Shown here in pieces: positions 1-64,000 of a DNA stretch of 64,000 nt. The DNA comes from Octopus sinensis. Lineage: Eukaryota. The position numbers and the translations under genes are program-made. Positions within the stretch are counted from its first letter, which is position 1. The number at the start of each line of letters is the position of its first letter. The stretch is taken from positions 2,976,001 to 3,040,000 of the forward strand of contig NC_043012.1 in assembly GCF_006345805.1 (NCBI RefSeq), read 5' to 3'. The notes under the pieces are model-generated. The model saw only the letters and a list, made by a program, of their open reading frames with translations. It had not been told where the DNA came from and did not search any database.

Positions 1-299
1 TGATGTGTTCACCTTTATTCTACCTCACCACCATCATCACCATCATATCTACTGACTGGCATGGAAGCTTTCCTAGTTTTTTTTTTTCTTTTACCCTTCT
101 TTACTGTTTTTTTTCTTCTTTTTCTGTTTTAATTTTTACTTTGTTCTTCTTATATTGCTGCCTTTCACCCTGACTCTTCAATCTATTCCATACCCCCCAC
201 CCACCCTCCACCCGTGTGTCACCTAGTGCCACTCAGCTCCACCATGACTTTCATATATGACAGTTAAACTGAACACTTCTCCTTACATGAAGGGAGAAA

Positions 300-317
300 G
301 AGGAAGAAGCTCTTTAG

Positions 318-360
<43 letters not shown>

Positions 361-539
361 TCTCTGTCTCTCTCTCTCTCTCTCTCTCAAATCTTTCAGC
401 ACCATTGTTGTTGGTTGCTAGAGAGGAACAGCAAAGTAACAGCTGGATCTGTCTGGCAAATGTGTGTACGGCTAGGGTGGTGGTGATGGTGGTGGTAGTG
501 GTAGTGGTGGTGGTGATAATAATGATGATGATGGTAGTG

Positions 540-570
<31 letters not shown>

Positions 571-871
571 GATGGTGTTCATGATGGTGGGGATGGCAGT
601 GGAGGGGGGAACTGGTGATACTTAGAAGCAGTGGTGAGATGGTGGAAGGTGGAGGAGGGAGAGATGATGAGTGTGTGTGTGTGCAAGTGTGATGATAATA
701 GGGAATGAGAGGAGCGAGCTGTTGAAAATGGTGATAGTGATGACGATGATGATGATGATGACAACGGTGGTGTGAGTGAAGCTGAGAGTGGTGGTTGGGG
801 TGGGGGTGATTTTTGTGTTTTTTTTTGTTCTTTTTCTTTATATACAGAAATCCTTACTAAAACCAAATTAA

Positions 872-906
<35 letters not shown>

Positions 907-1330
907 GTAGAAGTGGTGGTGGTAGTAATAGTTGAAGTATTATCTTCATTATTGTGGTGGTGGTGGTAGTAGTAGTAGTAGTAGTTTTGTGTTGTTGCTC
1001 CCTTGTTAATCAATATAGAAAAATGAAAGGGAAGGAGAGAGAGAGAGAGAGAGAAAGACAAAGAAAGAAAGAGGAAAGAAGAGAAAGAAAAACGAGGGTG
1101 CTTCGGGGTGGTGAGGAGGTTACACAAATAGAAGTTATTCTAATTAAACTTTACTAATTCCCTGTTAGCCAATGTTTTGATTTTCCCTCCTTCCTCTTCA
1201 CTCTCCCTCACTGCCCCACCCCGTCGCTCTCTCTCTCTCTCTCTCTCTCCCTCATGCACACCCACAATGTTACTTGCATACACACACATGTGCACAAACA
1301 CGTACACACACACACACCACAAATAGTAAG
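300..1330. repeat. Dense simple-repeat cluster: (CT)n, (GGT)n, (GAT)n, (ATT)n, (GA)n, (CA)n
   Basis: Read directly from the sequence; explains the low-complexity ORFs 579-866, 903-1127 and 954-1157. Confidence 0.9.
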
Positions 1331-2336
1331 GGAGTGATGAAAATGTTAGGGTCTTTTTTTTTTTTTGCTTTTTCTTCTCAAAGAAAGGAAAATGGAATAT
1401 CAAATTTTGGTTTCCTAAAAATCTGCCAAAAAGTGTGGTGGATGTTGGCACTAGAAGTGGTGTTGGTGTTGGTGATGGTGGTCTTAGTAGCACTAGTGGT
1501 ACTGGTTGCTTATTGGTACTGATGGTACTGTTAGAGGTCAAGCTGATGGTCCTGCTGATGAGGGTTTATTGTTGGTCATAGCATTGAGGGCAGTAATAGG
1601 TTTAAAACACCATAATCCATGCTTTTAAGTAACTTGAGAAGTGTTCTTTTTAAAAAAAAGTTGAAACATTCTCTCTGTCTTTTTCACACACTCTCTGTCT
1701 GTCTCTCTCTCTTTCATGCAACTGACCTTGTTTCTAAAATGGGTTGGATGGGTGGGTGTCTGTATACCCATTTTACTCTTTGGGGTTTTGTAAGAACAAT
1801 AAACATAGGCACAAGCATGGCTGTGTGGTAAGAAGCTACTTCCCAACCATATGGTTCCAGGTTCAGTCCCACTGTGTGGCACCTTGGGCAACCGTCTTCT
1901 ACAATAGTCCCGGGCTTACCAAAGCCTTGTGAGTGGATTTGGTAGATGGAAACCGAAGGAAGCCTGTTGTATAGATATATAAAGATAATAAAAGTAAATG
2001 GAGAAGAAAAAATATAAGGTGGATACTTTGTTAAATTTATTAATATCACTATGAGCAAGTAATACATATAAGATTCAGGATATAAGGGAACCTGACCAAC
2101 AAAAGAAACAACCCCAAAAATCCTACATATGTTTCAATCCGGCTTTAGGTTTGAATTATCGGCATTCAAGCTATTTTAGATGTAAAGAAAAAACACATTT
2201 AGTCAGATTGTTTTAAGTTATTCCCTTATGAGGAAATTAAATCCTCACTACTTGTATATATATAAATCCCAAAACAAAATATATGTATATATAGTTGATG
2301 ATTGATTTAGATATATTTCTCCATTTTCTCATTTTG

Positions 2337-2372
<36 letters not shown>

Positions 2373-3510
2373 GTGTTTGACAACTGATGTTGGTGTGTTT
2401 ATGTCCCCGTAACTTTGCAGTTTGGCAAAAGAGACTGATAGAAATAGAATAAGTTTTGGGGTCGATTTGTTCAACTAACACCCTTTAAAGTGGTGTTCCA
2501 GTATGGCCACAGTCAAATGATTAAACCATGTAGAAGAATAAAAGATTATAAGACACTCTAGTTTATTATTATTTTCTTACTGACATGTTGTTATTTCTGA
2601 CCACAGTTCCCCTAGTTATGGTAACAAAAATATTTTTTAATCTTTCCATAAGCACATGTATGACTGTGTTGGTAAGAAGCTTACTTCCTAACGAAGTGGT
2701 CTTGGGTTCAGTCCCATAGGATGGCACCTTGGGCAGATGTCAGTCTTTTTTTATGGCCCCTGTTTAGACAAACTGAAAGAACCCAATTGCGTGTGTGTGA
2801 TTGTCCCCATCACTGCTTGACAACTGGGGTTGGTTTGTTTACATCCCTATAACTTAGTGCTTTGGCAAAAAAGAGACCTTTAGAATAAGTTCCAGACTTT
2901 AAAAGAAGTACTGGGGCTGACTTATTTGACTAAAATCCTTCAAGGCGATGTCCCAGTATGGCCACAGTCCACTTGACTGAAACATAAAAAATAAGAAATA
3001 AGTCTACATACATATACATAGGTGTCTAGTTAGTACCTATATGGTCTTCCATGCTTGCATGGGTTGGATGGCTCTACAAATTTAGATAATTGCATGGTGT
3101 AAAGGAGAACTTGTTTTTTACAATTAGGTGATTTTCTTCTCACACTCAATGGTTATTCATTAAGTTGACTTTTTTTTGTACTTAATAGTAATAGAATTTA
3201 CTTTTTGCTTTTTTTAACCCTGGGTCAGCCTTGATTGAACAGATATGGTAGTGGTAAATTTGGCAATGGACTAGGACCACCACTCATACTGAGTATTATT
3301 GATTGATATGTGATTAAAGAGATTTCATAGAAGATGGTTATATTTCAGGCTTGTACAATCTATGCCAATAGGAAAAGGATGGACATTCTAGACATTGAAG
3401 ATAATAGTAGTGATGATTGCAACTACCTGAAAATAATTCCCATCATATCATAAGCAGGTGTCTCATCTAACCCATGCCAGCATGGAAAAGCAGATGTAAA
3501 AACTATACAT

Positions 3511-3905
3511 AGGTGCAGGAGTGGCTTATAGGCACGTGCTGTGTGGTAAGTAGCTTGCTTACCGACCACATGGTTCTGGGTTCAGTTCCACTGCATGGCA
3601 CCTTGAACAAATGTCATCTACTATAGCCTCAGGCTGACCAAAGCCTTGTGAGTGGATTTGGTAGACGGAAACTGAAAGAAACCCATTATATATGTGTGTG
3701 TGTGTGTGTGTGTATGTGTTAGTCCCCACCAACATCGCTTGACAACTGATGCTGGTGTGCTTACGTCCCCATAACTTAGCAGTTTGGCAAAAGAGTCTAA
3801 TAGAATAAGTACTGGGCTTACAAAGAATAAATCCTGGAATTGATTGCTTGACTAAGGGTGGTGCTCCAGCATGGCTGCAGTCAAATGGCTGAAACAAGTA
3901 AAAGA
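3511..3905 (+). mobile_element. tRNA-derived SINE, family A (most abundant family in the window)
   Basis: Head GGCGCAGGAGTGGCTGTGTGGTAAG...GGTTCAGTCCCAC (pol III A/B-box-like), then CACCTTGGGCAAGTGTCTTCTACTATAGCC, internal (TA/TG)n, and tail ...GTCAAATGACTGAAACAAGTAAAAG. Other plus copies at about 1806-1985, 2360-2545, 2650-3000, 8854-9170, 26630-26790, 35300-35825, 40050-40425 and 53325-53495. Confidence 0.85.
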
Positions 3906-4390
3906 ATATATATCTTCATCATCATTTAATGTTTGCTTTCTATGCTGGCATGGGTTGGACAATTTGACATCGATCTGTGCAGACTTCAATTCTCTTTTGT
4001 GGCATAGTTTCTATGGCTGGATGCCCTCCCTAATGCCAACCACTTTGCTGAGTGTGATAGAAGCTTTTTACATGCCACTGGCACAGGTATATGTACAAAG
4101 AACATCTCATCCTCTCTGAAACATCCTCATTCCCTAATTTTTATTTCGTATATTTTCATTTGTCTTGCTTGGTTTTTTTGCTGAATTTTTTCTTGAAAAC
4201 ACATTCTTCGTGGAAAATGGCGATTTTGACGTCTATATCTAGCATACAGGCTGTCCACTTTTAGTGGTCAATCCTCTAAATTTTGTATGTAAAAAAATTT
4301 TTAATCTTCGGATTTTTTAAAATATGCTAGGCCACTGGTTTTAATTGATTAATATCAATTTCTACCCTTATTTAATTTTATTATATATAT

Positions 4391-5934
4391 CATCATCATC
4401 ATCATCATCATCATCGTTTAACGTCCGCTTTCCATGCTAGCATGGGTTGGACGGTTCAACTGGGGTCTGGCAAGCCCGAAGGCTGCACCAGGCCAGTCAG
4501 ATCTGGCAGTGTTTCTACAGCTTGATGCCCTTCCTAACGCCAACCACTCCGAGAGTGTAGTGGGTGATTTTATGTGCCACCGACACAGGTGCCAGACGAG
4601 GCTGGCAGACGGCCACGCTCGGATGGTGTTTTTTATGTGCCACCGACACAGTGCCAGACGAGGCTGGCTGACGGCCACGCTCGGATGGTGTTTTCTTATG
4701 TGTCACCGACACAGGTGCCAGACGGGGCTGGCGGACGGCCACGCTCGGATGGTGTTTGTTATGTGCCCTCAGCATGGAGGCCAGTCGTTGCGGTACTGGC
4801 TACGATCACGTTCGGATGGTTTTCTTATGTGCCACCGGCACTGGTACCACAAGGATACAAATTCCATTGATGTTCATCTATTTTGATTTGGTTCGATTTG
4901 ATTTGATTTGATTTGATTCGATTCTCACTTGCCTCAACAGGTCTTCACAAGTGTCACAAGAAGGAAGGTATGCACAGGTGGACTGACTACGTCCCAGGTA
5001 GGGGCCACGGATTATGGCTTCACTAGTCTTGCCGGGTCTTATCACGCACAGCATACTTCCATAGGTCTCGGTCTCTAGTCATTTCCATGGTGAGACCTAA
5101 CGTCCGAAGGTCGTGCTTCACCACTTCGTCCCAGGTTTCCTGGTCTACCTCTTCCACGGGTTCCCTCAACTGCTAGGGATTGGCACTTTCTCACACACCT
5201 ATCTTCATCCATTCTCGCCACATGACCATACCAGCGCAATCGTCTCTCTTGCACACAACAACTGATGCTTCTTACGTACAACATTTCTCTCAAGGTACTA
5301 ACGCTCTGTCGAGTAAGTACACTGACATTACACATCCATCAGAGCATACTGGCTTCGTTCCTCACAAGCTTACGCATGTCCTCAGCAGTCACGGCCCATG
5401 TTTCACTGCCATGTAGCATAGCTGTTCGTACACATGCATCATACAGTCTGCCTTTTACTCTGAGCGAGAGGCCTTTAGTCACCAGCAGAGGTAAGAGCTC
5501 CCTAAACTTTGCCCAGGCTATTCTTATTCTAGCAGTTACACTTTCAGCGCACCCGCCCCCACTACTGACTTGGTCACCTAGATAGCGGAAGCTATCAACT
5601 ACTTCTAGTTTTTTCCCCCCGGAAAGTGACGGAAGTTGTTTTCTGCAGATTTTCGGAGGTCAATGCTCCAGAGCATCTGCCACATACAAAAACTATCTTC
5701 CCAGTTAGCCTACCTTTGACATTGCTGCACCTCTTATGTGTCCATAGCTTACACTGGGTACATCTTATAGAGTTTCTACCTACACCTTTTCTACAGATCG
5801 AGCAGGGCCATCTTCCTGAGGATATTTGTGGATTTTCTAACTTTCTACTTATTAGTACTTTGGTTTTAGCTAGGTTGACTCTAAGGCCCCTCGATTCTAA
5901 ACCCTCCTTCCACACCTGGAACTTCTCCTCCAGT

Positions 5935-5936
<2 letters not shown>
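4391..5936 (-). mobile_element. 5'-truncated RTE-clade LINE: RT C-terminus, PHD-type Zn finger, 3' UTR with tandem units, (GAT)n tail
   Basis: Minus translation ELEEKFQVWKEGLESRGLRVNLAKTKVL...WPCSICRKGVGRNSIRCTQCKLWTHKRCS...VCGRC, then (+1 frameshift near 5610) LEVVDSFRYLGDQ...LYDACVRTAMLHGSETWAVT...ERRLRWYGHVARMDEDR...GRGRP. Tail AACCCATGCTAGCATGGAAAGCGGACGTTAAACGATGATG; both flanks are (AT)n. Frameshifts indicate a dead copy. Confidence 0.93.
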
Positions 5937-5981
<45 letters not shown>

Positions 5982-7383
5982 GAAAACACGCCTTGTGTCT
6001 CTAAGAATATTGCTTGGAGACACCTGCTTAGACTCATGTCTCCAATGCATGAAACTATTCGTAGCTTGTTTCTTTATACTGTATACATTAAATGATATTT
6101 ATCTCTCTGGATGGAGTATTTTTTTTTTGTGTTGATCTATCTGAATAGAAAAGTAAACTCTATGTATCTGTCTGTCTGCCTGTCTATCTGTTTGTCTATT
6201 TATCTTTGTCTATCGGTCTGTCTATTTGTCTATCTATCTATCCATTTGTCTGTCTATGTATGTATGTTTGTATGTATGTATGTATCTATCTATCTATCTG
6301 TCTGTCTGTCTATTTATTTGTCTCTCTGTCTGTCTATCTACTTGTCTACCTATCTATCTATTTATTTGTATATCTATCTATCTATCTATTTATCTATCTA
6401 TCTGTCTATCTCTCTATCTATCTGATAGATAGATAGATATAGGCCCAGGCATGGCTGTTTGGTTAAGAATCTGCTTCATAACTATGTGGTTTCATTGTAC
6501 AATAACTTGTGAGTGAATTTGGTAGACAAAAATTGTGTGTGTGTGTGCACGCGTGTGTGTCATGTCTTGACATCACAAGGTTTGTTTGGAAACCAGTAAG
6601 GGTTAACAACAGAAAGAGCACCCAACTATAGAAAATTTAACTCAACATTGAGACTGAAGTAATGGTGATGATAGGCGTAACCTGTGCGTGTGTAAATACC
6701 ATCCATAAGTTGCAAAGTAATTGAAGTTACTGTGCAACTTGCTGCTGCTGATAATGATGGTGGTGGTGGTGGTGGTGATACAGGGGGCATAACTCATTTA
6801 ATAATTACATTATATGTTACATTATACTGAGATGTTTGTAATAATATTACTGTGTAGCCCCGAGTCAGTTCTGATCGAGTAGACCTCTTGATCTAAGATG
6901 CTATAACTTTTACAATCTAGTCTATTATATATATATTCTCATGTGTTCTGCCCTCCCTTTTTAAGGTGATGGAATATGATTTGAGGGAGTTTTTTTGGAG
7001 CTATTTTTAGCAGGATTTGTGACTTGCGTATCAGTCCTCTCAGTGATTCAATATTTGATGTAATGTAACCGAAAGGTAGTAGGGTGTGGTGAAAGGACAG
7101 GTACAAAGCAAAATGCCACCTGTTCTACTAATACCAATATGTTATGAATCTCTTCCAACGGCAGCTGGCTTCCGTATTAAACAAGAATAGTGATGGTCGT
7201 GGTGGTGAAGATGGAAGTGGAGCTAGTGTTGGTGGTGATGGTCATGGTGATGAAGATGGTGATGCTTATGACGTTGTTGTTATTGGTAGTGGTGGTGGGA
7301 TATGTCAATCTGTTTCGTGTACTTTTATAAAGATTGCAAATTGCAACCTCCAAATATGTTGTTACCTGTTAAACACACCCCTG

Positions 7384-7478
<95 letters not shown>

Positions 7479-7864
7479 AGTGTGTAAAGGTCGTCACCTG
7501 TAACAAGTTGACAGTTGAGTTTCTTTTAGTAGTTGTTTCTTGTTGGAAATATCATCAAATATCAGTAGGTTTGCTTCCATCTGCTCTTATTGCCAACATA
7601 AATTCCTCAGCATATATTTGCCTGCTGCTGCTGCTGACTGTGATGATGGTGATGACAATGACGATGACAACGATGATGATCATCATCATTTTTGTATGAG
7701 AAAAAGAGAGGACTCTTGCACTAGCATAGGCTGGTACACTTAAGCATATAAGCCAACATGTACACACACACACACACACACGCGCGCGGAAGATAGCATT
7801 TCAGAAATGTTCATAAACGTATTAAGAATAGACATGTTCTCTCACAGACATGTACTTCTTCATG

Positions 7865-7900
<36 letters not shown>

Positions 7901-8199
7901 TCATCTACTGTCGCCATCACCTCCCTCTGCTATTCTGTTGGTAACCCACCAATATTGCTCTATCTTCTTGTTACACTAAATAAACTTCCTCTATTTAAAG
8001 AGCTGTACTCACATTTAGAGATCATGTTATACTGTCCTGCCAACTATCACTGTTGTTGGTGTTGTTTAGCCCCAGGTCATCGATGGTCTTGTAGTGTAGA
8101 CAGATTCTAAAGTAAGTGGACGCGAGCACTTAAAAATGAAAAAAAGGCATTGTGACACATATCAAATGATTTTTTACTCATTCCTCTTATATTACACAA

Positions 8200-8515
8200 A
8201 ATATAGCTCAGTGGTTAGAGCGCTGGGCTCACAATCATGGGGTACTGATTTCAGTTCCTGGACTGAGCTGTGTGTTATGTTCTTGAGCAAGACACTTTAT
8301 TTCACATTGATCCTGTTCACTCAGCTGTAGAAATGAATTAAGATGTCACTGGTGCCAAGCTGTATTGGCCCCTTTGCCTTTCTCTTGGATATCATCAGTG
8401 GCATGGAGAAGGAAGGCTGACATGCATGGGTGGCTGCCAATCTTCCATAAACAAGCTTGCCTGGACTTGTGCGTCGGAGGGCAACTTTTTTAGGTGCAAT
8501 CCCATGGTCATTCGT
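8200..8515 (+). mobile_element. tRNA-derived SINE family B with CORE-like central domain
   Basis: GCTCAGTGGTTAGAGC head, then GTGTTCTTGAGCAAGACACTTTATTTCAC...CTCAGCTGTAGAAATG, resembling the CORE-SINE domain (recalled, not searched). Other copies at about 16432-16738, 23735-23880, 36190-36465, 51008-51320 (different body), 63664-63987 (+) and 23950-24190 (-). Confidence 0.8.
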
Positions 8516-11500
8516 GACCAAAGTGGGGTCTTTTATTGTATTTACATTCATTAATTTCATGTTTTAGTAACAATGTCATTATATATGAAGCTTAAAACTA
8601 ACTGATATAGATGTGATGTGATAAAGATGAAACTCCATGGGATCATCCAGTGTTGAGAGGTTATGACATCAGGCTTTGTTCTGGTTCTTCAGATGTCAGT
8701 GGCCACCAACACATCACAGGAGATTGAGCAGACAGTTGAAAAACACAGGATTCTTGGTCAAATAAAGTAGTAACTCCAAAAAGTTATTCCAAGGCCATGC
8801 AATTAATAAAAAAAGAGAGATTCAACTTATATCACACAAGTGAGCTAAAGAGTTGCGCAGGAGTGGTTGTGTGGTAAGTAGCTTGCTTACCAACCACATG
8901 GTTCTGGGTTCAGTCCCACTGCATGGCACCTTGGGCAAGTGTCTTCTACTATAGCCTCAGGCCGACCAAAGCCTTGTGAGTGGATTTGGTAGACAGAAAC
9001 TGAAAGAAGCCTGTTGTATATATGTATATATATATGTGTGTGTGTGTGTGCGTGTTTGTGCGTCTGTGTTTGTCCCCCCCCAACATCGCTTTACAACCGA
9101 TGCTGGTGTGTTTGCGTCCCCGTAACTTAGCGGTTCGGCAAAGAAGACTGATAGAATAAGTATAAGTACCATCATACAAGCCCCGTTGTATTTTTGGGAG
9201 ACTTCCGCACAATAATGGAGGATGAAAACCATTCAATGACTTTGTAGATGTTATTGGCAGATACTTGCAACATGAAATTGAAGATCTACCAAAGCTAATG
9301 GTGACAGAGATTCCTGGTGTAGCATGGTTGAATGCATTTTGATTGCAGTTGCTTGAAGAAAGCATGACTCTTCTACCATTGTATGCCATTACATTAGATG
9401 ACCATCATACCAGTACACTATTGTTATGTTGTTAGAGTCCTCTAGTATTATACCATTATACTGCAATCATGTTGTTACACTACATTATCATCATATCATA
9501 AGATTACCCAATCATCATACCATTACAGTACACTGCCATTATACCATCATATTACACCACCACCATGCTATTATATTGCACTGCTTTTATACTATTATTT
9601 TACACTTTTATATAATTGATGATTACCATCTCTCCATTGCTCTACCCTACCTTTGTGGCCTTAATTTACACTAGTGTTATGTCATTACATACCACTATCA
9701 TCATACCACTGCATTATACTACCATCTTAACATAATGCTAGACTACAATCCTGCCATTACATTACAGCCCCATCATGTTTTACACAACCACCACATAACA
9801 AAATAAGAATTATCACACCATTTCATTGATGGAATCTCTTGTTTCAGTGAACACAGGTTCAGTAAGACACGGTTGCACATTGATGTTCCAGTATGGCTAC
9901 AGTCAAATGACTAAACCATGTAAAAGAATAAAAGATTATAAGACACTCTAGTTTATTATTATTTTCTTATTGACATGTTGTTATTTCTGACCACAGTTCC
10001 CCTAGTTATGGTAACAAAAATATTTTAAATCTTTCCATAAGCACATGTATGATTGTGTTGATAAGAAGCTTATTTCCTAACTGTAGAAAATGACCATCAC
10101 CTTATGGTCACCTGTGTGTAGGATCAAAGCCAAAGATTTCCAGCAGTATTCTCTGCCTGTCCCTATTGTCCCTTTTCCTATTTGTCACTGAACTTATGAA
10201 GAAAGTGTGAAAATGCTGGTACTGGTACCTTAATTTGCTGAACAACCTGCTCTTTGAATATTGATATAGTGGGCATGGCTTTTGTAAAACCAGTCCCACT
10301 CTTTTGTCCCTCAAACTTGTATCGGTCTAATGCAACAAGTACCACAAGCCCAGTAGTTCTCAGGGTGCAGGATTTGTATGGAGCTACCTTCTCTTAGATA
10401 AGCAGTTGAAGGGCCTTATCTGTCTTGAAGCATTTGGCATGTCTGTAAATGATCTTCTTGCTGAAATCATTCCATAACATGCTAAATAACACATAGCTGG
10501 GACCTTGATAAGTGTTACAGCTATGTCAGGGTAGAACTGGGAACAATAGAGGGTAAGAGGTGATTCTACACTTTTCAAATCCCTGGAATTTGCAACCCAG
10601 GTTTTCACTATTGGATGTAAAGCTACACTATTACAGTGCACTACTGCCTTTCTATTACTCTTCTACTACCTTATCATCTTGTTATTCATTGTGTCAAACT
10701 ACCATCATGTCATTACACTAGCAACATACCACAGATCTCTTTGAGTTCAGCTACTGGTATACCAACCACATTCTTGAATTATAGTGAGGCCAATTCCTTA
10801 TAGCTGTATCATAAATTGGCACATTCCCTTATTTCCCAAGAACAAATAATGCTTGTTGGTTCTTTTTAGTGTGGCAATCTATTCCCAAGTGTTACCTTGA
10901 AATTCTGTTTACCATTTGATCTGGTTCTAAACTGGAAGTATTTAAAACTATTTAAACTATTCCGAAACAATGCTGCGAAGGCTGCCTCTTTTTCTTTTTA
11001 ATAAGAGCCTTGGGGAACATTGATATTTTTGACTTCACAAAAGTTATGTGGATTTAAGAGGAAAATTCACTAGAATATTTCAGAATCCAAATAAAAATGA
11101 GTTGAATCAAGACAAGAAGTTTTATATGTTGTTGTTGCTGTCGTTTAGCCCCAGGCTAACCCTGATTGTGTTGACCTAATGACCACAAGCATTCTAGCAA
11201 TGACAATTTCATTCTTTCATAGGTGGGTAGGAGGTACATTGTCTAATATGTCCTTGCCTTGTTTAAGATTTGATCTTAATTTAGCTGCTATTTCTAACAG
11301 GTTAAACAATTCTGTTTCTTTTTTTCTATTAACTTGCTTCAGCCATTGTACTACAGCCATGCTGGAGCACCACCTTGAAGCATTTAGTCAAACGAATCGA
11401 ACCGAGTACTTATTTTTAAGTGTAGTACTTATTCCATTGGTCTCTTTTACTGAACTGCTAAGTTACCGGGGACTTAAACAAATTGGTGCAACTTGTCAAG

Positions 11501-12209
11501 TAGTGGTGGGGAACACACACATACACATATAACAGACTTCTACACAGTGTCATCTACTAGATTCACTCACAAGGCATTGGTCAGCTTGAGGTCTGTAGTT
11601 GAAGACACTTGCCCAAGGTCAACCCTGATTGAGCAGACTTCATGAGCAAAAGCATCCCAGCTGTGAATATCTTGTTCCTTTTGTAGTTCCTAGAGCTAGA
11701 TTGTCATAATGTGTCCTTTCCTTTAAGATGCTGTATTGTAATTTGAGGGAATTTGGCTCCTGTTTATAGCAAGTCAAGTGACATAAAAGAAGGCTTCATA
11801 TCAAGATTATCACTGCTGCAGCTGTAAAGTCACATTTTTCTTCTCTCATTATCATGAAGTACAGTCTTCAATATCACACCAAAGTTAGTGTTACATGATG
11901 ATCTCGTGATGAGTGACATACTCTCAAAGATTCTAAGAATATATAGCAGCCAACCAGTTACAGAATGTTACTTTATCTCTAATTAAGTTCCATGGCTGAG
12001 TGGTTAGTTGTTTGCTACTCGACCTTGAGGTCTTGGATTCAATCTCTCCACACAGTACCTAAAACAAATATCTTCATAGTATTGAGTTGACTCGAACCTT
12101 TTTGGTGAAATTGGTTCAAAGCAAACAAGTAGAATGGTCGATACCTGTAATTTGAAAATTCATCATTGTCCCACAGAATCATACTGAGTCTGACTAGGGA
12201 CTATATTAA

Positions 12210-12436
12210 CCTTTTAGTATTCAGATTACTTTGTCAAATGCAATGCTTATTTATTCACACTATTTCGAATTAATCACAAACTATTTTGTAGCTTCAAGAT
12301 ATCAATGGTGTACTTGTAAATTTTTTAAATGACATTGGAGGGTAAGTGTAAGAGGTTGGATCTGGTCAGTTTTAACATAAAACAGGTAGAATATTTAGGC
12401 TGGACATGACAGGATTAAATGCTAAATGCTAATGGG
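12210..12436. mobile_element. piggyBac-like MITE (second copy 60563-60784)
   Basis: TTAA-C(C)TTTAG/ACATT...AATGCTAA(A/T)GGG/GAA-TT(A/G)A ends; the same ~225-bp body occurs at both loci; TTAA flanks at 60559-60562 and 60785-60788. Confidence 0.65.
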
Positions 12437-12765
12437 TTGAGGGGACAATTTTTATTTTATTAGAATACTCAGCCACTTTGGTGTATCAGCTGCTCACTGT
12501 CAGGACACTGCATCCTTCAAAACTGCCATGCTTCCAGAAATTTGCCAGCACCCTTTTCTCTGTATGCCACTTTCATGTTTTCTGTCTTTTTTGTGTTTTA
12601 TCTTGTGTACTATGAATTCATCAATTGGATATGACCACTGTCTTTCTTTATTTGACTCTTACTGCTTTCTGTCCCATAGTTTACTCATTTCTGATGAGTT
12701 GTAGTGCACTTGAGCACAGCATACAATAAGCTTATTATTATTATTATTATATTATTATTATTATT

Positions 12766-12980
12766 AAGGCAGCACGCTGGCAGAATCGTTAGCACACTGG
12801 ACAGCATGCTTAGTGGCACTTCTTTTGACTTTACATTCCGAGTTCAAATGCTGTCAAGGTCGACTTTGCCTTTCATTCTTTCAGAGTTGATGAAACAAGT
12901 ATCAGTTTAGCACTAGGATCAATGTAATTGATTAATCCCCCTCTCCTGAAATTTCAGGCCTTGTGCCAATGGTAGGAAGG
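12766..12980 (+). mobile_element. SINE family C with Nin/Deu-like domain
   Basis: GCTGGCAGAATCGTTAG head and GGTCGACTTTGCCTTTCATC...AAGTACCAG domain resembling the Nin/Deu SINE domain (recalled). Other copies at about 23255-23455 (-), 27170-27260, 36495-36602 (-), 48920-49140 (-), 53060-53220 (-) and 62010-62217 (+). Confidence 0.75.
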
Positions 12981-12989
12981 CTCATCATT

Positions 12990-13225
12990 ATTATTATTAT
13001 TATTAATATTATAACTATTATTCAGTAGTTTTATTTTTATAATATGCTTTCACTTCACTACAAAGCGCAGCTCTGTGTGCCTTGGGTATGTGCTGTGGTT
13101 TGCTGTGATGCTCTTATGGTTATTGTAGTGAAAGTGTTTTGCGTAGGATGTGTGCAGTGCCCAGTAGTGCAATTTTCTGTATGTTATATATATTTGTAAG
13201 TCCTGGTGTTTTTGTTATATATTTG
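12990..13225 (-). mobile_element. 3' end of an RLE-type non-LTR retrotransposon (R4/Dong-like)
   Basis: Minus translation KYITKTPGLTNIYNIQKIALLGTAHILRKTLSLQ*, matching the QKxxLLGTAxILR C-terminal motif of RLE LINEs; ends in a (TAA)n tract. Confidence 0.75.
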
Positions 13226-13461
13226 TTATGTTTTTGTTATGTATTTGTCTAAAGGCAGTGCTCCAGCATGACCGCAGTCAAATGACTGAAAAGAATAAAA
13301 GAGTATTAATGTAATAACAAGACATTGTTCACAATTTAATGTGCTATAGGTAGTTTGGAGCAAGTCCGTAGGGGTGGTCTTCGCCGGCAGGATGGTGATG
13401 AAAGAATGAAAATAAGTTGATTTTTGATTTATCGATTGAACAGTATTTTAATTTATTGCTT

Positions 13462-13802
13462 CAATTAGTTAGTTCTCTCTCTCTGTGCTATGAGGTACAT
13501 AAGGCCACAGCACAATCTCTCCAACCAGCTCTGTTTTCTACTATTGTTCTGATCTCATTCCAGTATCTCTACTCTTCTTGTCTCCTTTCTTTGTCCACGG
13601 TCCTTTGCCATGTGGTTTTAGGGCACCCTGTTGCTCTTTTCCCCTCAGGTTGCCACTTTAGTACCATCATACATTCCCAAATTGAGACAACAACAGCAGG
13701 CATCAACAGGATCAGTGATGAAATAAGACTCAGACACTGGAACTGGATCAGACGTGTCCTCAGACAAGATCCAGAATGCAATTGTATGGTGGCACTAAAG
13801 TG
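13462..13802. mobile_element. RTE LINE 3' fragment with inverted 5' part
   Basis: Minus 13462-13670: MVLKWQPEGKRATGCPKTTWQRTVDKE, followed by a 3' UTR and TAAC-type tail. Plus 13682-13802: RISDEIRLRHWNWIRRVLRQDPECNCMVALK, the segment that precedes it in RTE ORFs. Confidence 0.8.
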
Positions 13803-14002
13803 ACCATTTTAATTGCTTAGACGTTACTGTAATTAATAGCAACTATGTTGTTTAATTATAATAATTTCACTGTATTACCTTGATTTCTTTACCTTTGTGG
13901 GTGGGCATGGTTCATAGCCACCACACCCTGAATGGATGACGAAACTGAAGAAAGATTATTGAGTTGTAAATAATAATTTAAATAATGGAGTAATGAATTC
14001 TG

Positions 14003-14100
14003 TATTAACTTTTTGTATTTTCTTTATATTTTTCAGGTAAGTTGAATCTCTGATCAGTTGATAGTATGTGTTGGAGTAATGTGAACATCTCAAGGTGAGT
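14003..14100 (+). promoter_or_regulatory. Candidate recursive splice site plus 58-nt non-coding RS-exon (14037-14094)
   Basis: TATTAAC branch-like motif (14003-14009), poly-Y TTTTTGTATTTTCTTTATATTTTT, CAG (14034-14036) immediately followed by GTAAGT (14037-14042); a second donor AAG|GTGAGT at 14094/14095; stops in all three frames of the 58 nt. Confidence 0.6.
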
Positions 14101-14519
14101 CATTATGCTATACCAGGTAACATATAACACTATAGCTATTATTATGTCTTTACATTGCCAAATTATTCCAATGCTATGGAGTACAGCCTCTTATATATAT
14201 CTGGAGCATTGCACTTTTTTTTTCTGGTTATGTTACATTCAAACAAAAATAAAAAGAAGAAAAAGTAATCTGGTAATCTACCAAATTACAAAGTTTTCTC
14301 TTACAGACTCGTCAATCTTAAGGATCAGCTGTCAGGCAGTATTCAGTCTCTACCCTTATACTGATATCATAAGATTTTGCTCTGAAGAAACTTGTTGACT
14401 ATAACATAACTCTTTACATGCAGTCCTTCATTTTGAAAGATTGTAGATGTAACTTCTTTTATTGCTACAATAGTGTATACTACTATACTATATGGAGTAC
14501 CAATAATTCAGTGCTTATA

Positions 14520-14915
14520 ATCATCATCATCATCATCATCATCATAATCGGTTAATGTCCGCTTTTCATGCTGGCATGGGTTGGACGATTTGACTGAGGA
14601 CTGGCGAACCAGATGGCTGCACCAGGCTCCAATCTGATCTGGCAGAGTTTCTACAGCTGGATGCCATTCCTGATACCAACCACTCCAAGAGTGGGTGCTT
14701 TTACATGCCACCGGCAGTCAGGCGGTACTGGCAATGGCCATGCTCAAATGGTGTTTTTTATGTGCCATCTGCACAGGAGCCAGTCCAGCGGCCCTAGCAA
14801 TGACCTCGCTCAAATGTTTTTTCACATGCCACCGGCACAAATGCCAGTAAGGCAACGCTGGTAATGATCACACTCAAATGGTGCTTTTTACATGCCACCG
14901 GAATGGAACGTATCA
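14520..14915 (-). mobile_element. RTE 3'-tail element (family D: 5'-truncated RTE or RTE-tailed SINE)
   Basis: Same tail as 4391. Further copies at about 15060-15282(+), 15328-16249(-), 18422-19300(-), 19076-19258(+), 20617-21153(+), 22480-22745(-), 24395-24683(+), 24950-25375(-), 29860-30063(+), 37840-38415(-), 38435-38700(-), 38700-39001(+), 39008-39240(-), 40700-40880(-), 47270-47375(+), 61485-61570(-) and 63472-63656(+). Confidence 0.85.
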
Positions 14916-15560
14916 CTGGTAATTTATTATTACATTATATTGGTGTTGGTTGTATATCTAAAACACATGCACAGGCAACTTACAAATACAGTAGTCATAG
15001 AATAGATTAACTATATAAAGCGTCGCCTTACCTGTACATGAAAAACAAAATTCGAGCATGGTCATTGCAAGTGCCGCCAGACTGGCTCCCGTGCCAGTGA
15101 CACATAAAAGTACCCACTACACTCTCAAAGTGGTTGACGTTAGGAAGGTCATCCAGCTGTAGAAACCTTGCCATATCAGATTGAGCCTGGTGCAGCCTTC
15201 TGGCTCACCAGTCCTCAGTCAAACCATCCAACCCATGCCAGCATGGAAAGTAGACGTTAAACGACGACGATGATGATGATGAAACAAAAAGCATACATAT
15301 ACATGAAACAATATATACACACACAATCATCATCATCATCATCATCATCGTTTAACGTCCGTTCTCCATGCTAGCATGGGTTGGACGGTTCGACCGGGGA
15401 TCTGGAAAGCCAGAAGGCTGCACCAGGCTCCAGTCTAATCTGGCAGTGTTCTACAGCTGGATGCCCTTCCTAACACCACACCACTCCGTGAGTGTAGTGG
15501 GTGCTTTTTTACGTGCCACCTGCACAGGTGCCAGGCGAGGCTGGCAACGGCCACGGTCGG

Positions 15561-16249
15561 ATTGGTGTATTTTATGTGCCACCTGCACGGAAGCCAAACG
15601 AGGGGGTGGCATCGGCCACGAGTCGGATAGTGCTTTTTACGTACCACCAGACCAGGGATCCTGGCTGGTTCAATTCGATTTCGATTTCGCTTGCCCAACA
15701 TGTCTTCGCAAGCAAGGGGGTTGGCAGGGTGCCTGTCGTACGGTCAGATTGGTGTATTTTACGTGCCACCGGCACGGCAAGGAAGCCAGGCGAGGCGGCA
15801 CTGGCGGCCACGGCCACGAGTCGGATAGTGCTTTTTTATTTACGTTCCACCAGACCAGGGATCCTGGCTGTTTCAATTCGATTTCGATTTCGTTTTCGCT
15901 GCCCCAACATGTCTTCGCAAGCAAGGGGGTTGGCATGGGTGCCTGTCGTACGGTCAGATTGGTGTATTTTACATGCCACCGGCACGGAAGCCAGTGGAGG
16001 CATCGGCCACGAGTCGGATAGTGCTTTTTACGTACCACCAGACCAGGATCCTGGCTGGTTCAATTCGATTTCGCTTGCCCCAACATGTCTTCGCAAGCAA
16101 GGGGGTTGGCATGGGTGCCTGTCGTACGGTCAGATTGGTGTATTTTACGTGCCACCGGCACGGAAGCCAGTGGAGGCGGCGCTGGCATCGGCCACGAGTC
16201 GGATAGTGCTTTTTACGTACCACCAGACCAGGGATCCTGGCTGGTTCAA
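15561..16249 (-). repeat. Higher-order tandem repeat, about 3.6 units of 175-210 bp, inside an RTE-tail element
   Basis: Units start at ATTGGTGTATTTTA at 15561, 15748, 15958 and 16133; unusually GC/CpG-rich and nearly identical. Confidence 0.9.
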
Positions 16250-16834
16250 TACAAAATGATGACTACACCTTTTGAATCTCTTATTGCTTTTTAAGCATTT
16301 TGATTCAATAGACTAATGGTGGATCAATGAAATTGTACCTAAGTTCAATAAGATACCCTATGCTGAATTGTCTATGTGCTAAATTGTCATGTTACGATAC
16401 TATATATTACTACTATACTATATACTACTGTGAAGGTGCATGGCTCAGTGGTTAGAGCATTGGGCTCACAATCATGAGGTAGTGAGTTCAATTCCCTGAC
16501 CAGGGTGTGTGTTGTGTCCTTGAGCAAGACACTTTATTTCACATTGCTCCAGCTCACTCAGCTGGTGCCAAGCTGTATCAGCCTTTGCCTTTCCCTTGGA
16601 TAACATCAGTGGTGTGGAGAACGGAGGCTGGTATGCATGGGCAGCTGTTGGTCTTCTATAAACAACCTTGCCTGTACTTGTGTCTCAGAAGGTAACTTTC
16701 TTGGTGCAGTCCCATGGTCATTCATGACTGAAGGGGTCTTCTTCTATATGCTACTGTAAATGCCATTTATTCATACATCATGTTAACCACTCTACTCCAC
16801 CTCATTTGTACCTCTGCTCTTCCAATACTTAGTT

Positions 16835-16960
16835 AATTGTACTTGCTGTGGCAGTCATCTGGGTTGGGTTGAGCCAGCTCTGACCGTTGAGCTCCCCATG
16901 TCCCTCACAAATGCTGACCACATCTGACGGTCGGCCCTAACATTCCAGCTGGCAAAAGTA
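16835..16960 (-). mobile_element. RTE LINE 3' end, second family
   Basis: Minus translation DRQMWSAFVRDMGSSTVRAGSTQPR*; same C-terminal type as 51470-51840. Confidence 0.55.
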
Positions 16961-17799
16961 ATGCTTTTGCCTGTGGCCCAAATATACAGCTGCTAAATTT
17001 GACAAATACTCCACAGGAAGAGCAGGTATGTGAGACAGCACAGATGCTGTAGCTGTCTTTCGTTGTTGAGGTGTGTATAGAGATCCTATTTGGAGTTCCA
17101 AAGGGAATACAAGTTTACATGTTATCCCTGGTCACATGCTCTTCTAATCCAATAGCTCTCTACCCTCCTCTCTCCCTCTCTACAGATGATGTGCTTCCTT
17201 ATTTAGAGATATTGATGAAAAAGAAAACAAAAGAGATTGTCTTCCTCTCCAAAACACAAAATTCCTGTTTGCTTCATGTCTAAAATTTAGTAATAATGTA
17301 CAAACTATGCCTTCATTCACAAATTAAGATACCCCCCCCCCCATACCTACCAGCTGTCCATTCTGCAGACTTTATACTATTTTACCCTTTGAGTCAAACA
17401 TGAATGAACCATATTAATCTATATCGTTGTTTTTTGTGTAGCCTTAGGTTTACTCTGATCATGCGCATCCATGACATGCTGACAGACAGTCAGCCAACTT
17501 GGTGAGATCCACACATCTGTTGTGCCACATATGGGGTTAATATGGTGTTTAGTTTCTTTAAACCCATGCTAACCATGATTGAACAATCCTATAATTGGAG
17601 ATATTGCAAATGAGGCTGTCTCGTCTTTTTAGTCGTATCTAGAACTACTATTATACATGTTTTGCCATTTTTAAGATAGTAGGGTGGGATGTAAGGGCAG
17701 TTTGGCTATTATTTCTTGCAGATGAAGCGACCATATTATTTCTCTCTCTCTCGTTTGGACGAGTGTTTTAGTTATGTGCAGACTATTTCTTTTATCCAG

Positions 17800-18390
17800 T
17801 TGGTGAAACTTGATCTTCACAACATGCACACTGCATGCATTAATAACAACTTGCGCTTGCCATTCCATGTGCTCCATCAATATATTTATTGCCCACACAC
17901 TCACATACACTCACCACCTCCAGTACATGCTTTCTCACAGTACCCACCTAACTATAACACCCCACCCTCACTAAACCAATGTTACTATAGCACCATGCTT
18001 GCACATATCTACCCACATATCTACCCACTGCACTAATACACACACACAGATGCACACACCACACTGCTTTTTTATGCCTGCTTCCAGACACAGATACGCA
18101 TTGATACATGCATTTATACACCTTCCCATTTCCCTTCTTAACTCCTTGCCCAAAGAACAATATTCCTACCTTGTTCCTAATTCTTTGCCTTCCTCCTGTG
18201 TCCTTTCTCCTTTTATTTTATTTAATTATTTTTATATGCTGACTCTCTTTCACCTTTGCTTCTTTCTTTTATTCTGATGAAGGACTGATGTTTGAAACAT
18301 TATGATTCTCTCTCTCTCTCTCTCCTTAGAAAAGCACTAAACTAATATCATATTTGTCAAACCTGGTTCTTTGTTGCCCTTTGTAATGTT
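17800..18390 (+). mobile_element. Decayed Penelope-like terminal region with hammerhead remnant
   Basis: CTGATGA-A-GGAC-TGAT-GTTT-GAAAC at 18274-18298, preceded by a C/T-rich tract typical of PLE 3' ends. Confidence 0.45.
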
Positions 18391-19470
18391 TGTCTTTACA
18401 ACCGATATATATATATATATATCATCATCATCATCATCATTTAACGTCCGCTTTCCATGCTAGCATGGGTTGGACGGTTCGACTGGGGTCTGGGAAGCCA
18501 GGAGGCTGCACTAGGCCCAGTCAGATCTGACAGTGTTTCTACAACTGGATGTCCTTCCTTACGCCAACCACTCCGTGAATGTAGTGGGTGCTTTTTACGT
18601 GCCACTGGCACAGGTACCAGGCGAGGCTGGCAATGGCCATGATCAGTTGGTGCTTTTTACGTGCCACCGGCATGAGGCCAGTCGAGGCGGTGCTGGCAAC
18701 GGCCACGTTCGGACGGTTCTTTTATGTGCCACCGGCACTGGTATCACAACTGCAATTTCCATTGATTTTTGATCGATTTTGATTTTGATTTCACTTGCCT
18801 CAACAGGTCTTCGCAAGCAGAGTTTTGTGTCCCAAGAAGGAAAGGTATGCATAAGTGGACTGGCTACATCCCAGGTAGAGGCCACGGTTTATGGTCTCAC
18901 TTGTCCTGCCGGGTCTTCTCAAATGGTCTCACTTGTCCGCCGGGTCTTCTCACGCAACAGCATACTTCCAAAGGTCTCAGTCACTAGTCATTTCCTCAGT
19001 AGACCTAATGTTCGAAGGTCATGCTTCACACCCACCTCGTCCCAGGTTTTCCTGGGTCTCCCTCTTCCATCCGATCGTGGCACATAAAAAGCACCCACTA
19101 CGCCCACGGAGTGGTTGGCGTTAGGAAGGGCATCCAGCCGTAGAAACATTGCCAGATCAGACTGGGCCTGGTGCAGCCTTCTGGCTTCCCAGACCACAGT
19201 TGAACCGTCCAACCCATGCTAGCATGGAAAGCGGACGCTAAACGATGATGATGATGATCTTCATCCATTTTCGCCACATGACCATACCAGCGCAATCATA
19301 TACATATATATATACACATGTATATATATATTTGTATATTCTTAACATGTAGAGGTAGGTTCAAATACAAAATATGCTGGACACTGTAGTGTATGCCTTA
19401 AGAGAATAACTTCTCCCTTTTAGACAACAGTATGTTCAATATGCTCATCTCATTGGTGCATGGCATATTC

Positions 19471-19505
<35 letters not shown>

Positions 19506-19524
19506 TGCAGACCATGAGAGGATA

Positions 19525-20437
19525 ATTCCATTGTCCATGCTGGCATGGGTTGGACAGTTTGACTAGGGCTGGTAAGCTGACAGGCTGCACCAGACTCCAG
19601 TCTTATTTGACATGGTTTCTCTGGCTGAATGCCCTTCCTAACACCAACCACTCCAAGAGTGTAATGGGTGCTTTTACATGCCACTGATTCCATTGTTTGA
19701 CACCAGTATCTGCCATGACTGCAATTTCACTTGGTTTAATGGGTCTTCTTCTCAAGCACAGCGTATTGCCAAAGGTCTTGGTCATTTGTCATTGCCTCCA
19801 TGAGGCCCAATGTTCAAAAGGTGCTTTTTACGTAACACCAGCATCGACCATAACTATGATTTCACTTAGCTTGACAGGTCTTCTCAAGCATAGAATGCCG
19901 CCAAAGGCCTTGGTCACTAATCGTTGCTTCCATGAGGCCCAACATTCAAAGATCATGTTTCACCACCTTATCCCATGTCTTTCTGGGTCTACCTCTACCA
20001 TAGTTTCCCTCCACTGAGATTGGCACTTCTTTACACAGCTTTCCTTGTCCATAAGTATCACATGATCATACCAGCACAGTCATCACTCTTGCACAACACA
20101 TCTGTTGCCTCTTATGCCCAACTTTCCTCTCAAGATGCTTACACTTGTCATATATGCCCACTGACATTCCATATCCAACAAAGCATTCTAACTTCATTTT
20201 TTTCAAGCCTACGCATATCCTCGGTGGTCACTGCCCATGTTTCACTGCCGTGCAGCATAGCTGCTCGCATGCAGGCATCATACAGTCTGCCTTTCTGCCT
20301 GAGGGAGAGGCCATTTGTTGCCTACAGAGGTAGGAGCTCTCTGAACTTTACCCAGCCTATTCTTATTCTCACAGCTATGCCCTCAGAGCATCTACCTCTG
20401 CTACTGGCTTGGTCACCTAGATAATAGAAGCTATCCA
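19525..20437 (-). mobile_element. Older 5'-truncated RTE LINE, same family as 4391-5936
   Basis: Minus translation DSFYYLGDQ...RIGWVKFRELLPL*...KGRLYDACMRAAMLHGSETWAVT; tail at about 19525. The plus ORF 19975-20424 is its antisense. Confidence 0.88.
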
Positions 20438-20616
20438 CACAAACACACACACACACACACTCACACACACACTCACATTACAGTCTCATAATGTTTATCC
20501 TAGGTTTGTTTTTTATTTGAAAGTTAAGACTTCTAGATTGTTGAAGGTACTTGACGTTACAATATACATAAATTGCTTCTGATTCAAAAGAGTTGTTTCA
20601 TTTTTATTTATTTATT

Positions 20617-20975
20617 TGGCCGTTTGCCAGCCTCATCTGGCACCTATGTCGGTGGCACATAAAAACACCATCCGAGCGTGGCCGTCTGCCAGCCTCGTCT
20701 GGCACCTGTGTCGGTGGCACATAAAAACACCATCCGAGCGTGGCCATCTGCCAGCCTCGTCTGGCACCTGTGTCGGTGGCACATAAAAAACACCATCCGA
20801 GCGTGGCCGTCTGCCAGCCTCGTCTGGCACCTGTGTCGGTGGCACATAAAAAACACCATCCGAGCGTGGCCGTTTGCCAGCCTCGTCTGGCACCTGTGTC
20901 GGTGGCACATAAAAACACCATCCGAGCGTGGCCGTTTGCCAGCCTCGTCTGGCACCTGTGTCGGTGGCACATAAA
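20617..20975 (+). repeat. Six tandem 62-63-bp units in an RTE 3' UTR
   Basis: Unit TGGCCGTCTGCCAGCCTCGTCTGGCACCTGTGTCGGTGGCACATAAAAACACCATCCGAGCG starts at 20617, 20679, 20741, 20804, 20867 and 20929. Confidence 0.95.
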
Positions 20976-21651
20976 TCACCCACTACACTCGGAGTGGTTG
21001 GCGTTAGGAAGGGCATCCAGCTGTAGAAACACTGCCAGATCTGACTGACTGGACTGGTGCAGCTTTCGGGCTCCCCAGACCCCAGTTGAACCGTCCAACC
21101 CATGCTAGCATGGAAAGCGGACGTTAAATGATGATGATGATGATGATGATGATTTTCACTGATAATTCCGGATTCACAATTATTTACCAACTTATTCTTT
21201 CATCTTGTTCTCATGTTTTCACATCTGTTGAGAAGGAAGTCCAATTATTTGGGATGGGAGTGTCTTGCACATGAGTAAACTTAGCCAAGAGTTACATTAT
21301 TTAATGCATTTTAGAATTAAATTTCAATTTAAGTAGACACTGAGATTTTTGTTGTGTAGACCTACATGGCATACATGTAGCCAGCTGGATAAGACTAGGT
21401 GCAACCTACAGATGTGTTGTTTCAGATATACCAACTGATCTGTATGGAGAGGAAAGAGGAAACTAGCTGAAGAATTTGATAGCATGTAGTTTCTGTTGTA
21501 TTTATAGTGTGGCTTTTTATTATGGTTAAGAAGTTTGCTTCACAACTGTATAGTTTCAGGTCCAACTTCACTCAGCACAGCATCTAAGGCAAGCATCTAC
21601 TATCATAGCCTTGGATGACTACAATCTTGTGAATAAAATTCAATAGATTCA

Positions 21652-22098
21652 GGCGCAGGAATGGCTGTGTGGTAAGTAGCTGGCTTACCAACCACATGGC
21701 TCCAGGTTCAGTCCCACTGCGTGGCGCCTTGGGCAAGTGTCTTTTACTATAGCCTCAGGCCAACAAAGCCTTTTGAGTGGATTTGTTAGACGGAAACTGA
21801 AAGAAGCCTGTCGTATCTATCTATGTATATATATATATATATATATATAGTTATATATATGTGTGTTTTGTGTGGTGTGTGTATATGTTTGTGTGTCTGT
21901 GTTTGTCCCCCCAACATCGCTTGACAACTGATGCTGGTGTGTTTATGTCCCTGTAACTTAGCAGTTCATCAAAAGACTGATAGAATAAGTACTAGGCTTA
22001 CAAAGAATAAGTCCAGGGGTCAATTTGCTCGATCGACTAAAGGCGGTGCTCCAGCATGGCCACAGTGAAATGACTGAAACAAGTAAAAGAAAAAAAGA
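21652..22098 (+). mobile_element. Full-length family A SINE
   Basis: Complete head, body and tail as at 3511. Confidence 0.88.
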
Positions 22099-23462
22099 AA
22101 AAGGAAAATATGGAAACTGTGTGGAAGTGCATTGGAGTTGTTCTTCTTCTTGGGTGCTAGGTTTGATCCAATGTGTAGTTCAGCACCTCTATCTATTCCT
22201 TGGGTCCCTTTAATGGAGCCCACTCTGTTGCAAGAATCTGGGCCCAGTCTCTGGTTTGAGAACAACTTTCTCTTTTCTTTAAGTCTTGGATATCTGAAAA
22301 GGCACATTGGTGCTGTTTTTTACTCCTCTGACTTCCTTCCTCTCCATGTGGTCACTGAGGCATTCTTTGACAATGTCGCAATAAAATATTAGGGAAAGGT
22401 ATACTTGATTAGATTAAATTCATTACTTGGTGCTATTTATTTGATCAGAGGGCTTTGAACTCATGATGTAAATTTGAATCATCATCATCATCGTTTAACG
22501 TCCGCTTTCCATGCTAGCATGGGTTGGACGGCTCAAATGGGGTCTGGGAAGCCCGAAGGCTGCACTAGGCCCAGTCTGATCTGGCAATGTTTCTACAGCT
22601 GGATGCCCTTCCTAACGCCAACCACTCTGTGAGTGTAGTAGGTACTTTTTATGTGCACCGACACAGGTGCCAGATGAGGCTGGCGAACGGCCACGCTTGG
22701 ATGGTGTTCCATTGATGTTCATCGATTTTGATTTGATTTGATCAGAAATATCTATCACAAGACATTTGTGTTCCAGTACTCTACTAGAACATAACAGTCA
22801 ACAAGAGTTAACAGCTGGAAGTTTAAATATTGTTTATTGGCTAAACCAGTTGAAGTGCCATTCTGGAGAATTTATGGCTGTGATATGAGCTTGGTTTAGG
22901 TTGCTCTCATCTGGTGACCTTTAAGTGGCTTCATCCCTGCTGGCTAAGATATAAAATTGAGTTAAGATAGGGTTTTGTTCCTGCTATAAAATGACCACTT
23001 AAAATAACTTTACATTACAACTTTAACTAAAAGGAAATCTGTACGCATGTATGTTTATGCATAATAAACCACTCCTATGATTTGGTTTCAGATTCCCAGA
23101 TGTATATATTTCACGGCATTTGTGTCAGTCTGTAATGTCCTCTAGGGAAGTGTGAACATATGAACATCCATTCACCCCAGTTTGTAGATACAGTCCCCAA
23201 ACCAAAATAATAATAATATAATAATAATAATAATAATTAATAATAATTTCAAATTTTAGCATAAGGCCAGCAATTTCAAGGTTGGGGTAAGTCAATTACA
23301 TCAACCCCCTCATGTTCAACTGGCATTTATTTTATTGACCCTCAAAAGATGAAAGACAAAGTTAATCGTGGCAGAATTTGAACTCAGAATGTAAAGACAG
23401 CCAAAATACTGTTAAGCATTTTGTCCATGTGCTAACAATTCTGCCAGCTCTCCACCTTAATA

Positions 23463-23499
<37 letters not shown>

Positions 23500-23510
23500 C
23501 GATACGACGT

Positions 23511-23551
<41 letters not shown>

Positions 23552-24733
23552 AACGACGACGATAAAAAAAAAAATTTAGGATTATTGTGTATTTGATGAA
23601 AATATTGTCCAACCCCTTAAAAGAAACTAAACTACAAGTGAGCCAACAAACAATAGAGCTGCTGTAGTTGACCTACTAGATGTAGCAGCCAAAATCTTTC
23701 TCCCAAATCACTCTGACTCATTTTAAAAAAAGAAACCTTTGCCTTTCTTTTGGATAACATCAGTGGCATGGAGAGCGGGAGCTGGTATGCATAGGCAACT
23801 GGTGGTCTTGCCTGGATTTGTGCCTCAGAGGGTAACTTTCTTAATATGTAATCCCCTAGTCATTCATGACCAAAGAGGATCTTTTTTTTTTTTATATCAT
23901 GGTATCACAGTATCAACCAGACTGTCTGATGTTGTTACACATTGCTGGTCACAATGCACATCACATTGTTTCAGCTTTCGAATGATACCACCCTGCTTAC
24001 CTAGCCAGCAGGGTGGCATTCCCCTCTGTTCGGAACACTATTCCATCGCAGGGTTACTCATTTACAGCTGGGTGGACTGGAACAATGTGAAGTGAAGTGT
24101 TTTGCTCAAGAATACAACACACTACCCAGTTCAGAAATTGAACTCACAATCTAGCAACCATGAGGGCAACACCCTAACCACTAGGCCATACAGCACATTG
24201 TAGCAGCACACCTGTCTCTATCCTCATTCTCAATTACTCTAACCCCCCCCATCTGGTCTGGGTAACCATGTACCTCCTCTACAGTAAGAAACCTGTTTCT
24301 CTCTCTGTGTCTCACCATTCCCTTTCATAATCTGACACATGATCCCCTCCTCCAATGCCCCTTCCCCTCTCAAAGAACCTTTGTCTTGCAAATTACTTGG
24401 TGACCCTGCTAGTACTGCTGCCATGTAAAAAGCGTCCACTCCACACTGTAGAGTGGTTGGCATTTGGAAGGGCATTCAGCTGTAAAAACCATGCCAAAAC
24501 TGACCTCACCAGTGCTGGTGCCATGTAAAAAGCAGTCAGTTCACTCTGTGGGGTAGTTGGTGTTAGGAAGGGCATCCAGCCATAAAAACCCTGCCAAAAC
24601 AGAGACAGAAGTTTAGTGCAAGCTCCTGCCTGGCCGGCTCAATGCCAGCATGGTTAGCAGATGTTAAATGATGATGATGATGATATATAAATACACGTGC
24701 TCATCTCTCTCTCTCTCTCCTCTCTCTCTCTAT

Positions 24734-24769
<36 letters not shown>

Positions 24770-26788
24770 AAGATAATCTTCATTCAGTTTCCATCGTCAT
24801 ATCCGCTCACAAGGCTTTGGTCAGCATGGGGTTGTAGTAGAAAACAATTACCCAATGTGCCCTGCTGTGACATTGAACCAGAAACCATATGGTTGGGAAG
24901 CAAATACCTCAACTACATAGCTGTACCTGAGGACTAGCAAGCCAGAAGACTGTAGCAAGCTCTATTCTGATCTGGCAGGGTTTCTACAGCTGGATGCCCT
25001 TCCTAACACCAACCACTCCGAGAGTGTAGTGGGTGCTTTTTACATGCCACCAGCACAGGAGCCAGTCAGGTGTCACTGGTATCGACCACACTCGAATGGT
25101 GCCTTTTACGTGCCAGTCAGGCAGTACTGGCATTAGCCACGACAATGACTTCACTTGACTCAACAGGTCTTTGCAAGCACAGTTTATTGCCCAATGATTG
25201 AAGGGTACTCTTATATGGGCCAGTTATGCTGCACTGGCTTAGGCCATGATTATAGTCGCACTTGGCTTTCCGGGTCTTCTCAAACACAGACATATCTCCA
25301 AAGGTCTCAGTCACTCGTCATCGCCTATGTGAGGCCCAACGTTTGGAGATCGTGCTTCACCACCTCATCACATGCAAATCCAGAACCTCATTCTTCAGTG
25401 ACTCAGCATTTCTAACAGTAATGAACTATCAAGTGCAGTTCTCAATCTCTAACTCTCAATCCATTATTTTATTTGTATTCTTTCTCTAAATAAGGAGCTT
25501 TGTTTTTCATAACCACAGGTCAGCCTTGATTAAGCTGAATCATGATCAAATATATTCATGCCATGACAAATTCCATGTTTTTTTTCCATTTGCAGACAAT
25601 GTTTTTAAGACTATATTATCCATTGTGTTCTCCTCTTTAAGTCAGTAGGGTGTGTCTTGAGGAAGGTTTAACTGCTATTTCTAGTAGGCCATTCGACCAC
25701 ATAGAGGCTCCCTGAAGTTACTGTCAAATAATAGTGTATTAGTAGTTGAGGAAAAAGAAAGCATGTTTGGAAGTATATTTTATTGAATTAAAAAAAAAAA
25801 AGACTGGTTTTGGAGCAGCCCCATCATGTTTGAGAAGTGGATTTAGTGGTAAACATCTTCAGACTAGCACTTCAGGTTGATGATATCTTGCTGAGAATTC
25901 TCCTGTTTTAAATATAGCAAAAGAGGGCTCAAGTAGGGACAGTTGACTAACTGTGGCACTCTGGGAACACATACCACTTCTCTATCTTTCACAATTTCCC
26001 TGCATCTATCTTCACCTCCCATCTCTCTCCCACTTTCACACACACACACACACATACACGAAACACACTCACACATGTAATATTAATGTTATTGACTTTT
26101 GGAATAAGATTTTTAGAAACTCTTATCTGAGCTAAACAACTCAATCTGAACAAGGGACAGTTTGTTTATGAGGTGGATTAAAAACCTACAGGAAATTTCT
26201 AAGTTGTAAACAAAACTATTTAATCTGTTAAACCCATTGCATGAGAGAGAGAGAGAGAGAAAGAAGGGGGAGGGAGAAGGGTGGGGAGAAATGCTGTTGT
26301 TTTAGTCCCTAATTTATACTAATCAAACAGACTTTAGATCAAAACCATTCCAGCTGTGTCCATCCCACTTTCCAGTCAGACATATCTAAGACTTCTTAAT
26401 CCACTGTGTCCTCAAAATTGTAGGATGTGATTTGAGTGTCATTTAGCTGCTATTATTACTAAAAGTGTGGACTACACTGCTAGCATGAGAAAGGTGGTAT
26501 ATAATTTAAGTAGTTGATGATGTTGGTCACAGGCCTGTTGATGGAATTTTCTTCCTTTCAGAGAGAAGTTTTGGTGACTTCTTTCTGGTTTTGGCAGATG
26601 ATCCAATTTTGAAGTATATTTAGTTTGGCTCAGGCATGGTGGTGTGATTTAAGAAGTTTGCTTTACAGCCATGTGGGTTTTTTCTATTCAGTCCCACCAC
26701 ATGACACCTTGTACAACTGCCTTTAACTATAACCCCAAGATGACCAAAGCCTTGTGAGTGGATTTGACTGACAGAAACTGAAAGGAGC

Positions 26789-26831
<43 letters not shown>

Positions 26832-26923
26832 ACACTTGAACACTCCAATCAGTTAAGATCAGAAGCCATGAGAGCCACTTTATTATCATTATTATTATTG
26901 TTATTATTATTATTATTGTTATT

Positions 26924-26956
<33 letters not shown>

Positions 26957-27712
26957 CATCATCATCATTGTTATTGTTGTTATTAGTCATACTGTGGACA
27001 AATGTTTTACATTTGGAATCAATGTCCTTGATACCGAGGCGTGCCCAGTTTCCTTGGATATCAAAGACCTTTCTTATAATCCTTGGTGTTCCCAATTGAG
27101 TAGATTTCTGAATTAATGCGATTCTAAGGCTATCATGATTTTTGTAGTTGTTTTCAAATTCTACCAAGTTTGACTTTGCCTTTCATCCTTTCGAAATCGA
27201 TTAAATAAGTACCAGTCTGAGGTCGAGGAAATCGGTTCGCCCCTCCCTCAATATTTCAGATCTTAATTGTAGGCTTGCTTGCTCAGAGCTGGCCCACGGC
27301 TAAAGAATATCAATATTTTGGTAGTGAAATCTGTAAGCTCCTTTTGTGATGAGCTGGCAGTTTCTGGTTGTTGGTGAGCTGTGCAATTAGGAAGACACTT
27401 TATTGTATTTGTTATTTGTAGTTATTGTCATTTAGTGCCAGGTCAACATCAGTTTATGTTCAGTGACATTCCAATCTTGACCATCCTGTCTATGTTTATC
27501 CCATTTCCTTTTGTAAAAATGACAGAATGTAATCCGAGGGAGATTTGACTTCTCTCCAGATAGATCCCTACCTCTTCATCTCTGCTTTAGAGTATCCCAT
27601 CTCCAACTAATGTCAAGATGTCCTCTTTTCCACTTCCCTTGTGGGCTTCAGGTTAGAGCCTGATGGGACATATGTTTCCCTGAAGGAAGACCTTCCTCTC
27701 CCAGGTTTTGTC

Positions 27713-28150
27713 GGTTCTGGATTGTCATCATCATCATCATGTATCTGGGTTGGACAGTTTGACAGGTCAGGTTCTGGATTGTCATCATCATCATCATGTA
27801 TCTGGGTTGGACAGTTTGACAGGAGCTGCACCAGATTCCAAAGTTTTGTTTTGGCATGGTTTCTACAGCTGGATGCCCTTCCTCATGCCAACCACTTTGC
27901 AGAGTGTATTGGGTGTTTTTTATGTGGTACCAGTGATACTTTTGTAACTTTGCCTTTCTCTAAGGTAGGGTTGTTGGCCTTACACAAACCTGTTTTTACC
28001 ACTGGAAATAGGAGGTCCATATTAGGCTGGCCTCTATCCTTAGGCCTGTCCAGCATGGGAGGGCCGCTCAGGAGCTTGCTCCCTTCCCCCTTTCTTGTAT
28101 AGCTCTCAGGGTCGTTGAAGTACACAAGCCACCTCACTGCAACATGGGCT
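27713..28150 (-). mobile_element. Bipartite non-autonomous RTE derivative (RTE 5' UTR fused to RTE 3' tail)
   Basis: Minus 28150-27935 GTGAGGTGGCTTGTGTACTTCAACGACCCTGAGAGCTATAC...CTCCCATGCTGGACAGG resembles the RTE/Expander-type 5' UTR (recalled); it joins directly to the family D tail with no ORF; the tail end is tandemly duplicated with a 57-bp period. Confidence 0.6.
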
Positions 28151-28421
28151 GAACCTTGTTATGTTCTAGATATTGGTCAACATGGATACAAGTTGTTGAT
28201 GGCATTCAAATTATGCTATTACTACAATTATCATCTTCTTAACTCAGTTTTTTTCTTTTTTGATGCTTTTCTTTTCCTTGTCCTCTCCTCGACTCTTTTA
28301 AACACTATTCATTGAAATGTCACATTGATAATATTTCTTCAACTAAGCATTAATTGTAGTTATCAAAAATCATCTGCTCTGCTTCATAACATACATCTTC
28401 TTTGATGCATGAAAGGAGTCT

Positions 28422-29022
28422 GTGTGTATGTTTGTAAGTTGGTCAACCAGCCTGAAATAGCAAGTAAATCTCTCTCAATCTTTGCCTCACTGTCTTAAAA
28501 ACAGAGGCATATACTGGATAGCCAATATACCATACACATATATAAATAATACACACACACACACACACCTAACAAAATCACCATTCTCATTTATCATATG
28601 GTCAATCTACAAACTGCAAGGGTTGAGAAAAGTATGTCATATCCCATATTGTGAGATGATGGGGGAGGCAGTCTTTATCTCTTTGCCTATGTCTATCATG
28701 AAAGGAACCTGTATGTATGTTTGTAGTTGATCAGCCAGCAAGAAATAGCAGCCAAATCTCCTTCAATCTTTACCTTACTGTCTTAAAAACAGAGACATGT
28801 ACTGGATAGCCAATATACCATACACAAGTATACACAATACACTAATACCCCCCCCCCCAACACACACACATACACCTACTCACACACACACATGCAGACC
28901 TAACAAAATCACCATTCTCATTTATCACATGGTCAATCTACAAACTGCAAGGATTGAGAAAATTTTGTCATATCCCATATTGTGACATGGGGGGAGGGAG
29001 AGGGGCAGTCTTTATCTCTCTC
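28422..29022. repeat. Tandem duplication of about 270-310 bp
   Basis: 28422-28690 and 28712-29022 share ACTGTCTTAAAAACAGAG...CCTAACAAAATCACCATTCTCATTTATC...CAAACTGCAAGG...GCAGTCTTTATCTCT. Confidence 0.9.
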
Positions 29023-30073
29023 TGTACAACAGCAACAATAGCAATAATTACAACAATAAACATATTTTGTCTTTTCCTTGGTGTATTATCATTACATTTT
29101 TTTTTTGTTTTATATCTTTTATAGTTTACTTGTTTCTGTCATTAGACTACGGCCATGCTGAAAGAACATTTAATAGAATGAATCAATCCCAATACTTATT
29201 TTATTATTAAAAAAAAAGAAGAATTTTCTTTTTAAACCTGGTTCTTATTCTATTGTTCTCTTTTGCTGAACTACTATGTTACAGGGATGTAAGCACACCA
29301 ACTCCAGTTATCAAGCAGTGGTGGGATGACAAAAAAGAGACACACACACACACACACATAGATATGTATAGAATGGGCTTCTTTCAGTTTCCATCTACCA
29401 AATCCACTCACAAGGTTTTGATCGGCCCAAGACTATAGTAGAAGATACTTACCACACAGTGGGACTGAGCCTGGACCCACATGGTTGGGAAGGAAACTTC
29501 TTACTACACAGCTTGAAAATATTTTCTTACTACTGCCAACACTGTTACCACAACCATCCACCACCACAACTACCCCTACTGTAAATTCATTTGTTACCCT
29601 GAGTAATATATAAATCCTACTGCTCCCTGTCACCATTTTAACCAAATCACCATCATCATCATGATGATAAGCGTCATCACTCCTGCCACTATCATCATTA
29701 TTACCTATCATTATCATCGTCAGTGGTCCTCAATATTTCTCCACCCACATACTTTAAACCCTTGTCCCCTAAAGTTGACCCCCACCTCCACTAGGGTTTG
29801 TAGTCCTGTGAGCTGCATGATGACCTCAATAGTGACCCCCACTCCACTAGGTTGTAGCATGAAAAAACTGCCCATGATACACTCTGTGAAAAAAAAAACA
29901 CCCAGGTTGTGAAAAGGTTGATGATAAGAAGAGCATCCAACTGTAGAAATCATGGCCAAAACAGACACTGGAGGGCAATGCAGTCCTTAGATCCATCAGA
30001 TTTTGTCAAACAGTCCAACCCATGCCAGCATGGAAAATGGACATTGAATGACAATGATGGTGATCCAGTTGAG

Positions 30074-30801
30074 CATATTTAACTTGCTTACTTCTCATTT
30101 TCTTACCTTTTTTTACAACTATGGTGTATCACTCTTTCTTTTGTGCACATAACCTGTTGGAAGTGCAGATGACTATCTCCAGAAGCCTACCCCACAAGCT
30201 CATCTCTCCACCTCTTATCACCCATACTTTCTTCCAACCCCAGACCTGCACTAACCACTTTCTGCGACCCTTCATCCACAAAATGTCAACCTTCAGAACC
30301 CCCTTCCTGTCCATGTTTTTCCTGCAGTCATTGACACTTAGCAGATGCTGAAGATGAGCATCAACTGCATCAGTGTAACCAGTCTTAGAGGCCTTGTCTA
30401 TTATTTGTTCAGAGAAAAATACCTTTAGTCCATTAACACATGTACACTGTAGGCAGAATACTTCCACAAGATTTACCTCTTCCAGTGACTGTATCACATT
30501 GGGAGGAAATCCTGTGGCCTGAAGCTCATAGCTACTCATTTAGTTGGTTAATCTGTCCTGAGTAAATTGGTGTACCTTACTGAAAAGCACAGTTTCTTGG
30601 AGTCCTAATATATTCTTACATACCATTGTTTGCCTATGGACCCCTGGAGTCCTAATATATTCTTACATACCATTTTTTTCCTGTGGACCCTTTCTGGAGA
30701 TAGTCATATGCACTTCCAACAGGTATGTACACAACACAAAGAGTGATACAGCATAGTAGTGAAACATGGTAAGAAAACTAGAAGTAACCAAGTTAAATAT
30801 G
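30074..30801. repeat. About 110-bp inverted repeat with about 500-bp spacer
   Basis: 30074-30184 is the reverse complement of 30692-30801 with scattered mismatches (e.g. CCTGTTGGAAGTGCA.ATGACTATCTCCAGAA / TTCTGGAGATAGTCAT.TGCACTTCCAACAGG). Confidence 0.9.
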
Positions 30802-31110
30802 AACCCCTTTGATTACTATTCGATTGTGGTAACCCCCCCAAGCCATTCAATGTTTAAAAACTAGTTTTATAGATGTTTCTTTCAAAATTCCTAATTTGTT
30901 TTTCACACATTAATTTGTGTAAATTGAACTATGTAAAACGTCAGAGAAAGAAACCTCTCTGTTTCTTGCAGTAAACACATCGAAAGTAGCATTTTCCTTT
31001 GGACCCTTGGAATACTGCAGTGGATCCTCAATCTACTATTTTGCTTACATGGACCCCCAAAAGCCTTACATGGTTCCCCAGGGGGTCATATGGACTCTGG
31101 TTGTGAACCA
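30640..31110 (+). mobile_element. hAT-type MITE, same family as 56393, interrupted
   Basis: GGACCCC-rich body and right end GGTTGTGAACCACTG; split by the 30692-30801 segment. Confidence 0.65.
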
Positions 31111-31545
31111 CTGTTTTATATGGTTGCATGACCTGTTAAAGATAACAGTCTAATCTGCCTTGGATTTCATTCTGCCATCTTAAAAAAAAGGAATAGTACT
31201 TTGGATGATGTAATCCTAGATACACAATGTCTGAAAAAAGACAGTATGGTCAGGGCTGGAATAATTTTATTCATAGGTGTGGTCAGTTTGGGCTGAAACA
31301 AGTATTTTGCACTGATTACAACAGTATCAACTTTCTGCCTATTCACTTTTTGTCTGTATACCAAAACCACTTTCTCGATGCTTTTCAAACTTCTAAAGCT
31401 CCAAATAGACTCTTAACCTGATATTTTAAGGGAAGATTTCTACCTGACAAGTGGAAGTAATTATAAAATGAAACACAAATGTAATATTTGAAACTTGAAA
31501 ATCTTCAAGCTGAAAGGGTGACTCTGGCAAAGATCAAAGGTGGAT

Positions 31546-31930
31546 CATCCTCATCATTGTTCGGCCGTGGTCGAGACAATGGAATTTACTATGTTATGCC
31601 AGACTTCACGGTCCATCATAGCATTACGGAGGTCCTGTTGCTGGATGCCTGTATCCCTGGAGATTACATCAGGGTAGGAGAGTGTGCGCCCTCTGGTATT
31701 CCAGAGGAGAAGAGGAGAAATTACTTCTTTCTCAGCTCTACAACAATGTCCAGCAAACTGGACTCTCCTACCTTTCACAAGAGATGACACAGGTGGTAAT
31801 TTCCCATATATTTGCATTTTGGTTGGATGGCGCTTCCACGAGAGATTTTGAGCTCTCATAAGGAGGCAAGTGTAGGTTCCATCCAACCGCCTCTCAAGCT
31901 TCTTTGATAACGTCCAGGTTTCTGAGCCAT
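31546..31930 (-). mobile_element. 5'-truncated RTE-type LINE (third family) with 8-bp TSD
   Basis: YGSETWTLSKKLERRLDGTYTCLLMRAQNLSWKRHPT...RRVQFAGHC...DREVW; GATGAGGATGAT tail; AGGTGGAT at 31538-31545 and 31931-31938. Confidence 0.88.
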
Positions 31931-32444
31931 AGGTGGATGGGAATGTATGGAAGGCAGGAAGAGAATGAATGTGAGTTTTGAAACTTGAAAGGATTAAAAG
32001 TTAATTTCAATATCAAAATATGTAAGGGAGGGGAAAAAATAATGTGTGAGTAGAACAAACCTATATCTCTCCTTTAACCTTCATATATACTTTTGTTGAA
32101 AGATCAATCCCTTGCAATCACTGACCCTATTTAACCCAGTTCTTCAATAACAGCTATGGGATAAAGATTAAGGCTCTGAATGTCTTGTCTTAATCCTTAC
32201 AAATACGTTAATATTATACCAAAAGTCTTTGGGTTTATTTTTGTTTTTTTTTCTCATACTCGTGTTTTCTCCTTCTAAGTCTCAGTTTTTCTACTCCCTA
32301 CCCCTCTCCCTCGTTTTAATCTGTCTCTACAAAAATGGACTAAACATTCCAACAGTCTGTTTTGTAACCCCCCCTCTCCAACTTCTTCCCACTTGTTAAT
32401 ACTCTTGGAGTAGCCCAGATCGCTTATACAATTTTCTTCATCTT

Positions 32445-32533
32445 TGTATGTATATATATGTACATATGTGCATGGGTATATAAATGTGTGTGTATGTACG
32501 TACGTGTGTTTGTTTATGTATTATGTGTGTGTG

Positions 32534-32593
<60 letters not shown>

Positions 32594-32635
32594 ATATGAT
32601 GTATGTATATATGTATGTATGTATATGTATGTATG

Positions 32636-32669
<34 letters not shown>

Positions 32670-33110
32670 TATATGTATGTATGTATTATGTAGTATGTAT
32701 GTATATATGTATGTATGTATATATGTATGTATGTATGTATGTATATATGTATGTATGTATGTATATATGTATGTATATATGTATATGTATGTATATATGT
32801 ATGTATGTATATGTATATATATGTATGTATATAGATATATATATGTATAAATATATCTATATACATATGTATATGTATGTGTATATTTACATATATATAT
32901 ATATATATGTATTATATATATGTATATGTATGTGTATATATACATATATGTATTATATATACATATATGTGTATATATATACATGTATATGTATGTATAT
33001 ATATATATATATATACGTATATATGTATGTATATATATATATATCCATATATATGTATGTATATATATATCTATATATACATATATGTATGTATGTGGAT
33101 ATGTGTGTTG
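32445..33110. repeat. Very long (TA)/(TATG)/(TG) microsatellite field (second field about 34330-35060)
   Basis: Read directly; source of the YIYI/MYVC ORFs. Confidence 0.95.
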
Positions 33111-33235
33111 GGAGGGGTGTATGTATGTGTGTATGCTTCTCTTTAATTCTATGGACATTTGAAGTTTGACCAGCTGCTTATGTTAGCTTTTGTATATCTT
33201 TTAGTCGTATCAGCTATTGATTCATTCTTCCTTAG

Positions 33236-33248
33236 ACGATGGTTTTTG
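33236..33248 (+). other. Weak candidate microexon or end of an alternative first exon (ATG GTT TTT G|gtaaga)
   Basis: TTCATTCTTCCTTAG|ACGATGGTTTTTG|GTAAGA; lies in unique, relatively CpG-retaining sequence (33130-34140). Motif evidence only. Confidence 0.25.
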
Positions 33249-34343
33249 GTAAGAGTGGGTGGTATGAGTGTGAGGTGGCGGAAGGAGAGATACATTTATC
33301 CTCTATCCCTCCTTCCATCTCTCATTTCCCTGTTTCTCTCTCTTTCTCTCTCTCTTAGCATCTTTCCTTCCTATACTTCTCATATGATATTTCAGCTTCC
33401 TATCTGCTTTGTTGCTAGGTGGTGCTAGTGGTAGTGTTGCTGCTGCTGCTGATGATGATGATGTTTATGATGGTGATGATTATGATGATAATAACAAGCA
33501 TTATTGTTGTTCGCGAGGGTATTAGCTGTAGTAGTAGTAATAGTAGTATCTATATAAAAATGTAATGTAGGATAGTAGTTCAAGTAGACTAATTCTAGCT
33601 GTCAGTCTGGCTGTTTCGTCCACATGCATTGGTAGCTGCTTTAGTTTCGAGTTATTTATTTACGAAATAGTAAGACTGTTTAGTATTTGACCAGTCTAAC
33701 CCAAATATAATAATAATAATAAAAAAAGGAAAGCGATGAGGAAAAAACTCTTTGGATGGTTTTACACTTCATCGAAAGACAAAGCTTTCCAGGAAACTGA
33801 GTGGAAATGGGTAGGAAATGTATTTTTGTTTTGTTTTGTTCTTTTGTTTTTTAATTCCTTTTATTTTATTTTTTTTTTTTTTCGGATTTGTTATCCCAGA
33901 ACGTTCTTTCCCAGCCCTTTCTTCCACCCATCCGATTCCTTCAAGTTTTAACCTAAATTATTATTACATGTTGTCATTGCTATATAAGATAGTCAGACAG
34001 TTGGTTTGTTTATGCGTATATGCGAAGTTACTTATGAATTTACTTACAGACACTCTCTCTCTCTCTCTCTCTCTCTCACGCGCTCGTCCGCACGCGCGCG
34101 CGCACGAGCACACACGTATTTATTATATGCGTCTGTAGCTTAGCTGTTCCTTCTCCCATCTTTACATATCGAGAGACAGGAATTTCCCACAAAACATAAA
34201 CAACTTGGAAACTTTGTGATGACAGCAGTAAATAACCCCCTTTGTTAGCCTCCAAGAAAAAGAATTTTGATCCCTCCCCGACACACAAAACACACGCTTC
34301 ATGTACCCGTCAAAGTATATGAGGTATACAGTTCGCTTTCTGC

Positions 34344-34431
<88 letters not shown>

Positions 34432-34607
34432 GTGTGTATGTATATATGTATATGTGTGTATGTATATATGTATATGTGTGTATGTATATATGTATATGTG
34501 TGTATGTATATATGTATATGTGTGTATATATATTATGCATGTATATATATGTATGTATGTATATATATGTATGTATGTATTTATGTATATATATGTATAT
34601 ATGTATG

Positions 34608-34640
<33 letters not shown>

Positions 34641-34690
34641 GTATGTATGTATATATATGTATATAGTATATATATATATGTATATATGTA

Positions 34691-34744
<54 letters not shown>

Positions 34745-34988
34745 ATTTGTGTGTGTGTGTGTTTATAAATGCTTCTCTGACCTTTTCTTTCAATATACAC
34801 CAAATATGCTCATCTGCATATTTGCACAGTGCTTACAAAATAACAAGTTTGAGTGTGTTGTGTGTGTGTATACACATCCTCGACACCCACCCAACTTCAC
34901 CTTATTTACACAAAAATGTTGTTCTTGTCGGTGAACCATGTAGGACACACACAGCATGCACACCTATCATGTACATACACATACATAC

Positions 34989-35052
<64 letters not shown>

Positions 35053-36057
35053 GTATGTATATAACCTACAAACACACCAATCATATTTGGCTGTCAACCA
35101 AGAGATGTCTAGTTTGATTCCTGCTAGAATTTAGTGAATTTCTTTTCACCACTTGTTACTGCCTGTATCTATTCTTAAATATTTTTGACCTTGTATTCTT
35201 CTTTCTTTTCTGTTTTTTTTTTCTTGGTGTATGTGTGACTGTGCATGTAGTGAAGATACCATCATCATGATGCTATGCTTGTGTGTGTGTGTGTGTAAGA
35301 GCAGGCATAGCTTCTAGTTTGTGCTTCTTACCTATATGGTTCTGGGTTCAGTCCCACTGCGTGGAACTTTAGGTATGTGTCTTCTTACTGTAGCCTTGGG
35401 CCAACCACAGCCCTGTGAGTGAATTTGGTAGATGGAAACTGAAAGAAGTTTGTCAATGTGTGTCTCTGTGTGTGTGTAGGAAATTTACTTGCCAACCACA
35501 TGGTTCTGGGTTCAGTCTCACAGCATGGCACCTAGAGCAAGTGTCTCCTACTGTAGCCTCAGCCTGACCATAGCCTTGTGACTGGATTTGGTAGACAGAA
35601 GCTGTGTGTGTGTGTTTGTGTTTGTCCGTCATCATTACTTGACTACTGATATTTGTGTATTTATGTCCCTGTAACTTAGCAGTTCAGCAAAAGGAACCAA
35701 TAGAATAAGTACCAGACTTTAAAAAAAAAAAAGAGGTACCAGGGTTGAATCATTTGACTAAAGTTCTTCTTGGCAGTGCCCCAGCATGGTCGCATTCTAA
35801 TGACTGAAACAAGTAAAAGATAAAAGATATATATATATATATATATATATATTGTGTGTGTGTTCATCTCCCTTCTGGTTGACAACCAATGTTGGTTTGA
35901 TTACATCTCCCTACCTTGGTGGTTTGGCAAAAAGAATCTGATAGAATAGCACCAGGCTTGAAGATAAGTACTTGGTCAAGTTGTTTGACTAAAATCTTCA
36001 AGGTGGTGCCCCAGCATGGCCGCAGTCTAATGACTAAAACAAGTTAAAAATAAAGGA

Positions 36058-36113
<56 letters not shown>

Positions 36114-36914
36114 ATATATGTATATTGTATGTACGTATGTATATGTATATAAATATGCATGTATCATTGTATTATAAAGTTAAAGTGATGGCACACAGCT
36201 CAGTGGTTAAAGTATTGGGCTCATAATTATGAGGTAGTGAGTTCGATTCCTGGCTGGAGTGTGTGTTGTGTTCACTCAGCTGTAGGAATGCATTGCAGTG
36301 TCACTGGTGCGAAGCTTTAGTAGCCTTTGCCTTACCTTTGGATTACATCGGGGGTGTGGAGAGAGCAGGCTGGCATGCATGGGTGACTACTGGTCTTCCA
36401 TAAACAACCTTGCCCAAACTTGTGCAGTCCCATGGCTATTCATGACCAAAGGAGGTCTTTACCCTTTATATTCTTTTCTACTCTAGACACATGGCCCGAA
36501 ATTTTTAAGGAGAGATCTAATCGATTAGATCAACCCCAGTACGCAACTGGTACTTTATTGACCCTGAAAGGATGAAAGGCAAAGTCGACCTTGGCGGAAC
36601 TTTACCCTTTATATTGTTTATGCTTTTCTGGTTTTAGCTTGAGGCAATGGCTATGCTGGGGCACCAGCTGTAGTTTAATTGGCCTTTTATTTCACACTTG
36701 TTTCCCAGCTTTTTCTCTGAAATTGTTTCTGGGGAAGTAGCAAGTTGGACAAAGTTATTATTCTTTGTCTTTCTTGCCATGATGGGTTCATTTGTTACTG
36801 CAGCTAAATGTTTGTTGAAATGCTCTTTGAAAACAGCCACTGTTTGGCAGTGTGTCGAAAAGTATTGTGTCCCACTTTATACACACACACACACAATATA
36901 TATATATATATATA

Positions 36915-37316
36915 CTCTTTTACTCTTTTACTTGTTTCAGTCATTTGACTGCGGCCATGCTGGAGCACCGCCTTTAGTCGAGCAACTCGACCCCGGGACT
37001 TATTCTTTTTTTGTAAGCCTAGTACTTATTCTATCGTTCTCTTTTTGCCGAACCGCTAAGTGACGGGGACGTAAACACACCAGCATCAGTTGTCAAGCAA
37101 TGCTAGGGGGACAAACACAGTCACACATACATATATATATACATACATATATACGACAGGCTTCTTTCAGTTTCCGTCTACCAAATCCACTCACAAGGCA
37201 TTGGTCGGCCCGGAGCTATAGCAGAAGACACTTGCCCAAGATGCCACGCAGTGGGACTGAACCCGGAACCATGTGGTTAGTTAGCAAGCTACTTACCACA
37301 CAGCCACTCCTGCGCC
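36915..37316 (-). mobile_element. Young family A SINE (further minus copies about 11320-11620, 24770-24930, 29130-29510, 37500-37835, 45200-45400, 53701-54233, 54365-54740, 58372-58744, 59950-60300)
   Basis: Reverse complement of the family A consensus with CpGs retained. Confidence 0.88.
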
Positions 37317-40300
37317 TATATACACATTCTTTATTTTCTCTCCTTGCTTCTTTCTGTGTTCCTTTCTGTGGAGGAGCATAGGCTCAAAACATTAAAGACT
37401 TTTTCACTTCCCAAGAGTTAAACTAATACATCTGCTTGTTGTCTACACCACCTGTCTTCGTCTTTTGTTGTTGTTTTTTTATAAATTCTCCTTATATATA
37501 CTCTTTTATTTGTTTCAGTCATTTGACTGTGGCCATGCTGGAGCACCGCCTTTAGTCAAGCAAATCGACCCCAGGACTTATTCTGTTGGTCTCTTTTGCC
37601 GAACTGCTCAGTTACATGGATGTAAACACACCAGCATTGGTTGTTAAGCAATGTTGGTGAGGACAAACACAGACACACAAACATATACACACACAAACAT
37701 ATACACACACATACATATATATATGACAGGCTTCTTTTAGTTTCCATCTACGAAATCCACTCACAAGGCTTTGGTTGGCCTGAGGCTATAGTAGAAGACA
37801 CTTGCCCAAGGTACCACACAGTGGGACTGAACCCAGGCTCTAATCTGATCTGGCAGAGATTCTACAGCTGGATGCCCTTCCTAACGCCAACCACTCTGAA
37901 AGTGTAGTGGGTGCTTTAACATGCCACTGGCACGAGAGCCAGTCAAGTGGTACTGGCAACGACCATGCTCAAATGGTGTTTCTTATGTGCCACCTCCACA
38001 GGAGCCAATCCAGCGGCACTGGCAATGACCTCACTCGAATGTTTTTCACATTCCACCGGCACAAGTGCCAGTAAGGTGACGCTGGTAACAATCACGTTTG
38101 AATGATGCTTTTTACGTGCCACTGGCATGGAAGCGACTTAGCTGCTCTACCAGCAATCAGTTAGCTGCTCTAGTTGCTTGTATGGTGCCAGTCATCGAAT
38201 TTGCAAATTTGATTTGATTTTGATTTCACTTGCCTCAACAGGTCTTCGCAAGCAGAGTTTAGTGTCCAATGAAGGAAAGGTATGCATAAGTGGGCTGGTT
38301 ACACCCCTGGCATAGGCCACGGGTTATAGTCTCACTTGGCTTGCTGGGTCTTCTCACGCACTGGATATTTCCAAAGGTCTCTGTCACTAGTCATTGCCTC
38401 GGTGAGGCCTAATGTTCGAAATATATATATATATCATATCATCTTCATTATTTAATGTCAGTTTTCAATGCTGGCATGGTTTGGCTAGTTTGATAGGAGG
38501 AGCTGACTAGTCAGAGGGTCATTTGTTTTGGCATGGTTTCTAAGGTTGGATGCCTTTCTAATACCAATCACTTTACAGAGTACACTGGGTGTCGTTTATG
38601 TGGAACCAGCACAGGTGTTTTTTTTTACATGGTGTTGGCACAAGTGGTTTGTATGTGGCACCAGCATGGGTGCTGTTGACATGGTGCTGGCACGGGTGCT
38701 TTTTATGTAGTGTTGGCACGGCCAATGCCAGTGCCGCCCCGACTGGCTTCAGTGCCGGTGGCACATTAGAAAGCACCAACCAATCATGGCCGATGCCAGA
38801 CTCCCCTGGCACCTGTGCCGGTGGCACGTAAAAAGCACCCACTACACTCGCGGAGTGGTTGGTGTTAGGAAGGGCATCCAGCTGTAGAAACACTGCCAGA
38901 TCAGACTGGAGCTTGGTGCAGCCCCTGGCTTCCCAGACCCCGGTCGAACCGTCTAACCCATGCCAGCATGGAAAACGGACGTTAAACGATGATGATGATG
39001 ATATATGTCATCGTCATTTAATGTCTGTTGTCCTTGCTGGCATGTGTTGGACAGACTCCAGTCTGATTTGGCATGGTTTCTAGGGCTGGATACCTTTCCT
39101 GGCACAAACCACTTTACAGAGTGTACTGGGTACTTTTAATGTGGCACCACACAGGCGCTTTTACATGGTGCTGCACAGCTGCTTTAATGTAGCATTGCAT
39201 GCACACTTTTACATGGCACTGCCACAAGTACTTTTCACCACTAGAGGGACCAATCTTAAATACTTCTGCTGTGAAGTACAGGTCTTGAGTATGTTGTGTC
39301 TCTTGTGCTTACAAACAGATGTATAACTGCTACTGTTAAGGTTAGAGCTCCATGTAGATTATCATCCAGTCTGCTTCCAGTAAAGTAGTTTGGTTACTAT
39401 TATATCCACTAGTATTACTAGTTATGATATCAGAGCATATGTAAGAGAAATTGCAATAAACACAAGTTTATATTATTAGTTCCTATGTACGTTTCACCTC
39501 TATGGTAGTTGTTAGGAATTCTGCATCTGATATTCCAAATGCAATTGGATACTTAAGCGCAATAGGTCACCAAGGAAAATTTTATTACATTACTAGCTGG
39601 CCCCGTGCCATTAAGAATGACAACTAATTCTAGTATTTTATATATAAATATGGATGGTAAATCAAATTGATACACTTGTCAATGTTATCTAGAGGTTGTC
39701 TTTTGAGACATGACATCAATCATCGTTTGTTACTGAAAGAATGCTGGTTCATGCATAACATTGACATACGTCCCTTGTACACGCCCACACATACACACAT
39801 ATACTAACACGCAGTTGAAACGCTGTTTGATTTTTCTTTTTAGCATTGAATATTCACCATCCCGCTTCCATTGCACACACACACACACACACACACAAGC
39901 AAACATTCACATAGCTCCCTTTTACATGCACACACATACTCACTCAAGAGTTGAAACGCTGTTTGATTTTTTTCACCCCTTCCTTATTCATATGTTGTGA
40001 CGGAGAAAAACGCAAGAGTAGTATTATAATAGATGTTACAGAGAATAAGCACAGGCATAGCTGTATGGTAAAAAGTTTATTTCTGAACCACATGATTCCA
40101 GGTTCAGTTCCTCTGCATGGTACCTTTGGCAAGTGTCTTCTATAAGCACAGGCCAACCAAAGCCTTGCGAGTAAATTTGGCAGACAAAAGCTGAAAGAAG
40201 CCCACTATGTGTGTATGTATGTGTATCGTCTGTGTTCTCCTCCCCATGCTTGACAACTTATGCTGGTGTTTTTTCCTTCCCATAACTTAGTGGTTCAGTA

Positions 40301-42469
40301 AAAGTGACTGACAGAATAAGTACCAGACTTTAAAAAAATTATTGGGGTTAATTCATTCGACTAAAATCTTTCAAGGTGTTACTCCAGCATGAACACAGTT
40401 GAATGACTGAAATGGGCAAAAGACAAAGAACTAATCAGGAAACTAATTAGTTCTCTGTAACAAAACGCAACAAAATGTTCCTTGATAGTCTGTTCTCGTT
40501 AAGCATCCAATTACACATGGAACATCTAATGCAGTGTTTCAAACAACCACAATGGTGAAACATATGTAGGAACAAGTTTTATAAACTTGTGTTTATCATA
40601 ATTTCTCATATTTGAGATAATGAATCTCAGATAAAGCTATAACTAATAGCATGTAAAGATTGGGTTAAAAATCCTTTTTAATACAAGAAGTCCTCCTCCT
40701 CATCATCATTTAATATCTGTTTTCCATGCTGGCATGGGTTGGACAGTTTGACAGGACCCAGCAGGGTTGCATCAAACTCCAGTGTCAGTTTTGGCTTGGT
40801 TTCTATAGCTAGTTACCCTTCCTAATGCCAACTACTTCACAGTGTGTACTGGGTACTTTTTGTGTACTACTGGCACTAGTGAGGTTACCAAGTTATCTTG
40901 TGAGGCAAGAAAGAACAAGAAATAAGGAAAAGGTAAAGGAAAAAGCCTCCTTGGCTAAAAGGGGATGGAGTAGTCTTTGAGGGAAGGGCTTATGCAAGTT
41001 TTTGAGAGGCTAAAGTATGAGCGATTAATAAGCCTAGGTGTCTTGCTGTAGAGGAGATACATGGCTACTCCACATCATGTAAGGATGGATGGAGGTAGCT
41101 GGAATGAAGATAGAGATTGCAGTGATGAGATACTTTAGTGTCTCAAGATACAAGAAGGTGAGAGAGACAAGTGGGTCAGAAAGTAGAGGGATGATGTGCA
41201 AGGTGTAGGAGCAGTGGAGAGGGAGATGTAGAAGGAACTACAGTAAGCAAGGAATGATGGCTGAAATGAGAGGGCATTGAGAATGACAGCAAATATGAGA
41301 GGTGTTAAAATGGAATATGAGGGAGGAGAGAGAGTGGTGGTCTGGAGGCACAGAAAAAGGTAATCAGTGAAAATAGTGTAGGTAGGGATGTTGAAGGTAA
41401 GGGAAAGATGGAATTGATTCCAGTTGGGTGCTAACTGGAAGCGCAAAGGTGTAGATTCTGCTCTCAAATGATTACAGCGGCTAAGTAGTATCATAGAGAG
41501 AGAAGTGATGGGTGTTAGGGGATGAAATGTGAGGAATGCAGGACAGGCAAAAAGAGTGGCAGGGCAGTGTCCTCCATCACACACACACACACAAACATAA
41601 CCAGGGAGGTTTTAAGACATCATTTAAATTGCTGTGGTGAACAGATTTTCTCAGGCGCAATGAATCACTAATCATCTCAGTCTTTCTCATCATCTCGTCT
41701 GTAAGGCTCCGTAACTCGAGATCAGCTTTCACTTCTTTGTCCCATATTTTCCTGGGTCTCCTTCATCCACTTTCAGCAACTGGCACTCCTTTATGAAAAT
41801 GACCTTGTTCTTGTGTATCATATGATCAAACCAGTGCAGTCTTCTCTCTTGCACATTACATGTAGTTCTGCTTATGTCTACTTTCTTTCAATATATTAAC
41901 ACTTTGTCACACCACACACTCATATAGTGTGTATGTGGGTTTGTTTTTTTGACAAATGTACTGAGATATCACTTTTAAAAGTTTAGCTGAAAATATTGAA
42001 GCCAGTGCCTATTTCAGCCTGATAGTTAATTTGTTTGCTGAGCCACTACATTATGTGGCATATAAAGATACAACACAACAAAAGATACTTGCTTATGGTA
42101 CTACTCAGTTGAATTGAACCCAGAACCATGCTGTTGTGAAGTAAACTCGTTAACCACACTGTCATGTCTGCAATTGTGTGTGTGTGTGTGGAATAAATAG
42201 ATTGACTTGTACATTATATGTGAAACACAAAATTAGAATATGAGAGCGACCTTTCAGATATCTTGTGAATTTATGTAAGCATAACAGTAAGTCTCTAGTA
42301 AAACCAGCTGATCCTCAACGATGATTGGTCAAATCAGTTGTTATTGGTCTTAGTGAATCACACAGTTGAAATTATTGCAAGCCCTAAATTAAACTGCTGA
42401 GAAGTAAGAGAAAAGTTCCATCAAAGTTTCTGTTCAATAGAGGTTGTTCACTGGTATGATTTGCAGTTA

Positions 42470-43520
42470 CTAATTTTCTCAATTTGTATCACTTGACACA
42501 GGAACCAACACCTTGGACTTTTCATTAAGAGATATCAAGGACTTTTCAGATAAGCAAAGTCTACTGTTAATGTAATTGATTAGAATATGGTGGAGTAGCT
42601 CTATCAACAATATTCCAAATTATACTAGAGAAATCATGACCTTGGTCCTTGAGTTTTTAAGTAAATACAGATAGAGAAGTGGAGTCTCTCCTGTTCCTAA
42701 ACTGATCGTATACAAATGTTGATTTTAACATTCTTCTGTGTAGTTGATATCTGATACACCTTTGGGAAGGCAAGGTTCACCAAGTTGTCAAATAGATCTT
42801 GACAATTGCAAAATATTTGTTGGGGTGGAGGAATGCATGTATGTATGATTCTGATTGTGCACCATGGGGGAGGGGAGTGATGTTATCTGGGCAAGAATAA
42901 CTAACTTTAACATTGTGTGCATTAAAAAGCTTATGGTGCACTATAAAAGGAAATTCCTGGCTATGTTGTGGAGATATCTGGGTTATAGAGTGTGGGGATT
43001 TAAATAAGATTACTTTCCTCTTCCTAACTCTCCTCTGATGTGTGTGTATGTGTAGTCGTTTACATGTAAACTGGCTTCTCAGAGCTGATTTCTGTCTAGC
43101 CCCTTGTAAAATGGTAAAGCTCAGTGAAAATGTCTTCCTGAGAGTAAGATTAGAGAGACTCCTCCTCACTCATATTGGCTACCAAGTTTCTAATTATAGT
43201 TGGTAGGGTGGGTTGATTGGGATATTTGCAGATGTTTTGCCTTCCGATAGGGCTAGTGGGTACCTGTCTTAAGATCTAATATATCTAGAAAGTTGGCTCA
43301 TGTTGGGATGTTAATAATAAGTGTATCTAAGACAAATTCCTTGAATACACTCTATCAATCACTTCTTTAAATCTGTCCCCATGGTGTGGCAGTCATATTG
43401 CATAACATTGCCAGAGTATCGTCTCTGTATAAACCTGAGCTGCCCAAATTATCTTGACTAATAAAAATGAACCTTCCTAACAGCCAATAAACAGTAGTTT
43501 TACCAGTGGTTTAGAGTTAT
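42470..43520 (-). mobile_element. Degraded Penelope-like element (RT C-terminal part, linker and endonuclease end)
   Basis: Minus GLYRDD (YRDD at 43418-43429), NFLDI, PYRK, RKRKVILFKSPHS, HKLFNAHNVKVSYSCPDNI and CLSEKSLISLNEKS; these match the PLE motifs GLYRDD / RKRNIIWFNPP / IFNRNTVKVSYSC as I recall them. Many stops. Confidence 0.85.
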
Positions 43521-45370
43521 ATCTCTATTTACAAAGTATATCTGAATGATCATACACATACCCTACATGAATATGAAGCTTTTAGTAATGTACAAATGTA
43601 TCATCAACTGCTTACTTCATATATATATAATTGATATTTAGCAGAAGCAGTAGAGTGACTTGAGGATCAAGAGTCACCCTGTTGCTTCTACAAAATATAT
43701 ATATATATATATCATCATAAAAGCCGTCTAACCCATGTTCGTACAATTTAGATGAGCTTACCATATGACATACTCTTTACATTGTTACTTCTCATATGTC
43801 ATCATCATCACTATCACTTCACATCCCTTTCCAACGCAGTGCCTCTCTACTTCTCAGAATGTTTCATCTCCTCATACACAAACATAGAAAACTGCCTGTA
43901 TTTGTTATTTGTGTCATGTGTTTGTGGCATAGTTTAGGTGCCCTTGCTGTCACCAACCATTTGGACAGAGTGCACTTTATCACGTTACAAGTACCACTAG
44001 ACAGGTTGTTTGTTCTAACAACTAAAGAGTTCTCAAACATATACCATTTCCCCACTTTTATTTCAAGTCATTGCACTCCTGCTCAAATTACAGTGTTTGT
44101 TTTCTCAGTTTCTCCTTTTTTTGAGCATGGTGTGTGTACACACTCATACACAAACACTTGCATATGTGCATATATGTATATATATATATATATATATATA
44201 GGTGTATTTCAGGAAGGTCATTTTTTTTTTGCCAAACAAATACATGCACTATATATTTGTTCTTCACTCATATATATATATGTGTGTGTGTGTGTATATA
44301 TATATATATGTGTGTGTGTGTGTATATATATATATATACTGTATATATATATATATGTGTGTGTGTATATATACATATGTATATATAGTTGTCCAATTTT
44401 CTATAAGATAGAACAGAAAACAGGAAGTGAAATATTAGGTAATAGAGTGGGTATATTATTATAATAATAATTATTATTATTATCATTATTATTAGCTATA
44501 TAATATTATAGTCTCACAACAATTAATTAATAGTGCTATAATTGTATATTAATAATAATTATATTATTAATATATATATTAAATTATATTTTTACTCAAA
44601 GTTTCACAGAAATGAGAAAAAAACACCCCTATTGTTTTAAATGAACAATCATGAGCGTGCATGTAAATACATAATCATTATTAAAATAATTAACAATAAT
44701 AATCATAAAGTTGGTGCTATGAAGAAAGCACCTAGAGTATGTTGTGAGGTGGCAGGCATTAGGAAGAGCAGCCAGCTGTTAGAAACCATGATTATTTAAT
44801 ATTCATGTTCTGTGCCAGCATTGGTAGGATGCTTTGATAAGATCCAATGGGTCCAAGGACTGCATCGTGCTCCGGTGTCTGCTTTGGCATGAATTCTGCA
44901 GCTGGCTGCCCTTCCTAATGTCAACCACTTTACAACATGCTCTGGGTGCTCTTTTTATGGCACCAACTTCAGTGAGGTCACCATTCAACTTGCAAGGATA
45001 ATTGAGTAGGGTTACAGTAGAGAGGGAGATGCTATATGCTAGGAGATAGGGGTTAAAGTATGAGAGAAATGGCTGGAGCATAACAGGTTTTTTTGTTGCT
45101 TTAGAGCAGTGTCTGCCAAACTGTGTACCACAAAAATATTTTCGGGATTTTGGGAAAAAAATGATTCAAGAACATTCACAAAGTTCAAGCATAAATGCTC
45201 CTTTACTTGTTTCAGCACCACCTTTAGTCGAGCAAATCGACCCCAGGACTTATTCTTTGTAAGCCTAGTACTTATTCTATCAGTCTCTTTTGCTGAACCA
45301 CTAAGTTACGGGGATGTAAACACACCAGTATTGGTTGTCAAGCAATGTTGGGACGACAAACACGGACACA

Positions 45371-45444
<74 letters not shown>

Positions 45445-45479
45445 AAATAAGAAAATGGAGAAATACATCGAAATCAAAT

Positions 45480-45870
45480 ATCAATAACCAGATAATACTC
45501 AATCTTTATTAAACCACTACATAAACTATAAGGTTAAACATAATAATGCAGGGTAAAACAGTGTACATAAAATAGTAATGTTATACAATAAGTAGAATAC
45601 GTATAATAGAACATAAATATAAAAATATAGACTATATCTTACAGCTGTTTCAGCCATGTAGATAAGCATGGACATGCTTATCACATGAATGAGACATGCT
45701 TATCACAAAGCCTCATTTTCTGTAGTAGAATTGTCAGGATTTTGGATTTTGCTTTGGAGCCAATATCCTTGATTAGCTACTACAACCGTTAAATCTCTGT
45801 TGCCCTTTGAATCATCATATCCTTGAGAATTAGGTATCTCTGCACTTATGGAAATGAAGTCAAAAAATCA
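45480..45870 (-). mobile_element. PLE-like terminal repeat remnant with partial hammerhead
   Basis: GAAACAGCTGTAAG (plus 45638-45651) preceded by the perfect hairpin GATAAGCATG-GA-CATGCTTATC (45661-45682); no intact CTGATGA core. Confidence 0.5.
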
Positions 45871-47112
45871 GAATGATTACAAATGGTAGATGAGGAGTTA
45901 CATATTTGTTTATCTAATTTAGAGTTGCATCTTGACAAAATTCTTTCTCAAAACCAATTGCATCCTTCTCACAAAAAACATTATTGTATTATATTACCTA
46001 TATATATATATATATATATTATATTTTATGTTCATAAAACAATGTTATTTTACTGTTACTATAATTTATTTATTTTTATTCATTCTAATTAAGTATATTC
46101 AATTTTGTTGGGATTTTTATTTGGTGTGCTGCAAAATAAATTCTCCTTGCTCAGTGTTTTGTAAGGTAAATAAGTTTGGCAGACACTACTTCAGAATAAC
46201 TTCATGACTATTCACATTATAAAGAGAGGGTGTGACCTGGATGGAGCTGGAATGAGATAAAATAGTGGTGATGAGATGTCAGGGTAAGCTTTCAAAGAAT
46301 GAGGTGAGTTGGAGTGACTGGGGACAAAAGAACAAAGAGTATGGTTGAGTAGATGTTGTAAGAGTGTATGGGAGAGGGAGAAAGGGTCAGAGATAAGAAC
46401 TAGGTGTGGGGGAGGAGTAAATATTATGAAAAAGCAGTGTTGAAGAATGGTACATATGGGGAAGAGTAGGTAACAACTGTAAAAACTGGGTTGGGTTCAG
46501 GGGTGGATGTATGAATGATGAATATGGGGTGGGAGTGACCAATAATTCGTGTTTTGGGGAGATGGGGGGGGGAATCACGGCTATACCCTGCATTCAAAAT
46601 ATTACTTATTTGTCTGTCAATATGAAACGCATTTGATGCTTCCCAAACCAAACAAAAGTTTGTTTACTATACATTGTTGCATATATGTATGAATCGATAA
46701 ATAATCTGTTTGTATTTGTGTACAAAGACATACACACACACTCCTTTATGCCTGTACACTTCTTATTTATATACAAAGCACATTTATATTCATGCTTGCA
46801 TGCTTGGGAAAGTTTCACTATGTATTTTGAGTGAAATCTCAAATCTCATTATATATTTTTTGTCTGGTTACCATTCATTGCCTTTAGCAGAGTTCTCTGT
46901 GTTACAAGCATCTGCACAAGACTCTGAGTTGCTCCCCTGCTTACGTTTATCTTACAATCAACAGTGATGACCAACAGGCGTTGAGGTTAGAAGCACACAA
47001 ATTTCACTTTTCTAGGAAGGAGGATTGATGTAATTAAAAATATAAACATATAGCAGAGGTGTTCAACTTTGGGAAACCACGAGGAGAGAAACTGAAAGTA
47101 GCCCATTCTGTA

Positions 47113-47151
<39 letters not shown>

Positions 47152-47499
47152 CCTTGTTTTGATATGGTTGTACATGAGCATCATTGTCATCCAAGTGGTG
47201 TTTGTTTGTTTCCAGTCTTTTGTGAAGACAACATGCTTGACAATAGGGGAAATATTATATTGCTTGGAAATGAGTGAGAGTTGGTAACAGGAAGAGCATC
47301 CAGGCATAGAATAATTTGCCTCAACAAATCCTGGCTGACCCATGCAAGTATGGAAAGGTGGATGTTAACATGATGATGAGTGTGTGTGTGTGTGTGTGTG
47401 TGTATGTATAAGGAAGGATACAATACATTGGGAAGTGGATAGAATGGTCACATCTGGAACATTTTGATCATGAGGCTGTTTGTTTAGAGATGATCTGGG

Positions 47500-48090
47500 A
47501 TGAAACAATAACCTGCATGTCCGCATTCCTGATACTCAGACACCCTACACATCCTGCTCTCTATTACATTCTCATATATTATATCATATCCACAAATTAT
47601 TTTTCTCACGGTCTCTTTCCTTTTACCATTAGTAGTGTTAAGTCTTCTTTCTACATCCCCAAATTCCAGTACCCCAGTCATTTCCCTCCCCACTGTCCAC
47701 CAACCTTTATGAGATTTTCTTGTCCTGAAGTTGTTGAATAATTTCAATCAGTTCAGCACTAAAGAACCTATACATGGCACAGAGCCAACACTGCATATAC
47801 TTGGTTCAATTCTTATAATCAACACAGTGGATATTCCTTGTTCTAAGTTGATTTAGCTCCATGGTCTATATTCCTTTCTGCAGTGGACTAATTATTTGCA
47901 ATTTCAGGTGCATATTAGTAAGAGTATTAAAAATGTGGATATCTTTTTACCAATTGACCATAAGCACCACTGCATCTCAGGTTCTTGGCAATTGCACAGC
48001 ATAAACATTATTGAATTTCTACTGGCTCCATTCCTACAAACTGAACAAGACCAATTTCCGGCTATTGTTGTTGTTCTGTGAGTAACTGGA
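47500..48090 (-). mobile_element. Highly decayed RTE fragment (PHD-bearing family)
   Basis: NWSCSVCRNGASRNSIMFMLC resembles RWPCSICRKGVGRNSIRCTQC of the 4391-5936 copy. Confidence 0.5.
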
Positions 48091-49654
48091 GTGTTCAATT
48101 ATATATATATATATATAAACTATTTTTCATTGCTCAGAAAATCCAAACATTCCAAATAAATTTCTATGGCACTGAGTTCTTTCCTTTTTACATTGAGAAC
48201 TTCATAACCAAAAATGGAAAATGACTGAAAGTAATACAGAAGAGAGTTCACTGCTGGGGTGAGGTGAGGGATCTTGAAATTCTTCACACCATATGTATTG
48301 TTAATTCAAAATCTATTAGACAAAAAAAAAATACTCAACCAAACATCAGACAATCTATCTGTTTACACAATCTTCACATTTCTCACTCAGACAAATCTCT
48401 CTTTCCTTTCAGTTTTGATCCATCTATTTCAAAATCCTGGTTCCTTAGCCATCACCTCTGATTGCTAAAACATTGGGTTGTGGCCATGAACAAGTCATTT
48501 AATTTCAACAACAATCTGTCACCTGCTTTAGCATCATCACTTGGCCTTTGGAATACCCTTAAAAGTGCCTCTTTCTCTTACTAGCATTTGGTGAAGGTCT
48601 CCAGTTTTTTTCGTCTCTCTTCCCCACTGGTCATGAAGGCCTTGACAAAAAATGGTTAAGGATGCTGCTCACTCTCCTTTGATTAAATCAGTGTTTCTCA
48701 AAATGGATAGTACTGCCCCTTGCCATAGGGAGACATTGGAAAATTTTATGTACAAACTGGAGTCAAAGGGAATGGTGGGAAGAGTAATAGAGGCATATAT
48801 ACTGTTGTTTAGTCTTTGGTTCTTATTTAAAAAGAAATTTTAAATGTAATATGGATAAATTGCTTGTTAATCTCAATCATAACAAGAATGGCAATAATAA
48901 TAATAATAGTGACAACATCAACAATCCTGTCTACTGTAGGGGTACAAGGCCTGAAATTTTGGGGGAGAGGGTTTAGATGATTACATCAGCCCAAGTGCTC
49001 GACTGGTACTTATTTTAATTGACCCTGAAAAGATAAAAGGCAAAGTTGACTTTGAAGGAGTTTGAACTCAGAATGTAAAGCCAAAAGAAATCCCACTAAG
49101 CATTTTGTCTTATGTGCTAATGATTCTGCCAGCTTGGCAGCTTGCCACCTCAACATCAACATCAACAATAATAATAGACTTTGTAATGTGAATAGTCAAA
49201 CAAACAAAACCGAATACAATTAACCTATGCTTATAGTGTTCATTTATAGTAAGTAGGATGGTGCTCGGATAAATAGTTACACATACCAAACTAGTGCCCG
49301 GTACTAAATTACTCTGGCCTGATTTTATGTCTGTATGCATTAAAATTTGGAAAGCAGGGTACATTGAATCATCTTAACAAGGAATGTTAAAAACATGTGA
49401 ATTAATAGAAAAAGAGTGGCAGTTCAAAATGTTTGAGAAGAGCTTCACTAAGCCATAAAGTAAAAGCAAAGAAAAAAATATCTCAGAAACCTTATTACAC
49501 TTTAGTATATCAAATGTCTAATGCACCAGTGATCTAGTAGATAACAATGTAATTTAGTTTAATTTAGGATGAAATATTTGAAGGTAAATGTTGCTGGTTT
49601 AAATCAGGGATCATACTAATTGAAACATGATATAGATGTAAATATTATGAAAAT

Positions 49655-50229
49655 GGGAACTCAGAGAGCACAAACCTCCGCCAAGGCAACACCAACATAC
49701 TCACAACGATTAGCCAGAGATGATTTTTTAAATGAGAATATCTGAAAGAAACTTGACTGCTCTCACAAATGAGAATACTAAAAAACAATGAACTTGACCA
49801 CTCTCAAAAATTAAATGAAAAAAAACCAAATTGGTAAAATAATTCAGAATCCTTGTCCGGTACCTGATCGATCCCAATGGTAATCATGGAACAAGAAGGT
49901 GCCTGTAGAAAATGTAGTAACAGTAATAAATAATTTATCGTTATCTAATACAAGCCAAAGTTAACAAATTCACCATTCAAAATAGCTACAGCCTAAAGGG
50001 AGATAATTGAGAAAGACTTGAAAGTTAACATAATATCACAGTAACAAATAATCCAGAATCCTTCTCCAGTACTGGATCAATCCCAAAATCTAATCAGTTT
50101 CAACCAGTCATGAGGCCAAACATCCCTGAAAGTTTCATCTGAATCCATCCAGACATATCTTGTCCACAGACAAACAAACAAATGTGACTGAAAACAATAC
50201 CTCTGCTTTCACCAAGGCGGAGGTAATAA
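49655..50229 (-). mobile_element. Helentron-associated non-autonomous element (HINE/DINE-1-like)
   Basis: Subterminal inverted repeats ACCTCCGCCAAGG (49674-49686) and CCAAGGCGGAGGT (50212-50224); short hairpin ACCTCTGC...GCGGAGGT at 50199-50224; (GTTT/GTCT)n next to it; no TSD. Confidence 0.7.
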
Positions 50230-50516
50230 TAGAGGCTAATGGTCTAACAAATTATTTTCTTTAATACCATGTTAGCCTAACTACTAAAGTTTTTTTGCTG
50301 AAAAGAATTATCCTCCTTTTCCCAACTTTACAGAGAGGCTGGTCAACATTGAGAAAAGTTCTTTCCACTTATATTCTTGTTTATTTTTAAGTGTTTCACA
50401 TTCAGTTTTATAGATTTTTTTTATTTTACCTTTTCCAGTTTTTCAAATCCACACATTTGCAAGTTGTTGGAACAAATGCTTTTTGCATTCTTTTTCTTCC
50501 TTTTTATTTTGTTTTA

Positions 50517-50574
<58 letters not shown>

Positions 50575-51469
50575 ATACTGCCACAGTCACTTCAGTGGGC
50601 TTTGAAATGATTGTCATATTATTATTCCAATGGACAAACATGTTTAATGTTGACCTTTAAGTAAATCTAGATGTTTGCTTTTATTTGAAAAATATCTTTT
50701 TTTAACCCAATACTTCAACGTTAACACACTTTAAATAGTTCAACAAATTCCAATATTTACAGAACAAAAACAGTAGATATAATTAGTATTTTGCCAAGTT
50801 TCTAAAAATTTTGATTCCTAAAAAACGTTTTTAATATTTTATTTGTTAGTCACAGAAGAAGAAGAGGCCAATGTCCACAGATAGTGCTGCCTTAAGACAT
50901 GGGCATACTGGGCACTTGCCAGGGACTTCATAGATCTAGAGGCCCATTCTGAATTATGTATACTGTGGCATACTGTCAATAAATAATTACTATAGAGCCC
51001 AATGAGTGAAGGTGCATGGCTCAGTGGTTAGAATATTCGGCTCATGATCATAAGGTGATGTAGTGTGTCCTTGAGCAAGACACTTTATTTCACGTTACTG
51101 CAGTCCACTCAGCTGGCAAAAATGAATTGTATCCGTAATTAAAAGGGCTAGCCTCGTCACATTCTGTGTCATGCCAAATCTATCTGAGAACTACATTAAG
51201 GGTACGTGTGTTGGTTGAGTGCAGTGCTCAGCCACTTGCACATTAATTTAATGAGCAGGCTGTTCCATTGATCAAATCAACTGGAACCTTCATCATCATA
51301 ACCAATGATATGCTGGTAAGGGCCCCAATGAATTGATTTGTTTCGGGGTCTTTATTGCAACTAAGATGATCTTTCCACTGTATTTCCAAACTGCTAGAAT
51401 GAGGAATCCGGATAACTGAGGAAGGGAGGGCATGGTTAATTCAGTTTATATTGTTGTAGATTTGTTTTG

Positions 51470-51840
51470 CTGCTGCATTCACTCAGGGTGTGTTGAACCA
51501 ACTCCAGTCATTGAGTTTACCACATCCCTCATGAATGCTGGCCACACCCAGTGGTCAACTACAGTCGAAGTTGTAATGGATACTGACCTGCTCTTCTACA
51601 GCCAAAGACCATAGATGTGGGTGACCCAGTTGTACTTCCACCCTTTACCATTGCTAGCCATGTCTCCAATTGTCCTACAGCTTGTTTGCACCAGCCTGGG
51701 TGAGGAACTAGGTTGACCGCCCTGTGAATGAATTCCCCCAGATGTTGATGGAGAGTATAGCCAAGCCACCTTAGATGTCTTTTGAGTGGAGTTTGTTGCA
51801 GAAAGTTGATGCAGCAGTCTTGTCTTATTTCAGGATTCAA
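51470..51840 (-). mobile_element. RTE LINE 3' fragment (second family)
   Basis: RHLRWLGYTL...PHPGWCKQAVGQLETWLAMVK...VFGCRR, then in another frame VSITTSTVVDHWVWPAFMRDVVNSMTGVGSTHPE*. Confidence 0.8.
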
Positions 51841-52111
51841 AATGAAGTCTGATTGACAAATACACAGAATTTGACATAGATTGGTTGTAGGTTAGTTACT
51901 TTCAAGGAAAACCTGGATAAAAAAAAAAAAATTCCCTGAGTGTGAGAGTATTGTATATGTCCGGCAAGAAATACAATAGGGATGGCAGTAGAAAGAGGAA
52001 GAGTAGCAGCAAGTGAAGTGAGGGGGAAGAAGAAACAGTGACTAAATATTTAGTTGAGAGTAAGAAGAGCCTATGTTTATGGTCCTTGTGGATCTTTGTA
52101 GACTCGACTAC

Positions 52112-52633
52112 CATGGGCCAGTAGCTATGATGTTGAGGGGCTGTTGGAGGTAGTAAGGTATTGAATTTGAAACAATTAGAAAATAGGTTTTTGTTTAGCA
52201 TCAGCTAAACCTTCAACCAAACTGGTAAAGCATTCCCAGGACCACTTCATATCTATCATGTCTTTTTTTTTCCAAGATAGTATGGCATGATTTGGAAGAG
52301 ATTTTACTGCTATTTTTAGCAGTGCCTATGGCCTTTGTAAACTGGGCTGTCATAGGCCAGTAGCTAGGGTGTTGAGGAGTTGTTGGGTGTCAATAGGATC
52401 TTTGGGTGGGGGAGTAAGGTGTTGAATTTGAAACAATTAGAAAATAGGTTCCTTTGTTTAGCACCTGGTCAACCTTCATCAACCAAACTGGTAATGAAAG
52501 GCATTCCAATCATGATCTTCCTACTGTTTTCATGTCTGCAGGGATCTCAGGACCGCTTGATCCATCATGTATGTCCTTTTCTTTTAAGGTTGTATAATAT
52601 GATTTGAAAGAGATTTTACTGCTATTTCTAGCA
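52112..52633. repeat. Old tandem duplication (about 52112-52322 and 52350-52633)
   Basis: Shared GGCCAGTAGCTA, AGTAAGGT.TTGAATTTGAAACAATTAGAAAATAGGTT, CAACCAAACTGGTAA and GAGATTTTACTGCTATTT.TAGCAG. Confidence 0.8.
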
Positions 52634-52969
52634 GTTCAAGTGACCACATACAGATTCAAGTGGGAGGTATATTTTAGTGGTAGTGGGAGTATCTTTAAAG
52701 TATGGAAGGAAATTAAGAGTGATGAGTTTTGTTGTATAGTAAATTGCCATCTGAGAGATTAGAAAACAGGTTTAGACTGGCATTTAGAAAGTAGGGGGGA
52801 CCCCATCTCTGAACAGTGACATTTTCAATAAAACAAGTCTTGACTTAAATGTCATAAAAGCGTTGTATTATGCTGTAAAAGTCTTATATTTGTGGTATAT
52901 TGCAGATATTGCTCTTTCAAACAGACAGCAGCAACAACAACTATATTATTATCATTATTATTATTATTA

Positions 52970-53022
<53 letters not shown>

Positions 53023-55227
53023 CATTATTATTATTATTATTATTGTTCTTGTTGTTTCTGACAGTGGCACAAAGCCTGAAATTTTGGTAAGCGGAGTAGT
53101 TGACTATATCAACCCCAGTTCTTTACTGGTGCTTTATTTTATTGACCCTGAAGGAATGACAGGCAACATTGACTATGGTGGGTTTTGAACTTGGAATGTA
53201 AAGAGTCAAAAGAAATACTATTATTTTCATTTATTGTTTCTAGTATAGGCTTAGGCCTGAATTGTATGCGAATGATGATCATAATCTCTCTCTCTCTCTC
53301 TCTCTCGCTCTCTCTCTCTCTTTATCATCACTTGACAACCAATGTTGGTGTGTTTATTCCCCCATAACTTAGCAATTCAGCAAAAGAGCTTGATAGAATA
53401 AGTACTAGGCTTACAAAGAATAAGTCCTGGGGTCAATTTGTTCAACTAAAGGTGGTGCTCCAGCATGGCCGCAGTCAAATGACAAACAAATAAAGAATAT
53501 ATATATATATGTATACACACACACACAAGGAGCTTCTTTCAGTTTCTGTTTACCAAATCTACTCACATGGCTTTGATTGGTCAAGGGCTTTATTGGAAGA
53601 CACTTGCCCAAAGTTCCACATGGTGGGATTGAGTCACATGACTGAGAAGCAAGCTTCTTAGTCACTCAGCCATGTCTGCACCCCATGGAATTATTTTATA
53701 TTCTTTTACTCTTTTACTTGTTTCAGTCATTTTGACTACAGTCACACTGGAGCACCGCCTTTTTAGTCGAGCAAATCGCCCCCAGGACTTATTTTTTGTA
53801 AGCCTAGTACTTATTCTATCGGTCTCTTTTGCCGAACTGCTAAGTTGTGTGGACATAAACACACCAGCATCGGTTGTCAAGTGATGTTGCGGGGGGACAA
53901 ATACAGACACACAAACACATACGCACACATACATATATATATATATAACGGGAAGCTTTATGAAAATAGACAAAAAACGAAGGCAGGTGGAAAACAAACA
54001 AACAATTGTATTAGTATGGCGCTCAGGAATATAAATAAAACAATATATATACACACACACACACATATATACGACGGGTTTCTTTCAGTTTCCGTCTACC
54101 AAATCCACTCACAAGGCTTTGGTCGGCCCGAAGCTATAGTAGAAGACACTAGCCCAGGTGCCACGCAGTGGGACTGAACCCGGAACCATGTGGTTGGTAA
54201 GCAAGCTACTTACCACACAGCCACTCCTGCGCCTATCATCATGTTTTTTTTTTCTGAAACTAATAACCTGCACCAATGTCTAGAAAATATCAGCTCTGAT
54301 GAAGCAAACCTATGAGCTGCAGTGTCAGTGAAATGAATAGTTGCACTCCACAGATTTAATCATTTTATCTTTTATCTTTTACTTGTTTCAGTCATTAGGC
54401 TGTGGCCATGCTGTGGCACTGCCTCGAAGAATTTTTTATTTGAATGAATTGACCCCATTACTTTTTATTTTTAAGCTTGATGCTTATTTTGTTGCTCTCA
54501 TTTTACTGAATTGCTAAGTTGCCTGGTTGTAAACTCACCAATGTACTTGTCAGGTGGTGTTGATGGATAAAGACAGACACAAAGACATGCACGTGCACAC
54601 ACACACACACACACATATGTACATATACAACAAGCTTCTTTCAGTTTCCATCTACTAAAATCCACTCAAAGGTTTTGGTCAATCAGGACCTACAGTAGAG
54701 GACACATGCCTATGGGGTCACATAGCCATGCCTGCACCTATCTACACAGCCATACCTCTGCCTTTGTCAGAACCATACTACAAACCCTAATATGTAGATT
54801 GTATTATACAGGGATGCAATATAACAGCCTGGGCATGTAATCTAAAAGATTAGATGGTTTCAAATAAATTAAGACTTCATTGCTTAGACTATAGCTGGAG
54901 TAAATCCAGTGACCTAGTATTTTGCAATACAATGGTACAAATAATAGTTATAGTCTGTGGCTAATGCTTTTGAAAACAGAATGAATGTCACAGTTTCGGT
55001 GTTTTTGAAAATAATACAAATGTCACATAGTTTTTGTTGATCTCTACTGATCTCTGGTTAAGTCTCATAACGTGTCTTTATATAAGAAATCAATGGATTT
55101 TGTAGGACATCAACTTTTAGTTGAGCCTTCAGTTTATTACCGTTACAAACCAGTACGTGCTCACCTATGAACAAATATATACCCAACTGATATCTGATTT
55201 GTTTCTAGCAATATCACTTCTTTTCTC

Positions 55228-55650
55228 AATTGGATAGTGTCTTTATTTAACTGTATAATGATTGTGTAGTATCTTTGTTTCACTGGTATATCTTCATTTA
55301 ACTTTATAGTGATTGGATTCTGTCTTTATTTAACTGCATTGCAATTGGACAATGTCTTTATTTTACTCTATAGTGATTGGATAATGTCATTATTTAACTG
55401 TATAGTGATTGGATAATGTCATTATTTAACTGTATAGTGATTGGATAATGTCTTTATTTAACTGTATAATGATTGGGCTATACCTTTAATTATTTAGTGA
55501 TTGGATAATGTCTATATTTTACTGTATAACATTTACACAATGTCTTTATGTCAGTATATAATAGTTGGATGATGTCTATATTTCACTTTTTAACAATTGC
55601 ATGTCTTTGTTTAACTTGTATAGCATCCTTATTTAACTCTATACTAATTT
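55228..55650. repeat. 32-bp AT-rich minisatellite, roughly a dozen degenerate units
   Basis: Core unit GTGATTGGATAATGTCATTATTTAACTGTATA at 55373 and 55405, with diverging units on both sides. Confidence 0.85.
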
Positions 55651-55705
55651 AACAATGTAAATACTAATGTCCTTACTAAACTGTATCGGTAACATTCTTT
55701 TCCAG

Positions 55706-55738
55706 ACAACACAAGAAGACGAAAGTGGAATTTTACAA
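55706..55738 (+). CDS. Candidate 33-nt coding microexon of an unidentified plus-strand host gene
   Basis: TACTAAT/TACTAAA branch-like motifs, TTCTTTTCCAG acceptor, ACAACACAAGAAGACGAAAGTGGAATTTTACAA, GTTAGT donor; purine-rich, length a multiple of 3, all frames open (TTQEDESGILQ / QHKKTKVEFY / NTRRRKWNFT). Confidence 0.45.
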
Positions 55739-56094
55739 GTTAGTTTCTTGTTTGTTTTTTTTTAATTCTATAGAAATAATTATGTGTCCTTTTAAGCTAT
55801 CATGTTGTGTAGTCCACCACTGTGTGGTGAAAACACCAAGAGCTCTATCTTATTAATTATTCTATTTTTGTTGGTTATTTGTCTAAATCTGTCTAGGTTG
55901 AATAGGGTTCCATATTGAAGCTAGCAAGCCAAACAGGAACCTTTTGTTACTGTATCTCTAATTTCATTTTGAAAATAATAAAGAATTGAAAGAAATTTAG
56001 TGAAATATCTTAGATTTTCAGTACGAAACTGGGGGTTTATTTTTAATAACTGAATCTGGAGAAATGGGTGGTGCCCCCTATGTAGGTCCTCCAA

Positions 56095-56330
56095 GAATGG
56101 AAAGCTTGATGCTGTTAATATTCCATTTAAATACTTGCAGGTCAACAGCTGTAGGAAAGACCTGAGCAAGAGGAAGATAGCAGGAGGATGATATTCTCAG
56201 GAGGAATGACTGGGCGTAGTGTTTAGTGCAGGACTTGGAGATGGGTTGGATACAACAAAAGTGATAAAAGGTGGGGAGACAGGCAGGTCAGGAGTAGCTA
56301 ACTGAAGGAAGTATGGAACCAGCCAAATTC
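56095..56330 (-). mobile_element. 3' end of a CR1/Jockey-group LINE ORF2
   Basis: TKHYAQSFLLR...LAQVFPTAVDLQVFKWNINSIKL resembles the SF..(W)N.LP..VFP..YDL..FK..IN C-terminal motif. Confidence 0.55.
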
Positions 56331-56392
56331 AAGGAACTGAAGCAATAGCAGAAAAGATAGAGTGAAGCAAACAACACATCTATGAGCTAGAG

Positions 56393-56632
56393 CAAAGGTT
56401 CTCAACCATTTTTTTTACCTATGGACCCATTTGATTCCCGTTCTACTCTGATAGATCCTCATAACCATTCAGTGTTTAAAATATCCCTAATGTATTTTTA
56501 TAATTAAATATTATTATGGATTGTATAAAAGAAAATTGTTAAAATATTTTGTGCATTGTAGAAGTATAACCATCTTAATGCAGGTAAATTTTAACTGCAA
56601 AATCTTAAGTGGACCCTAGTTGAGAACCACTG
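56393..56632. mobile_element. hAT (Charlie/Buster-like) MITE, 240 bp, with 8-bp TSD
   Basis: TIRs CAAAGGTTCTCAAC / GTTGAGAACCACTG; perfect TSD AGCTAGAG at 56385-56392 and 56633-56640. Confidence 0.92.
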
Positions 56633-59420
56633 AGCTAGAGGCTAGAATGTATTTGTGACCAAATGCCAATCTGACAAGTGGCCCTTCTGGATGTCTGCAT
56701 CCATAGCAGCAGCACCGACCCTGATGTGGGTGCAGTTCACCACTGTGTGGGCCTTGCTTAAACCTTGCAGAATATCAGCAATTGTTTAGAGCTGAGAGTG
56801 GAAAATTTTGTTCTTATTTTGGCATAAATACTTTTAAGCAGGAGGGTTTTTTTTTTTTAATCTCTCATAGAGCTTAGAGTGGCATCATGTGGAGTGTTAA
56901 TAAAAGGCGTTAACTCATACGATGTATGCTATAATGATTACCCTTATATTTTTTAGTCATGTGAATGTTTTAAGAGTTAGATTTTTGAATTTGTAAATAT
57001 CTGAATGAAAGATTTGTCAATTTTTTTTTTTTTAAAGAAAATTCTTGTAATGAGGGCTTTTCTTCTGAAACATTCATAAGTTTCTTTTAGCATTCTATTA
57101 TGAAGATCTTGCAATAGATAGACACGGTGTTTAGGTCTTTGTTGTATAATGTTGTTTTGTCTTTGTTGTATGATGTTGTTTATTCTTTGTTGTATTATGT
57201 TGTTGCATTGAGATTATATATGAAGTTTTTTTTTTTGTTGTTGTATCTGTTTCATAAAATGTTTTTATGTTGTTTTGTAAATTTCATTTGTTGAAGACAG
57301 GCACTGCTCTGTTTTATGTAATTCAACCATCTATGTTTACTTTTACTGTAAGATGCTAAGCATTCCTGTATAAAATACCAGTGAAGCTGTCCATCAGAGA
57401 GATGTTGTATGTTTGTATATTATGGTTATGCCAGGTTTGAATTCTTTAATAAAATGGTCAAGAGTACAATAATAATATAACCATATAAACCACCTGTCCT
57501 TCATACAATGTACAGTATTATAGGCCCTCAGGTAAGCAAATGCACTGAGGGCCCTGCATGCACACTCACAGCACACATAAATTGGTATTGAGCCCCACTA
57601 GACATGTAAATCCCTAAGTAGCTGGTCAATGTGCCCATGCCTTTGATGACACTGTTAAGTCTACCACCCAACAGTGAGATGTTATACTGTTACTTGGCCA
57701 GTTAGAAATAGCAGCCAAGTTCCCTTGAACCTTTAATAAAGAAGAAAATACACTGGATTGTACAATACAGACAACCTAAATATATATAAAGAGGAGATAA
57801 TTATGGTGGGAATGCTGTGCCTTTGATCTTATGTGTGTTCCCTCAAGGCTCTCTTGAGGCTAATAACAGTTAAAAGATGTCACCCATCCATGTATATCTA
57901 ATCTGTCTTATGCACCCAGCCACATGACTTCATGTTCACTTCTACTGCACTGTATCTTGCAGAGTGTCTTTTACTATATCCCCTGATTAACTAAAGCATT
58001 AAGAGTGTGTTTTGTGAATGGAAACTGAAAGGAGCCTGTTGTGTGTTTGTGCATTTATGTGTAGTGTGTGTGTGTGTGTGTGTTGTTGTTGTCTTGAAAC
58101 AGCGTGCTGATTTTAAAACAAAATCCTCACCATCATACAAGTAGTGTCGTTCATTTGCATCCTTCCATGAAAATATGTCCCAGTTGTTGTGCTCTTCATG
58201 TCCAGAAGAGGACAAGAAGAAATATTACCTTACTTGGGAACAGATAAGGGTTGCCATCGAGAGCATCTGTGTGCCAAAAATCTACTTCAAGCAAGGAAAA
58301 GTGGATGCTAAAACAAGGCTGAAGATGATTTTACACACATATGTATACACACAAACACAAATACTCATTACTCTCTTTACTCCTTTACTTGTTTCAGTCA
58401 TTTGACTGCGGCCATGCTGGAGCACCACCTTTAATCGAGCAACTCGACCCCAGGACTTATTCTTTGTAAGCCCAGTACTTATTCTATCGGTCTCTTTTGC
58501 CGAACCACTAAGTAACAGGGACATAAACACACCAGCATCAGTTGTCAAGCGATATTGGGAGGACAAACACACAAACACACACGCACATATATATATATAC
58601 ATATATACGACGGGCTTCTTTCAGTTTCCGTCAACCAAATCCACTCATAAGGCTTTGGTGGGCCCAAGGTGCCACGTAGTGAGACTGAACCCGGAACCAT
58701 GTGGTTGGTAAGCAAGCTACTTACCACACAGCCACTCCTGCGCCTCTATATATACACACACATATATACATGCACATATACACATGCAAATACATGCACG
58801 TACGCTCATACACACACACATACATGCAAACACTTATATATACACACACATGCACATATATGTGTACACACTGACAAACACACACATGTATACACGCACA
58901 TGTACACGCACATGTACACACACAACACACACACAACACACACACAACACACACACTCATCACATTCTCACATGTCCTTTTTCGAAGCTAATATGATTTG
59001 GATGATACTTCTTGCAGAGGTGTTCCACGGTCAGATCCTCTCCCCAGTGCCAATCCTGGTTTCCCATGAATGCTACATTATTCCACTGGGCTTTTGCATC
59101 TTGAACTACCAAGCTACAAACATATTATATGCAGGATATAAAAAGAAAATTTGTTTGATCAATGCCCAAGCAGTGTCACCGTGAAGACACACAGCGATAA
59201 TCACACACATACATATGCATGCATGCATGCACACATACATGCCTACATAGATACGCAATGAGTAAACAAAAGGTTGGCAGAGCATGTTACTGTTTAATGC
59301 TCATGTAAACACACACAATGGGATTTTGTTTTGTGTGTGTCCGTGTTTTGTTAATTCTTCTTTTTACTAGGTTAACAGGTTCACATGGTTAATGACTTCT
59401 CTGTGAATGTCTTCATATTA

Positions 59421-59812
59421 GGCGCAGGAGTGTCTGTGTGGTATGTAGCTTGCTTACCAGCCACATGGTTCCAGGTTCAGTCCCACTGCGTGGCACCTTG
59501 GGCAAGTGTCTTCTACTATAGCCTCGGGCTGGCCAAAGCCTTGTGTGTGGATTTGGTAGAGGGAAACTGAAAGAAGCCAATCATGTATATGTATATATAT
59601 ATGTGTGTGTGTGTTTGTTCCCCCCCTCCCCAACATCGCTTGACAACCGATGCTGGTGTGTCTATGTCCCCGTAACTTAGCGGTTCAGCAATAAGATACC
59701 GATAGAATAAGTACTAGGCTTACAAAGAATAAATCTTGGGGTCGATTTGCTCGACTGAATGCGGTGCTCCAGCATGGTCGCAGTCAAATGACTGAAACAA
59801 GTAAAAGAGTAA
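59421..59812 (+). mobile_element. Full-length young family A SINE
   Basis: Complete head to tail, CpGs retained. Confidence 0.9.
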
Positions 59813-60799
59813 AGGAGATGTAAACATTTGCACATGCGTACACACACACACACACATGCAAGCATGTCCATGCACACATGTGTATACATGCATACCATAC
59901 GTATTAAATACATACCATGCTCACTCACATAAGTGTACATGTGTGAGATATCTTTATTTTTAACTTGCTTCAGCCATTGGACTGTGGCCATGCTGGGGCA
60001 CCACCTTGAAGGGTTTCAATTGAATTGACCCCGGTACTAGCTTTTTAGTGTCTGGTACTTATTCTATAGGTATCTTTTGCTAAACTGCTAAGCTATAGGG
60101 GCATAAACAAATCAACTCTGGTTGTCAAGAAGTGGCAGGGACAAACACACAGTTTTATTTCAGTTTCTATCTGCCAAATCCACTCACAAGTCTTTGGTCA
60201 GCCTGGGGCTGTAGTAGAAGCCATTCGCCCAAGGTATCGTGTAACAGGACTGACCCTGAAGCCATGTAGTTGGGGAGCAAACTTCTTACCATTCACCCAT
60301 TCTTCCACTTACATTTTATCACAACTTCATATCCATCTGTTTCAACATGGTAGTAAAGTTTCTGAAAGTTCGGATGTTTCCCTATAAATTACAGGAAATA
60401 TTTTGACAGCTGAATGACTAGACTCCCCTGTTTGTGATTTGTGTTTATTTAGGCTCAAAATATTATCAGTCCTTCTTAGCTAAAGAAGGAGCTTCTATAT
60501 TATTAGTCAGCTACTATATTGCTGTAACCAAACAGCTCTGAGAATCTCATTGCTCTTTTTAACCCTTTAACATTCAGGTTTTTCTGTCAAATTCAATAAT
60601 TATTCATTCACATTGTTTTAAAATTAACCATGCATTATCTTGTAGCTTCATGATTTTGGTGATGTGATTGTTTATTTTTAGGATGATATAGTAGAGTAGG
60701 TGTGAAAATCCAGATCTGGCTGGTTTGAGCATAAAACAAGGAAAATATTTGGACATTGATATGGCTGGTTAAAATGCTAAAGAATTAAAATTGAGAAAC

Positions 60800-61005
60800 C
60801 ATGCTTTTTTAAGTGTGGAATTTTCCTGTAGGAGTTGGATACAGAGGGTTTTTTTTAACCAGTATTGGAGGGGTGCTGCTATTTATAGGTGTCAATCATC
60901 GCCAAGCAAACACTATCTTAAAAGAAATCCAGACAGTAGTTGAGAAAGCCAGCAATTGAATATGGCTTAAAAGGAATGACAAAACGTGGCTGGAAGGACA
61001 AAATG
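60800..61005 (+). mobile_element. C-terminal fragment of an RLE-type LINE (HERO-like)
   Basis: WNFPVGVGYRGF (60816-60851), GVNHRQANTILKEIQTVVEKAS and WLKRNDKTW (60963 onward) match the recalled PVEVGCRGF...AERAS.WLWLKR pattern. Confidence 0.65.
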
Positions 61006-61963
61006 TGGCTGTCAAGCAGGTACCTGTTTGCCTTTATGGCAAGTCAAACTTGCATAACTCACCAATTTGAATAGTGGTGATGATCCTAGAATGGAATTAG
61101 GATCGAATACTGGTCAGTCAGTTCAATAGGGGCAGGAGATCACATTAGTGAGTGGAGCCAGTGCACTGTAAAGTCATTGGAGAAGGCATTGTATAGTAGG
61201 TGTGAGAGGCCAGTTTGAACATAAGGCATGTAGAATATTTGAGCTGGATATGGTCAGTTGAAATGCTAAAAGGCTGATCTGAGTTTTTGTCAGCTGACAT
61301 AGGCAAGAAAATACTTTGATGACTTAGAAGAAACTGCAACCCTTTGCAGTTCTTGAGGATTTTTGTTTTATAAAATCTAATTAGTGAGTCTTTGCTAATC
61401 AGTCAAACACCTTGCTGTTAGATTCAGGTTACTTGATTCTGAGATTCTATATTTGCAGTTTGTCTCCATGAACATCTTTATCATCATCATCGTCATCATC
61501 ATCATCTATCAATTTTCCATGCTGGCATGGGTTAGACGGTTTGACAGGAGCTAGAAAGCCAGTGAATTGCATCAATTAAAGAAACAAAAAAAAAACAAAG
61601 TCTCCTACATTCAATTCTAAATTTAATCCTTAAAATGCTAATTTATTCTTCATCATCATCATCATCATCAATTTTTTTAATCCACTTTCTGTGCTGGCTT
61701 GGATTGGATGGGTTTTGCCATGGTTGGAGTCAGACCATTTTCACAATTGTGTATTGTTGATGCCTTTCTGGAGGCATGAACATCACTAATTCAATTGCCT
61801 AACCTTTTACTTTATAAGCCTATATATTTTTAAACTTTTACTTGTGAAACAGGATTATTTGATTTACTAGAAAGAGCAGCTTAACCTCACTGAAATCACA
61901 TTCTACCACATTAAAAAATGGAAGGTGTATTGGATAATGTCATCCAAGATTTAGTGTCTTGAA

Positions 61964-62340
61964 CAGTGGTTCTTAAAAGTTGGGTACATGGCCCCTAAGG
62001 GTTCATATAAGGCAGTGAGCTGGCAGAACCGTTTGGGTGAAATGCTTAGCGGTATTTTGTCTGCCATTACATTCTGAGTACAAATTCTGCCGAGGTTACT
62101 TTGCTTTTCATCCTTTCAAGATTGATAAATTAAGTACCAGTTGAGTACTGGGGGTCAATGTAATCAACTTACCCCCTTCCCCAAAATTTCAGGCCTTGTG
62201 TCTATAGCAGAAAGGATAAGATTTTGTTGTTAAAATTTGTGCAATAAATTGCCCATACTTCTACACTACACAAAATATTTTAACAATTTTTTTAATACAA
62301 TTTCTAAATATTTAATTATAAAAATAGAGTAGGAGTTTTT
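61964..62340 (-). mobile_element. hAT MITE (56393 family) interrupted by a Nin-type SINE and cut off by a TIR element
   Basis: CAGTGGTTCTT end; after the 62010-62217 SINE the body matches the reverse complement of 56470-56610. Confidence 0.7.
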
Positions 62341-62787
62341 GGTGTTACTTTGGTGTGTGATCTACAAGGGAGATTACTTTAGGCTACTTTTTGAATTATT
62401 TTGTACATACTTAGCATTGTAAATGTATGTTTTCAAAATTCTTACTATTTTGATAAGAAAACCATATAATAATTAAAATAGGCATGTAGATCACCCACCA
62501 AAGCTAACTTGCACATGTAGATCACAAGGAAAGTAGCACTAATACAAAGTAAGCCTAAAGTTATCTCCCTTTAAATTGTAGATCACACACAGAAGTGGTA
62601 CCTTTTTCTTAAGAAATGATGTGAATTTAGTGCTGGTTTCTTGTAAAAATGCAACTGCCTTCATCTTGTCACTGATCACATTGTAAAAATCTTTAGTCAA
62701 CATCTTACGAGTTTTCAGAAACTGAAAAGTAAACTAAAAAGTAACCTAAAGTAATCTCCCTTGTAGATCACACACCAAAGTAGCACC
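62341..62787. mobile_element. Unclassified 447-bp MITE with 52-bp TIRs
   Basis: 62341-62392 and 62736-62787 are reverse complements with 2 mismatches; internal partial copies of TGTAGATCAC. Confidence 0.85.
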
Positions 62788-62837
62788 ATTTCTTTTGTTT
62801 ATATGTATATATGAGTGTGTGTGTGTGTGTGTGTATG

Positions 62838-62898
<61 letters not shown>

Positions 62899-62957
62899 TT
62901 TTTGCATAATGAGATAAAAAACCAAGGCTGTATAGATATTAGAGCATTTATAGATAG

Positions 62958-63009
62958 GTCTTACAGCTGTTTCTAGGATATTAATTAATAATACCCCTTC
63001 ATCAGAGAC
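62958..63009 (-). ncRNA. Minimal type I hammerhead ribozyme (Penelope-type) within a ~500-bp PLE terminal-repeat-like segment (about 62896-63400)
   Basis: Minus: GTCT-CTGATGA-AGGGGTATTATTAATTAATATCCT-A-GAAAC-AGCT-GTA^AGAC. Core CUGAUGA and GAAA, stem II, palindromic stem III ACAGCUGU, GUA cleavage triplet and 4-bp stem I GUCU/AGAC. Confidence 0.75.
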
Positions 63010-64000
63010 GGTGTGAGAGGAGAAGTCATAGTTAGTTTCGATGTGATACAAATAGAGAGTGAGGTGGAGAAAATAAAATAGATGTAAGATATGTATGGTT
63101 ATTGAGTTCGTAAATCCGTTTTATAGGCATAATGGTATATATGTGTAATATTCCAATATCCTTTGAGTAAAATCCAAATATCCAACAGAGTTTAATATGA
63201 GTCCATCCAGATGTAGAGTTTATAAGCAATGTAAGATTCTCTTAAAGTTGGTCATTCCCAGTAGGGAATTTATATAGAGTGTAGCAGATTCAAGGTTTGT
63301 GTTTAAATTGTGTACATATATAGAGGAAAAGAAAACCTTCAAAGGGGTATGTTAAACATCCAAACTGGTACTTTGATCATTTTTATAGTTATTTATATAA
63401 TATTATATTATGTTATATATTATATTCATAGTATTTAATTTATCTTTATTATATATATATATATATATATATGCGGGTGGCACGTAAAAAGCACCCACTA
63501 CACTCTCGGAGTGGTTGGCGTTAGGAAGGGCATCCAGCCGTAGAAACACTGCCAGATTTGACTGGGCCTGATGAAGCCTTCTGGCTTCACAGACCCCAGT
63601 AGAACCGTCCAACCCATGCTAGCATGGAAAACGAACGCTAAACGATGATGATGATGTGTGTGTGAAGGTGCATGGCTCAGTGGTTAGAGCATCAAGCTTA
63701 CGATCGTGAGGTTGTGAGTTTGTATCCCGGACCGGGCTGCATGTTGTGTTCTTGAGCAAGACATTTTATTTCATGTTGATCCAGTTCACTCAGCTGTAGA
63801 AATGAGTTGCGACGTCACAGGTGCCAAGCTGTTGCCTTTCCCTTGGATAACACTGGTGATATGGAGAGGGGAGGCCAGTATGCATGGGCGACTGCTGGTC
63901 TTCCATAACCAACCTTGCCCGGATTTGTGCCTGGGAGGGTAACTTTCTAGGTGCAATCCCACAGTCATTCATAACTGAAGGGAGTCTCAATATATATATA

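What the first reader, a model, noticed from the sequence alone, without database searches (positions are those of the whole stretch)
14003..14100. Recursive splice site (ratchet point) with a poison RS-exon in a probable cephalopod long intron
A strong acceptor (branch-like TATTAAC, 24-nt poly-Y, CAG) is fused with zero spacing to a consensus donor GTAAGT, and a second consensus donor (AAG|GTGAGT) lies 58 nt downstream. The intervening 58 nt have stops in all frames. This is the architecture of recursive sites and RS-exons described in Drosophila and in long vertebrate neural genes. I am not aware of recursive splicing being characterised in cephalopods. No coding exon is evident for tens of kb on either side, which fits a giant intron removed stepwise.
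Basis: partly seen in the sequence, partly recalled or inferred. Interest (0 to 1): 0.72.

Follow-up and report, generated by a model that had tools for sequence, protein, structure and literature searches.

The report
Candidate recursive splice site, octopus DNA
A short stretch of octopus non-coding DNA has the exact sequence layout of a "recursive" splice site used to remove giant introns in steps, but no RNA or cross-species data could be reached, so it stays a good candidate that may equally be a chance motif.

Summary
A branch-point-like TATTAAC, a pyrimidine-rich tract and CAG are fused directly to GTAAGT at 14036|14037. A second donor, AAG|GTGAGT, lies 58 nt downstream, and the 58 nt have stops in all frames. 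This is the strongest fused acceptor|donor of 426 AGGT sites in the window. The two donors are the two best of 7,830 GT sites on both strands. Two null models give about 0.03 fusions and about 0.0025 full architectures per 64-kb window. That is rare locally but implies roughly 100 chance copies in an octopus-sized genome.

The DNA is octopus-lineage. The site sits in a 700-bp unique island and is not part of the adjacent LINE or SINEs. No exon was detected anywhere in the window. Indirect strand clues favour + strand transcription: T>A and C>G skew over 1–40 kb, and 7 of 7 LINE insertions antisense.

Every sequence-level criterion of a ratchet point with a cryptic RS-exon is met. The decisive criteria (RNA evidence, conservation, host intron) could not be tested. 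My estimates are about 0.42 that the site is really used, about 0.40 that it is an unused chance motif, and about 0.10 that it is an ordinary non-coding exon. If real, it is a new member of a known kind. Interest is moderate.

The parts
14003..14009 (+). Branch-point-like TATTAAC (yUnAy match TTAAC; branch A at 14008, 28 nt upstream of the acceptor AG)
   Evidence: Sequence. It lies inside the 44-nt AG-free zone.
14010..14033 (+). Pyrimidine-rich tract, 20/24 Y, ending in TTTTT with TT at -5/-6
   Evidence: Y fraction 0.80 over -23..-4. TT at -5/-6 is found in 99.5% of fly ratchet points (10.1101/006163).
14034..14042 (+). Fused acceptor|donor CAG|GTAAGT (junction 14036|14037): the candidate ratchet point
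   Evidence: Top of 426 AGGT sites at 19.6 bits. Best donor of 7,830 GT sites at 12.7 bits.
14037..14094 (+). 58-nt candidate cryptic RS-exon: stops in all frames, length not a multiple of 3
   Evidence: No protein homolog in any frame.
14092..14100 (+). Second donor AAG|GTGAGT (candidate RS-exon 5' splice site), slightly weaker than the ratchet-point donor
   Evidence: It scores 12.1 bits, second best in the window.
13572..13803 (-). Context, left boundary: decayed LINE inserted on the - strand with an inverted 5' piece (twin-priming pattern). Its right edge at ~13803 puts the site outside the LINE.
   Evidence: ORFs. The joined pieces align without gaps to LINE ORF2 tails (P0094, E=3e-6).
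14515..16250 (.). Context, right boundary: cluster of a high-copy SINE-like repeat. The 13,810-14,515 island between the two TEs is unique.
   Evidence: Self-BLAST. No hit of 13,306-14,515 to the O. vulgaris locus L001.

Best explanation
It is a sequence-competent recursive splice site (ratchet point) with a 58-nt cryptic RS-exon, on the + strand of octopus non-coding DNA that is probably intronic. Proposed mechanism (inferred, not shown): when + strand pre-mRNA is made, U2AF/U2 recognise the branch point, Y-tract and CAG, while U1 on the GTGAGT at 14095 defines the 58-nt exon. The upstream exon is spliced to 14037, which regenerates a consensus 5' splice site (exon end|GTAAGT). This site outcompetes the slightly weaker 14095 donor, so the 58 nt and the rest of the intron are removed in a second step and leave no trace in the mRNA. 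If the regenerated donor lost the competition, the out-of-frame, stop-containing 58 nt would be included and the transcript would be expected to undergo NMD. Shown: the motifs, their strength and rank, uniqueness of the locus, and octopus origin. Inferred: + strand transcription, actual use, and any selection on the site. My sub-estimate that it is a conserved, selected ratchet point is about 0.3.
For: The motif is exact and the strongest in the window. The chance expectation for the architecture is 0.0024-0.003 per window. Every published sequence feature is met: fused SA|SD with a strong Y-tract and TT at -5/-6; a cryptic RS-exon of ~50 nt that is out of frame, with its own downstream donor <100 nt away; and a ratchet-point donor at least as strong as the RS-exon donor (12.7 vs 12.1 bits; intronic part 9.2 vs 8.7). 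The site is not TE-derived: it is unique in the window and absent from an O. vulgaris sample locus, and it lies outside the twin-primed LINE. Context fits a long + strand intron. No exon or domain was found in 64 kb. In unique sequence T>A is 7-18% in 19 of 20 2-kb bins over 1-40 kb, and C>G is 5-11% over 8-40 kb, the sign seen on the sense strand of fly introns (PMC5786239). All 7 LINE insertions are antisense to the + strand (two-sided p about 0.016).
Against: There is no RNA evidence, no cross-species conservation data and no identified host gene; none of these was reachable. About 100 chance instances are expected per octopus-sized genome, so the verdict depends on the unknown number of true ratchet points in cephalopods. 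In vertebrates only ~10 efficient intronic sites were defined, against 197-539 in flies. The strand clues are uncalibrated for octopus (one search was inconclusive) and are not independent of each other, because antisense LINE debris could produce the T>A skew and the AATAAA asymmetry. The AATAAA asymmetry is not specific. The skew stops at ~40 kb, whereas antisense LINEs continue to 52 kb. No second comparably strong fused site exists on the + strand in 64 kb. The Y-tract is interrupted by 4 purines. TE insertions lie 230 nt upstream and 420 nt downstream.
Confidence: 0.42

Rival explanations
1. It is a fortuitous juxtaposition of splice-like motifs in neutrally evolving, repeat-rich DNA that is never used, either because the + strand is not transcribed here or because the site is ignored or silenced like most pseudo-exons.
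For: Null models predict ~0.0024-0.003 such architectures per 64-kb window, hence ~100-130 per ~2.7-Gb genome, and ~1,200 simple Y-tract+AG|GTRAGT fusions. The finding was picked by eye from a window, so it is exactly the kind of instance chance supplies. There is no transcript, homolog or related sequence for the locus in any collection searched. The local RNA structure is unremarkable (z = +1.6). The neighbourhood is TE-riddled. The strand hints are indirect and uncalibrated.
Against: Three rare features coincide in one place: the best acceptor-fused donor, the two top-ranked donors of 7,830 sites placed 58 nt apart on the same strand, and a clean branch point with an AG-exclusion zone. LINE orientation (7/7) and the skew both point to + strand transcription. 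In that case a perfect site would be hard for the spliceosome to ignore.
Confidence: 0.4
2. It is an ordinary 58-nt non-coding exon (5'-UTR, lncRNA or regulated poison cassette exon) that uses the acceptor at 14036 and the donor at 14095. The GTAAGT at its start is incidental, or is repressed as in annotated RS-exons.
For: A strong acceptor and a strong donor lie 58 nt apart. Thousands of annotated vertebrate exons begin with a 5'ss-like sequence and are nevertheless included because the EJC represses the regenerated site (PMC6224609). Stops in all frames are compatible with a UTR, lncRNA or poison exon.
Against: A perfect GTAAGT at an exon start is rare, and strong regenerated donors drive skipping even with the EJC present. 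No transcript-derived or annotated sequence matches the segment. My rough base-rate estimate is only a few such exons per genome with all three signals this strong, against ~100 chance sites.
Confidence: 0.1
3. It is part of a transposable element (the 3' end of the neighbouring LINE, or a low-copy repeat) that carries splice-like motifs by descent.
For: LINE ORF2-tail remnants lie 230 nt upstream and a SINE cluster lies 420 nt downstream. 43% of the window is repeated within itself.
Against: 13,306-14,515 has no other copy in the window or in a 21-kb O. vulgaris sample that shares 173 repeat HSPs with the window. The LINE is a - strand, twin-primed insertion whose right edge is at ~13,803, so the site is flanking DNA. 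There is no protein homology in any frame. A low-copy family cannot be excluded without a whole genome.
Confidence: 0.04

Closest known systems
Drosophila intronic ratchet points with cryptic RS-exons (Ubx, kuz, Bx, luna; Burnette 2005, Duff 2015, Joseph 2018/2021, Pai 2018)
   Same: Fused (Y)nTTnCAG|GTAAGT motif, TT at -5/-6, a short (~50 nt) out-of-frame cryptic exon with its own donor <100 nt downstream, a ratchet-point donor stronger than the RS-exon donor, and a setting with no exons nearby (searches compared).
   Different: Fly sites are defined by saw-tooth RNA-seq, junction and lariat reads and by ultraconservation of the motif. None of these is available here. The host here is a lophotrochozoan with a ~20-fold larger, TE-rich genome, so the chance background is far higher than in flies.
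Vertebrate recursive splice sites in long neuronal genes (Sibley et al. 2015; e.g. CADM2, from my own knowledge and as cited)
   Same: The RS-exon model: exon definition through the downstream donor, competition between the regenerated 5'ss and the RS-exon 5'ss, and a PTC-containing RS-exon if included.
   Different: Only ~10 efficient intronic sites were defined in human. They are deeply conserved and lie in genes >150 kb (my own knowledge). Gene identity, intron size and conservation are unknown here.
Annotated RS-exons repressed by the exon junction complex (Blazquez et al. 2018, PMC6224609)
   Same: An exon that begins with a 5'ss-like GT... sequence flanked by a normal acceptor and donor.
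   Different: Those exons are included in mRNA and are mostly coding and constitutive. This 58-nt segment is non-coding, and its regenerated donor would be a perfect consensus, which favours skipping.
Intronic pseudo-exons / decoy splice sites
   Same: Good-looking acceptor-donor pairs in non-coding DNA are common by chance. About 6 Y-rich-acceptor plus GTRAGT pairs are expected per window from the counts.
   Different: Pseudo-exons do not normally start with a perfect donor fused to the acceptor. That fusion is the rare element here (0.03 per window).

Membership tests
Recursive splice site (ratchet point) with cryptic RS-exon | [quoted passage not shown] | tested here: met
   tttttcag|GTAAGT at 14036|14037. 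Rank 1 of 426 AGGT sites at 19.6 bits. Best donor of 7,830 GT sites.
Recursive splice site (ratchet point) with cryptic RS-exon | TT at positions -5/-6 of the acceptor (99.5% of fly ratchet points) | tested here: met
   Positions 14031-14032 are TT. The criterion comes from 10.1101/006163.
Recursive splice site (ratchet point) with cryptic RS-exon | Usable branch point and AG-exclusion zone upstream of the acceptor | tested here: met
   TATTAAC has its branch A 28 nt upstream, and there is no AG for 44 nt. This is motif-level only; no lariat data.
Recursive splice site (ratchet point) with cryptic RS-exon | A second 5' splice site <100 nt downstream that defines a short (~50 nt) cryptic RS-exon | tested here: met
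   AAG|GTGAGT lies 58 nt downstream and scores 12.1 bits, second best in the window. Criterion.
Recursive splice site (ratchet point) with cryptic RS-exon | RS-exon content non-coding or out of frame (PTC if included) | tested here: met
   Stops in all three frames, 58 mod 3 = 1. No homolog in any frame.
Recursive splice site (ratchet point) with cryptic RS-exon | Ratchet-point donor stronger than the RS-exon donor, so that the RS-exon is skipped | tested here: met
   12.7 vs 12.1 bits; intronic part 9.2 vs 8.7. The margin is small, and the exonic part of the regenerated site depends on the unknown upstream exon.
Recursive splice site (ratchet point) with cryptic RS-exon | Located on the sense strand inside a long intron (>11 kb in flies; much longer in vertebrates) | tested here: inconclusive
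   No exon was found in 64 kb (the packed Pfam scans miss weak hits). The + strand is favoured by the T>A/C>G skew and by 7/7 antisense LINEs. The host gene is not identified and the calibration failed.
Recursive splice site (ratchet point) with cryptic RS-exon | Motif conserved across species well above flanking intronic AG|GT sites | not testable with these tools
   No cephalopod genome collection can be searched by DNA. Protein-route and exact-pattern searches found no related locus.
Recursive splice site (ratchet point) with cryptic RS-exon | RNA evidence: saw-tooth read density, exon-to-ratchet-point junction reads, lariats to and from the site | not testable with these tools
Recursive splice site (ratchet point) with cryptic RS-exon | Mutation of the ratchet-point donor causes inclusion of the RS-exon | not testable with these tools
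   This is an experimental criterion (PMC8605326).
Ordinary cassette / UTR / lncRNA exon | Present in mature RNA, spliced at both ends | not testable with these tools
   No transcript data. No called protein or ORF matches the segment.
Transposable-element-derived sequence | Multiple dispersed copies, or continuity with an adjacent TE | tested here: not met
   Unique in the window and absent from L001. The LINE ends at ~13,803. Low-copy families are not excluded.

The most novel reading that the evidence does not exclude
This is a genuine, selected ratchet point with a cryptic RS-exon in a giant intron of an octopus gene. It would be the first recursive splice site described in a lophotrochozoan. 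It would imply that stepwise removal of long introns through cryptic RS-exons is ancestral to bilaterians (or at least shared by protostomes), rather than a fly speciality alongside a handful of vertebrate cases. It would also imply that cephalopod giant genes depend on it.
Probability: 0.3. Interest if true: 0.55.

Novelty: new member of a known kind. Interest (0 to 1): 0.36.

Why it matters
Recursive splicing has been characterised only in insects and vertebrates. Its two known regimes differ: hundreds of cryptic RS-exons in flies, against about ten efficient intronic sites plus thousands of EJC-repressed annotated RS-exons in mammals. Cephalopods are protostomes with vertebrate-sized, intron-rich genomes and large nervous systems, so they can show which regime is ancestral and whether giant introns generally need ratchet points. 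One motif cannot settle that. It does provide a concrete locus to test, and it suggests a simple genome-wide test: sense versus antisense excess of the fused motif in long octopus introns. If the site is only a chance motif, it illustrates how many perfect-looking ratchet points a multi-gigabase genome produces by chance (~100).

Tried and rejected
(1) Exact look-ups of the ORFs flanking the site (14105-14398, 13417-13803) and of the ten longest window ORFs: none is in the collection.
(2) Six-frame pseudo-protein of 13,810-14,510, and a 3.7-kaa pseudo-protein of unique ORFs from 9.3-20.5 kb: no homologs. The second search also missed the LINE ORFs it contained, so long X-spaced queries are insensitive.
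(3) Pfam on all unique ORFs >=40 aa packed into four pseudo-proteins: 0 families. The positive control (LINE PHD finger, E=2.8e-5 when scanned alone) was missed in the pack, so only strong domains are excluded.
(5) Exhaustive HMMER on the best unique ORF, 30132-30539(-): no homolog.
(6) Rfam and tRNA scans: nothing.
(7) AATAAA depletion on the + strand as a poly(A)-signal signature: rejected as not specific relative to other A5T hexamers.
(8) CpG o/e as a gene-body marker: uniform at ~0.2, uninformative.
(9) Calibration of the skew on the one annotated octopus gene fragment available (L001 1-5012): inconclusive.
(10) RNA fold of the site: less stable than shuffles, no structure.
(11) Exact 26-mer scan of metagenome contigs: 0 hits.
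(12) The bacterial promoter/terminator scan is irrelevant to this eukaryotic DNA.
(13) The reading that the site is the 3' end of the upstream LINE: rejected by the twin-priming geometry.

Full report
OBSERVATION. The sequence is exactly as described. TATTAAC is at 14003-14009. A pyrimidine-rich tract occupies 14010-14033 (20 of 24 Y, so not a pure poly-Y). CAG at 14034-14036 is fused with no spacer to GTAAGT at 14037-14042. AAG|GTGAGT is at 14092-14094|14095-14100. The 58 nt between the two donors (14037-14094) contain stop codons in all three frames, and their length is not a multiple of three.

IS IT MORE THAN CHANCE? On both strands of the window there are only three AGGTRAGT octamers, and two of them are this pair. 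I scored all 426 AGGT sites with a simple joint acceptor+donor PWM. The 14036 site is first at 19.6 bits, and the runner-up has 12.9. Of 7,830 GT dinucleotides on both strands, only two score >=12 bits as donors. They are 14037 (12.7) and 14095 (12.1), 58 nt apart on the same strand. Three hundred block-wise dinucleotide shuffles give 0.033 Y-rich AG|GTRAGT fusions and 0.003 full architectures (fusion plus a second GTRAGT 20-206 nt downstream) per window. A factorised null built from real-sequence counts gives 0.028 and 0.0024. The architecture is thus locally rare (p about 0.003). Scaled to an octopus-sized genome (~2.7 Gb, my own knowledge; ~42,000 windows), about 100-130 such architectures and ~1,200 simple fusions are expected by chance. 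Motif statistics alone cannot decide the question.

WHAT SURROUNDS IT. The window is AT-rich (about 39% G+C), and 43% of it is repeated within itself. It contains no Rfam family and no tRNA. The DNA is octopus-lineage. A clean conceptual translation of the best LINE copy (4.9-6.05 kb, - strand) has as its closest named relatives an Octopus vulgaris protein (82% identity) and an O. bimaculoides protein (79%), against ~50% for cnidarian and other copies. The window also shares 173 repeat HSPs, with LINE identity 85% over 1.3 kb and SINE identity up to 95%, with a random 21-kb O. vulgaris locus (L001, GCA_951406725.2).

The candidate site lies in a ~700-bp island (13,810-14,515) that is unique within the window and has no match in L001. 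On its right is a cluster of a high-copy SINE-like repeat (14,515-16,250). On its left are LINE ORF2-tail remnants on both strands. When the + strand piece (13,705-13,803, '...RLRHWNWIRRVLRQDPECNCMVALK') is joined to the - strand piece (13,690 down to 13,572, 'WQPEGKRATGCPKTTWQRTV...'), the product aligns collinearly and without gaps to LINE ORF2 tails (P0094, 60 aa, E=3e-6). This is the geometry of a twin-primed (5'-inverted) LINE inserted on the - strand, with its right edge at ~13,803. The candidate site is therefore flanking DNA and not the LINE's 3' end.

IS IT IN A + STRAND INTRON? No exon was found. The six-frame translation of the island has no homolog among 5.8 billion clusters, and neither do the unique ORFs from 9.3-20.5 kb. 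No window ORF is a called gene. Pfam finds nothing in the unique ORFs >=40 aa of the whole window or in the nine most coding-like ORFs scanned singly. The best unique ORF (30132-30539, - strand) has no homolog among 1.84 billion representatives. Two caveats apply. The packed Pfam scans missed a PHD finger that scores E=2.8e-5 when its ORF is scanned alone, so they exclude only strong hits. One search likewise missed the LINE ORFs it contained.

Absence of exons fits both a giant intron and intergenic DNA, so I looked for strand asymmetries. In unique, non-microsatellite sequence the + strand has a T>A excess of 7-18%. It is positive in 19 of 20 2-kb bins from 1 to 40 kb and falls to ~0 from 40 to 64 kb. 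A C>G excess of 5-11% runs over 8-40 kb. T>A together with C>G is the sign reported for the sense strand of Drosophila introns (PMC5786239). T>A on the sense strand is also the mammalian pattern (Touchon et al. 2003/2004, my own knowledge; paper not held).

All LINE insertions detected are on the - strand, that is, antisense to + strand transcription: 5.0-6.2, 13.3-13.8, 18.9-20.4, 31.6-32.0, 41.6-41.9, 47.9-48.1 and 51.6-51.9 kb. This is 7 of 7, two-sided p about 0.016. AATAAA is 36 (+) against 90 (-), but that is not significantly beyond other A5T hexamers. These clues all point to + strand transcription. They are not independent, because antisense LINE debris would itself make the + strand T-rich. 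They could not be calibrated on octopus genes, since only 5 kb of genic DNA was available (inconclusive). The skew break at 40 kb is also not mirrored by LINE orientation. I take them as moderate support, with a likelihood ratio of roughly 3-4, for a + strand transcription unit.

COMPARISON WITH WHAT DEFINES RECURSIVE SITES. From the primary literature, ratchet points are fused acceptor|donor motifs with a prominent Y-tract, and 99.5% have TT at -5/-6. They lie in long introns (11-133 kb in flies) and are far more conserved than other intronic AG|GT sites. They are supported by saw-tooth read density, exon-to-ratchet-point junction reads and lariats (10.1101/006163; PMC6110457). [quoted passage not shown] The ratchet-point donor normally outcompetes that donor, and mutating the ratchet-point donor forces RS-exon inclusion (PMC8605326; PMC6224609). 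The criteria that actually establish membership (RNA evidence, conservation, and residence in a defined long intron) could not be tested.

WEIGHING. The posterior depends on how many true ratchet points octopus has with this strict architecture, relative to ~100 chance copies. Flies have 197-539 sites. Humans have ~10 efficient intronic ones plus thousands of repressed annotated RS-exons. Octopus is unknown. The second donor (8.7% by chance, against 'most' real sites) and the strand clues each shift the odds a few-fold toward a real site. My estimates:
- about 0.42 that the site is used recursively in + strand pre-mRNA (about 0.3 that it is a selected, conserved ratchet point);
- about 0.40 that it is an unused chance motif;
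- about 0.10 that it is an ordinary non-coding exon whose GTAAGT start is incidental;
- about 0.04 that it is TE-derived.
This is close to a coin flip between the first two. I give the recursive-site mechanism as the best explanation, while stressing that only the sequence anatomy is shown.

NOVELTY AND INTEREST. If real, the site would be a new member of a known kind in a new lineage. It would be useful for asking whether the fly-type abundance of cryptic RS-exons is ancestral, but it would not surprise a splicing specialist. The most informative follow-ups are computational and cheap: locate the window in an annotated assembly; inspect total RNA-seq for junctions, saw-tooth and lariats; check octopod conservation; and test genome-wide for a sense-strand excess of the fused motif in long introns.

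Noticed in passing
window 1-40000 vs 40001-64000: In unique, non-microsatellite sequence the + strand carries a sustained T>A excess (7-18%, positive in 19 of 20 2-kb bins) and a C>G excess (8-40 kb). Both stop abruptly at ~40 kb. This could mark a transcription-unit or other domain boundary. Nothing recognisable sits at the break; a lone + strand AATAAA is at 39455.
   Followed up: partly
window 4990-6152, 13572-13803, 18925-20435, 31557-32000, 41580-41887, 47907-48098, 51562-51891: All seven LINE ORF2-derived fragments are on the - strand (two-sided p about 0.016). This orientation bias extends beyond the 40-kb skew break.
   Followed up: partly
window 13572-13803: The LINE remnant has the geometry of a twin-primed (5'-inverted) insertion. 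The + strand piece ends at the same ORF2 position ('MVALK') at which the - strand piece begins ('MVLKW...'), and the joined pieces align without gaps to LINE tails.
   Followed up: yes
window 14515-16250; also 4400-4890, 18400-19350, 20617-21190, 37833-39147 and others: A high-copy SINE-like family with an internal 62-66-bp tandem repeat (for example 20617-20975: 5.8 copies at 97%) occurs in both orientations and forms an inverted cluster just downstream of the site. It gives long spurious ORFs ('MLAWVGRFD...').
   Followed up: no
window 15032 (- strand): The second-ranked fused acceptor|donor in the window is cag|GTAAGG on the - strand, between SINE copies. Its pyrimidine tract is weak (3'ss 1.4 bits; total 12.9).
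   Followed up: no
whole window: CpG is strongly and uniformly depleted in unique sequence (o/e 0.17-0.44, mean ~0.2) while GpC is near 1. There is no CpG island; the apparent peaks are repeats, such as (ACG)n at 23504-23562.
   Followed up: no
window 32487-33135 and 34377-34746: Very long compound (TGTA)n/(TATA)n microsatellite blocks (650 and 370 bp) produce 130-265-aa spurious ORFs on both strands.
   Followed up: no
L001 1-5012 (O. vulgaris OX597814.1:48558987-48563998): The O. vulgaris locus fetched through the LINE protein lies next to the 3' part of a nuclear-receptor gene (zf-C4 + Hormone_recep, 731-aa product). It is unrelated to the finding.
   Followed up: no
method: Packing many ORFs into one X-spaced pseudo-protein lowers sensitivity. 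A PHD finger found at E=2.8e-5 in a single ORF was missed inside a 4.9-kaa pack, and LINE ORFs with hundreds of homologs gave no hit inside a 3.7-kaa query.
   Followed up: yes
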